Source: Eutreptiella sp. 'Long Island Sound 2002' (taxonomy: Eukaryota > Protista > Euglenida). From it: a stretch of 64,000 nucleotides of DNA. Under the pieces are notes generated by a model. That model was not told where the DNA came from. It saw nothing but the letters and a program-made list of their open reading frames with translations, and did no database searches. Where the stretch lies: assembly GCA_964036045.1 (NCBI GenBank), contig OZ038378.1, positions 11,656,001 through 11,720,000 of the forward strand. The letters run 5' to 3'. Position 1 is the stretch's first letter. Every line of letters begins with the position of its first letter. Of this stretch, positions 1-64,000 are shown piece after piece. The translations under genes were made by a program, and so were the position numbers.

Positions 1-1
1 T

Positions 2-532
2 GGCATCTACGCGCACCCTGACATCAGCATCTCTGCATATGTCCCGGTACACTTCCGGCAGACAAACAACACGGCAGAACTCTTGGCCGTGGTTCGGGCA
101 TTGCAAATCCTCTCTTTTGGTAAAGTCGCTATTTGCACAGACAGTGAGTACGTCTTCCTGGGAGCCACTGGCGCGGCGCGCCGGTGGAAACTCAGGGGAT
201 GGACGGGAAGCAGCGGTCCGGTTTCTAACGTTCCTCTCTGGGAACTTCTTCTGGACACCCTCAGTGCACACACAGGCTCCATCAAGTTTATTAAAGTGCC
301 GTCCCATGTGGACATTCTAGGGAACAACGAAGCTGATAGATTGGCTGAACAGGGAAGGCTCTCCCATCCCAGATGCCCTGTACTTAAGACCCCGTCGCGG
401 GACTTCATCATGCCCACGTACACCCCTCCCACCAAGCGACAGCGCAGGACCACTGTCGCCGAGCTGGATTCGATTGTGCAAGTTTTGAATTTTTCCCCTT
501 ACAAACACAGTATGGGAGGCAGTGTGGTATAG
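2..532 (+). CDS. RNase H (type I) domain, 5'-truncated by window edge; probably the C-terminal part of a retrotransposon pol
   Basis: Frame from nt 2 reads ...QTNNTAELLAVVRAL...ICTDSEYV...WKLRGW...NVPLW...KFIKVPSHVDILGNNEADRLA, the canonical RNase HI motifs (QTNNxAEL, TDS, WVxxH, GNExAD). Stop TAG at 530-532. Confidence 0.85.
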   Translation, partial: GIYAHPDISISAYVPVHFRQTNNTAELLAVVRALQILSFGKVAICTDSEYVFLGATGAARRWKLRGWTGSSGPVSNVPLWELLLDTLSAHTGSIKFIKVPSHVDILGNNEADRLAEQGRLSHPRCPVLKTPSRDFIMPTYTPPTKRQRRTTVAELDSIVQVLNFSPYKHSMGGSVV

Positions 533-590
533 TGGTTAACATCGTCGGATGTCGTCACGTAGATCGCCGGTTCGAACCCGGCCTGTAGCA
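518..590 (+). repeat. tRNA-derived (SINE head-like) sequence, not a functional tRNA
   Basis: A box TGGTATAGTGG 525-535, B box GGTTCGAACC 569-578, perfect T-arm GCCGG/CCGGC. Acceptor and anticodon stems do not pair. Confidence 0.65.
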
Positions 591-825
591 GTGCTCCCCC
601 CCACCGGCCTCGCCCGACAGGGGACTGGGGCCCCTCCCGTTTCTATCTATTTTTACACATTGGCCTGGTCTATTTTCTTAATGCGCTGTTTTAGTTACAT
701 ACACCATCATCAACTAGCAAAAATGTGCCCGGCCACCTGCAGCAGTGCGCCCCGCCACCGCCCACGCCCGATGGGAGGCTGCCACCCCACCCGTTGCTTG
801 CCCTTGCCCGAGCCTCCGCGGCTCG

Positions 826-895
826 GGCGGTGGGGTTCGAACCTGGGACCAGCGCCGCTGGAATCCAGGGTGCTTCCACTGAAGCACGGGGCACC
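826..895 (-). repeat. tRNA-derived (SINE head-like) sequence
   Basis: Minus strand has a D-arm TGCTTCAGTGGAAGCA (A-box-like, 871-886) and B box GGTTCGAACC (834-843). It is followed by the hairpin CCCGAGCC-TCCGC-GGCTCGGG (807-827). The T-stem is broken. Confidence 0.6.
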
Positions 896-3800
896 TAACC
901 AAAAATATGATCCCATAAGCACACAGCCACATGGCACACATGCATCTGCAACGCATTCTGATTTCTGAGCCTTAATGTATGTTACTCCCTTCACTCTTTG
1001 AAACTAAACAGCGACAGACGGGGTAAGGCCGAATGAGTGCCATGCTTTGCAGCCCAGTCAGCTCGCATGTGACACAGTGAATGCAGTCCACATTTATGGA
1101 CGACTGCTTATATTGATCCAGGTTGTTCGCTAGAGTCGGCAGCAAAGGACAAGCACACAAGTGACCCACGGAGCTAACCGCAACGCCTCGCTGTATTTTA
1201 CATAGTGGAGCACCCCAACCAAGAAGGGGACACGTGCATTGATTGGATTTCGCAGTACTGCTGGACTAATGGCTGGAATTGTCTATGGCGGGGACATTCA
1301 GTCTATCAGAACCGACCATTGATCCCCCTGTGTGACATTCCCCCTCCTCCTACGAGGAGGGGGGGTACCCTCCCTCCTCCTACGCTGTACGGCCGTTCGA
1401 ATACATCCCTGGTCATGCCTTTCGGCTGCAACCCTCTTCTATTGTTGTATTATTTGGTGTGAGTTGCAACCGTTTGTGACCGTCGTCTCTCGGCGGGTCT
1501 CTGATTTTGTGGTGCGGGGTGACGGGCTATCACACCGCAAGCGAAGGATGGGGCACACGGACTCACAACCATTTCCTGTGTGCCATGCTGCAAGAATATT
1601 TTTCGGGGTGAATTTCCTGCTCCATCCTCCACCACTGAACCCTTACAAAGGCAAAATTGATTTGATGGGGGTCGGTAGCTGCCATGAATCCGTTGCCGCA
1701 TGCTCGATGATGTGTACGTACATTGGACGGGTACCCGATATGTTGCCCGGGCGGTGCCATCCCAGCCCTCTTGCAAGGGCGTCATCGTTGCCTTGCACCA
1801 CTGTGCTTGAGAACAGGAACATCCTTCCGGAAGAATCTGTTACCATTGCCGCCGCACCTCATCAATCTCCTTGTGCCCAGTCTCCCACAGCCTGCGGTGC
1901 CGCAGGAAATTACAACGCACGCTCTCCACCCAATGTGTGACACACCATCTGTTCAAAGTCGGCCTTTCTCCTGCGTCACATCGCATCCAGCCCTAGGGCC
2001 AAGCCTCTTCTCAAGGGAGGGGACCCAAGGGTTTGCGGACAAAAAAAGCAAGATTTTCCCCCTTTTGTAAATTTGATTTTGCCTTGAGGAATTTCGTGTC
2101 GGGCCTGTGGGGAGGCATGGGGGGTGACCCTCCTCCTTCCAATTTTGGACCCTTCCATCGACACCCTCCTCACCACATTTCTGCAGTGTGACCCTCCGCC
2201 ATGGCGGAGCTCTTGGAGGGGGGATACCTTCCTCTTCATCCCCGGTCTGGGTCCTCAGCGGTCAAAACGGCCGCAAGCCGGGCCGCCGCCCTATGCTACC
2301 GCAAAGGGGCGGGGGGGTTACCGTAGTCGCGTGTTGCCCGCGTACCGTGCTGGTGGTGTGTATCGTGTGCACAACATAACACCCCTGACTTTGCCTCGGC
2401 GCCCCAACCCTTGCATAGGTCGAGCCGCGTCTTGTCTGCCCAGCATCCGCGAACATACTTGAGGCTCATGTCTCTATGTACAATGGTTGCGGCTTTCGGC
2501 GCGACGAAGCGACCCCACGGTGGAGCGACGCGGAAGTGTTGAGGCCTTGGGTGCTGGGTGATGACCGTGCGTAAAGGAGGACGGTAGGGCCCAACGCTTG
2601 ACAACACTGATGGAACGATGGCTTGGACCCAAGAAGATCTACAAAGCGATGAAAATAGAATGTTGAACCCGACCATGCCGAACCAAACGCCTTTTCGGGA
2701 AATGTGCACAGACAAAGTTTTGCAATAGAACTCTCTCACCCGGGTGTCCAAGCTACTCCGCACTCAGGCGACGGGCTACGAATATTGTCCAGTGGCTGAG
2801 ACTCGGTTGAAACTTTGTCGCGGCCCAAAAATGCCCGGGCTGGGCGCTGCATACATTGAGCCTGTACGTCTGTCGCTTGCTGACTTTGGTTGCTTCATCG
2901 ACCACTGCAGTACTTGGAATGCGTGAAGTCACACCGGAAACACCCGACAAACGTTGCCCAGTGACACGCATCCACACAAAAGCACACCATCACTCCGAAA
3001 ATACACACTTTGCCCAATCCCATCACTCCTTGATCTGCACTATACCCTGGCGGATTGTATGTACCCTTTCCTTGGTATAGTGAAACTTTGCAAATTGCTT
3101 CCGAAAAATCCAAAACAAAAAGCGTCAATTTGACAAGCCTTACCGTGAAACAAGTCCATCTTGAGGAACGATGTTTGAATGTTCGCGGCAACATTTATCG
3201 TGTTATAGGTGTTTCTGGCAGCGAAAAAGGAACACAATACAAAAGGAATACAATACAACACAAACGACCCGATTGTTATTGAAAACTAGTTGCTAAATTT
3301 CTTGCACGTTGGGGGTTTCTGATTGAAAGGGCAAACCGAATACGTTCGTTTGCTCACGAAGGAGAACACAAAGAGCCATCGTTGATCCAGTGGTCCCAAG
3401 GTTTGCACGCGGTCGTAGCTTTGTCCTGAATGCGTTCCCAAGCACAATTTCGCAACTTTACAGATCCTCGGTCATCTTTCTCTTAATCTTATCAAGATTG
3501 ACTGAACATGCATACCCCAACACCATCACGATGGCAAGAGCCGCAACCACACAAGAAGCGACGGCGAAGCGTTGAACACGTCCCCTTCCCTCAATTGGGT
3601 TGACCGCAGCCTCGCATGTGCGGTAATGTGATTGCGTAACCCTGAGACTGGCTACTGGGTCCATGTTGTTCAAAAAGCCTACAAAACTCTGCAAATTAGG
3701 GCACAGATTTGTGACCCTCGGGAGGCCGTCTCACAACAACATGGCACAACAATCATGTGCTATGTTCTTCTCAACACAGTTACGAAGCTTTGATAGTCGA

Positions 3801-6800
3801 CACTGGTTGCGCAATGCAAATGATGCAAGTTTTTCTGTGGCTGCAATTGTAGCATCCTCTGATACTTGCACCTTGACTCAAGCAACTCGATTCAAACATT
3901 CGCATTCGTGAGCAAAATTGTTGGTAATACGACGGACGGAGTTGTTGGTAACACCAGCAACCGGTATCCCTCGATTTCCTTTTTTTTCCAAGTGCACGCT
4001 CATGCTTGGTATATGTTCCCAAGCCCTTCAAGTTGCATCTAGCAAGCGGGGGCAAGAGTTATCACCAATCTCACCAAATTGTGGTACTGTGTTACCAAGA
4101 CCCCGAGAAATCAAGAAATCCAACGAGGAACACGGGCCATCACAACCCTTGCGGATCCATCAACACCTTCCCATGGGTTTCCTTGGTTTGGTGGAAGGCG
4201 CTGTGGACAGAAACAAGGTCGACAGCTGCGGCCCTCTTTTCTTGTCTTCTCACAGACGATGGGCTCACAGTCATGTAAAGTTACACTTTGCACCCCAAAA
4301 AAGGGCCATCCCAAAAATGACAGTACGCGGTGTCGTTCGTTGTGCCTCAGACAAGCCCATGGTTGCGGAAGGGGGAGTAGTGGCCCGGGGGCGGGGGGGG
4401 GCTGATGGCGAAAAAAGGCTGTTTTCAGCAAAGGCGCATCTCCCCACTGAGCCGCCACTGGTGAGCGAACCGTCCTAACCTCAACCCTCGGACTGGTTTG
4501 CAGGCCCAAAATACTGTAGTACCAAAAATAACACCGGACCAGAAGCCAAATTACATCAATCACAACAGCTTGTAACGCATTTCCTCCCAAAATCCGCTAT
4601 ATTTCGAGCCCAATTCTGCAAATAAGCGCTTCCGCACATGGGATAAATCGCGATATGAATGTCGCATATGTGGCGGGCAATTGTCGACCGTTGACGCCGT
4701 TGTGGAAGGGTATGTGGAAGTGTTACATCGCATTTGCGCAACCCCTGAAAGTAACATAAAGAATTTAGATGTTTCTCAAAATTTTCCGCAGTTTCATTGG
4801 TGTGTTTATGTCTTAGCCTCTGAATGCCCCACGCCTTCCGATACAATTTGATACTCTCGAGAAGGGATGACACTTGGAATGCGTTGAACTTGATGCCCCC
4901 TAAAGGGCTTTTTCCTCCGAAGAAAGAAACTTTAGTTTTCTTAACGCATTCAAGCACGACTTGAGCCGCCAAATTGTTCGACCCTAGACAACCTTGGAGC
5001 AACATGTCCAAGAAGTATGCTAGTAGTTCCAAATTGTATCGAGAAATCCATGGATTTATTTCATTATCATCCATCACGTCTTTTTCGAATGTCCCATATC
5101 ATTCATTTTCACGGTCGGTGGCAAGTGGGCCACGGTTCCAAATTTTTCAACTCTTTACGATTGGGTGCTAGTGATCACATGAAGCACAAAAAAATACTCA
5201 CGTACAAAGTGTACGTCGTGCTCATGGGTGACAAAGTCTGTGAACAGCTTTAGATGTCACTCGCACACATGTTTGCATGAATAATTATGACTATATGGAG
5301 CTAATACGGCGTTTAGGCACAACACAAATGCATTTGAGGTTGAACCACCAAAACTAATGGCGTGTATTGTGCATCCACAGCGAGACTCAGATAACACTAA
5401 TGCACAAGAAACAAATTCTGAAAGTCAAAGAACTATCCTAGCACACATGAACACATGACACATGAAAAAAACGTGACAAATTGATGATTTTTTTGCCTAG
5501 CACACACCATGTAAACGCACAAACACCAGAAGCAAGTAGCCATGTTACTGTAACGGTTAAATCAACCCCCCGAAAAATGGAAAACCCTTCGTTTGCGCGC
5601 ACCTCGCGTAGTTCCTCGTAGTTACGATGAGCGTGGTCTAGTCACTATTTTGACCCCCCCCCTCTCCGCAATATATGAGCAACGCCATGCAGGCAGCGCC
5701 ATGCAGGCGGAGGCGGTGCTACCAAAGAGCGACGCGCTCATTGTGTGTGAAGAGGACGATTGGAATGGTGTCCACCCGATGGGCAAGATCGTAGTCACGA
5801 AGGTGGTTTCGAACCCGGGGATCAACTCAACCGTGCGTGGTTGAACTCCATCTGCACACCGCAAACCATGGTTCGCTCACGCACCACGTAGCTCTTCAGA
5901 TGGCAAAGTACATAAACTGCCATGAAACTCGTGTTTTGAGCTTGCTCAAAACGCTAGTTACCTCTTCATTCGACATTTTGCTGAGAATTGCTTCAAGCAG
6001 AGGGTTGCGCCCCAAATCCTAAGCCCATAGCAAGGAGGAGGCAAAAAGTCTCCCGTGCGGGGAATCTACCCCCGGCCGCCCGAGTTTTGCGCCCGGAAAT
6101 CCCAACCTCTTGCTAGAATACCATGTAGCCCATGCCCGACATGGCTGTAACTCTGCACAATCGGGGCAATTATTGGTGCAAAACGATGAGCACTTATTGG
6201 AGGAATGGGAAGGGACCACTGGCGTTGATTGGTTTTGTTTGGTGGACCTGCTTCATCCGCTACAACCTCACTCTAGTGCTCTGAGGGACTGAGGGTAGTT
6301 GACAGCATTCAGGGGTGCCCCGACACACCCGAGTGAAGATAGCACCCCTGCACGTGGGTCTGGAACTCTCCACAACCCTCCACAACCATCAACACCCCTG
6401 TGCAGTACTTATGCACTTACTGTCCCCAAGTGTTGTGAGTGCGCATTTGAGTTGAATGTCGGTTATGCTCTTGCCGATTGCAAGTTGGTGCTTTGATTTT
6501 GGTCATCGGTACGGCTGAACGAGTGCCAGTCGATCGCCTCCTGGAGCGTTGCTTGCGGTGTAGCTAGTACTCTGAGGCACGTCAAGTCGCCAGAGGGCCC
6601 CACCTGGGCGCTCTCTTAAGTACTCCACCCCACTGGGAACCGGGAGCTCGTAGAGAGTGGTGCACAATGGTCTCCCATCATCAAAAAGCAGAGCAACAAG
6701 GCACCGAGCAAAACACCAACCACCATCGCATAATAGCGAGGTACCTCTCTTGTGCAAGACAAAATATTTTTCTCGAGTTTACGACCTCCATCATCTTGTC

Positions 6801-8729
6801 ACTTTTAGGTATCTCCAAGTACAGTGTATCTGCGAAGAACAATCCGTGATGGTTGGGTACACGCCGCGTACGCGCTAATGGCCGTGGTACCTTGTTTCAG
6901 GCTTTCCAAAAGTTTCATGTTGAAAATGAACACCTCCACACTCCCTTTTCTCGTTCATTCCGCACACAATGTGTGTGGCGTCTCAATATGACAATCAAAT
7001 GCATACTCCAGCCCCCTCCCCATAAAAAATGGACCCAACAACAAAAGGCACTTTAAGTTTAACTTTCCCTCACCAAAACGATAAGAGACCCACTTCGGAA
7101 AAGTTCACTTTAAGAGCCACTTTGGCAGTGTTTTCGGGCACATGAGCAAACAAAATTGAACCCGAACAACCCAAAGCCCACGCCCTAAAATGACCAAACA
7201 ACGGCAACCAGGTGCTACAATACCGAACGCTGATGGTATTGCCCCATACAATTCCGAGAAATGGACCATCCGTCCGCGAGGGAAATAACCGGCGTTTGAA
7301 AAACAGCATGATTGACTATTTCATCCATGCATGAGATAATGCAGTGATGTCATGATGTCACCAAATGATGATGCCATCACCAACGAAGGAAGGTTTTATG
7401 GTAAAAAGTGAAAATCAATAAAAGTGGGCTCATTGCGTGCGGCTTGTTTTAGTGGGTTTGAAGACATATCACAACATTTTCAACGATTGAAATATAAGAG
7501 ACCTGGTACACTTTCAGAGACCCGTTGCTTTGGCTCCAGGTGAAAAAATTCGGAGACCCGGGTCTACTATCAAGGGGGGGGGGGGTGCACACTCAGCATA
7601 CCACGTACGCATGTACCAATCCGGTAGCCAAGTGAAAAAGGGTAACACCTGCACCTTATTTCGGCATTTGCCCCCCCCCCCCAAGTCTGGATGAAATAAA
7701 CCAAGGTTCCACCAAAAGCAAAAAAAATCGAAAAAAAAATCAGTTTAGCAAAAGGAGGGCGGGGGGGGCTCTTGGTATGCACACACGCTAACCCACGGTT
7801 TTTTGTTAGGAGGCGCATATGCATCAAGGAAGAGGCGCCAATGCACATACGGGTGAGGGGGGGGGGGGGATCGGGGCAACAAAATGGAAAATTATCTTGT
7901 CGCCCAATGTTTGGGGCGCAAATCATGATTCATTTGGAATTTTTTGATTTAGAGACAACAAAAATGTTCGGGCCATTCGGGCATACGCGCCTCTTTCTCA
8001 ATGCACGTGCCAGCCAACCGGTCTACAGAGAGGGTGCAAATCACCCAATGGGCGCAAGTCACCCAATTGGGCACGTCGCTGTCCTTTCCATCAACACCCT
8101 AGTCGGGGATTCTGCCTCTTGCATGCTGACAAGCACTCGGTGCTAATGCATCCAACTGGTGTTTATAGAATATGCATGCAGTCAACTTACACGAGCAATC
8201 AAGACCATGAAGCTCTGTTGCTCGTTTGTTGTGATGGTTGACCAATGTGGTCAAACGGAGGACAGTAATACCTATCCGGGATTCCGCTCACACGGACCTA
8301 TTGATATCTACCATCCTCGGGCTTTTCATTTGGGTATGGCCCGACGCTTGACGTTGGCCTCATCTTCACCCAAAAGAAAGACAATGAATTTAAACAACTT
8401 TTGTCCCCTTGCATTTGCATTTGTGCATCACATGACATTTGTTGTGGACATGGGATTCGGCCTCTTTTGCATGATAGAGGATCGGATCTTGCTAGTTCTG
8501 TGTTGGAGCATGTGCCATGCCATCTCCGTACCGACACCACACAACACCCACCCACGACACAAGAAGGTGCAAGAGGGAGCCGGGCCGTATGTTAACACCA
8601 ATAACGAAGTTGGGGAGGGAATTATATGGAGTTGAATCAGGCAAAATGCATTGAGGGTGCAAAGAGTGCACGCATGTTGACGTTCACTACAAGGCAAACA
8701 TCTGCTTTGTAGACGTATTTTTAGAATGA

Positions 8730-10958
8730 ATGGCTCAGCGGACGGCAACGCATGCCGAGATCGACGGTGCATACTTACACTACCATACCAAAGTCACTGT
8801 GTTGGCGGTGGGCGTCGAGGCTTACCTTTGCTCACGAGGTGCGGGCAACCCCTCTAGCGTTATCCAAGCGGAGGAGGCAACAAGCGATGCATTGCCACGG
8901 AATTTTGAGAGGTGCGTGTGGTCGATACTTCCCGTAGAGGGGTTGGCGCCAAACGAGAAGAGGTATGCAAAGTATGGAGACGTTGTTGTGCTGCAGCATG
9001 CCAAAACCAGCCGCCACGTTACAGTCTGCACATCCGTGCCCTCCGATGATGCACCCAATTGCTTTTCGGTTGATTTTGTGGCTGGGCAGCATTTGAGTCA
9101 TCCTGACAGATGCTTCAAGATACTCCCCAAATACAAGATTCGTCAAGAAGGGGAGTACATTCGTCTGAAGGACCAAGTGCTGTTTTGTTGCGAATCTTCG
9201 GGGCGCCGATACCTGAGCATTAATAAGGAGGAGTCCAAGACGAGCGCTGAAGAGCCCAGCCCCAACATCCACCAACCGCATGAAGTGCATTGCGCTCCCC
9301 ACCCGTTTGCGTGGCGTTTGCGCATTTACGACGACCCCACCATCGACCCGTCCCCCATTCGCGCTGGAAATTGTGTACTCTTGTACCACAAGGAGACGGA
9401 CGGTTTTCTCACAGCAGAATTAGCGCCTACAGCAGAAGTATACATGACGCCCGTTGAGCCCATGGAGGAGGTGAGTTCCGAGAGTGGAACTTCGTCGTCA
9501 TCTGCCAACGATGTGGAAGTGCTGGACGTCCCGGAGTTCGGCACTGTGTATCAGTCGATTACTGCGCCCAGCCGTGCGCGTACTGAGCCCACCCGTGCGC
9601 ACACTCCGTCACCGCAGTCGCTTTGGGACGTGAACGAGGCGCTACGGGAGGGCGAGTTGGACCTGGGGGGCGCGCGTGCGTCATTTCGAGCCAATTTCGC
9701 CGGCTTCCGGTTCGGGCGCACGCCGTCGTTCCCTCACGCCACGAGCCTCGACGTGGCGCGCCTCGCGGCGTTTGGGCGTCAAACCTCCGGCCCCGAGCTT
9801 GACGAGGAGACATTTGAGCAGCTCCGACGGGGCAGTGGTGCCGCGGGGACGCTCATGGCGTCGCAAGCCATGGCCGCAATTGCGCACCAGCCACATTTTT
9901 TGGGTGTTCCACCGAGCCCACAGGCACCGCCGCCGCAAGTGGGCCCCGCCGGAAGGTGGCGTCGCAAGCGCTCCGTCTCGCTGCCGCTGGCCCTGGCGGA
10001 CGCCAAGTTCAAGGCCAGCATCGACTTCCCGGCCGCGCTGGTGAACCCGACGCCATCCATCGGAGTGACGCCGGCCAGCCCCAGCCGGTTGCCCCTCGCA
10101 GTCGACCTGGACTTCCTTGAGGATGCGGAGGTGGATTTGGAGCTCCCGCGGGAGGACTCCAACTTTTTGGTAGAGACCATGCAAGAGTATGCCTCCGAGT
10201 TCCACACCCCGAAAACCGCCGGGACCCACGGGTCGAACGAGGTGTTCATGCTGCGGGCCACGGAGGACAGCGCGCGCGCGAACTCCATGTGGATCCTGGA
10301 GAACGCCAAGGCCAACTACGGCGGCAGCCCCCAGTTCGGCGTGGCCCACCGCCTGCGCCACGTCGCCAGCAGCTCGTACCTGACCGTCCTGCGCCACCCC
10401 GTGTTCGCCCACACGCTGCAGCTGGCGATTTCCTCCGACCCGGAGTGCCCCTCGGACAAGAACTCCCTGTTCATACTGTACCCTCTGGACGCCGATACCC
10501 ACGCCCTCACCTCCACGACGCCCGTGCAGCTGCAGCACCAGGCCTCCGGACTGTACGTCAAGCGTCCCGCGAACCTCCTCCACGTCCCGGACGCCCGGCG
10601 GCCCTCCCTCTTGGACTGCCCCATGCAGCTGCCCCTGGAGCTCTCCTACTTCACCGACGACGACGATGTGTTCACAATCCACGTCCCGAGCGCCAGCAAC
10701 ATGGAGGACGTGCACTTCGTCCTGGACAACATGGAGGCCCTCACGGCGTTCGTGGAGGTGTACCGCGGTGGGGCGGGCTCCGACGGCCACATCGCGACCG
10801 CCCAGGCGGGCCTCGAGCGCCTGATCCTCTTCTGCACCTCGAGCGAGGACCCGGACCCCCTGACCCGCCGTGGGGTGCCCATCGTGCCGCACCAACTGCT
10901 GCTCCTGGACACGCACGTGCACGTGCTGGTCATCCAGCTGCTCTCCGCGCCGTTCAAG
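8730..10958 (+). CDS. ITPR: IP3 receptor-family Ca2+-release channel, exon 1 (suppressor domain, MIR/beta-trefoil, start of RIH)
   Basis: RNFERCVW, KYGDVVVLQH, FKILPKYKIRQEGEYI, RLRHVASSSYL and LLSAPF match IP3R N-terminal motifs. Donor AAG|GTGTTG, phase 0. Confidence 0.9.
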
Positions 10959-11220
10959 GTGTTGGACTTGTGGTAGGCTCACGGGGTTTTCAGTGATGGT
11001 GCGGAAGACGTTCTGGGGCCGGGTCCGTCTCGGTACGATGAGTGGAGGGGGGTCTGAGAGGGCCTCTCAGCCCACAATAGTGGCCAACAGTGTACTCTTC
11101 GAGGTCGAACCCCTAAAGCATTCCCTGGTATACTCACAATGTGAACACATGATGCACATGTCTTTTCAATTCTCAGCCTGAGCTGGGATTCCTTGCCTTT
11201 TCCCCATGCGGGGGGGGGGG

Positions 11221-11483
11221 AACGACCCCCGCAACAACCAGCACAACCCCAATACGCCAACTACTGGGCGCCGCTGACGCGCACACGGCACATCCTGCCA
11301 CATCCAGCACAGCCCCGGCACACCAACTACTGGGCCGCGAACGCGGAAACGACACCAGCAGGAGCAACGGCCGCAGCGGCCCACAGAAAGCAGCGACCCG
11401 ACGCAACATGCGAAGGGAAGAACGTGTGACTGTCCAGGGCCCCGTAAAGAAACAACAACCAGACGGAATGTCACACAGGGGGG
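11221..11483 (+). mobile_element. SINE-like dispersed repeat copy in IP3R intron 1
   Basis: Closely matches the reverse complement of 61407-61670 (by eye). Contains the internal duplication CAACTACTGGGC and ends GGAATGTCACACAGGGGG. Confidence 0.8.
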
Positions 11484-11977
11484 TTGGTTGGCGCAGGGGT
11501 TGGTTTGGCGCGCCCGGGGTCAGTTTGCGTCAACATTTAGGACTCCGCGGCATTGAAATTTTCGTCGTTGGCGTGTGGTGAGCGATCCTTTCCCCTAAGC
11601 AGGTCGTGAGAGAGATGGGGCACCCCGACATTTTCTGCCGGTTGCGTTTAACGACCCTTTTTTGTAAACGTTGCCCTCTGGCCGGCGGTTCGTTTGTGAT
11701 TTTGGGTCAATCATCGTCGGTGGCGTGTCCAGCGCCGTTTGGTCCACCACCAACCGTCGAACAGCCGTTGGTGAAGTTTGCCTCAGTACTTTGCAATCGG
11801 TGCCTTAAGGTTCCATGGCACACAGGAGCGAGGAAGACCCAGTTGGGTGGTTCTGGAGGTTTGGGGTGTTGCACCTGCTGTGAATTCGGGCCAGGCAATG
11901 TGGGGTGGGGAATGTCGCCCAATCCCTATGGATTGCGAATGAGTTTTCAGGCCAATTACCCGTATTGCAACTGTCAG

Positions 11978-13105
11978 GAGTCCCAGGGCGCGGACGCCAT
12001 GTACACGCTAGGGGACCTCCAGCTGCCGGAGCACGCGGAGCTGAGCCGCCTGTGCGCCCTGGGCTACCGGCTGCTGCAGCAGATGGTTTACGGGAGTCCC
12101 GCCTTCGCGCTGAAGCTTGCGGAGTACATCCCGTTCATCCAGTCGCAGCTGGGCTACTGCCGTCTCGCAGCCGACACGCTGTCGTCCATGTTCCACAACA
12201 ACCGCAAACTGCTCGATGAGATGCCGGACCGGCTGGTGACGTGTTTCGTGCGCCTGTGCACTGTGCGCGTGCGGCAGGCCGGGTACATCAAGTTCCTGTG
12301 CGAGCTGTGCGTCTGCGACGGGCAGGGAGTGCTCAAGAACCAGACCGTGATCTGCAAGCACCTGCTGGAGGAGAACGGCGCGCTCCTCCTGCCGCTTGCG
12401 GTCCACGGGAACACCGTAGTGGTCAACATCCCGACAGACGAGCAGCTGCGGCTCGCCAAGCGCCGGAGCCGGGGCGGCAGCGGAGAGTTTCCAGCCCCTC
12501 CGACGCCGGTGAAGGCCGGGGCGGAGCGGCGTGCTTCGGTTGTGGGCGGCAAACCTGCCACGGAGAACTGGGTTTCGCTGGCCGTTTTTTATGAGACAGC
12601 ATCGCCGCGGGTGAAAGACTTCTTCGCTCAGACGCTGGAGCTTTTTGCGAAGCTGGCGGTTGGGGGGAACATGCGCACGCGCGACGTAGTGTCGAAGTTC
12701 GTGCCCAAGGAAGTGCTGGTGGCGGTCCTGGGCCTCGATGCGGTGCAGGAGGGCGTCCCCGACAGCGTGAAGTCACTGTTCTGGTCGATCGCCTCCGCCG
12801 TGTACCTGCACCGGCCGCTGCACCCGTCGACGGTGCTCGGGGTGCGCACGGCCGTGCGCGACTGCTCCCAACTCGAGGCGGGGCGGGCGCCCCGAAAGGC
12901 CGAGGGGCCTTCGAGCCCCCGGAGCCCTGCGAGCTCGAGCAGGAGCTCCGGAACCGGATCGGACACGCCAGGCTCCGACGAGCAGGAGGATTTGGCGGCC
13001 GACCAGGAGTTCCTTCGTGCGATGAAGGCGGCGGCCACGGATTACCTGCGGCAGAACCGGCAGCAGTACCTGAACCAGCCGTACCGCAGCATTCTGACAA
13101 AGCAG
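11978..13105 (+). CDS. ITPR: IP3R-like channel exon 2 (RIH domain)
   Basis: LCALGYRLL...FIQSQLGY...DTLSSMFHNNRKLLD, YIKFLCELCVCDGQGVLKNQTVIC. Acceptor CTGTCAG| (in-frame alternatives end at 11950 and 11986); donor CAG|GTCCTC. Confidence 0.88.
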
Positions 13106-13751
13106 GTCCTCAGGGGTGCACTCGGATGTGAGGAGCTGAGGAGGAGCCCCCCTTCTCCTGCGTTGGTAGCTGGCCGGTGTGAAATAAGTTTCGTCTACCA
13201 AAGGTTCCACCTGCACCTTCGCTTAGCGCACCTTAATTAGATCTTTACCCCCCACTTCCCTGCCACCCTGAAAAGGGAGGCCCCATGGCACAAGGGGATG
13301 TAGTTACATGCAATCGGCAAAAATTTTTCAGGTCAGGTTCGGCAGGTCCCGCTGGCAGACAGACAGTGCGGACAGCGCCCCCGGAAGATGAATCTTGTTG
13401 AACAAAGCCGTCCAGAAGCCTCAGGAACCGGGTCGTGGTTTTCTGCGCATTCCCGTGCAAACCCCTCGACCCTCCCTCCGAAGACAGGCCGTCTGCACGG
13501 TGGGCTGTCCCCCCCGATCCAGGAGCCTGAGTGCCGTGCTGGCCCTCAGTAGGCACGAGTGTGGGCAGATGCATGAAGCCTCAACTGCATCGCGTTGACT
13601 TGCTCTTTTGAGCTTACGCTTGACTGAATTGGCATGAGGCTGCAGTTGACTGGATTGCTCGGAGCACATGACAGTAGCACATGGTCGTGCCTGGCACCCA
13701 TTCCCCCACTCCCATTCCCCCCCTCCTCATCCTTCTATTGCATGTCCGCAG

Positions 13752-14927
13752 GTGATTCAGGTCTGGGATCAGATCATCCACTACTCCGAATGCACCGATG
13801 AGGAGCTGCACGACGTCGTGTTGATCCTACTGGAGCTGATGGACGGAACCTCGGACGTCATGGTGCCTGTCAAGACCGGGACGTCCCTGGGCCTCCTCAG
13901 CCACTTCCATGCCGCCGCACCGGAGGCCAACCGCTACGAGTTCTCCGAGTCGAACCTGTACATCATGGAGTGCAAGCTGGCGGTCTGCAAGCTGCTGTTG
14001 GTGATGCTGGACCTCCTGGCAGCGGAGGAACTGGACAAGATCATCTACAACTTCTTCGGCGCCGACCTCGCGGACCACGAGGAGCTGACCGGCGCGATGC
14101 TGGCCTCCCTTCGGGAGTCCAACAACAACGCCTTCTTCGTCGCGCTGCGGGAGCGGCTGCTGCCCATCCTGCGGCAGACCCTGCTGTACCAGCACAACGG
14201 CCTGGTGGCCACCGCGCTGTCCCTGCTCTTCCGGCTCAGCATGCTGAGGTCGGAGACCACTGCGCTGCTGCAGGAGACGCAGCTGCTCCATTCGCCGGAG
14301 ATGGTGCGCTTCTACCGCCGTGCGTGCCGGCACGCCGTGCGGCTGCAGAGCTTCTTCAACAACAAGAGCAACCTGAGAGGGCAGTGGTGCGAGACGATGC
14401 TGAAGGAGCTGCAGTGGTTCATGAACGAGGTCGCCGCCGGGCACTCGCTCGTGAAGATGGTGAAGCACGCGTCGGACCGCATGGTGGCGTGCCGCAGCTT
14501 GCACTACATCGCCCGCCGCTTCGAGCGCAAGAGCCGCTCCCTCGGCGCGTCGGCGGGGAGCATGGGGGAAATCCAGGCCCTCCTCCGCACCCTCAAGCTC
14601 CACCAGATCGCCATCAACATCCTGGAGGCGCTGGAGGGGATGCGCGACCAGGGCGCGGCGGCCAAGATGGCCCCCCCCTTGTATGACTTCTTGGTCGCGT
14701 TCTGCGCCAGGAACCCCCGGAACCAGCTGGCGCTGCACCACACCAAGGGCATGGACGTCATCGTGCGCGCCCTGCCCGAGAACCAGGGCGCCGACCGGCT
14801 GCTGTTCACCATGTTCGACGGCAACTACGAGCTGTGCGCGCGCAACAACCTCTACATCATCGAGGACCTGATCCAGATTCTGGGCGATCCCTTGACCGCG
14901 ACGCAGTCGTGCTTCCGGTGCCTCCAG
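13752..14927 (+). CDS. ITPR: IP3R-like channel exon 3 (armadillo/second RIH region)
   Basis: LLELMDG, IQALLRTLKLHQIAINIL, FLVAFCARNPRNQLAL, TMFDGNYELC. CCGCAG| acceptor, CAG|GTGTTT donor, GC-rich codon usage. Confidence 0.88.
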
Positions 14928-15022
14928 GTGTTTGTGGTGCATAAGTAATAATGTTTGGGGATCTGGTGGGTGGTGGCGCCTGTCGACGTGTGCGCCGGTG
15001 TCTCGCTGTAGATGGTCGCCGT

Positions 15023-15024
<2 letters not shown>

Positions 15025-15072
<48 letters not shown>
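15025..15072 (+). repeat. (GT)n microsatellite
   Basis: About 24 perfect GT units. Confidence 0.97.
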
Positions 15073-15073
<1 letters not shown>

Positions 15074-15123
15074 AGTGTTATATCACCATTGCTCTTCCAG
15101 TCTCCTGCTTGTCTGAGCGCCAA

Positions 15124-15561
15124 AATTTTCACTCCTCTGACGGACCGCTGGTGGTCCAATGGTAGCGCACCCGGTTTCAGATGTCCAGGCGTCGGTCCGA
15201 ATCCCGGTGTGCCGGTGACGTTCAAACGTCGGTTCAATCCCCGGTGTGCTGCCTTTTACCGCCGCCGGCGGCGGCGGCGACAAAGTGGGCAGACTGGGGT
15301 TCGAACCGGCGACTGCACATCTGGAACCGGCAGACCGGGATTCGAACCGACGCCTGCACATCTGCGTTACCACTCGGCCACTACCTGGATTTCGGTATAT
15401 GGCCTCCCTGCTGCTTGGGGGCGCATCTGCCACTGACAAAAAACCCAAACTGTGTGTATCTGTCTGACTGCCTGCTTGCTGGCTCAGGGACTGATTGGCT
15501 GACTGTCAACCTCTCTTCGAGGTGCACTGCCGAAGGCAATAGAATTTTCACTCCTCTGACG
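15124..15561. mobile_element. tRNA-derived foldback insertion flanked by 19-bp direct repeats
   Basis: AATTTTCACTCCTCTGACG at 15124-15142 and 15543-15561. Inside are two inverted tRNA-like arms (15149-15257 and 15281-15385). Confidence 0.7.
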
Positions 15562-16106
15562 AGGCTGCAGGAGGCAAGTACCCGCAGTGCCTATTCGTGC
15601 TCCCGCTGCATTTGCGTCCGCACTGGCTATCTCTTGGTTCTTGATTCCCAACACAAGTGTGTGCGTGTGCCGGGTTTCCTTTTCCAGCTCTTCATTCACG
15701 CTTCACTCCCCCGCTTTCCACAGTTATACTTAACCCGTGGCATTTCCTGCATTGTCTGCATCGGGTTCAGGTCCCTTCTTGTTTCCGGCCTGATGCACTG
15801 TTCATGGAATGTCGCCTTCACATAACTGACGCTGCCGGGAAGTTACTCGTGGTTCGAATGCAGCTCCATATCCAGCAAGTGCATAGGACGACTCCGCGTC
15901 TTCTCCCCTCACCGCGCCACCAATACAGCAAGCGCTTCGGTGACAATCCTGTACTCGATCCTGCTATTCCCTCTAACACACCTGTCCCCGAATCCGCCTG
16001 TGGAACGCGAGAGGAAGGGTGGACGCAATCATAGACACCCTTGTTCTTACTCCACCCACTGCTTTGCTTTCCTTGGCAACGGTTTCCCTCTGCGCTTGTC
16101 CCGCAG

Positions 16107-16913
16107 TGCCTGGCCGTGCCCCACTGGATCCCGGTGTACCGCAACCAGCAGCAGATCCTGCAGAGCCTTGTGTCCCACAGCTGCCTCCGGCGCCTGCACC
16201 GTCTGCACTCCCTCGACGACCCCCAGCGGCAGTGGCTCCTGGGCGTGATCGACCTCATCTGCACGTGCTGCGTGGGGCACTACGCCGACGTGCAGGCCGT
16301 GGCCCAGGGGCTGGTCCCGCTGCCGCTGCTGATCAAGCTGCTCGGCGACTTCCAGCACCTTCAGCGGCTGACGGAGCGGGCCCCGCTGCTGCGGTGCCTG
16401 TCGGAGGTGTGGTGGGCGTTTGCCTGGGTGAACACGGGCGTCGGTGAGGGGGAGGTGAAGTGGCTCGCGGAGACGAAGCACTGGTGGCCGCTGTGGTGGG
16501 AGGTGATGAAGAAGGTCCAGCAGCAGATCGCGGAATTCATGGGGCTGCCCCCCCACGACCAGCTCCTCGACCACTGCCACTACTTCCTGCGGTCGGTCGC
16601 GCCGTGTCTCGCGGGGTTCTTCGCGCTGTGCTGCGACACCAACCTCAACGACCTCCTCGACGGCCGCTGCCTCGGCACGGCGCACGCGATCGCGGCCGGG
16701 TTGGTCGTGATCGCGAACCAGTGCACCGTCCCGACCTCGGAGGACGTGGGGTACATGGAGGTGTTCCTGGAGACGATGGCGCGGGTCCTGACGGGCTTTG
16801 GGGACGAGCTTGGGGACCTCACGATCTGCGCCATCAACGACGAGGAGGAGGGGCGGCCCAGCCCCGCGGACGAGCTTGGGGCGCGGGGCGTTGTGCGAGG
16901 CCATGTGCTGCAG
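16107..16913 (+). CDS. ITPR: IP3R-like channel exon 4
   Basis: Joins FRCLQ|CLAVPHWIPVYRNQQQIL; YHIxLI-like HRLHSL...LIDLICTCCVG motif. In-frame phase 0 junctions. Confidence 0.8.
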
Positions 16914-17210
16914 GTGCCTCACGTGTCTGGGAGGAGGGTTTTCGCGGTGTTTCCCTGTGTACCGAACTCGTTGCGCTCTGTTGGGCGGCTGACCGCCCGT
17001 TCCTTGTTCGGAAGCGTCACCCGCCACGGGTCGCCCATGAAGCGTCGTTCATCAGCCGCCAACGGGAAGTGGTCATACGTCAACCGTCGTAGGGGGCTTG
17101 CAAACTGCTGCGAACTCGCAGGTGTCCAGTGCTTTGCAGAGTGAGCCTTTGCGTTCTCCAACGCCCGCAACGACCACACTTTTTCCCCCTCCAAACCATG
17201 TCCCGTGCAG

Positions 17211-17540
17211 GTGCTGGAGGCCGTGCAGTGCAAGAGCAAGGAGGAGTACCCCCCTGAGACCATCGACAACCTTGAGGACTTTGCGCTGCGCCTGCTCGGG
17301 GCAAAGGAGGATGGGGCGCCGGATGGGCCTTGCCTGGCGAAGTTCATGGCGCAGCTGACGGACGGGGAGCTGAGCCCGCAGGTGAAGGTGGCGCTGCTGC
17401 AGTGTTTCACGGTGTTCATCGACCGCTGCAAGCCCACGGGCCGTGAGCACACCGGCGTCGGGCAGCAGGCGGCGCTGAAGGAGGCGCAGGTGCAGATGGC
17501 GGCCGCCGGGGCCCCGCGGATGGTCGCGATTCTCGTGCAG
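17211..17540 (+). CDS. ITPR: IP3R-like channel exon 5
   Basis: GTGCAG| acceptor, CAG|GTAGTC donor. AQVQMAAAGAPRMV resembles the IP3R 'Q..LD.EGAS.LV' segment. Confidence 0.75.
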
Positions 17541-18096
17541 GTAGTCCGAGATGCTGCAGGGAGGGGTCCGCGGGGGGTAATGACGGGGTGTGGGAGGGAG
17601 TGGGGGTCTCCTCCGTGAGGGAGTGAGGGAGCGGCAAATGTGATGGGGTGTCGAAGGGGCTTTGCCCTCGGGAATGCAGCGGGAGGGGGGTCTCGGATCG
17701 GGCTGGGCCGCGGCTCTTGATCACTGGACGCCCCACTGGCCACACCACTCTCCTGAGGCTCCACCGTCCCTGGCGTAGCACAAGTGCGCCCGAACGTGCG
17801 GTCAGCAGTCCTGTCAGGTTGACGGCCGCCCCAGACCACACAGTCCAGCACCACCCGCCATGGGCACTGGTCCCCAGCGGCAATCAGCCCCGTCCCAACT
17901 GCCACACCCACTCGCTGCACCGCCAGAACTCCGCTCGAAATTGACGCATTGCGTGGATCACCTTGCCAAGGGCTGACCGGGCCCTCAACACCCGAGCGCA
18001 TTGGATCGCCTGCCATTTTCTGCCTCACCGACTCGCATGGGCAGCCCTACTGCATGACCACCACCACAGACGCCTCCTCCGTGATGCTCCGTGCAG

Positions 18097-18495
18097 GACT
18101 CGGACCGGGACGTGTTTGACGCGGTCGTGGCCTTCGCGACCAGCCTCTTCTGGGGCGGGAACGCCGTTGTCCAGGACTCGCTGGTCGCTACGCTGGAGGG
18201 CGACACCAAGAAGGCGTTCATCCGCACCTTCTCGGCCACGCTGCGGCAGGCGCTCATGTCGTTCAAGGACTGGAAGTCCGAGATGGCCTTCGTCCTCGCG
18301 AACTTCCCGGAGATGACATCGGACCTGCTGTTGGTGGAGAAGGCACGCACGGGCCTGCGGGCGACGACGGCGGTGCTGCGGTTCCTGCAGCTGCTGTGCG
18401 AAGGCCACCACCTGCCGCTTCAGGATTACTTGCGGGAGCAGCCCGGGGGCACGGCGGCCAACATCCCGAATGAAATCATGCAGTTCTTGGATGAG
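18097..18495 (+). CDS. ITPR: IP3R-like channel exon 6 (RIH-associated domain)
   Basis: LFWGGNAVVQDS, VLRFLQLLCEGHHLPLQDYLREQ (conserved Ca2+-site Glu). Confidence 0.9.
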
Positions 18496-19422
18496 GTGGG
18501 TGTTGTGCGTTTGTCTATGTGAGAGTCCGGACTGGAATGCGGAGTGGCGGAAGAGCCATGCGGGTTGGCTGCAGCCCCTTGTGGCCATGATGGGCTTCGC
18601 TCGGATTCTCTTTTTGTTTGCCGAGTGGCTGCTGAACGGGCCTTTTGTTTCCCCGACAGCCAGGGATTCTGGAGTGACGGAGTGGGCGTGTTGGCGTCTT
18701 GGTTGCACAAATGGATGCGGCGTTTTGGCCCATCCGGTTATTGCTGCGGGAAAAGCACACACGCGGCCTTTCTCCGTGGCAAGTTCCACGCTTCGTGGGG
18801 ACGACATTTCTGCGGCGCTGTTTTCGTAAAAATCGGTGGGGTCGGCCCTGGAAACGTCCAGAACGCCCGTGCCAGGTGCACAACAGGATCCCCTAAGTCT
18901 GCGGCTGTAAACACCGAATTTGCAGCGGGCGGCCAAGACGCTCTTGTGCGAACAACACAACGTCCTCCAGCCAAAAAAGAGAAAAACAACGCCAAGGAAC
19001 CAATTTGACTGTTTTTTCGCCAGCAACTTCCTTCCTTTATGGGCCACCCCTTCCCCAAAGATGTTGGCTCACAGGGGTCCTTTAGGAACCCCCTCTTTCT
19101 TCTTCTCCCCCATCATGACCCTGATCCCCCCCCCCTCTGCCCGCCGCTGCGCCCTGTACGCCATCGGCATTGGGGACGTGGCTTGTTGCATCCTTGAAGA
19201 ACAAAGAAGTGATAGTTTGTTGATGAGTTGCGATTGAGTGGGCCTTTTCTTTGTACCAAAGACAGCACTGCAAATGCTGTCAGCGGGCTTTTCCGAATAC
19301 CATCGCCAATCTGGGGCTTGAGAGGGTTGCGGCACCAGTGTTGTGGGAGTGTTTATCTGTCACCGGTTCTTGTTCTGTCTGGAAGGGCCGTAAAACGGGA
19401 CATGATTTCTCCGCTGCCGCAG

Positions 19423-20112
19423 GTCGTGGTCGGCGAGATGGACGAAAGCATCATCACCGTGGCCGTCCAGACATTCAACACGTTGACGGAGCTGTGCCAG
19501 GGACCGTGCGTGGGCAACCAGCAGGCGCTGGTGGCCTGCAACGTGACATCCCACGTGAACAAGGTGCTGCAGTCCGAGCTCAAGGACCGGGACCCGATGC
19601 TCGTGTTCGAGCTGCGGTGCGCAGCGACCCTCACGCTGCTGAGCCTCCTCGAGGGCTGCAACGACGCGTCGCGGCCGCTGTCGATGGTCAGCGCGATCGA
19701 TTTCGCGTCGATGCAGCGGACGCTGGACTCGCTATGGGACTTGGTCAAGGACACCATCAGCTCCGGGGTGCAGCTTACGGAGGACCAGCAGGCGCTGATG
19801 GAGTTCGCCTTCAATCTCTTCATTCTGATGTCGCAGCTTCGCGCGTTCAGCGACGACACGGGGCTGGTGACGGCGCTGGAGAGCTGCCGCGGGTACGAGT
19901 ACTTCCGGTCGCTGCTGGGCGTCGTGGAGATCGCACGGGGCGGCTACTTGGAGAAGGTGTACTTCCACATCCCCAACGTCTGCATGTACCTGACGAAGGA
20001 CCTCAAGAATGAGATTCTGTACTCCATCGACCGCAGCTCCCCCATCGCAAAGGTCACCTCGTTCCACGCCAATGCAACTGAGGTCGTTGCGCAGATCAAG
20101 TACCACCAACAG
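19423..20112 (+). CDS. ITPR: IP3R-like channel exon 7
   Basis: FNTLTELCQGPCVGNQ (Ca2+-sensor motif), LLSLLEG, VVEIARGGYLEKVYFHIPNVC. GC donor CAG|GCATGC is the in-frame join to exon 8. Confidence 0.88.
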
Positions 20113-21141
20113 GCATGCCCCCCCTTTTTGCCGGGGCTGTGCGGCGGGATGGGGTCGGGGATGGGGCCAACCTTCCCCAATCAGCGCCGGTCGACGTGCA
20201 CCGCTTTATGACAGCCACTCGACGTACACCCTTGCAGCCCCTTTCGGTCTCCTCCAGCGTCGTGCAGCGTCCCACGATTGCCTTGAATTGCCCTCAACAG
20301 ACCCTACGGGGGTGGGGAAACTGTCGTGGGAAACTTTCGGCTTTCAGACGGGTGCCGAAACTTCCCCCACGCAATTAGTTGCGCGACCAGGGCAACCCCC
20401 TTTGCCGGATTGCTGCTTTGGCATGCATTGTTCCCCAAATCATTTGGGCGTGCCGAGGTTTTCCCCTGCCGGAAGTTCCACACCCCTGTACAGTTCTCCC
20501 CTATTTCTTTCCGGTCTTCCTGGAGCTCAGCGCCGTTTTGGGGCGCACACTTGGCAATGGTGCGAAGGCTAAGCCCGCCAAACCCGGTGGATCTGGAGGT
20601 TTGTGGGTGCGGGTAGGGGGGGGGGGGTTGGTGAGAGACGGTGTGACGATGTCTGGGATGGACAGAACGGGGGTGGCAGAGCAAATGTACCGCAACACAC
20701 AATGCTCCCAAAGGGTGGGCCCCGTGTTGCCCCAAGAGACCAACAAAATTACCAGAACTGGACCATCAGCAGAAGTCGTTGGCAACGACGGCCCGAGAGC
20801 ACACGGCGGGTCCACCCACGTGCTCTCACGGCCCTCGTCCCCCACGGTACACGTAAGGCATCCAGGCCATTGCTGAGGGTGGCGGACACCCTAACCCCCC
20901 GGTGTGTGTGTGTGGGTGGGTCAGAGGCCAAGAAAAAGTGTGAGTACCCCGGCCTGAAATACCGGCCCCTTTAATGAATTTCATTTTCCCCCGAGGAAAA
21001 CTTTTCTGATGTGGGTGGGTGGGTGGGTCGGTCGGCCGGGGCTGTCACTAAGCAATGGCCTGAAGGCATCAGCCCCGCAGTCGCCGCTGGGCAGTGTTCT
21101 TCAGGCACTTCACCCGCCTGTGGTCCGTTTCCCACGTGCAG

Positions 21142-21544
21142 GTCACAAAGTGGTTGCAGGAGTTCTCCCCGCTCCCGGAGTTCTGCAAGGAATGGGCCTG
21201 GGTTGCAGCGTTCCGCACGTACGCCATCCACCACCGGGAGCGGCTGCGGGAGCACCTGCAGAACACCATCCTGGGCATCGCGGTGGTGATCAACGTCCTG
21301 ATGACCGGATTCCACAACCACCAGAGGCCCAGGGGGCACTACAGCCACGATTGGGCGCAGCTGGGCATCAGTGTGCTCGGGTGGTGCATGCTGCTGCTGA
21401 CCGCCCTCAACTGCGCGGTGTGGCTGTGCATCCACTACTTCACGTTGCAGCAAAGCTGGAGCATGCGCAGGGGCAACAAGGGCAACCTGCGCTTCCCCCT
21501 GCTCTCGTTTCTGTACACGCTGGTGCTGGCGCTCATGGCCGCAG
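21142..21544 (+). CDS. ITPR: IP3R-like channel exon 8 (N-terminal TM helices)
   Basis: Hydrophobic segments TILGIAVVINVLMT and LGISVLGWCMLLLTALNCAVWL. Phase 1 donor GCAG|GTGCTT. Confidence 0.8.
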
Positions 21545-21604
21545 GTGCTTTACGTTTCAAACATCCTGCCGATGGGAACCCCATATTTTCGGCCCCTCAG
21601 ACGT

Positions 21605-22140
21605 CATACAGCCAACACAATCATGACAAGCGCAATCAAACCTGGACTTACAAGTACAATCGCGATCACCATCACAACGTGAACCACACCCAAAATTTAG
21701 ATTACAAAAGGAACCGCCATCACAACTGCAATTGCAGCCACGTCTGCAAGCCGACCAGAACGACAAATGTACGCTTAGAAAAAGAATCAAACAACATCCG
21801 ACTCACATATGCTTTGACATGGGGGCTGGGATTTACACTGGTGTGTGCAGGTCTGTGCACCGCCACGAGCATTGGTGTGTGCATCGGCACGTGCACTGGT
21901 GTGTGTGTTGGCGTGGGCGTTGCCGTGTGCCCTGGTTTGTGAACAGGTATGAGTCTTGGCCTGAGAATTGGGAGGAGCACTCCTGCACTGATATGTCTCT
22001 TGATGTGTGCATTGGGGTGTGCTTTGGCCCATGCGTTGGTATATTGGTAGTGCTCTGGTGCGTAGGTGAATGTTTGCATTGGGGGCCATGGCATGTGCAT
22101 TGAGCTGGTGTGTGCGTTGGTATGAACACTGGTGCAGTGC
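21605..22140. repeat. Degenerate ~6-nt periodic low-complexity repeat, CA-rich then TG-rich
   Basis: CACAAT/TACAAG-type units (~21605-21750) followed by GTGTGY-type units (~21840-22140), in intron 8. Confidence 0.55.
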
Positions 22141-22576
22141 ACTGCGGGGCACGGTCGCCTGAGCGGACGACTCCACAGCGACGGAGACGGGGGGAACGGG
22201 TTGGGGCATGGGGCCCCGGTCTCAGGGGATTGGATGGTCGCGCTTAGAACACAGGTGACGCTGTCACGCCGCGGACACGGAGGGTCTGGGGAGGGCTGAG
22301 GGCACCATCTCAGTGGGAGTACCGACGCAGGGGCCCCGGGTGTTCAGAGGGAGGGTGGTGCGGTTCTGTGGTGGTACCGGCCCCAGTCCCATTCCTTGCC
22401 GCTCACCGCGGCACTGCTGGGGCAGCAAGCGATTTCGTGGCCGGGAAGGGACCGCCGCAAAGGCGGTTGATGGGGATGGGGATGGGAGTTTTTCTGTGGA
22501 CAGAGATCCTACAGTGTACCATCAGTTGCGTGACGGTCTTGGGCACGTGGTTGAGCTCATGCATTGGTCTGTGCAG

Positions 22577-23052
22577 GCGGTGCGTTCCTCTCCCCGTTCT
22601 GGTTCGCCGGGCACCTGCTAATGATCGTGAACAAGAGCGTGCTGCTGCACATCGTCATCCGCTCGGTCCTGCTCAACGGCTGGAGCCTCCTGCTCACGGC
22701 CCTCCTGACCCTCATCGTCGTCTACCTCTTCATCATCATCGGGTACGTGTTCTTCGAAGAGGACTTTGTGGGCTCCGCGAACAGCCCCGGCGTGTGCGAC
22801 AGCCTCCTGGAGTGCTTCGCCTTCGGGCTCCTGGACGGTCTGCGGGCGGGCGGCGGCCTTGGGGACCTGCTGCCGCGGCGGGCGGGCGGGGGCAGCTTCC
22901 GGATCCTGTTCGACTTCGCGTTCTTCTTGATCATCGTCGTCATCATCCTCAACATCGTCTTCGGTATCATCATCGACACGTTTGCGCAGCTGCGGGACCA
23001 GAAGCACAGCATCGAGGAGGACACGAACAAGTACTGCATGATCTGCGGCCAG
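22577..23052 (+). CDS. ITPR: IP3R-like channel exon 9 (TM4-6, pore)
   Basis: CDSLLEC, GLRAGGGLGD pore, FDFAFFLIIVVIILNIVFGIIIDTFAQLRDQK, CMICG. GC donor CAG|GCGTGT. Confidence 0.95.
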
Positions 23053-23174
23053 GCGTGTCACTCTTGCCCCCTGTTCCTGTGCTGCGGCCCCGCAGATCGC
23101 CTTCCGAGTCTGGGGCTGTGCTGCCGCCCGGTTTGTGATGGGGGGACGTCTGAAGGGGGAGGACAGAAGAGGTA

Positions 23175-23290
23175 CCGCACAGAGCCACACAGAGCCAGAC
23201 AGCTACACATCGCCCCCTACAGCCGCACACAAAGCCACACAAAGCACACACAAGCACGTGGAGCCACGTGGAGCTTCACAGAGCCCCACA
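23175..23290 (+). repeat. GCCACACAGA-type ~10-bp minisatellite; related inverted copy at 40868-40985
   Basis: Repeated CACAGAGCCACAC units; the reverse complement is seen at 40.9 kb. Confidence 0.6.
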
Positions 23291-23409
23291 CTGGTGGCGG
23301 GTGGGTGGGTGCACGCGCACGTGGGTGCGGGCGGCGGATGGGTGTGGGTGTGGGAGGACTCCGTGGCTGGTTGGTTGGGTGGCGCGCGGTGGCGATAGTG
23401 GTCGGAGGT

Positions 23410-23781
23410 GATTGTTGTTGCGATTGATGCTGCTGCTGCTGCTGTTGTTGATTTTGTCATTTTCTTCGTGGTTGGCATTGTTGTTGTGTTTATCATCGCC
23501 GTAGTTGGTGTAGATATCTGCGTTTTTCGCAGTTGTTGTTGTTGTTGCTGTTGTTACCAGTAGTAAGCAAATACTCAGAGTTCTAGATGTCAATGGTTTC
23601 TATGCAATTTACAGAATCACCTCGAAGATTCATGGATTTTGCATTGCAAATCCATTTTGCACCCCTCCCCAACAAAACATAACAACGCCTCCGGCCTGCA
23701 ACAGCAACGGCAACAACAACAGCAGCAGCAGCAATACCAACACCAACACCACCACCAACAACGCCACCAACGCCACCAACG

Positions 23782-23845
<64 letters not shown>

Positions 23846-23859
23846 CCACAACCACAACC

Positions 23860-23908
<49 letters not shown>

Positions 23909-24330
23909 CCACAACCACAACCACAACAACAACAACAACAATAACACAGTGTTGTTCTTGTTACCATTGCTCTTGTGTTTGTTGCCGTTTTGCTTGTTGT
24001 CGTTGTCGTGGTTGTCGTCGTCTTGTTTGTCACTGTCGCTGTCATTGTTGTTTTTGTTGTCGTTATTGTCATCATTGCTGTCGTCTTTGTTGTTGTTGTT
24101 GTGATTGTGGTTGTGGTGCTGGTGGTGTTTGTAGTGTTTGTTGTCGCTGTTATTTTCCTTCGTTGTCGTTATTGTTGTTGTCGTTGTCCTCCTCCTCCTC
24201 CTCCCCCTCCTCATTGTTGTTGTTGACGTTGTTTGTGTTTGTCGTTGTTGTTGTCTTTGTTGTGGTCACGTTTCTTGTTGTCGTCGAAATCATCGCCGTT
24301 GTCGTTGTCGCAGTTGGTCCTGTTGTAGTT
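23410..24330. repeat. Compound (GTT)n/(CAA)n/(GTT)n trinucleotide satellite
   Basis: GTT-rich 23410-23560, CAA-rich 23690-23945, GTT/GTC-rich 23950-24330. Confidence 0.92.
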
Positions 24331-24424
24331 ATTGCTTTTTTCATTGTCGATGGCTTTGTCACTGCCGGTGCTGGTGCTGTTTGGGAGGTGCTTCTGGCAA
24401 AATTCCCACCCCTGTGGTCATCAG

Positions 24425-26224
24425 GACGCTAACGTGTTCGACCGCAGCGTCGAGGGCGGATTTGCTGGGCACGTCAAGGACACGCACAACATGTGGAACT
24501 ATTTGTATTTGATGGTGTATTTGAGCCACAAGCCCGACGACGAGTACACGGGACAAGAGTCCTATGTCAGTGCCAAATTGCAGATGCAGGACATGTCCTT
24601 TTTCCCCCTGAACAAGTCCATGGACCTGCAGGCGCTCGCAGAAGGAGAGCGCGCGACGCCCGACACGGCGGAGGAGGACGCTGCGCCGGGGCCGGCGTCG
24701 GAAAAGAACGCGTCGTCGATGACGTTGCCGCAGATCGTGATCCGCCGCGGGACCATTTGCCACAGCGAAGAGCTGGCGTTTGCGGAACGGGACGCGGGCG
24801 AGCTGCACGGCGTCGCCGATGAGATCCACGCCAAGGTGAAGCGACTGGAGTACAGCGTCGATGTCATGGGCGCCGACGTGACCGCGCGCCTCGACCGCGT
24901 GGAGTCGGCGCTGGGGGACACCGCACAGAAGACCGACGCCCACAAGGCGGACCTGCAGGCGATGGCCGGGCAGGTGGCGGCGCTGAACACGGCGCTGGTG
25001 GACATGCGGGACACGGCCGCGCACCGCATGGACACCCTCGAGGCGTCCGTGGGGCGGTTGGAGGCGATGCTGGCGGCCGCATTGGGGCCGCAGGGGCGAC
25101 CCAGCGCGAGCAATGGGCCGCTGCAGGCGGCCGCTGAGGCGACGGACGCCCCTGTGTTCGGGCGCACGGAGCCCGACGACGGCGATGCCGTTGCAGCCCG
25201 CGACCGTCGAGGGTCTGGCGCGGGAGGCCGTCGAGGGTCGGGTCCCTCGCGCAAACGGTCGGTGACGGACCCTGACACCGACGAGAGCTCTGATGTGCGA
25301 GCGGCCGTTTCAACGGGTGACAGTCGCGGTTTTGGTGCGGGAAACCGCCGAAATTCGGGTGCCCGACATGAGCGGGCGGTGATGGACCACGGCACAAACG
25401 GCGCTGTACGTTCCCGAAGCCCCGGTGCCGCACACGAAGGGCCCGCGCTGGACGACCACGCCGACACCAACGGGGCCGTATTCGAGGAGGACGGCGCCGG
25501 AGCGCGGGCCAACGGCGAGGACCCCGACGGGGCGGAGGCAGGCGCTGTGGCGCGGGGCCAGAGCGACAGCCCCTCACGGCCCCACGCCCCGGCGATGAAC
25601 GGCACAATCGGCAACGGCAGCGCCGCGCCGGAGCTCGGCATTGGCGCCGGCCTGGGGGTGCCCCCGGCCAAGCCCCGAACCCTTCCTAAAGGCGCGGGCG
25701 TTCTCCCGGCCGCCGCGGCCGCGAAACAGCCGCGCGCCTTTGTGCGGACAGCTGCGGCCGTGGCCGCCAACGACACCCCCACGAGCCTCCCCACTCCGCC
25801 CCACCCCGGCCGTGCCTCCAGCCCGAGCCCTGTGGCCTGTCCGCCGGTCGTCCCGGCGGTGCCCCGCCTTGCCTTGGGCAAATTGCAGCCCGCCCAACCG
25901 TCGCCAACCGTCGCGGAGTCTCGTTGCCGCTTACCGCAGGGCGCGTTCGCCACCACGCCGCGGTCCGCCGCAAGCGCCCTGACCCCGCGCTCCGACCCCT
26001 CTCCGACTCCGACCCCCCGGTCCTCGCGGTCGTCGCCCGCGCCCCTGTTCGTGGCCATCGACGGCTCCACCACACCGCGGGTGCTTGAGGGCGCCGCGGC
26101 ACTCTCGGAGCGCGCCCGCCTGCCTCTCCTGCCCGGCCATGGGGCTTGCACTGCGTCCCTAGAGGACTGTGCCCGTGGCGAACGCCGCGATGGAGGAGCG
26201 GCCTGGTGCGACGCGCAGCACTAG
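24425..26224 (+). CDS. ITPR: IP3R-like channel exon 10 (C2H2 linker, coiled coil, long disordered tail)
   Basis: FAGHVKDTHNMWNYLYL...EYTGQESYV...FFP, then an open frame to TAG at 26222-26224. Confidence 0.88.
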   Translation, partial: DANVFDRSVEGGFAGHVKDTHNMWNYLYLMVYLSHKPDDEYTGQESYVSAKLQMQDMSFFPLNKSMDLQALAEGERATPDTAEEDAAPGPASEKNASSMTLPQIVIRRGTICHSEELAFAERDAGELHGVADEIHAKVKRLEYSVDVMGADVTARLDRVESALGDTAQKTDAHKADLQAMAGQVAALNTALVDMRDTAAHRMDTLEASVGRLEAMLAAALGPQGRPSASNGPLQAAAEATDAPVFGRTEPDDGDAVAARDRRGSGAGGRRGSGPSRKRSVTDPDTDESSDVRAAVSTGDSRGFGAGNRRNSGARHERAVMDHGTNGAVRSRSPGAAHEGPALDDHADTNGAVFEEDGAGARANGEDPDGAEAGAVARGQSDSPSRPHAPAMNGTIGNGSAAPELGIGAGLGVPPAKPRTLPKGAGVLPAAAAAKQPRAFVRTAAAVAANDTPTSLPTPPHPGRASSPSPVACPPVVPAVPRLALGKLQPAQPSPTVAESRCRLPQGAFATTPRSAASALTPRSDPSPTPTPRSSRSSPAPLFVAIDGSTTPRVLEGAAALSERARLPLLPGHGACTASLEDCARGERRDGGAAWCDAQH

Positions 26225-27718
26225 TCCACCAACAGCGTCATGGTGCTGAGCTTGAGGCCCGAGCCGTCATTGTTTTCCTTCGACACAGCCCCTGCGGTGT
26301 GCTGGGGGAGGGCTGACTTAGGGGGTCACTGCACTCCAACACCACACGTCCTTCTGTGTACAACTGAACTGTATCTCCCAGGCGACGCCACTTCGTCTCT
26401 TCATGACAAAGCATCCGCCATGCCGAGGCCAAAGCCAAAGCCCTCCGTCCGGGAACCCTCTCCAAACCCCCACCCCTCCTTTTGCAAAACCCGTCCCTCC
26501 CTCCCTATGAAATCCTTCTGGAGCGTCCCTCGAGACTCCCCTCCTCCCGTTGGATTTCCCTCCTTGCTCCGCAACGGCCTTCCTTTGCCCCCCCCCCCTC
26601 CCCGGGTGCCCCGCCAAAATTCTAACACTTCATTCGAGCACAAGAGGGAATCTCAGGCGCGGTGGCCGAAGTGTTGAAGGGCGACTGGCAAAGCGGTTGG
26701 GTACAAAAACAGGCGGTTACAAAACGGAGAGCGGTTGCGGACGAACGGAAGCGGTTTCGATGGGATGGACCCTCCGTCCCGAAGGGGGTCCATGGGGGTC
26801 CATCATCCCCTTCAAGTACAGGCCTGCGTCGCCACTCCGACTGCAACGCACACCGAAACAATGGCCCGAGTCCAACCAGAATATGCCCTGACCATGCCCT
26901 GGCCAAGAAGAGCACAAAAATATTCACAGCCTGCAGTCTCAATACCCCGACACTTGCAGCACAACCCCAATCACGCAGCGAAACTTCATCAGCAGCAGGA
27001 ATAAGATGTTGCAAAAAGATAGTCTATCCTGGACACCCCCAAGCGGCCATTTCCTTTCCCTTTCCGATGCTTTGGGGATGACAGTCTGCATGATTGCCAA
27101 AGAGCTTCGTGCATGAACGAGATCAGATTTTCATCTGATGCTGGGGCGCTTCCCCATTGTCATCAACCTCCTGACGTCCGCCTACCAATTTTGTAGGTGC
27201 TGTAACATGGACAATACACTACCCCTGCCCTCCACTGTCCCTCATTTCTGAGCGGTCACTGTATTGGTATGAATTCGCGCAGTATGTCGCACACCCCCCC
27301 GCCCCCACCTGAACGGAGGTTCCGACCAAAGGAAGCGAGGCTGGGACGGAAGGGACCGCCAGCTGGCAGGAAATGTGTGTGCCCTGTGTGCCCTGACATG
27401 ACCGGCCCTCTGAGAATACGGCTCTCCGCTAACCAACACGGTTTCTCTTTGTAATATGATGTCTGCCTCCATGTCGCACACACGCGCGCACACACACACA
27501 CACACAGGATCTCATCAACTGGTGGTATGGCGTTGCTGCTAGACACGGCATGACCAGTGACTTGGTTCCTGACCGACCCCGCTGACTCATGCTGGTACCC
27601 GCGCACACGCATACGCACGCCCACGCGCGCGAATTATCCAGGCATTATGTCGCACAGGGGAGGAGGGGAGGTTTACTCGCGCGAATCATCGCGTCGCTCT
27701 GGTCCTATGTGTGTCATG

Positions 27719-28205
27719 TTGCATCGCATATCGCATTGCATCGCATCGAATCGCATTGCAGCGTGTCGCATCGAATCCTGTCGCATCGCATCGCATCGCA
27801 TCGTATTGCATCGCATCGCGTTGTATGATATCTCATCGTATCATGTTGCAACGCAATAGTATCGTATCGAATAGTATTGTATGGTAGTAGCGTATGGTTT
27901 CACATCGCATCTATTGTATCGTGTCCTGTTGTGTCCTGTCGTATCGTATCGCATTGCATCGCATCGTATCGTATTGTCGTGTCTTACGGTATCATATCGG
28001 ATCGTACTGCGTGGCATCATATCGTGGCGTATGAATGGTATGGTTTGGTGAGGTATGGTATTGTGTCGTATCGTATTGTATCGCTTCGTATGGTGTCGTC
28101 TTGTCTCGTCTCGTATCCCATTGCATTGCATCTGATCAAAGCATAGTGTCGTCCAGTGTCCTATGGTGCTATATCGTGTCGTATCGCATGGCATCTCATA
28201 TCATG
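27719..28205 (+). repeat. Degenerate pentanucleotide satellite (TCGCA/TCGTA)n
   Basis: Runs such as GCATCGCATCGCATCGTATTGCATCG with 5-nt periodicity. Confidence 0.85.
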
Positions 28206-28210
28206 TCGTA

Positions 28211-28645
28211 CCCCCCCCCCCCTTGTCCTTCCCCACCCCTTGTCCTTCCCCAGGGGGGGGGGGGGGGGCGTCACTTGCTTAACTCAAAATTTTTTGTTGC
28301 AGCTCACTGTGTTGTTGTGGCAAAACCACCACCGAAGAGTGCTTCCCAAAGCATTCCAGTGGAAAGTGGTGAGCATGTGCAAGAGTTCAAGGTCAAGTGG
28401 AGCAGGACCAAGAAAATTTACACCGAGTTGGTCAAGGAGTAGGTCTCCGCACATTGGCAGCCTTTGAACGTATCTTATGCTGAATTCTTTCGTTTTATGC
28501 TGCAATTTCTGTGCCTGCAAATGTGCGTGTGCGGTGGTAGTGCGGTCCCCCAGGGGGGGGCTGGGGGACCGTCACTTGGTGACCGTCCCCCAGGGGTGGT
28601 GGGGGACCGTCTTCCCTCGGGTGGGGAAGGACGAGGGGGGGGGGG
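28211..28645. mobile_element. MITE with ~28-bp TIRs and TA target duplication (Tc1/mariner-type signature)
   Basis: TA|C12TTGTCCTTCCCCACCC ... GGGTGGGGAAGGACGAG11|TA; no coding capacity. Confidence 0.75.
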
Positions 28646-30570
28646 TACGATACGTCATGTAATACATCGAGCAGGAGAGTACTGTGCGGTGCAGCACGGT
28701 ATGGTGCGGTGCAAGGAGGGAAGGCATGCAGTACAGAGTGTGAGTTGGCCGTTGGCGCCACTCTTTGTCGCGGATGTGACGTACGCGTGCCACCCGAACG
28801 CTCCCAAGGCGTTTGGGCTATAAACCACGTGATGACCTGAACTACAAGCATTAGCCCAGGGATTCTCCATTAACCCTCCCCACTACTGAATCACTGTTGC
28901 ATGGTTTCTGACCGTTTTTGATGTTCTGTTTTGGGTTTTGCAAGATGACAGTACACTTGCAAATACGTCTCCAGCTTCCATGAGGTGAGACGGTCATCAG
29001 TGGAGCGAGGTGCTGTTGAGTCGGACATGGGACCAACCTTGTTCCGGGTTTCGAAAGGAGCTGAGAATACTGAGTGGAACACGGTAAAGGCCTGATTTGT
29101 GACTGCCCTGCTCAGCGCTAGTAGTGCAGAGACAACAGCGCATTTTTGAACGAGGTTGTCTCAGGGATCTAATGGGGTCGCAGGCTGACCCGCATTTTAG
29201 CGCGTTGATTGGCCGTGCTTGCACAAGGGGAGACTTATCTTTTCTTTCTGCTGCAAGAAGACAAGGAGGTGTTTATTTTCGTTTGGGATCGCAATGCGGC
29301 AAAAGGAGCACGTACCAGCACTATTCACTCGTCTGCACAATAACCGCTTCAACCATTTCACTTCAGCAACACTTCATTCCACAACGTTGAGCACAACAAA
29401 GGGTGCCTGCGGCACCAAGTACACAGCGCATGCGCTGTGTACTTTTTGGGGGGGGGGATTGCGTGACACTTTGTTCGATCTGAAGTCCGCATCCAACATC
29501 TTCAAGCTGACTGTCAGTGTGGATTTTCTGCTGCCTTCCAGCACCTTTCTCTGGAAATTTCCCACGGGTAATTCCGTGACTATCTGGACCGTGCACACGC
29601 CGTGCCACCGTTTGCCCAAGGACGTCCTGTCAAGTGGTACATCAAGTTCTGAGGTATTTACTAAACGAGGTGATCCACCCGTTGCTTGGAAACCTGGAGC
29701 TCCTCCAAATGCAAGGTCACCAGCTCTTAATCCTGAGTTGTGTGTTTATAAACACAAATCTGATGTCTGAACAGTGTCTGGAGATTTCGATACTGCTGAT
29801 CCAGGACCGACGGTTAGAGATGTGCAGATGCTCCTCTGCCATCATGGTACCTCATGTTCCCTGCATTCTTTATCTGGCGACGGGGGAACTGCTTGAGGAA
29901 CGAAGTCTTGGAACATGTAGACGTGATATTCCACAGCTTGGTTGGTTTATGATGTGAACAAAATGCATCAGCATTTTCACCGTCCCCCATTATTAGACCA
30001 CTGCTGCTTCATTTCTGACCATATTTTGGGTGTCGCCGTGTGCCTTGCCACCTGCTCGCCCGCAGACGTTTCATGCTCTTTGATCATGGATTCGACGTTG
30101 TCCCCTGACTCGGAGTACACCCTTGTTCCGGTGTGGTTGCAACCCTTGTGCAACCACGCACCTTGTCATTGCGCCACGAGGGTTGCAGTTTACCAACGGC
30201 CGCAGGCATGCCCATGCACCGCATTCCGAAGATGCTCTGTGGTGTCGCTGGTACCTCGGAGCAGGTGAATGGTTCATTGCCCCACTTCAAAACAAGCCCC
30301 GTGTCCAAAAGGCACGTGGGCGTTGCTTCCATCAATTTTCGCATGGTGTAATTCGGCGGGACAGTTTGCTTTCATGAACCAGAGCCTTCGCTTTCTGTGC
30401 TGCGTGTGGTGTCTGGGAGTTGCGTTGCAAGATGGCCAACACTTGTAAGGAAGGGAAGGTGGTTCCGGCGTGACAGCACTTGCAGCATCTTCTGCCCCTT
30501 GGTTTTCAGTACATAAGGGGGAGGGGGCACAAGACTGGAATGCCTGCAGGCGTGGAAATCGCAGCTCTCT

Positions 30571-32032
30571 GCCCCCACCAGCCGTGCACCCACGGCAGAT
30601 CCATCCTGAATCCCCTTCATGGGCTATCCCCCTTGCCCTTCTGACCCTCTGGGGATGACATTACACACGATTGTCGGAGAACTTCGTGCGCGGATGAGAT
30701 CAAACCCCCATCTCCTGCTGGGCCGCCCCCTCCGCTGCTGCCAGTCTCCTGAGGTGCTGCTGTACGAACCAGTTGCACAGTGCTCTTAATATTGGGGTGT
30801 GCTGCTTCAATCCCCATTAATGCAGACGTGATACGAAAGCATTACCTTGTTAATATTGCTGCAGGCTGCCTGTGTGGCACGCATGTGAAACGCTCACAAT
30901 GCGTATTTCGCACAGGACTGAGCAACCTAATTCGGACCTCTGTACTGCAGGCACCATGTCCGGTGCACTGCAGTGTAGGCTCTGCGCTCACCTCTGGTGT
31001 GCAACACAACAGGTCAGACCATTGATTGGGTGCAGAGGGGCTGATCCGTTTTTGTATGGTGCGGTAGGGGCGGATGGGGCTTGAAACCTCGATTCAATTC
31101 AGAGGTGCCTTCGTGAAGCCCCTCGTCACAAGAATCCCTTACAATTTCGCACCAAAGATGTTTTGATGTAATATTAACACATCAGTTGCCATGGGATGGC
31201 CTGTTGTATCACACTTGTCAATTGCTATAAAGGAACGCTGGGGCACTGCCATATCCACTGGCGGGGGTTGTGGGAGGCTCGGAGGTGGTTGCGTGAGAAA
31301 GGGGGCCTGAGCTCCGGGCCCACAGAGAATAAAATGGGTGTCGAAGGTGTGTTCGGAAAATTTTTGGGTCTCAATTGCGAGGAATTGAACAAAGGTTCAG
31401 ACGAAAGCGGAACGTTAGAAAAGGTGTGTGAGTCAAACTTGGGTGTTGGGGTCTGCCCCTTGCAGCCATCAAAATACCAGACTGGAATGTGTTTCCCAAA
31501 CTTGGATTTTCAGGAGGTTGTGTGTGGCTTATACAGGGGGTGTGGGGCAAATGCAATGCAATTTTTCATATCGTCGGGTGACGTAACCGTAACTCCATGC
31601 GTTGCCGGAGGCAACTCCTTGGCATCTCGGGCATGGCGGACTATACTCTCATTTACAGCAGCAGACAACTGATTTGAGCCACTGGAAAGCTATACTGTGA
31701 CCCCACTATGCTTATGAGTGGGGCCTGGTGTTTGCCTTGGTCAGTGTGTTGGGCCTCTTTGGGGTTTCCGAGGGTACAAAATGGAGGGTACGGGGATGTG
31801 GCCATGTGGGTCCACACCAGCACTCAACCCCCTCTTCCGACCCTCGCCGAGTCCGCCTGTGTTGGCCCAAACCCTCTTTCTGCCCCCAGCATTGCACCCA
31901 CAGCAGACCGATCCTGAATCCCTTCGTGGGCTATTTCCCTTGCTTTTCTGACCCTCTGGGGATGGCGTTATACGCCATTGTCAGAGAACTTCGTGCCTGG
32001 ATGGGATCAAACTCCCATCTCCTCCCCGGGCC
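30571..32032. repeat. Two diverged direct copies of an ~155-bp sequence (30571-30725 and 31879-32032)
   Basis: Shared blocks ATCCTGAATCCC, TTCTGACCCTCTGGGGATG, GAGAACTTCGTGC, GATCAAAC.CCCATCTCCT. Confidence 0.75.
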
Positions 32033-33639
32033 CGTCATCAATTTCTTGAGGTGCACCCACACAGTTGCCTACCCGATTGTTGTAACCCAGCCTCCAGTGA
32101 CAACAGGTCCGTACAACAGGTCCGCGCTTCGTGTTAACCCAATACCTTTCCACAGAGGGAGCTGTCTGAGGAGGTATGCGCTCTGTCTACGGATTCCTTG
32201 GTATTCCAAGGACACTCCTGACTTAAGTATGAACTGAATCCAATGAAGGTTGTGATGGTAGCCAGGGCTGTCTTTCATCGACAGCCTTTGGAAAGGACAG
32301 CCCTTCAGGGGGGCCCTCTGGGCCGGTGGAACCGCCAACTGCTGGCAAATAATGGCCAATTCTTTGTTCATTAAGCACCGAGGGAGGGGGGTTCATATTT
32401 TGTCTCTTTACCAGTGACAAACTTCAGATGGATGTATTACTGGATGAATTACTGTATGTAGTGCCTGCTTTCCTACTCCATGTCGCTGTGCAAAAATAGC
32501 TGCCAGTTGTTTTTCACCTGAAGATGCTGTTGATGGAAAGTGGTACTCACACACCTGAGCATTCGTCTCCTGGGATGTCGCCTACCGGGTTTTTAGCTTC
32601 CATGGGGTTTGCTTTGTCACACCATTGATCCTGCTAGCTACACAGCGCAACTAGTCTTTCCACCTGAGCCGCTGTTGGCAACAATGACCCTGTAGCAGGC
32701 TGGGCCTGAGTGTTTGTGTGTGTGACCCCCCTGACCCCAACCAAGACGAAGAATTATGCACATGGCATAGCCTGCATGGTGGATGATGTGGTTAGGAAGC
32801 AAATTACCGTGCCAAGACCACGCGGTGAAGGCACATATTCGAATGGCCCAACATTGAATTGGATATTTGGTGACATGAAGCACAGGACAGACTCTACAGA
32901 GAACCACCCTTCTTTGTTCAGATTTGCTGACTCTTTATCCCATTGCATTGAATCAAAGCAGCGCCCTCCATCCCAAATTTCTCTGAAGAGCGAACATGGA
33001 GCATGGTGGATCACGCTTTGAAGATATTTTTCGTTCCGTACAACCTGCTGCAAGGCCAGTGGTAGCCTACACCACGGTTTCACAGTCCACCCGTTGCTGT
33101 CACCTATTCAAATGTGACCACGGGTTGTTTGCTAAGGCCAAATGAGTGGGCTGCCAAGCGCAAAGACACACATCACAGTTGAGAGACAAGGACACACCCT
33201 CCATGTACAGGAGTTGTTGTGTGAAGGTTCGAAGTATATGAACACTATGCCTGCAGGTTTTGGGGGTAGTGCAAAGCATTTGCAGTGGCGACATGCGGGC
33301 AATCGTGTGGAGGCATGTGGTGGGCCAACGGTGCCTTGAAAGGCACAAGAAAAAGGCCAAACTGTTACCTAGGGGGCCAAAGTGATGGGATGTGCATCCT
33401 GCATCATACATCTTCGCATCCGGGATTATACTTCTCAAGTTCGCTCAATGTATTCAATGGGCGGCTAGATGACCATATAAAGAGAAACGGAGATTGTTCT
33501 GGACAAGATGGCTTTGTTTCTGAGGTCCAACACCAATGCCTATCAGCCCCGATGATGAATGTCGCATGCTAATTGTAGCATTTGAATTATAGTTGGGGCC
33601 AATATTAGATTGACTGCCACCATGCTCTTAAGTGGGACA

Positions 33640-36600
33640 GTGCACGTACAGGGGTTGTGAAGCCATATCGCCCCCTCTTTGCATTGGAGACCTATGCATG
33701 CAAGGTTGAGGGCTGTGCGCACCATATGCGCACTGCACTGTGCAAAGTGTTCATATGTCAGTTTAGATGTGCACCCCATTTTAGACATGTATGTCAGGCC
33801 CCTTTGTCGGACTCTTTTGCCAGACCTCTATGCTCGACCCTTTTGTCAGATTGCTATGTCGGACCCCTTCAGAGAGAAATAAAAATGGCAATATAGCCCC
33901 TGCCTTCTTGGGGTTAGCGGGGACAAAGCAATATGGCTATATCGGACCAAGTTTGCATAGGTAGGTACAAATAAGTATGTCTTGTTGAGGTCGGATGGCC
34001 CAATCTCCACACCATGTGTGCGTTGCGCCAAACGCTACCCCCAATCGTTGGAATAAGATGATCCGTGCTCGTACAAAGGTAGAACATGTGTGGTAGGGGC
34101 CACCCAACACAGAGATAGGAAATCCCGGCCAAAGGATAGAAAACAGACCATGAAGGACGCAATAACACGCAAAAACAGGCAGATTTCACAATATTGAAAT
34201 AGGTCTGACAAGGGCCTTGGTGGTAATTTTGGTTGGCGGTGTCTGCCAGCCACCCAACCTCCTCCCAAACCTCTTTGGGCGTGAAGGGAAAATCACAGTT
34301 CTGAGCCTTGAGTGGGCGACCTTGGAAGCTGACTTTTCCATTAAGGACTTAGACGAACAAGTCCCTATCTCCGTGGTCGTGGAATTTTTCTTCCACGTCT
34401 CGTTCGTGAATTTCACCTTAGAGAAGGATGTGGGTGAGCATTTTGAAGAGATTTCTTCTCAGAAAATTCATTTGCGGAGGCATCGAAGCTTTCCACCTCC
34501 GCCCACTGCGTTTTGACCTCTTCTCCAGATTGTTTGTCCCGTAGCGTGGCGGCTTTTTCCAAGGGAACTCTATCAAAAATTAGATTTTCTAATTCAGCAC
34601 TGGAGAATTCTTCTCCTTAATGCTCGGCTTCCTCCACCAGAATCCAAAAGCGCTGCTTCTTGTCCTGGACCTCATGGAGGATTAATTGCGAAAATGAAGG
34701 GAAATTCCTCAGCATCTGGTGGTAGTGGTCCTCTAGCAAGCGGGATCCACGTATCTCTAGCGGCTTCCAAACCTCGCCAAAGGTAAGGGGGGAGTTTGTA
34801 TCTTCGCGATCACTCTAGGTGCGAAGCTAGATGTATGCTGGCAGTCCCTCAATGCACTCCAAGAGGGTAGTGAGGAATTGATGTTCCTGGAGTTTTTGCG
34901 TTTTAACCCACAGCTTGAACTCCCGTTGTATTGGGACCATTGCCGGGGGTTCCCGTTGTATTAAAATGGCTTAGCAACCTGGCGGAGCTTTACAGAAGAT
35001 GGGTTCAGAAGGGATTCCAACCCTACACCGGCTGTAATGGTTGAGACCTTTGCAGCATCATTAGCCACACCCGCTCCGGCGAGGGTCTGGGCGAGCAAAA
35101 GGTGAGCTAGGGTATTGTTGTTCACACCTGAGGGGTTGTTGCGAGAGATGGTTCTCTTGGCATGTTGAGTTTTCTCCCTAGCCGCCTCCGTCCAGCTCTT
35201 GGAATGAGTGATTGTCATCCATTCCTTGAGCTTAGCCCTGCTAATGCGGGCATCCGTGGTCTTGGAGTCCACTGAAGGAGCGATGGAAAAAACCTCCGTC
35301 GCTTCCTCTGAGGGCTCCGTCACTCTTGCCACGGATGAGGCTCCTTCAGACCTCATGTGACTCTTAGGAATTTTTTTATTCCTAACGACTGAAGGATCAA
35401 GTGCATTTGATCGTTCATTGCCTGCAATTTGGAATCTCTGTGGGTTCGGCAAGAACAATCGTTCGGACAATCCGTAACCTGACAGAACTGCACACGTTGT
35501 AGGACCATACAAACCTGTAGAATTTAGCCAAGAGTTCACGCGCAGTGACCTTTCTGCCTAGATTTCAAGGCTAGCTTGCTTAGCCGCAGCCACAATACCT
35601 TCTTCCAGAGCTGCCGCAAATTCGGCTTGAGCATCTCAGTCCGGCAGGACAGAGTGTATCCCGGAGGGTCCAGGGACAGCCTCCCGGGTCTTCTCCTTAA
35701 GGAAAGGGGTGACATTCCAAACTTGGATGATCGCATTCCTGACAAGATTCTTCTCCCATGCGCTGTAATTCCTGTCACAAAGTTCATCTGGTTGCACCAG
35801 AAATCAATCGAGTAATAAATCAAATTCAAACTACTCAAGATGCCATAGGCGTTGATTGAGTAACCAGCAACCTGTCTCAAACTGGTGAGCCACCAGTTGC
35901 GGAAGGCTTGGCTCCAATTGGGCCCATGTTGCTGGGCGCTCAAGCTCCACTATCTCACCTGGACCCGACCCGGTAGTCCAGCGAATCCACTTTCCCACTC
36001 ACAATGTGTTCAACTGGAGCAGTGGTGTAGGGCGCCGAGACTCCACGTAGCTTGTAAGGAGCTTCACCGTCAACTTGCACTAGTTGATTCCAACCATCCG
36101 GCGGCTCCTTTCGACAAGGGCTTGACAACAATGACCTTCTTAGCATGCGATGTTTGCTCGCGTAGGGCACTGTGGACTGCTGCAGGGGAACTCTCTTAGT
36201 GCTTCGGCTGCGCAACAAAGAGGGGGAAAGATTTAGGTGCCCTGAGGACCTACCAGAGGTGTGGGGCCCACAAGAACAACACTCAAGTAGCCTCTGCTAC
36301 CATGTAAGTGCTGTCCCGGGTGATTCAGAGAGCCGGAGGGCTCCGGGTCGGCTAGACCTGGTATGCGACCTTGCGGGCATGCAACGTGAAGGATTGGTTC
36401 TGGGACCGAGGGGACCCTTGAGGAGGCGAGGGCACTGAGGCCACTTGCCAAGTCCATGCTCATGAAAGCCCAAGAAAAATCCCAGTCTATGAAGAAAATT
36501 ATGGCGGATGAAACTATGTACCTCTGAGTGTCTGAATCCGTCTGAAAAGATTTATCTAAATCCAATCGTGAAAAATATTTGGTCGATTGGGCTCGCGCAT

Positions 36601-36750
36601 GTGCACCAGCGGCAATTGGCGACTCCGGGTAAATGATCGGAACGCGGCGGATTAACGATGAATGGAACTGAATCCGGCACCGTAGTCCCTGGGAGCAGAT
36701 TAGGGGTCGATGTCTGAGAAATGGCGAAAATGTAGCCAATTAGGGGCAAA
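33640..36750 (-). pseudogene. Decayed retroelement ORF1/gag-like coding remnant
   Basis: Frameshifted minus-strand peptide YNGKPRQWSQ/QREFKLWVKTQKLQEHQFLTTLLECIEG (34960-34850), then LTFGEVWKPLE. Flanking protein-like frames carry scattered stops. Boundaries are uncertain. Confidence 0.4.
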
Positions 36751-39700
36751 TCTGCGATGGGGGATAACCGCACTTACATGCCATTGGCGCCAAGTTTCAG
36801 TGTAACCGGCATGTAGAACGAGGAGACACCTGCAACTGCCGTCACAGTTCTGTTAGCAACATGGTACTTTTGATTCCACTCTCACCTACGTTAGCCGTGT
36901 CTGTAAATAGTACAATTGATGCAACGTGTGGTATAACTATTAAAAATAAAAGAATTATTGAAATTCATTGGACTATATGTTTTGGTACAAAACCGATGGG
37001 TGACATCATATTTTGAAAACATCTTTTGTCACCCGTGACTGCGAAAGAAGACTACTACTTTTACGATACATTGCTTTGAGTTTTGAAGGTGTGAACCGGG
37101 CACAAGATGAGATACTTCATCAAAACGCTGATGCCGTTCTAATGAAAGAAGTTCAAGACGATTTGCGTCTCATTATGTTGATAGAAATTGCACAAGACAC
37201 GAATGACTCTTGGATGACAGAAGTTCAGTGAGATATGCGCCACAATCTATTGAGAAAGACCCAAGAACACATAGGTTGCGTTTTGATGAGCAGATTTCCG
37301 GAAGTTATGTGTGGCGTTCGGTGGATACGAAGTTGAGGATTGAGAAGAATTCGGAGAAACCGGAGTAACGTTTGCATGTTGATGGCAACAAGCGCAATTG
37401 AAGAGCGGTTACTCGGCATGTAAAGGAGGAGGAGCTTGGTTAATGCAAAGTGTTACCGTGCCTTAAACATGCTTGTTATTTGATCAAGAATCAACTTCAC
37501 CTTGTGAAGCAAAAGATTGCAAAGCATTGCACATCACAATTTATTAGATAAACGCCCGTTTCCAACACTATGAGACCACTCAGAAGCGGAGTTTCGAGGC
37601 CGCTAACATACAGCCCGTCGAACATAGAGCTAAGCTGCAATGGCTTTAGAATCAATGAAGTGCACGTGACAGGACTATGTTAAGGTCAAAAGACAAATCT
37701 AGCTACTCACAAAGCTTGCGTTTGCCTGGTGCAAAAGTGTGTTGGGACAACACTATTGTTTCGGCGCACAACACGGACATGGTATATAACCGAGTGTGAT
37801 CTTGATGATTGGTAATTGCTCCGATGAAATGGTTTGAATTTCGATTTCAAAACTCTTCCAAACTTTAGACTTCACAGCCCCGCTCCTTACCGTATTGTGC
37901 TAAAAATCGAATAGAACTGTGTTCTTTCAAGGTAATTTGTAAACATGACAAAATGTTAGTTTATGTCATACAAAAAAATTTGTTTTCGCGATTCAATACA
38001 TCCATGTTTTTAAAAATGAGTTCCAACACATTTGAAAAGCAGGGCCGCAAGTCGATATTGTCCATTTGCAACGATCATACGCTGAAATAGAAGTGCAAAA
38101 CTGCATGACTACACCAAAGTTGTAAGACGGCATGCTCCTTTGTGCCAAAGATATCTTGTTGCTTTGAAACCCCAATTGCAGGCAAAAGTTTCTCTCTTTG
38201 TGCTTCAAAGACAAAATGCCAAATTGGACCGCTGCATTTTTTTCTCCGTGTCATACGAATGGCAGGAAAATCGAATAGGACATATGAGCTACCGCGAATC
38301 TTAGTCCATGGACCAGTAAAAGCCGTCATCACCCTACTATTTTTGTTTGTTGGCACATCAACAACCCCCTAATGTAACAACAACTATAAGCTAACAAAAT
38401 CAGGAATGATCGGAGCCGCAACATGACATATTGAGTTGGTTACAGTGTACAAATAATATGAAAAACCCCAAAACATTAAACCAACGGTCATCCCTGGTTT
38501 GTTGGTTCATCTCTTGTTATCGGGGCTGGGGTGTTGTATTATTCATCTTTTTAGCTTTGATAATGCTCTGTTGCATTCACAAATGAATCGACATATTGGG
38601 CACAACAAGCGCGCCATGTGACATGACTAGCACAACGCACTAGATAAGACACGTTGCAACGAATTGATTGCTTCGTGTAAACACTCACACTGTTATAATT
38701 ACGATGCTCATTGTGTTCCCTTTCCAACAAAAACACTCACCCATGTGATACAGCCTTGGGGTGAAATTTTCTTCTATGGTCGCACACGGCTTGCATGGTG
38801 CCCAAAATTCACGGCAAAAAAGGACATACTGCGGGGTGGCAAAAGCAAAGAGTTCTAGAAACCTATTTTTCTATGATTGGAAAGTGACGGCGCAAAATAC
38901 TTGGTGGTACCAAACCGAGAGTCAATCGCGATGCTATCCTTGCATTTTCAAAGCAGTACAAAGCCAAAAGCTGCCCGTAAAAGTCCTAAAATAAAAAGGT
39001 TGTTCTGCCCGACACAAAACAGCAAAAATGATCTGTGTCTCAAAAAAAACCTGGAAATTAGAGAGTCCCGTCCTTACCCTTTGCACGGGCAGATGCAGAA
39101 GGAAGTTGCAATGAAATTAGCATGAAAAGCAGCACACCCGTTGACTTGATGCAACAAACACTACTTTTATATGTGCCGTTTTGTGCCATGTGGTGCCGTG
39201 CATAGTGTAGGGTGTGAGTAGTCTAGGTAGCCGGGAAGACTTGGTTTAGCATGTTCAAGGTTTTGTTTCATGTGTTGGCCCTTGTCCTGTGGTGCTGACC
39301 AAAAGAACCCCACTTTGAACCAAAAAACCCCTGTCTTGTCCCAAAAAAACCCAAAAAATGTACCAAAAAAAACCCTGTTGGTACCAAAAACTCCCCTTCT
39401 GACCTTGCCGGAATGGATCCCCACAAAATCAATATGCGCCAACAAAAGCACCCTTTCTACCAACAAGCCACCTGCCTTCCCCACATGTGCTACACTTGCG
39501 GACCGTTGTGCACCAAAAAGCCAACTTGGTTGCCCCCTTTCGTACTACTAAAAACCCATAGGATGGGTTTCCTCGGGGTTTCCTCCTTTCCACCACTTTC
39601 TACAACATTTAGGTCCACCATCAGGTCCGTCTTTCTGGGGGGTGAAAACTTTCCACTACAGCCGTTTGCTTCCTTTCTTATGCTGCCATCTGCCCTTTCA

Positions 39701-41000
39701 TAGTTTCCCTGTTGCACACTTACTGCTGCAGGCCCCCCCCCCCCCCCTGCAGTGTGCCCTTTGGATCTTTTCTGGGACTTCATTCACAATGGGTTGCTTC
39801 TTTTTCCGGGGCTCAACCCTAGGTCAGCCCCGTCCAGCAAACCCCCCTCCCCCTCTGCCGCCCCCATCTGTGCGTATTTGTGTCATATTTCCAGTCCCAA
39901 AACAGCCACCTCCTGTGGGCAATATGCATGAAAAACAGCATCTAATGCAGGTGATCCAGCAAACCACTGAGATCAGATTGAACAATTATTCTGTCCCTTT
40001 CGACAATGATTCTGCATAAGCCTGGTGCAATATGAACATGGAATGGAATGGAGTGAAATGTAAAATTGGAGTGATTGCCTTTTGGCCATGGGTAGGTGAA
40101 GATAAGGCGGGTCAAGGTTGCAAACACATGGGCCAAGGGTTGCAAAACGTGAGCCCAGGGTTACAAAAAATTGGGGCAACCAAGCTAAAGCGAATGGATG
40201 ATGGTGTGTTGAGCCAACCATGAGCCTCTCCCACCACGGAACAGGACCTGGTAACTTGGCAGCAGAGCATTCAGCCAAAGCCCATGAGAAACGAATTTCG
40301 ATTCCTGAAATCCGCCAGGCCTTTTTTGCTACCTGCAGGGCAGAGGCGTGCGGTAGCAAATACCCTGAGACAGACTTGAACATGACAGGGAGCTTTGGTC
40401 AGGAATGGACATTTGAAGGTTTCCAAAACATTCGGGGTGACAGTGACCTGTTGAGGACATGAGGGCACCAGAAAGAGGCTGGGTGCTGCCCTCTGCTCTG
40501 TAAAAGCTGCTGTGAGCTGTGCCCGGATGGTCCAGGCCAGCGGAGGGGCGTGCGGTTCAACAAAAAAGGAAATCACAACTCAGCAACAGCAGCACAGTCC
40601 CCCGCTGGTCCTTAGAAGGTCTGCCAAAGCCACCACCGCCGCTCCACGGGTTCGATTTCTCCATCGGCGGCCGGTCGTTGCTGTCAAACCATCCAAGACC
40701 CATACGGTATCAATACCCCCCCCCCCCCCATCGAGCATGGCAAAGCGTTTTTTGTGCAACTGCAGGCCCTGAGCAGTTCGATTGTGCTGTGACTACCCCT
40801 GCCCCTTCCCATCGCCCCGCTGGTTTTGGATAGGGATTCAGGCTTTTCTTCTCAGCAATCCTGACATATGTGTGGCTCTGTGTAGCCGCATACCGCTGTG
40901 TAGCCAAGCATGCGGCTCTGTGCCGCTGTGTGTTGGTGTTGGTGTGGGTGTGACTCTGTGCGGTTCTGTGCGTGGCTTCGTGTGCCCGTGCGTGGCACGT

Positions 41001-41652
41001 TCAAGTTGCGTCCCCCGCTGCCGGCTTGCGGCGGTGGTGGGACCCCGCGGCCTTGCGGTGGTGCGCACCATGCTCCTCCTTCGGCACAGACAGCCCGCGG
41101 GTGTTGCGAGGGTCTGTGACGTCAGTGGCGGGCGTGGCGTTCCACCACTGCGGCGGCTCACCCGCCCGCGATGCCTCCACCATCGCATCAAAGCGCGGCA
41201 TGAACACCTTTGCGCCGCCCTGAAAGTGCACGGAGTCAAAGCGCACGCGCGTCGTGTTGTACAGCCATCCAAACACTGCGCCTTCAGCGATCAGCAGCAC
41301 CTTCTCGGCCAGCAGCACTCGTCTGCCCTTCGCCTTTTCGCCAGCTGCTCGCACTGCGAACGCCATGGCGTAGCCTTGCTCCACGCCCCAGTTGAGCATG
41401 TGGTCAAGCGTCCGTGGCACGCCAGGCGTGGCGCTGCCGGGGCCGCCGTGGCTCCAGTAGCCGGCAGGAGTGTCCCAGCCGCCACATGTCATGATGGTGC
41501 CGGCCAGCGAGCCGTTCCAAGAATACTTGAGGGGGCGTGCCGGGCAGGGACGCGGCCAGTACGTGTCGAGCGAGACCCAGCCTTGTGCGGCCAGGAGGTG
41601 TGGGTACGCCATATCACTGCCCATGCCCCCGATCCAGTCGCCAGTCGCGTAC
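41001..41652 (-). CDS. Glycosyltransferase-like gene, exon 2 (terminal)
   Basis: Polypyrimidine tract plus CCCAAG| acceptor, phase 2. Encodes GGMGSDM and DSVHFQGGAKVFM, resembling the SDM and LHFQGxAK motifs of an uncharacterised GT-like family. GC-rich coding composition. Confidence 0.7.
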
Positions 41653-44079
41653 CTTGGGTGGCAGGAACGGGGTGAGGCAAAGAGGGCAGGAGGGAAAGTG
41701 GCCGGCAGGGAGCAGGGAGGTAGGGAGGGAGGGAGGGAGGGTGGGTGGGTGGACAGGAGTGAGAAAAGGAGGGTGTCGGAGTTGGAGTGAGGCGTCATAC
41801 CGTGCCCAAACCGCCCCCCCAGGGACCGTTTAAGTGGCTGTCATTCGGACTTCTTACCGGCCCTGTCTCTGCAGTTTATGCTTGCCTCTTTCCCTACCCC
41901 TGCCCATCCCCGGCGTGTGGTGTTCTCTGCCATTGTCCAGCTACTGCAACACCTCTATTGACGGGGGGGGGGGGGGCAGAGGGAGATGGGGGCTGGTACG
42001 GCGATTAGTCAACCGGAACACAACATGCAGAGTGTCACCCGCAAGTCACACGATTTATCAACCAAGACGTCACGGGCACTTGCTTCGACGGCAGCAACAA
42101 AATTGGCACCTCTGATGAGTATCAGCAGTACGACAAAGGGGTGTAATGTGTCAGAACACGTGCCATAAGGCAAGGAGGCCTATGTCATGTATGCGGTAAG
42201 AGGGTGCAGGGGTGCTCGGACTTTCAATGTGGGGGGGGGGGGGTTCATTAGAGCCCCTGGCTGAAACCCCCCCAAATAAAAGGGCTCCATTGACGGGACC
42301 CCCCAAACAACCCAGGAACATTCCAGGTTTCAATGGAGGGGGGAGGCAAGGGCGGGGGGATGGATGGATGGATGGATGCATGGCGTGAGAATTTGCGGGG
42401 CAAATCCCAGGGACATGGGCCAATAGCTCTGTTTTGTTGCAGTCCCTACCAGCAGTGCTTCTTGAATTAGCGCTTAGCTGACATGGTACTCAGGCTCTTG
42501 TGTGGTAGAGCTCAAGACCTGTCAGCTTATGGTGGGCAACTTTAGGCAGCACGCCCCCCCCGGACTGCCGTAGAGCGTTAAGGCAACTCAAAGCACCCAG
42601 GCCCCCCACTGGGTGCCGACAAGCACAATAAGAGGGATGAGGGGAGGGAGGGAGGGGAGGTTCTACTAATGTACATGCACCCTGTTCGAGTGCCTCACTT
42701 GCTCCGCAGCACTCCCTGAAGCTACTCCCATAGAGGCAACTCAAATAGGGGCAACGCACTATGGGTTCTGCAGCACAAGCAGGGCACCAGGGTACCGAGA
42801 AGAGACCGGGAGGGGATTGGAGGAGGAGAGAAGGAGGGGACGCATTCGCCGTTGGGCAACTTCAGGCGACTAGGGCCCCTTTCGTGCCGTCTGTTGGGCA
42901 ACTTCAAGCAGACGGAGCCCCCTCCGGCTGCCGGAACCCGCTTGTCCGATCTGTTCACGATGGCCAAACGCCAACCCCCCCCCCCCACCACAGGAAGGTC
43001 ACCTGCTCTAGGGTTTGCTTGGGTGTGGGAGGGGGGTGTTGTACCAGGGGCAGAATGGGGGGCATGGGATTGGATTTAGATTTGGATTTGGAATTGGGGG
43101 CCAATCTTAAGGCTCGCAAGACGCCTAGGGTGACACACGATGGCATCCCCGATGACTCTGCATATCGGCAGGCCATGCCATATGATGCACACCCAAGTCC
43201 TCGACGGGCCTCTCCCACTGGCCCCCTCAGGCCGTGCCAGCCCCCGGCAGCTTTGAGCCAAGCCCCGCTAGCCGTGCGGGGCGCCCTTGGTGCTCGCCGT
43301 GGCGGCCCGCACAGTCCTTGCCAGACCGGTTGTCCCGGCGCTCTCGCCCTTACGTAAGCACGCCCGGGTCCACAGCCACGCCGTGCCTTGCCCAAACATC
43401 CCCCGTTCCACTGCGGGGCTCTCGCCGAAAAGTATTTTCAAAATTTGTGCCCCTGTCCCCTTTCACTGGTGCTTTCTTGCCGGCCCCTTTGTCCTCTGCG
43501 GGTTGTCTCCATGCAACACCCACATCCCCTGGCCTTCGGTTGTGTGCGTCTCACCCGCGCACCCTGCAACCTGCAACCTGCAACCTCCTCCCCTGCACGA
43601 GCACTGAGCGTGTCATTTGGCGCATAATGCTTCGTCTCGTGTGTATCGGGTGTCCTGCAGGCTGGCTCTCAAGCTTGGTTGCACCACCACTGGAGGCTTG
43701 TCGTGCCCACGGGGGTGGGCCCTGCTCCCTCGGCAGTCGGTTTACACTGGGGTCTCGTGCGGAGGCACCAGCGATCCTTGCCCGGGGTAGTTGGTGGCGG
43801 CCGACCTCGGGCGCGATGGGCGTCGGGGGTAGGGGGGGGGGAGGGTATGGGCTAGGGCACAGAGAGTTAGGGGAGAGGGCGGGGTCAGCTCACGAGGTAC
43901 TCGTCGTCCTCGTCCACCCCAACCTCTAGATCCATATCCACGCCCACGTCGTGATTCAATATGCCAGCGGGCTCCTCCGGCGGCGGCTCCTCCGTCGCCG
44001 GTCCGCTGCAAAGAGGGCTGTGAGCGCCCGTAGAAGGCCCCTCGGTGCACACTCCATTGGGAACGGCAGGAGTGGGCCC

Positions 44080-44830
44080 CTACCCATGGGCTGGAGGGTG
44101 TGGCCTTTGAGCAGCATGCGCTCGGTCCCTAGCACCACGACCATCTCCAATGCGACGTCTTGTTGCAAGGCCCACGCGCAGGCTGACGTCGTGCGGCATG
44201 AGGACAGCCACTGGTAGCACGCTGCCCACTAGATTGGGGTGTGAACCCACCAACGCGACGACGCCCTCCCCCATGGCATACCGCAGGAGGGTGGCCATGC
44301 TAGCAAGCAGCCACGCCAAGCCCATGGGCCAGTACAAGCTGCCTAGTGGAGCAGCTAAGGCCAGCGAGACGCTGGCAGGAGGGAAGTCCATTCCCCAACT
44401 ACGCGCAGATAGGTGGCCATCAGCTTGGCCCGGTGAATGATGGGCAAAGCGGCTGGACCCCAAGTCCACAGCAACCCTCACCAGGTCACCGCCACATCCC
44501 ATTCTATGGACTGGGCTTGGACAAGGATGTCAGTGTCCTGCACAATGTGCCACTGCGAGACCGCGTCGCCGCAGTTGTACACGCGGGCGCCCATGGTGTC
44601 CATCCACGGCAGATTGCATCCCTCACGCGCAAGGGCGCGTGCTACCGCGCGGGACCCCACGAGCGCCGCCGCCACAACGAACACACACTCAGGCGCCATG
44701 TGCTCCCCCAAATTGTAGCAGGGGGCGGAGCCGTACGCGTGCGCAGTGGGGCTCACATATGCGCGACGTGTGCGTGGTGGGCGCAATGCGGACCCACACC
44801 GCAAACTGCATGCCCTCGGCGGTGATTGCA
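44080..44830 (-). pseudogene. Possible decayed retrotransposon fragment (gag knuckle plus RT-like segment) in the GT intron
   Basis: CYNLGEHMAPEC and VYNCGD resemble degenerate CCHC knuckles. WPMGLAW...LLRYAMGEGVVALV weakly resembles the RT LPxGL region. Confidence 0.3.
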
Positions 44831-44912
44831 CCTTTGCTTACAGTGTGGGCCCACACATGCATAGCAGGGGATTGGAAGGGGAGGGGGGCACTTACTTGGG
44901 GTGAGAATACAC

Positions 44913-45125
44913 CTAGGTCAAACAATAACCCTAACTCTAATCCTAACCCTACCCCTACCTTTGAGGCGAACTAGGGAACAATGGTAGCTGCATACCTGCT
45001 ACTTGGTGCCACGGGGCAATAGAGCGAGGGGGGCGGGGGGGCAGGGGTTTGAAAGGACAGTGCGACATTTTCTTGGGGGAAGGGTAGGGCTAGGTCAAAC
45101 TCTAAACCTAAACCTAACACTAACC
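44913..45125 (+). repeat. Two interstitial degenerate telomere-like (CCCTAA-type) tracts, each preceded by CTAGGTCAAAC
   Basis: TAACCCTAACTCTAATCCTAACCCTACCCCTACC (44926-44959) and CTCTAAACCTAAACCTAACACTAACC (45100-45125). Confidence 0.6.
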
Positions 45126-45231
45126 AAGATTGAATATTCGGACCGAGCTGGTGGGGGAAGGAGCATCGTCTAGGAGACTTCAACGACAAATGAGGTACGC
45201 ACTAGAAAGTGGATAAGAGCGGCTCAAAAGG

Positions 45232-45590
45232 GGCTCAAAATGAGTTGTATTCATCCGTTTGGGCACCACAACTAGACTAGTCATTTTTGGAAAACCATGG
45301 TTTTGACCCGTTTTTGAGCCATTTGTGGTCCCAAATTGGCCCATTTTCAAGGCTCAAAATGGGCTCATTTCACTTGTTTAGGCACCCCAAGTGGTGTAGG
45401 ATCATTTTTGGAAAAACAATTTTTTGACCCATTTTTGACCCATTGTTGGTTGCAAAACAACCCATTTTCAAGGCATTTTGGGATTTTAGGAGGGCCAAAA
45501 CGGGCCACCACAAGCTCAAACCGCGCCAAAATCACTTGTTTTGGCATTCCATCTGGTCCAAGATCATTTTTGAAAAAAGTCATTTTTTTT
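45232..45590 (+). repeat. Three diverged tandem ~120-160-bp units with T/A tracts
   Basis: GGCTCAAAAT...GGCA...TCATTTTTGGAAAA...TTTTGACCC recurs at 45232, 45351 and ~45513. Confidence 0.7.
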
Positions 45591-47286
45591 TGCACTCCCT
45601 CTTTGGGCTACCTCTTGCAACTTGCCGCAGCGCACTGGGCCTAGGTACAGGGGTCTAGGCGTCGGGTAGACTTTTGAGGGGTGGAAACCACCAAAAGTGG
45701 GTGGTTGCGGGTGGATTAGGTGCACTCGAAATCGCGTTTTGAGCCACGTAGCCCAAGATATGGTCTGTTTTTGGTTTGGGGCCGTCGGCGGCCAATGTGC
45801 ACAAATTCTGGGGCTTTTGGGGGCCTTTTGGGGGCGGTTCGCAGACATATTGTGGAGTTAGAGGGCCCTAGAGGGCCCTTCGGCACGGGGAAGTCTAGCC
45901 GCATGTGTAGAGTGGCCCTATTTTCCTTCACTTGGCCATTTTCAGCAGGTTCTAGGGTGGGTTTGGCAGGGAAAAAAAAGGCTGATTTTGGCCCTAAATT
46001 GCAGATTTTGAAATGGAGCAGCACTTGCGACGCCCGTTCCCTTGAGGTTGTGGCTCATACTTTGTTGTCCCTCACACCCATAGGTAGCATCCACCAAAAT
46101 TTTGGCCGAATCCGAAGCACCACGACGGAGCTGTGATTTTTGCCCATTTCGTGTGTGCTTGCTGCTTGCTTGCTGCTTGCTTGCCAAACCTGTTAGGTCC
46201 ACCCTAGACACTAAAGAGGGTTATAAAACCAAGACCGGTTCCACCAGCTCGGTGACCCTAGCCCTAAGGCTACTTAGGTAACAAGGGCAACTGCATACCT
46301 GCTGCTCGAGGCATATACCATGGTGAGAACTTTACGTTGTATGTTGTCGCTATGTTGTCGCTATCATTCTAGCGACATGTGGTGGGCATGCATGCATCAC
46401 CCTTTTTACACTGACCACCGTGGACGAAATTCTCCTTCTGGCACCCTTGGCCCCAAGGGAAATAATGGCCCTTCTCATGAGAACCCTTTTCCAAGATCCC
46501 CCCCCAATTTTTGGGGGCTCCCGTGACCCCCCCCCCCCCTCCAGAGCAAAAGTCCAACTTTCCCAGCACATCCCATACAGACCAACCCTGAATCACCTGT
46601 ACCTGCAACTGCCTCCCTGCCTACACCTGGGCCTCGAGGAGACTCCAGGAACTTCTCCGGAATCCTGTCCCATCTCAAGCATCCTCGACTCCCTTGCCCT
46701 GACGAGCTGGTCTCCGACACCCCTGATGTCTCTTCCCTGTTGCGATGACATGCGGCTGTGGTGTAGTGTACATGGATTGAAAGTGGAATACTTTGTGAGC
46801 CCGGAATTCGCAAGTTTAGCCACGATTCCTGAGACCTGTGCGGTCATTTTCCTGCTGGTGTAGTGCTTGTACGCAGACCTCCATGTGGTCCTCTAGTGAC
46901 GTTGTGACTTCGGTGTGATGCTTGTTCTCATCACTTCGCTTGCTCCCTCCGATTGTCCGTGCATTGCGCAGGGCCTTACCCCCGCTCCATCATGTCCAGG
47001 GGTATCCTGAGTTGATAGAGTTTCGATTGTGGTCTCAGAGCCCGGCTTGTGTGGGCTGCGGGCGATGCACCGATTGCAGTTCGCTGTCCCCCAACCAACT
47101 CACCCCATACCCGGCGGGTATGGGCGCAGCGGAGGCAGATGACGCCCTTTGGTGATTGGCTGAGGCAAGTCGATCGTGAAATGCCTCCCTACATGAGAGG
47201 TACTTTGTGCAGGGGCACGGCGCGCTGACGCAGGGACAGAGGGAGGAAGCGAGGGAAAGAGGGCGAAGGAGAGAGGGAGGGAGCAC

Positions 47287-48068
47287 CGCCCAACGAGTAG
47301 CCGCACCAGCGCAAGCATGTAGGGGGTCGTGACGAATGCCGTGTGCAGTGAAGCCATGCACACGGTCTGATTCGCGAAGAGGCCGGCCCGCAGCACCGGG
47401 CGACAGGCATGGTGCGGCCCCGGGATGCGGAAGGACGCAGTGCCGGGGTGCTGGTCTGCCCCGTGGGCCACGCAGATGTCCCGCACGTCGCCGTACAGCA
47501 GCACGTCGTGCTCAATGTGGAATGCGCGCGCGACGCCCAACATCCGCAGGGCCGCGTAGTAATAGAGGTAGCGCACGTGCGTCGGGACCATGTAGTGCGC
47601 GCTGAAGATGTACTTGGAGCTGCCAATGGCGTTGATCTGCGCGCGCGCGTTCGGGAACTCCGCGTCGATACTGGGCTCCAGCACCGCGACCTCGACGAAG
47701 CGGATGCGCAGGTCATCCAGCCGCTGCCGGACCTTGGGCGAGGCGGCGTCCGCGATCACGACCACCGTTGCGTTTGGATTGCTGCGCCGGGTGGCCTCGA
47801 GCGGCAGCAGCCGGGCGTACGGGTAATCCCCAAACCAAACGGAGTAGACAATGGGGATGTCCGCGCAGGTGTGCCCCAGGGCGTCCAGGGGTTGTTGGGC
47901 AGCGGGGGAGGGGGTGTGGCCGCGATCACCAGCAGCGCGGGCTACGGTGGTGGAAAGACGATCGACACGGTGCGAGCGGTGGCGATTGCGGCGGACCCAG
48001 AGGAGGAAGAGGAGGACGTGGAAGGCGGCCACAACAATGAAGAGCCCCCATTTGAAGACTTGGGGCAT
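47287..48068 (-). CDS. Type II membrane glycosyltransferase-like gene, exon 1
   Basis: N-terminal TM (WGLFIVVAAFHVLLFLLWV), stem, PIVYSVWFG, RYLYYYAAL...FHIEHDVLLY (DxD-equivalent). Donor CG|GTGCTC joins exon 2 in frame (477 aa total). Confidence 0.75.
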
Positions 48069-49057
48069 GGCAACATGGGCTCAGTCGAGCGCAGGCCTCT
48101 AATCTCAAGGCGCAGGAAGGCCCCGGTGTGGAGAAGCCATGCACTGAGGAACACAGCATGACCGGGGGCTGGGCTCGGGCTGGGGCCGTACACACCACTT
48201 GGGCTGGACAACCTGGGGCACACACTGTGCCCATGAACACACTGCACAGCAAGCCATGCCACCGCATGCCCTGTACACACCGCTGCACCACACCACAGCA
48301 CAGTGTGTACATGAACACACTGATGCAGATCCAGGGCTATCACCTGGTAAATCCACCGCTGAACACCAGAAACAGAGAGGCCAGACAGGGACAACAGAAC
48401 AAAGACTGGCTTGTGTCTACTGTCCTCGAAAAAGGTGCAGGGCACAGCATGGGCGGGGCATCACGGGTAGCTTCTACTTGTGGCTGCTGGCCAAGTGCTC
48501 AAAGTGCTCGGCAAAATCTGGGCACTGTTTAGTAGCTTGTGGACCCAACTACCCCCCCCCCCCACTTGTCCAGTAAGCGGCTGCGCATGACGGTTCCATC
48601 GCACCCCCGAGGGAACCTACCCCAAGTGACGGTTTCCTGGCTCCCCCGATTACTAGACAAGGGACGCGCGACACAAAACAAGAGAGCGAACACGAGGGCA
48701 TGTGGACCACAAAGTGACCAGGAAATTGCCTGCACGGATGCATGTCAGGGCTACTAAGCAACAGGCTCGGTGTGCCACTTTGGCTGACGCGATTATTTCA
48801 CCTTAAAGAGCTGCACATGCTCAACAGAGGCCACAGGAATGGGCTCTCCAGTCTGAATGTTGGGAATTGACAACAGCACCAGGAGAGCATGTGTCAATAT
48901 TATCGACATTCATGGCTGAAATTGCGAAAAACTAAGTGTTCTGCATGATACAGAGTACAGTGCAGTGCCTTCCATTCAAGAAATTTCAAGTACACAGCAA
49001 TGCACCAACAACAGTACCTCGTCCAACCAGCAAACACACAGGAAAACATCAATATCA

Positions 49058-49204
49058 GGCATAGGTACCTATTGTTTGGGCATAGGTACCTATTGTTTGG
49101 GCATAGGCACCTTTTGTTTGGGCATCAATACCTATCGTTTGGGCATAGGTACCTATCGCTTGGCCATAGGTACCGATGGTTTGGCCACAGGTACCTATTG
49201 TTCC
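49058..49204 (+). repeat. 21-bp tandem minisatellite x7 containing the palindrome ATAGGTACCTAT
   Basis: GGCATAGGTACCTATTGTTTG repeated, diverging toward the 3' end. Confidence 0.92.
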
Positions 49205-50518
49205 AACCTTCTAAGAAAATTTGAAAAATGGAAAGTGACAGTTCCCTCCCTCCCCCCCCGCGCTTACTAGACAAGGGCGCCCTCACAAGACACAAGCAGT
49301 GGCATTACCTTAGTTTCTAGTCCATGGGATGGAGGGAAATTGGCTTGCGCTTACGGGGGGGGGGGTCACTGATGTCCATTTCCCAAACCCTCCCCCTTTT
49401 GGCCGACCGTGACAAGGCAATGACAACGGGTACGGACACAGCCCCCCCCATTCCCCATTATCCCCGATGGTGGTGGCATTTGTGTCTGGTCTATTCCAGT
49501 TGCATCCCACAGCATAAGGGCCAAGACATTACTGGGTAGTGGCCCCCTTGAAAAGGCAATGAATGACTGAAGATGGAGATGGTGATCTCATGGAATCTAG
49601 GCATGTGTAAGCTTGACAACATACTGTACACTCTGATGTATGGTTGCACCTTATCTCGCAACAGGGTGTCGATTACGGATGAATGACATGTAGACAAGAA
49701 ATCCAATGGAGGATACATCATACTCAATAGCCCTTGAAAGGTTAGGATTATGTGTTGGTTTGCATATGCAAAATGCTATGCAGGTAAGCAGCAAGGAGAG
49801 TTGACCAGGCTACTGTCATTTGTTGGCACATGACTCCAACGCTCCCTGTGAATATAATGAAACAATTGCCAAATGGCATGTTAAGCTCACCCTTGCAACC
49901 CAGGTAGCCATCAGTAGACCGCTTTCTGCTGACTCACAAGACTCACAAAAACAAACCAATGAAGAATATTTGAAAATTGTGTGGGACATGGGAAAAATAT
50001 GAGGGTGACTGGGGAATGGGGATGTGTGCAGGGAGCTCTGTGGGGTCGATCGCAAAAGCACCACACCTGTGAGGTTGGGAGGTCACCAGAAATTGCATAT
50101 ATGCAGGGGTGCTGAGGCATTCTGCTGGCCCCAAGTTTCAGGAGGTAAGATGGGAGTTGGTCTGGAGCCAAGGCAACCATGGGTGCAGGGCGTCCCCAGG
50201 GGACATAATACTTGCAGTCAATCTTGGAGATGGTGCTGGACATGTGGATATGATGAGCATCGCAATAAGATTTGTGAGAAAAGAAAACACGAGCATAGTC
50301 AAGTAAGCGATTGGGACAGGCATTAATGCATGCGAAAAGACTCCAAACTAGGGTTCCAGTGGCCACGACAGCACCAAAAGTCTACACTGTGCACTGTGTG
50401 CACACTGTATGAATGGCATCCCCCGGCAATTGTTTTCTGAGCAACGGGGGTGGGGGGCTGGGCGGGAGGGGGGTTATAGGTATATAGCCTCTCTTGGGAC
50501 CCACCCACCCTAGAACCC

Positions 50519-53500
50519 AAAAATCCTTTTGCCTTCGGCAAATCCACCTCGCAGAGAATCTACCGTAAGCAACACACACCCAAAATAGGGTGAAAACTAC
50601 ACAAACACGGGCTAAAACATGCTTTACATATCTTGCATGGTCATTTTAGGTGATCACAATATCAAAAAATAAGTTTCGGAAACTTCAATTTTGAAGCTGT
50701 ATAGGCTGGAAAAAGTGCATAAGCAGGTTGTGTACCAATCCCGTTTGGAACCCCCCCCCCCCCCCCCCCGCCACCCAATACCCAAATAGGGTGAAAAACT
50801 CATAAATACGGCCTAAAACATGCTTTGCGTATCTTGGATAGTCATTTTAGGTGATTAGAAAATAAGTTTCGAAAACTTCGATTTTTGAGCTGTCCAGGGT
50901 GAAAAACTGCATTAGCAGGTTGTGTACCAATCCCTTGGAAGCCCCCCCCCCCCCCCCCCCCCCGCCCTCCCGCCCAATATCCAAATAGGGTGAAAAACAC
51001 AGAAATACGGCCTAAAACATGCTTTACATACCTTGGATGGTCATTTTAGGTGATCACAATATCAAAAAAGTAAGTTTCAAAAACTTCGATTTTTGAGCTG
51101 TATAGGCTGTGCACGGGCCCATTCACTGGGCCATTATTGGTGGAAACAGTCATTTCACGTCTTTGGCACGGGTTTTGACCGGCCCTCAGCAAGGCTAGAG
51201 ACTGCAAAAAACGTCCTTTCGCATCCTAGTAGGCATATACTGTCACAACATCCCCACTCACACCCCTCAGAGTGGGTACCACAGGGTCACTGAGGTCACC
51301 AAAACCGCCAACATAGCAAAACGGCTGAAAAGTGCATAAACTGCATAAGCGCTCATCCCACTCCGCCCCATACAAACCCCATGGAGTCGGGATCCGGAAA
51401 CACTTTTTCGGCTCAAAATCGAAAAAAACCAAAAGATTCTTGATTTTGGACCCGAAAAAGGGGGTCATTTTTGACCCCCCCCCGCCCCCCCCCCCCCCCC
51501 CCCCCACATCCCTCAAAACCTCAAAAAAGTGGGTTTCAAGTGGGGGGGTCCAGGGGGGTCCGGACCAAAAACTTATTGGGGGATGCGTTTATTGGACAGA
51601 ATAATGATTTTACAAGGGGTTAAACTAACAATTCAACCCCTTGGGGTAGGGTACGCGAATAGGCCCAAAAAGGCCCAAAATGGGGGGGTATGTGGCGTTT
51701 TTCCCTATATCAACCACCCCCCCAATTCGGCGAAGAAATCCCAACAATTCGGCAGGACAATTCGGCGGGCCTATTTTTCGGCGAACTGCTTCCCAGTCAC
51801 CAGGATTATGACCCTGGCCCCCCAAACACACTGTCCCTTTGGTTGCTGTGTTGTCACAGACATGTAGAAACCCTTGTAAGCTGAAAAATTTTTTGCATCG
51901 TGCAGGCGCTATAAGACGAAAAATGATGATGGCAGAGCGAAAATGAGTGGTTAACTGGTTACAATGCTGGGCTGTAGGACGCTGAAATGTTGGGTACTCA
52001 GGTTCTAACCCCTTTGAGGGTACTTTTGTGACCTGGACCCAGAGTCAAAGACAGGTTTTTGCAAGTGTCCGGGGGGTAACTTGGGGTAACTTGGTCCCAC
52101 CGTTTCGGTTTGTGGCGCTTTTTTTTGCATGTGCACGGGACGACTGTGCACTTTCTGAATATCCAAAAAGCGCCGATTGCTTCAACGACATTTTGGAAAA
52201 ACGGCACCGTTTTTGGGCGGGGTCACCCAGAAAAATGGCAAAACCTGCCCACAGTCAAATAGGGGGTTTTGGAGGTGTCCGGGGGGTAACTTGGTCCCAC
52301 CGTTTCAGTTTGTGGCGCTTTTTTTTGCATGTGCACGGGAAGATTGTGCACTTTCTGAATATCCAAAAAGCGCCGATTGCTTCAACGACATTTTGGAAAA
52401 ACGGCACCGTTTCTGGGCGGGGTCACCCAGAAAAATGGCAAAACCTGCCCACGGTCAAATAGGGGGTTTTGGAGGTGTCGGGGGGGGGAACTTGGTCCCG
52501 GCGTTTCAGTTTGTGGCGCTTTTTTTTGCATGTGCACGGGAAGACTGTGCACTTCCTGAATATCCAAGAGGTGTGCATTGGTATAACGACATTTTTGAAA
52601 TCTGGGCCCGTTTCTGGCCGGGGTCACCCAGAAAAATCACAAAAAAATGAACAACAACAAGAGCACACTCCTTTGGCACTGCACCCAACCCGCAAATGCA
52701 GAGAGAGAACAAAGGCACACAGAAACAAATGCACAGAGATTTCTCAAGCAATGAACGTCCGCAGTGGGAATGACTGCAATCGCAGTCTCAGAGTCCGGAA
52801 TCCACTGATTGGGGGCCTGTTGATGAGCTGCCCGAAGAACGGCGGCTGAAGAACGCACTGGGCCGTGCAGAGCGAACACAAAATTCGCAAACTGCCCCCT
52901 CACCGGCATCAGGATACTTGTCCCGAAGCAAAGCTTGATCAGCGGAGGACAACGAATCCCAGCGTCCTTTTGTGGACAGTAAAAACACTGCATGGTGCCA
53001 ATCTGAACAACCAATGTAAAAAGAAAAGGTATTATGCAGTGTCCCAAAGTAAGGGATGCCTCCAACTCAGGTGACCCAGAACCCATAAACCCCAACAGGT
53101 CGGCAAAACGAGGCGGCAAAGTCCCAGAAACCTAGTGATTCGGCAAAACAAATCGGCGAAATTCAGAAACCGAACAATTCGGCAGACCAATTCGGCAAAT
53201 TCGGCCAAATTCGGCCGCCAAATTGGGGGGGGGGGGGGGTTGGCATTGCTTCAAAGGCCAAGCTGAGGACAATTTGCAGCGCAATGTCAGATTGCAGTGC
53301 TACACGCAGCATTGTCCGGTCATCGGATGCAGGCGGGGCGGTTTGCGCCGCGCCCCACACAGCACCAACAATAGGCTGTTACCACGTAGTACAATCAGCG
53401 GCAGAACAAAAAATTAAGACTGAATATCTTTGGCGCACACACATCATGAATGCCTGAGGTAACGAACAATTCGGCAGACCAATTCGGCAAATTCGGCCAA

Positions 53501-54641
53501 ATTCGGCCGCCGAATTGGGGGGGGGTTGCTATATGCGCCTGCCTGGCTTTGATCTAACAACCTCGCACTCCATGGGGTTTGTATGGGGCGGAGTGGGACG
53601 AGCGCTTAGGCAGTTTATGCACTTTTCAGCCATTTTTGCTATGTTGGCGGTTTTGGCGACCTCGGTGAACCCGTGGTACCCACTCTGAGGAGTGTGAGTG
53701 GGGATGTTGTGACAGTATATGCCTACTAGGATGCAAAAGGATGTTGTTTTGCGGTCTCTAGCCTTGCTGAGGGCCGGTCACAACCCGTGCCAAAGACGTG
53801 AAATGACTGTTTCCACCAATAATGGCTCACATGAGTGAATGGGCCAGTGCACAACCTGCTTATGCAGTTTTTCAGCCTATACAACTCAAAAATCGAAGAT
53901 TCTGAAACTTATTTTTTTTTGATATTTTGACCACACAATATGACCATCCGAGGTATGTAAAGCATGTTTTAGGCCGTATTTATGTGTTTTTCACCCTATT
54001 TGGGTATTGGGTGCGGGGGGGGTCTCCCAAGGGATTGGTACACAACCTGCTAATGCAGTTTTTCACCCAGGGCAGCTCAAAAATCGAAGTTTTTGAAACT
54101 TATTCTTCCGAACCCGTGACCACCTAAAATGACCATCCAAGTTATGTAAAGCATGTTTTAGGCCTTATTTACGTGTTTTCACCTTTGGGCGCCGGGGGGG
54201 GGGGGGTTTCCGGGGGGGTCTCCCAAGGGATTGGTACACAACCTGCTAATGCAGTTTTCACCTTGGGATCAAAAATCGAAGTTTTCTAAACTTACTTTTT
54301 TGATACTGTGATCACCTAAAATGACCATCCAAGGTATGTAAAGCATGTTTTAGGCCGTATTTATGAGTTTTTCACCCTATTTGGGTATTGGGCGCACGGG
54401 GGGGGGGGGGGTCAAAAGGGGTTGGTACACAACCTGCTTATGCACTTTTTCCAGCCTATACAGCTTCAAAAATTGAAGTTTCCGAAACTTATTTTTTGAT
54501 GTTGTGATCACCTAAAATGACCATGCAAGATATGTGACGCATGTTTCAGCACGTATTTATGTAGTTTTACCCTATTTTGGGTGTGTGTTGCTTGGGGTAG
54601 ATTCTCTACGAGGTGGACTTGCCAAAGGCAAAAGGATTTTC
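50519..54641. mobile_element. ~4.1-kb foldback element with long modular inverted arms (50519-51387 / 53567-54641)
   Basis: The right arm is the reverse complement of the left. Each arm has a unique ~300-bp inner block plus ~190-200-bp subrepeats (about 3 left, 4 right). No transposase ORF in the spacer. Confidence 0.85.
52065..52640 (+). repeat. Three tandem ~200-bp units inside the foldback spacer
   Basis: GTGTCC/GTGTCG-poly-G-AACTTGG unit starts at 52065, 52275 and 52475. Confidence 0.92.
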
Positions 54642-57600
54642 CATTTTTGACCTGTAGAGGGTGGAAAATTGCTCAAGCAGTTTGTGCATACACCAAAGGC
54701 CATTGAACCACCGACAAACAGCAATTTTGAAAGCTTTTGGGGGGCCCATGGCTCGGGCTAGATGGGCCCAGTGGCCACTACATGGGTCCCCATGGGTGCT
54801 CAAGTACCCGTATTGTCACCAAATGATCACCCAAACCCATCCTAGAGGCAACAGAAGGTATTCATGAAAGCTCGAATTTCAAAAAACTTTCACGTGCCAC
54901 TAAACACCCTATCCAGCGTGAAAACGGCTAAGTCCTCACTGCCAAGGGGCCATATGGGGGGCGGCGACTGGGGGTACCTGGAGTTGGGACCCAGGACCCC
55001 CGCCATGGGTTAGGGGGTCCATATACAAGAAAAAAGTTCTTCAAGACCCAGGTCCAAATACACACATAGCGGTCACAATACGCCAAGAAGTTTTGACCCC
55101 CACCCCACCCCCACCCCCACCCCCTTAAAAAGGGGGTACCCAGGTGCGGGGGGTTACGGGGGTCAAAATCCAAAAAATCATTGGGGGATCATTTTTGGTC
55201 CTAAAATGATGATTTTACAAGGGGTTAGACGTCAGAAACCATACATTGGGGTATGCTACGCGAACGACCCCAAAAAAGGGGGGTATACGACGCACGCGCA
55301 TGCACTTGATCTAACAACCTCTCTTTGAGGTGATTTTTCTACTTGGGAAAAAAGAAATTTTGAACAGAGAGCCAGAAATGAGAGGCCCATTTTAAGTCCC
55401 CCCCGCCGCTCCCTTGCTCATCCCCCCCCCCCACGGAGGGCCGACGGTCCCAAGTAGGCGCAGTCTCCCGCGGCAGCCACCGGCGACTTGGCAAGGCGCC
55501 AGAGGTGCTCCCATTGAAGCGGCGGCATCCAACCCATAACCCAGAATGCACAGAGCGTGGAAACCGCTGCCCCCAGCGTCGAGGTCTGTAAGCCAACTTG
55601 TAAAGCAGGAGGAGGACATTGTTGCCAAGTGACGGTTCCCTCGGGGGGGGGGGGGGGGTTGGACACCACCGCAAACCAAAACACTTATCCGCCCATACTG
55701 TTTATAATTCATGGCCAGTCGCTGGCTTGCTGTTGGTTGCCAAAGGCTTTTGGATACACGCTGGCATGCATACATGCTGATGGTGTGAGGCACATGGCAC
55801 ACACAAGCGGACTGCTCAACGCACTGCAGCCATCCATCAGTTTTCTGGCTGCCCCTACTGCTGAACAGTAACAGAGTAAAACTTCTCTCCCGGTCCCACA
55901 GAGTCTCAAACTGCTGCACATGCTTCCCATCAGCGACAGGGATGGACGAGCTGGCTGCAGCCGGCTTCGCTGCAGGCTGCTGTGCACGTTTGGCTGCAGG
56001 TTTGGGCACTGTTGTTGCCACCAACGTTTTAGGGATCCACTTTTCCTCCGGGATGTCCCGAGTACAACTTGTCCCCACAGGTGTGTACACTGTCACTGCC
56101 ACTAGAATGCACAGACTCAGGCATGAGTTGTGACAATTATGTCTCACAGTTGTGGTCCTGTGCAATATGACATTGATGCGTTTCTTTTGGAATTAGGCGG
56201 TCAGCCCCCCCCCCCCCTCCCTGGGGAAGAGGGATGGCCATGAATCAGCGATGGTCGCTACCCCAGAGGGACAATCAATGACGCCCCTCGGGGGAGGGTA
56301 AGACAAGGGCGACGACTCCGCAACGGGGGTCCTCATGGGCATGCCGTCGGACGACAAGAACTGGATGTTGGCTGCAGCCATGCCAGGGACAGCAGCATGA
56401 AGGTGGCCCTCAAGGGAAAAAAAGGCAGGGGTGGTTGTGGGCATAGGGATGCAGATGGCAAATGGTCACCAAGCGGGTCATGTGCAGCGAGTAAAGGCAG
56501 CAGAATTAAGATCAAATGAGGTTAGCTGGCGGTGTCGCCGAAGCCCCCTGATGGGGCAACACATCCGATGACAAGCTCAGTCATGGGGCATTGTGGCTGC
56601 TGATGGGAGCTGATGCTCAGCTGCATGACCCAGCTTGGAGGCGATCACTGGTTGCACTCCACGTTCCGGGGGCTGATCATCGGCTGAGGTTCACGTGCCA
56701 TGGCAATGCTAGGGCACAGGACGGTGAGCAGACCGACAGACACTGACAAGAGCCCGATGACAGGGACACCATGTAGCCCCCCATCTGCAGAAACCCGCAA
56801 TGTTCCGTCAGACTGCATACCGTTGGTAAGCGAACACCAAGACAAAGGCAAACAAGCGCCGTTCAACCACCGGGGTGGTGGTCGTGTGGCATGCCAGCCG
56901 CTGCGCAAACACGGGGGTGGGTGGGGGCGAGGGATCCGCAACGGATCCCAGTTCGTGTGAAATTGAAGGAGCAATTTGGGCTCTCGAGCCAAGGGCAATT
57001 GAATATGCCCAGACGCAGGTTTGTAGATTTGGGACCATACGAGACTCTTGTGTAGGCGCTGTTGGTGTGTTTTCAAAAGTGACCCTTTCGTGGGGTTTCA
57101 TCTTGTCCCGAGATAACCGCAAGCACCATTTTCAAGTCAGGTCACACATGTTCCGCGGACATACAAACGGTTTGGACGGAATCCCCAGAGGACTGACCTT
57201 GTTCAACAAAGCTGTCTATCAAGAGCTCCCGCAACCAGCACTCTGAGGCACACAATCGGGGCACATTGTTTGTAATGTCTGGCACCCTCCAGAGGGTCCT
57301 CAAATAAGGCAGAGGCGACTCCAGCTGCCGGTGTGTGTGTTGGGGGGGGGGGGTGACGACAAAATGGACACATGCTGGTGCAGGAAAAGGGACAAGGAAA
57401 AAGGAAGGGGGGTCAAACGAAAAAGAGGTTCAGGCAGGAGCCAGCAGTTCAGTGCACGGGGGGGGGGGGTCCAAGAAACCACAAAATTTCCCATTTTGGA
57501 GGCATCCGCGTCCCCCCACATACCTCATTGAGAAACTTCTCCATGTTCTTATCAGGGGATTGGGCCGTCACTCAGAAGGTGGGGGTGGGGGTGTTTCCTA

Positions 57601-59283
57601 AAGGCTGGTCGGGTACCGCGTACCGCACCCGGTGCCCAGTGCCATGCCTGTTTTTGTTGATCAAGATCATTTGCGGGCCATTCGTCATGTATGTGAAGCC
57701 GTAAGTGCGGAAGGGGGGCTGCAGCGTTGTAGGAAAGAGTGGAATGTCTGTTCCACTGCTTACCATTGCCACGGGGTACCGCCGTACTGGAAAAGGTAAT
57801 ATTGTGGCGCCGTGGGCCCCAAACTGTAGCCCCTGGAAACATTTGTGGCGCCTGGTGCCCCATTGGCGCCTGCAGGTGGCGGGGTGGGATGCCAGGTGGG
57901 AGGGGCTCCAGAAACAGAAGGGGGTGAGGTAGGCTTTGACGCAGAGACATGCACGTGCGGTGCGAAGCAAACAGAGTTTGTTATGTACAGAGTTTGTTAT
58001 GTAGCAAAACACATAAGTGTGCGGCACAGCAGTTTCCCCTGATCTGGTCCCTGTCCTGCCCAGCAGCATGCAAAACGCGGGATTCGTGCTTGCTTCATCA
58101 CACACTGCCCACACACCAAAAATCTAAAAAGATTCTGAAAATAAGAGGGATCCATCGCTGTCAGGGAGTGGGGGAAATCCGGGCATTCCTCGTGGGAATG
58201 CTAGTGTTAGTTTCCACGAAGGGTTAGGCTTGCCCCTTGTCAAAGGGTGAAGGGACAACGGGGGGCATCGATCAATCCTCAAACTATGGGGCTCAGCTCA
58301 GACGCCAGAACGAGCTACATGAACAAAGCAGAGAACAAATCAGCCGAACAAGAGCTACTTCCACACGGATCGCATGTGCAAATCCACCTCCGACAGCCCA
58401 ACCGTAATATCCGTGTCAACCCGTCAGGATGCGTTGCCCATAAGTGCGAGAGCCACCAAAGCAGCGGTGTGTGCCACGGACGGGGTGAATGATTGCCCAG
58501 TGACGGGACGCCGAACCCATGCACTGGTGCTCCCCAGGCCCGATCGACGCCCCAACAACCGTATGAGCTGCAACAGGAGGCAGGGAAAACCGGCAATGGG
58601 CCCGGGCCGCGGCCTTCATAAACAGGGCAATCATGTGCACTAGGGCCTCTTGAGTGGCACCGGGTCAACAACAACTGGTCCGTAGGACTCGGTCCCCTGC
58701 TGAAACCAACGTAAACAGAAGGAGACTGAACAGAAAGGGGCAGGGGCCCAGCAAAACAGAGAGAGGGCCCATGAAACCTGGCTCAGCCCACACCAAACCA
58801 CAGGTTCATGCTCAAGCTCTGCCACTCAGCATTTGGCCCCTCGAGCTGGGGGCACTGAGGCCGGCGCGGACTGCCAATTAGCTCCTGCTGCGCCTGCCTT
58901 CCACGACGTTCATCGCTCTAAGCTCATGACAAAGTCTGCATCGCATATCTCTGGCCACTTCCACCGATGGTCCTCGCCACGCAGGCCCCCGTCCCCGTCC
59001 TGAGTGTGCTGCTGGGGCTTGCTTTGAGAGGGGCGATCCACAAGGGCACCAGAGACAGCTGGGGCACACCACCACCATTTTCAAGCATAAGGTGAGACAT
59101 GTGCGGCGCGGAGTGCGCACAGAATATGCGGAAGACTGACCGCTGTATGACAAAGCTGAACTCCCGGACCGTTCGCTCGGAGACACTTTGCGGGGGGGTC
59201 GGGGGGGGGGGCTGGGGGGTCCATGAGTACACCTCAGCGCCCCACATGAACCAACCCCCCCCGACGAGTGAGCTTGGGTTGGG

Positions 59284-59915
59284 TCACTTTTTCAGGAGTT
59301 TGCTGGCAATGCCTCCCGCAATGTCCCGCGCCTTCTCCCCCACTCGTTCCCCGACGGCCCCTACCCATCCACTCGGGTTGAGCCCTCCCCCTGGGGCCTG
59401 CTGTCCCGGCGACCCCCCAGAGGGCGCCCCTGGGGACTGGTACTGGGGGTTGCATGGCGGGGGAGGGGCGGCAGAGTGTGGGCCTTGTGCGGGAGCGGGA
59501 TGGTGGTTCAGGCCGGGATTGGGCTGAGGGGCCGGGGAAGGCCATCCACCAGGCGCTCCTGGAGGGGGGTTTGGGGGCTGGCATGGGGCCGCAGTGCAGC
59601 TTACCGGCGGGGGGGCTGCCTGTGCCACTGGGGCTGCAGGCGGCGGCGGCTGTGAACGGCCCCCACAGGTGACGCACAGCCAGCAGGCTCCGCAGCACAG
59701 CAGCAGCACCACCAGCCCTAAGTAGCCTGAGACGCAACCCTGCCCGATCCTGAGGGCTAGGTCTGCCTTTGGGCACTGGTCAAGGCCCCCTTTGAGCTCC
59801 GGGCCCCCGAGGACGCTCATGATCAGCCACACAACGTTCCCCAACAGGACCCACAAATACACATAGACGCCGACGTCGTACAAGAGCAGTTTGAGGGTCT
59901 TCCTGGGGACACGAT
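59284..59915 (-). CDS. Multi-pass membrane protein, exon 2 (2 TM plus Pro/Gly/Gln-rich tail)
   Basis: TGCACAG| acceptor, phase 1. LLLYDVGVYVYLWVLLGNVVWLIMSV, GYLGLVVLLLCCGACWLCV, then a PPP-rich tail. Confidence 0.75.
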
Positions 59916-60749
59916 CTGTGCAAAGGGGTGAAAGCGGCGAGACATGTACCCAAGGAAAACACTCGTAGGTGGCCAACATTTGTGCGGTGCTCTCAGAGTG
60001 CTCGCAGCCCCCTCATGCCCCCGATGCAAACACGCCCAACACACCAACAACTGCAGAAACAACACTGGGTGTGGTTTGAACAAGGCCACTGTTGATGCAC
60101 GACCTTACCTTACTACACACAGAACATGGCGCCCACAAATGAGCGATCTGTGCGATTTTGGGTCTTCGGGTGTTTCTATGCTCAAGAGTTGGCAACCAAT
60201 TTGGGTACTGGCATACACAGTGTAAATTCCTCAGTGGTGCTTTGGGCATTTTTGCTCAGACTTACGATTGGGCCACATGTCCTAATTGCAAGCCTTGTCT
60301 TTCATCTAAACTTAGCCTCCAGATGGATCTTCTGTGTCCTCTGCAGTTGCACTCTGCGAAAAATCCACTGCGCATAAGCAGATTTAGTACTCTTTGTCTC
60401 CTCCCAAGCAGGTGCAGTAATTGCCGCAAAGAGGCCAGAACAAGGAACAGAGGAACACTGAGGAAATGGAAGGCAAAGTATGACAGTGCTACTAAGCAGG
60501 GCATCGGGGGGTCGAGCCCACCGGAATGGGAGAGGGGTGGGGTATGTAGCATGCGTCAATCCGACCAAGGCACTTGCGCGGTACACCTGTGTAGGCTCAG
60601 CAAGCGCTAGTCTTATGTACCCCCCTGTGGCCAACAATGGCAGGGGCGTGGCAGGTTGCGGCAACAACATATTGTGTTGGTTCCACAACGGCCTTGTCTT
60701 CGTGCGAGGTCTCTGTTGGACTGGGCTTGGGCATCTTGCTAGGCTAAGG

Positions 60750-61380
60750 AACATCATGTTGACATTCATGACAACAAACACAAAATATCGTCCCCAACCA
60801 GCAATCGATGGCAAACCACACCAAACATACTGTTCACAGGCCATGAGAACGCCAGGTTCCCCATGGTAATGCAAGTTGAGGTCCCACAAACAGCGGCACG
60901 CAGGTTACAGGCTATCGCGCCATACTTTAGGTGGGGAGAGGCGGTTTGGCGCACTTGGCGCAAGGGGCTGGGGTTTGGCGCGCAGTTGGCGCAGAAGAGA
61001 GCAATGATCGCTGTTGGCGCAGAGGCGGGGGGGGGGGGGGGTTGGCGTGCTTGTGCGTAGGTGTTCTCCTGCATTGGTGAGCGTTTCATTGGCCAATGTA
61101 GCGCTACATACACCCACCACTGTGCGTGCAAAGCAATACAATTCTTCACGCCTGAAACTACACACTTCGGTGATGTGGTGCTAGTCTCATCTGACGAACA
61201 AACCTCAAGCGCAAGGAATGTGTGGGATGTGGAGAAAATCGCAGGGGATTGGTCGCCGCCAACAGCGCGCCCGACCAACCCCCGCCCCTGCGCCAACACA
61301 CAGGGCTGTTGGTGGACGGCTTTATCAAACAATGTCAGTCTTCTGGGGGTCCCGTCCAGTGGGACTGTGTGTTTACCCGG
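60750..61380 (-). pseudogene. Possible decayed Penelope-like/non-LTR reverse transcriptase fragment
   Basis: Collinear, frameshifted motif remnants DFLHIPH (~61240), MG-PG (~60865) and GDDILC (~60790). Segment 61300-61370 is similar to 57170-57235. Confidence 0.3.
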
Positions 61381-61406
61381 CCTGCCCTTATGCCCTTGTA
61401 GATTTA

Positions 61407-61670
61407 CCCCCTGTGTGACATTCCGTCTGGTTGTTGCTCCTTTACGGGGCCCTGGACGGTCACCCGTTCTTCCCTTCGCATGTTGCGTCGGGTCGCTACT
61501 TTCTGTCGGCCGCTGCGGCCAGTGCTCTTGCTGGTGTCGTTTCCGCGTTCGCGGAGCCCAGTAGGTGGCGTGTTGGGACTGTGCTGAATGTGGCATGGTG
61601 TGCCGTTTGCGTGTCAGCGGCGCCCAATAGTTGGCGTATTGAGGATGTGCTGGTTGTTGCCGGGGTCGTT
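61407..61670 (-). mobile_element. SINE-like dispersed repeat copy (same family as 11221-11483)
   Basis: Reverse-complement match to the intron 1 copy; the element may extend to ~61760. Confidence 0.8.
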
Positions 61671-62527
61671 TGACTGTTTTTGCTGTCCACACACCTCTGT
61701 CCACAGGCCGTCCATCGCCTGCCTCGCTGTGTTTCTGTGCGGCCCAGGTGCCCTGTTCCTCCACGCGCTGTCCGGGCCGTCCCCCATATGCCCTTTTCCC
61801 CCTCACGGTTGGTCTGCCCCTGATGGGCTCCCACTCCTGTTGCGCAAACAGCCCATCTGGGCTGCGGGAGACACCCCCCACCTGATGCCGGTTGAGCAGG
61901 GGTTGCCCTGGCACCCGGTAGCGACGGGGTTGGCTGGCCAAGCCATCCCCTTTATCGTCGCTGCCTCCCATGCGCACGCTCTGCCATCTGCTCCATTCTG
62001 GTTCTCTGTTCCCGCTGTTCCAGTTGCCTCTCCCGCCTCGCTGTGCCCCCCCCTTGCCCCGATGTCGGATGGGATACCTTTGGACTTGGCCGTGGATTTT
62101 GTGGATCTGCAAGTGCCACCAGGTCTAACCAGGTCTAACCACCAGGTCTCATTTTTGGACCTGCAAAACTCCTTTGCGGAGGCCCCCGGCATCCCTTTGG
62201 GTGAAACCTCAAACTGACTTGGGGCCTCCATCTCCGAATGGAGGGGCCAAGGAACCGGGGGGCCAAGTGTGTGAGAGCCCAACTGAAACATCCGAAAAAC
62301 GAAACTAAACTGAAAGTAAAAGTGAAACTAAAACCAACATTGTAACCAATACTGTGTCTCTCGAGGCACCGGTCCACTCGGAGACCATGACACATTGTGT
62401 TTTACGTTTGGGGGATGGGGGCGCAATCATCATTCAAACTGCATCAATTCGTTTGGGGGATGGAACGGGGGGCGGGGTGGGGGGGGCTAGTACATCGATT
62501 CGCGGGGCGTGATGGCGAGGCAGGCAC

Positions 62528-62843
62528 CTCTATGGGCCTTGCACAATCTGTGATACCCATAAGCGGCAAAAGCGGTGTTTGCACCGGCCAAGCCAACCCA
62601 CACCAACGCCATGGTGCGCGGCTTGGGGCAAGGCTCTTCAAGGGCACCAATGACATGAAAAAGGGCGCTGGCACCGCCCGCCAAATTGATGGCAGCCGAA
62701 ATCAGGGCAGGAATCGGCGAGGGGCGGTCCGCGGGACAGCAAAGAGTTGAGAAGCCGCTGAAGCATGCGTCCAACGATGTGCTGAGGCAAGTGCAGAGGC
62801 CACGGACGGACGTTCCACAGGCTTCACAGCAGAGAAGAGCCAT
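62528..62843 (-). CDS. Multi-pass membrane protein, exon 1 (Cys-rich N-terminus plus 2 TM)
   Basis: MALLCCEACG...LCCPADRPSP...AAINLAGG...LVWVGLAGANTAFAAYGY. Donor AGAG|GTGCCT joins exon 2 in frame (315 aa). Confidence 0.7.
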
Positions 62844-63774
62844 GCACGAAATCTGTCAAGGGACGTTCAAAAGAGCATGGACCTACGTGGCAGGCACAGA
62901 TGGAGTGTACAAAAAGCAAAGCCCCCAGGACATACATGCTGAATACCGCATGTGGTACTGCAGCAAGGACGGATGCTGCTCATGGTACGGCAGCAAACAT
63001 GCATGCAATGAGACAGACACTGGAGCCAGTGATAGAATTTTGGACACAATCTTCTTTGAGAGTGTAAGAGTGAAAGGCAAGGTTTTGGGGACTGGGGACT
63101 TTGAACTTCAAATGGGGCAGTGCAGTTTGACCACAGTCTGCTCCCTCAGCAACGTTGCACTGTTGGTGTTGTTTGCTGCATAATGCCTCTTCAGGTGTCC
63201 AAACTTGGGCAACAGGGCCAAGATGAAAGTAGTGGACTAGATTTCCTTCCGTGGCTGTTTCCATTCCCCAGGCATATTCCCTGGCATCCTCGGCATGGAC
63301 AGCCTCACTGGAATGACACTGTGCACTCCTCTCATGCTATTCTGGGATTGGATTCATGAAAGGAAAACCGCAGCTACGCTGCACAGGCTTTTCTATTGCA
63401 AAAATTTTCACATTGGCAGGCACGTGGTGGGTTTGGGATCAACACAAACGCCAACAGCTTTATTGCTGCACCTTGGGGGAGTGTTTGCCCGGCGCACACC
63501 CTCCACGCTACTTTTGTTCCAAGCATCCGATTTAGCCCCAGCTTTACCCTACACCCCCCCTCCCTCCTCACGATGTTGTGGCGAACAGGAACATCACAAC
63601 AGGTGCACCACATGATCTCCTTTCAAACACCGAACATCTGGAGTACTTGGCAGCACATTGCGTGGCTGTATGTTTTAGCAATCACCCCCCCCCCCCTCCC
63701 CAATAGTTCAATTTAGTCAAAAATTGTTCATATGCAGGGCTTCTACTATTTCCGTGATTGGCCTGAAAAAACCC

Positions 63775-63864
63775 TTCCGTGATTTTCCGTGATTTTCCGT
63801 GATTTTCCGTGATTTTCCATGATTTTCCGTGGCATTTCCGTGATATTTCCGTGATTTTCTGTGG
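63775..63864 (+). repeat. 10-bp tandem repeat (GATTTTCCGT)n, ~8-9 units
   Basis: Direct reading of the sequence. Confidence 0.93.
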
Positions 63865-64000
63865 TGTCTCCGTGGTACAAAAAAGCTCCTTATGCATCGC
63901 CTTTGCCTCACCTGGACACCCATAAGAGACGAAACAAAGCACAACACATTTGGGGGCGGCCTACTGCCATTTGGCGAACCGTTCTTCAACATCACCATTG

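What the first reader, a model, noticed from the sequence alone, without database searches (positions are those of the whole stretch)
9370..12140. IP3-receptor homolog that appears to have lost its IP3-binding site
Seen in sequence: VLLYHKETDG, MLRATED, IVPHQLLLLD and QMVYGSPAF. These occupy the positions of mammalian IP3R1 VRLFHAEQEK, FLRTTGR, NRERQKLMRE and SQQDYRKNQ. Established, recalled from IP3R1 mutagenesis and structures: R241, K249, R265, T267, R269, R504, R506, K508, R511, Y567, R568 and K569 form the basic IP3 pocket. By-eye alignment keeps only the R265 and T267 equivalents. R269 becomes D, K508 and R511 become L, and Y567-R568-K569 become S-P-A. The Ca2+-site Glu motifs (LLCEGH, LTELCQGP), pore and C2H2 motifs remain. 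Inference: an intact Ca2+-release channel gated by something other than IP3.
Basis: partly seen in the sequence, partly recalled or inferred. Interest (0 to 1): 0.78.

Follow-up and report, generated by a model that had tools for sequence, protein, structure and literature searches.

The report
Euglenid IP3-receptor-like calcium release channel
A multi-exon gene of a euglenid alga encodes an apparently intact calcium-release channel of the IP3-receptor/ryanodine-receptor family that lacks the textbook IP3-contact residues. All its euglenozoan relatives lack them too, including the trypanosome receptor that is reported to respond to IP3, so this is an ordinary new member of a known divergent group.

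Summary
All four peptides are at the stated places, inside a roughly 11-exon gene on the + strand (8730 to 26224, about 3,160 aa). Its Pfam domains run in the IP3-receptor order.

HMMER and MAFFT alignments put V/H/L/L at R504/R506/K508/R511 and S-P-A at Y567/R568/K569. R241 and K249 become L and G. Only the R265 equivalent may survive, and that depends on the alignment.

The Ca2+-sensor residues, the GGLGD filter, the S6 gate and the C2H2 finger are all kept.

The inference "gated by something other than IP3" is not established, for three reasons:
- **Clade-wide state:** the same residues are missing from Euglena gracilis transcripts, diplonemids, Bodo and the Trypanosoma brucei IP3 receptor.
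- **Tree position:** this gene sits in a clade that is sister to the clade holding the T. brucei receptor.
- **Published precedent:** trypanosome receptors are reported as IP3-activated despite poor conservation of these residues.

The roughly 270-aa in-frame insert in the ligand-binding beta-trefoil looks coding and is predicted disordered. The site is an insertion hotspot in this clade.

No RNA reads were available, so exon structure and expression rest on homology. An earlier scan note reports the same loss on another piece of this genome.

Verdict: a new member of a known kind, of low to moderate interest.

The parts
8730..10958 (+). Exon 1: start codon, beta-trefoil 1, beta-trefoil 2 with the insert, and the first helices of ARM1 (743 aa).
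   Evidence: Open frame with Pfam Ins145_P3_rec and MIR. It ends at aag|GT and joins exon 2 exactly as the intron-less relative P0003 reads through. The AlphaFold model matches the IP3R and RyR N-terminal domains.
9375..9404 (+). VLLYHKETDG. This is the strand that carries R241 and K249 in IP3R1; here they are L and G.
9438..10241 (+). In-frame insert of about 268 codons in beta-trefoil 2. It is predicted disordered apart from a conserved helix near its end, and it is flanked by the look-alike motifs AEVYM and NEVFM.
   Evidence: It has no stop codon. GC by codon position over 9420-10238 is 0.67/0.54/0.75, against a flat 0.57/0.60/0.57 in introns. pLDDT is below 50 for residues 255-474. Its last ~30 aa are conserved in the paralog P0002. 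The transcript-derived E. gracilis protein P0009 has the same His-to-Trp spacing, 299 against 300 aa.
10248..10268 (+). MLRATED. This is the candidate equivalent of FLRTTGR (R265-R269). The Arg may correspond to R265; the R269 position is acidic.
   Evidence: Searches support this alignment; searches give the alternative.
10881..10910 (+). IVPHQLLLLD. This is the ARM1 helix that carries R504, R506, K508 and R511 in IP3R1; here they are V, H, L and L.
10959..11974 (+). Intron 1 (GT..AG, 1016 nt). It holds a hugely multicopy repeat at about 11221-11484.
11975..13105 (+). Exon 2: the rest of ARM1, with the RIH domain.
   Evidence: Pfam RIH 1.7e-20. IP3R1 is hit at 7e-19.
12080..12106 (+). QMVYGSPAF. 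Y567/R568/K569 of IP3R1 are S-P-A here.
   Evidence: Ungapped HMMER alignment and the multiple alignments.
13752..14927 (+). Exon 3 (ARM2 region). The start is well supported; the end is chosen by GC3 and a cagGT donor.
16155..16889 (+). Exon 4. Both ends are approximate.
   Evidence: tblastn hits of relatives; GC3 of 0.95 falls after about 16875; in-phase sites.
17211..17540 (+). Exon 5. The start is approximate; the end is at cagGT.
18097..18495 (+). Exon 6. It holds LLCEGH (18391-18408), the equivalent of the rat IP3R1 E1978 Ca2+-sensor glutamate.
   Evidence: The alignment reaches E1978 in 3jav numbering.
19423..20148 (+). Exon 7 (RIH_assoc). It holds LTELCQGP (19483-19506), the equivalent of E2042. 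The end is approximate.
21094..21591 (+). Exon holding the first transmembrane helices. Both ends are approximate and the junctions are not resolved.
   Evidence: Open frame with GC3 of 0.76 and hydrophobic stretches. Sequence similarity to relatives is weak.
22591..23052 (+). Pore exon: S5, the P-loop with filter GGLGD (22852-22866), the S6 gate motif and C-M-I-C (23035-23046). The start is approximate.
   Evidence: Pfam Ion_trans 1.4e-15. RyR2 is hit at 3e-30 and IP3R at 1.4e-28.
23053..24424 (+). Intron 8 (GC..AG, 1372 nt), with (CAA)83 and (TTG)n arrays.
   Evidence: The spacing between C-x2-C and H-x4-H then equals that of E. gracilis P0019.
24425..26224 (+). Last exon: H-V-K-D-T-H (24470-24487); EYTGQESYV (24542-24568) with the sensor Thr equivalent of rat T2657; and a long C-terminal tail running to the stop codon.
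   Evidence: GC3 of 0.8-0.98 runs through most of the tail.

Best explanation
Shown: this is a roughly 11-exon gene of a euglenid that encodes a protein of about 3,160 aa from the IP3-receptor/ryanodine-receptor superfamily. It has IP3R-type architecture: two beta-trefoils, ARM repeats with RIH and RIH_assoc, a six-helix pore domain and a C2H2 linker, with no SPRY or RyR repeats. It belongs to a euglenid-diplonemid subclade that is sister to the kinetoplastid clade holding the T. brucei IP3 receptor. Like that whole group, it lacks the basic and aromatic residues that clamp IP3 in animal receptors. It also carries a 270-aa disordered insert in the trefoil loop region that holds R265-R269 in animals. 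Inferred: it works as a tetrameric intracellular Ca2+-release channel opened by cytosolic Ca2+ at the conserved sensor (Glu in LLCEGH, Glu in LTELCQGP, Thr in EYTGQ), that is, by Ca2+-induced Ca2+ release. The N-terminal domain would act as a regulatory module that does not bind IP3 in the canonical way. Open: whether IP3 still acts on it through a non-canonical site, as is reported for trypanosome receptors.
For: Family and architecture: Pfam hits. The profile of the N-terminal domain hits IP3R1 at 4.8e-121 and RyR2 at 1e-63. The AlphaFold model scores Foldseek 2e-25 to IP3R3, and VIA Z 28.8 to IP3R and 29.7 to RyR2. Contacts missing. Ca2+ sensor and pore kept. The sensor residues rE1978, rE2042 and rT2657 are functionally defined in PMC9522344. 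Intactness: the provisional spliced coding sequence is open (2,242 + 166 + 753 aa) and exon GC3 is 0.8-1.0 against about 0.55 in introns. Clade: IQ-TREE gives 96 SH-aLRT for the 6-row subclade and 99 for the 18-row euglenozoan group; names are. Points that make this copy look even less IP3-competent than its kin: K508 is L here, whereas E. gracilis t792 and t26 keep R. Also, the K/R conserved in most of the clade two residues before the S-P-A triplet (MV[KR]G) is Y here.
Against: No RNA reads, so expression and several exon borders are not shown. The T. brucei receptor lacks the same residues yet is reported as IP3-activated (PMC9694693, PMC6027440), so missing residues do not prove IP3 insensitivity. 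A scan note reports an intact PI-PLC in the same genome (s1-210122, not checked here), so IP3 can probably be made. Conservation of the sensor does not guarantee Ca2+ regulation; PMC9522344 notes that the Capsaspora receptor is not regulated by Ca2+ as the mammalian receptor is. One Arg (R509, or R516) may still sit near the old pocket.
Confidence: 0.5

Rival explanations
1. It is a true IP3-gated channel that binds IP3 through a non-canonical pocket, like the acidocalcisomal IP3 receptors of trypanosomes.
For: It lies in a clade sister to the TbIP3R clade. TbIP3R lacks the same residues, yet TbIP3R and TcIP3R release Ca2+ in response to IP3 in IP3R-null DT40 cells according to PMC6027440 and PMC9694693. 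An Arg conserved across the clade sits in the T-R-x-G-x-P motif just before the ARM1 helix. R509 may be equivalent to R265. A PI-PLC is noted in this genome (s1-210122, unchecked).
Against: It is a paralog, not an ortholog, of TbIP3R. It lacks even the partial basic residues that some euglenid paralogs keep. Several paralogs exist in euglenids, which leaves room for division of labour. No binding data exist for any euglenid protein in the papers searched.
Confidence: 0.35
2. It is a decaying or mis-assembled gene copy, not a working channel.
For: No RNA evidence. Introns are full of repeats. Three junctions around the transmembrane exon are unresolved. The helix-turn-helix arm of trefoil 1 that the paralog has is missing.
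Against: All conserved blocks are in open frames with consistent cagGT/cAG splice sites. Codon-position GC bias is strong in every exon. Functional residues are intact. Four DNA runs of one study agree with the window without differences; they may include the data the window was assembled from, so this is weak support.
Confidence: 0.07
3. It is a ryanodine receptor in the strict sense.
For: The pore exon aligns contiguously and slightly better to RyR2 (3e-30) than to IP3R (1.4e-28, in two stretches). The N-terminal fold ties with RyR2 in VIA.
Against: No SPRY or RyR-repeat domains were found in any exon. The length is about 3,160 aa, not about 5,000. The N-terminal profile is far closer to IP3R than to RyR. 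No RyR-sized relative is among the best 150 hits.
Confidence: 0.03

Closest known systems
Trypanosoma brucei / T. cruzi IP3 receptors (TbIP3R Tb927.8.2770 = P0144/P0152; TcIP3R)
   Same: Same superfamily and architecture, and the same euglenozoan group in the tree. The same canonical IP3 contacts are absent (P/H/H/V and A-P-E). There is also an insert at the same trefoil loop, with a 141-aa His-to-Trp spacing. The Ca2+ sensor, pore and zinc finger are kept.
   Different: It is a paralogous subclade, not an ortholog, with at most about 32% identity to any relative. The insert is longer (300-aa spacing). IP3 response and localisation are untested here, whereas the trypanosome proteins are reported as IP3-activated and acidocalcisomal (PMC6027440, PMC9799330).
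Animal IP3 receptors (ITPR1-3; PDB 3UJ0, 3T8S, 1N4K, 7T3P)
   Same: Same domain order, N-terminal fold, E1978/E2042/T2657 sensor equivalents, GGxGD filter and C2H2 linker.
   Different: 10-12 of the 12 listed IP3 contacts are not conserved. There is a 270-aa disordered insert in beta-trefoil 2. The S5-P loop is short. The suppressor-domain arm helices are missing.
Euglena gracilis transcripts EG_transcript_60, _26 and _792 (EukProt EP00667)
   Same: These are the nearest named relatives. They also lack the canonical contacts. Transcript_60 carries an insert of the same size at the same site.
   Different: Identity is only about 25-33% over the aligned exons, so they are paralogs or come from another species. 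None has been characterised.
Oomycete IP3R-like channels
   Same: They are published as IP3R homologs with poor conservation of the IP3-binding-core residues and unknown gating (PMC9694693).
   Different: They are from a different supergroup and were not compared by sequence here.
Paramecium CRC families and Capsaspora IP3R-B (recalled from memory: Ladenburger/Plattner; Alzayady et al. 2015)
   Same: They are protist IP3R/RyR-like channels, of which some subfamilies lack IP3-binding residues.
   Different: They were not tested here. The papers are not held and no labelled sequences were in the hit list.

Membership tests
IP3R/RyR superfamily of intracellular Ca2+-release channels | N-terminal double beta-trefoil plus ARM, RIH and RIH_assoc domains, and a C-terminal six-helix pore with a GGxGD filter | tested here: met
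   Pfam PF08709, PF02815, PF01365, PF08454 and PF00520. GGLGD is at 22852-22866. The fold matches.
IP3R/RyR superfamily of intracellular Ca2+-release channels | Cytosolic Ca2+-sensor residues (rat IP3R1 E1978, E2042, T2657) | tested here: met
   The HMMER alignments place Glu at both positions. The Thr is in EYTGQESYV. Residues are as defined in PMC9522344.
Canonical (animal-type) IP3 receptor | Basic/aromatic IP3 contacts R265, R269, R504, K508, R511, Y567, R568, K569 | tested here: not met
   V/H/L/L at 504/506/508/511 and S-P-A at 567-569. R269 is acidic or Pro. R265 is R or T, depending on the alignment.
Canonical (animal-type) IP3 receptor | IP3 binding and IP3-evoked channel opening | not testable with these tools
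   This needs a binding assay and expression in IP3R-null cells.
Canonical (animal-type) IP3 receptor | IP3R domain order without SPRY or RyR repeats, size about 2,500-3,200 aa | tested here: met
   There are no SPRY or RyR hits in any exon. The provisional protein is about 3,160 aa.
Ryanodine receptor | SPRY domains, RyR repeats, about 5,000 aa | tested here: not met
   The N-terminal profile scores IP3R 4.8e-121 against RyR 1e-63.
Euglenozoan IP3R-like group (holds TbIP3R) | Falls on the euglenozoan side of the tree split, away from the animal, chytrid and heterolobosean sequences | tested here: met
   The 18|15 split has 99 SH-aLRT, and the subclade with E. gracilis and D. japonicum has 96; FastTree agrees. 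No RyR outgroup was included and the root is unknown.
Euglenozoan IP3R-like group (holds TbIP3R) | Shared sequence signature P-[IV]-x-x-[HNF]-Q in place of P-N-R-E-R-Q-K, and M-[VI]-[KR]-G-[SN] in place of S-Q-Q-D-Y | tested here: met
   The exception is Y in place of the K/R in this gene.

The most novel reading that the evidence does not exclude
The euglenid-diplonemid subclade to which this gene belongs is a set of IP3-insensitive release channels. They would be opened by Ca2+ alone or by another ligand. In them the former IP3 loop of beta-trefoil 2 has been turned into a long disordered regulatory insert, for instance a phosphorylation or partner-binding platform. Euglenids would then run several differently gated IP3R-like channels side by side.
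Probability: 0.4. Interest if true: 0.45.

Novelty: new member of a known kind. Interest (0 to 1): 0.27.

Why it matters
It adds an uncharacterised euglenid branch to the IP3R/RyR family. It also shows that absence of the animal IP3 pocket is the ancestral state of the whole euglenozoan group rather than a recent loss. That sharpens an existing question: how do trypanosome receptors respond to IP3 without the canonical residues, and do their free-living relatives do the same? A euglenid protein that can be expressed beside TbIP3R would be a useful comparison. In itself the gene is an expected family member and changes no current view.

Tried and rejected
- **RNA evidence:** the run search found only DNA runs of one study. 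The laid contigs are colinear with the genome and show no splice joints. The gene model therefore rests on homology, GC3 and splice motifs.
- **Insert as a hidden in-frame intron (GAA|GTATAC ... GAG|GTG, 804 nt):** rejected as the less likely reading. It is stop-free, it has coding-type GC periodicity, its end is conserved in the paralog, and a transcript-derived E. gracilis relative has an equal-sized insert. It is not disproved without RNA.
- **Word search with exon 1:** it returned only the window's own protein and one paralog, so the large profile search was used.
- **E. gracilis ortholog:** no near-identical full-length protein exists in the 1.84-billion-protein library. The species is therefore not the E. 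gracilis of EukProt, or the gene is not in that transcriptome. A further word search was not spent on this.
- **R265-R269 columns in the large multiple alignments:** unreliable because of the variable loop. I used anchors, a profile test and two AlphaFold models instead, and the result stays ambiguous.
- **phmmer of TbIP3R residues 600-1000 against the PDB:** blank. TbIP3R residues come from two independent MAFFT alignments.
- **Papers not held:** Huang 2013, Potapenko 2019 and Alzayady 2015. Their content is cited only through reviews that are held.
- **Other limits:** pocket electrostatics could not be computed because model coordinates are not exposed. The junctions around the transmembrane exon (about 20150-22590) were not resolved.
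Full report
**What is there**

The + strand from 8730 to 26224 carries a chain of long open frames separated by repeat-rich stretches. The pieces hit Pfam as follows:
- Ins145_P3_rec at 3e-20 and MIR in 8730-10973
- RIH at 1.7e-20 in 11606-13237
- RIH_assoc in 18085-18519 and in 19228-20208
- Ion_trans at 1.4e-15 in 22555-23424

No SPRY or RyR-repeat domain was found in any piece.

**Gene model**

Relatives map to nine blocks in three frames.

Intron 1 is fixed exactly. The relative P0003 reads through the junction without an intron. The window gives the same peptide if 10959-11974 (GT..AG) is removed.

Introns 2, 5b, 6 and 8 were placed by scoring all in-phase GT/GC..AG pairs against relatives. 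The donors share cagGT and the acceptors cAG. Intron 8 is GC..AG, and its removal restores the exact C-x2-C to H-x4-H spacing of E. gracilis P0019.

The ends of exons 3, 4 and 5 were set by the sharp fall of third-position GC (0.9-1.0 in exons, about 0.55 in introns) and by in-phase sites. The three junctions around the first transmembrane exon remain open.

The provisional coding sequence has no stop codon and gives about 3,160 aa.

No RNA run holds the locus. The four holders are DNA runs of one study and are colinear with the window. Expression and the exact exon borders are therefore inferred, not shown.

**Organism and relatives**

The window's contig and that of a 44%-identical paralog (P0002) belong to one ENA assembly.

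A profile search of 1.84 billion representative proteins gave 424 hits. The nearest named ones are:
- Euglena gracilis transcripts 792, 60 and 26
- diplonemids (Diplonema, Flectonema)
- Bodo and Apiculatamorpha
- the Trypanosoma brucei IP3 receptor (P0144, 3,099 aa)

This fits the earlier scan note that the genome is a euglenid.

In an IQ-TREE tree of 33 full-length proteins the gene sits in a 6-row subclade with E. gracilis t60 and t26, D. japonicum and two unnamed proteins (96 SH-aLRT). That subclade is sister to a 12-row kinetoplastid-rich clade holding TbIP3R. The 18-row group is split from the animal, chytrid and Willaertia sequences with 99 support. FastTree agrees. The root is unknown and no RyR was included.

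**The IP3 site**

Pairwise HMMER against solved IP3R1 gives the following substitutions:

| IP3R1 residue | This protein |
|---|---|
| R241 | L |
| K249 | G |
| R504 | V |
| R506 | H |
| K508 | L |
| R511 | L |
| Y567 / R568 / K569 | S / P / A |

The last three come from an ungapped 34-residue match. Two MAFFT alignments give the same columns.

The R265-R269 loop is the one uncertain place. The protein has two look-alike motifs, AEVYM before the roughly 270-aa insert and NEVFM after it.
- **Pre-insert motif as the strand (R265 -> T):** pairwise HMMER and the AlphaFold model of this protein (strand 236-241 at pLDDT about 86; residues 503-513 modelled as a helix at 61-84).
the model of the paralog and the insert-bearing relatives that have no hydrophobic strand before their insert. 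A profile of 42 short-loop relatives leans the same way only slightly (76.4 against 74.5 bits).

In both cases the R269 position is not basic. So 10 to 12 of the 12 listed contacts are not conserved.

**Why this does not show a switch of ligand**

The same columns read P/H/H/V and A-P-E in TbIP3R. They are non-canonical in every euglenid, diplonemid and kinetoplastid sequence examined. Among 65 long relatives only the two animal sequences keep all seven contacts at 504-511 and 567-569, and three others keep them in part.

[quoted passage not shown] Another review summarises the DT40-null-cell experiments for TbIP3R and TcIP3R (PMC6027440).

The missing residues are thus an old, clade-wide state and are compatible with IP3 gating in at least one sister lineage.

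On the other side, this copy is a paralog of TbIP3R. It lacks even the Arg that E. gracilis t792 and t26 keep at K508. It also has Tyr where most of the clade has a conserved Lys or Arg two residues before the S-P-A triplet.

**What is conserved**

- LLCEGH aligns to rat E1978 and LTELCQGP to E2042.
- EYTGQESYV keeps the sensor Thr. These three residues are the functionally defined Ca2+-activation site shared by IP3Rs and RyRs (PMC9522344).
- The pore exon hits RyR2 at 3e-30 in one stretch and IP3R at 1.4e-28 in two stretches. This reflects a short, RyR-like S5-P loop.
- The S6 F...I gate motif and the C2H2 finger are present.
- The N-terminal family profile is far closer to IP3R1 (4.8e-121) than to RyR2 (1e-63). 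At fold level the two tie: Foldseek gives 2e-25 against 1e-18, and VIA gives Z 28.8 against 29.7.

**The insert**

The 268 codons at 9438-10241 are stop-free and show coding-type GC periodicity over 9420-10238. They end in a helix conserved in the paralog and are otherwise predicted disordered.

The His244-to-Trp282 spacing varies as follows:

| Protein | Spacing (aa) |
|---|---|
| Animal IP3Rs | 37 |
| TbIP3R | 141 |
| E. gracilis transcript_60 (transcript-derived) | 299 |
| This gene | 300 |

The loop is an insertion hotspot in Euglenozoa, and the insert is most likely translated.

**Reading**

The best-supported explanation is an intact tetrameric intracellular Ca2+-release channel, activated by Ca2+ at the conserved sensor, whose N-terminal domain cannot bind IP3 the animal way. 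Whether IP3 still acts on it is open. I put about 0.5 on no IP3 gating and 0.35 on non-canonical IP3 gating.

No paper in the library treats a Euglena IP3 receptor. A scan note reports the same loss on another piece of this genome, and another reports an intact PI-PLC. Neither was checked here.

**Verdict**

This is a new member of a known kind of divergent protist IP3R-like channel, of low to moderate interest.

Noticed in passing
window 11221-11484 (intron 1); also L001 13890-14441: An extremely multicopy repeat. Contig word depth is 1e4 to 1e6, against about 14-50 in the flanks, in all four DNA runs, with many variant joints. A copy lies in the matching intron of the paralog.
   Followed up: partly
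window 13193-13222: A second multicopy edge at the start of intron 2 (depth about 600-2,000), where many contigs end or join to 11464-11482.
   Followed up: no
window 9432-9446 and 10236-10250: The disordered insert is flanked by look-alike motifs (AEVYM and NEVFM, 9 of 12 bases identical). The paralog P0002 has ATVATVL and AAQVQLL at the same two places. AlphaFold picks the first as the trefoil strand in this protein and the second in the paralog. This may be a trace of how the insert arose (a duplication).
   Followed up: partly
window 23053-24424: Intron 8 has a GC donor (ccagGCGTGT), unlike the other resolved introns. It holds (CAA)83 at 23699-23946 and a (TTG)n / 12-mer array at 23979-24187.
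   Followed up: partly
window 15025-15072: A perfect (GT)24 microsatellite in intron 3, next to the element at 15124-15561 that another scan note flags as tRNA-derived. ARAGORN finds no tRNA in 8000-27000.
   Followed up: partly
window 8930-8960 (residues about 68-80 of exon 1): This copy lacks the helix-turn-helix arm of beta-trefoil 1. The paralog P0002 has it (helix 72-83 in its model) and so does animal IP3R1. The loop is about 19 aa shorter than in the paralog.
   Followed up: partly
window 22591-23052: The pore exon has a short S5-P loop and aligns in one piece to RyRs but in two pieces to IP3Rs. The protein thus mixes an IP3R-like N-terminus with a RyR-like pore loop.
   Followed up: partly
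window 24800-26224: A C-terminal tail of about 470 aa follows the conserved linker. It is Ala/Pro/Ser-rich with a coiled-coil-like stretch near its start, still has high GC3, and has no Pfam hit.
   Followed up: no
L001 20518-20991 and window 26-448: An RNase_H-bearing open frame next to the paralog matches the start of the window at 35% identity. This is probably a retroelement family shared by both contigs.
   Followed up: no
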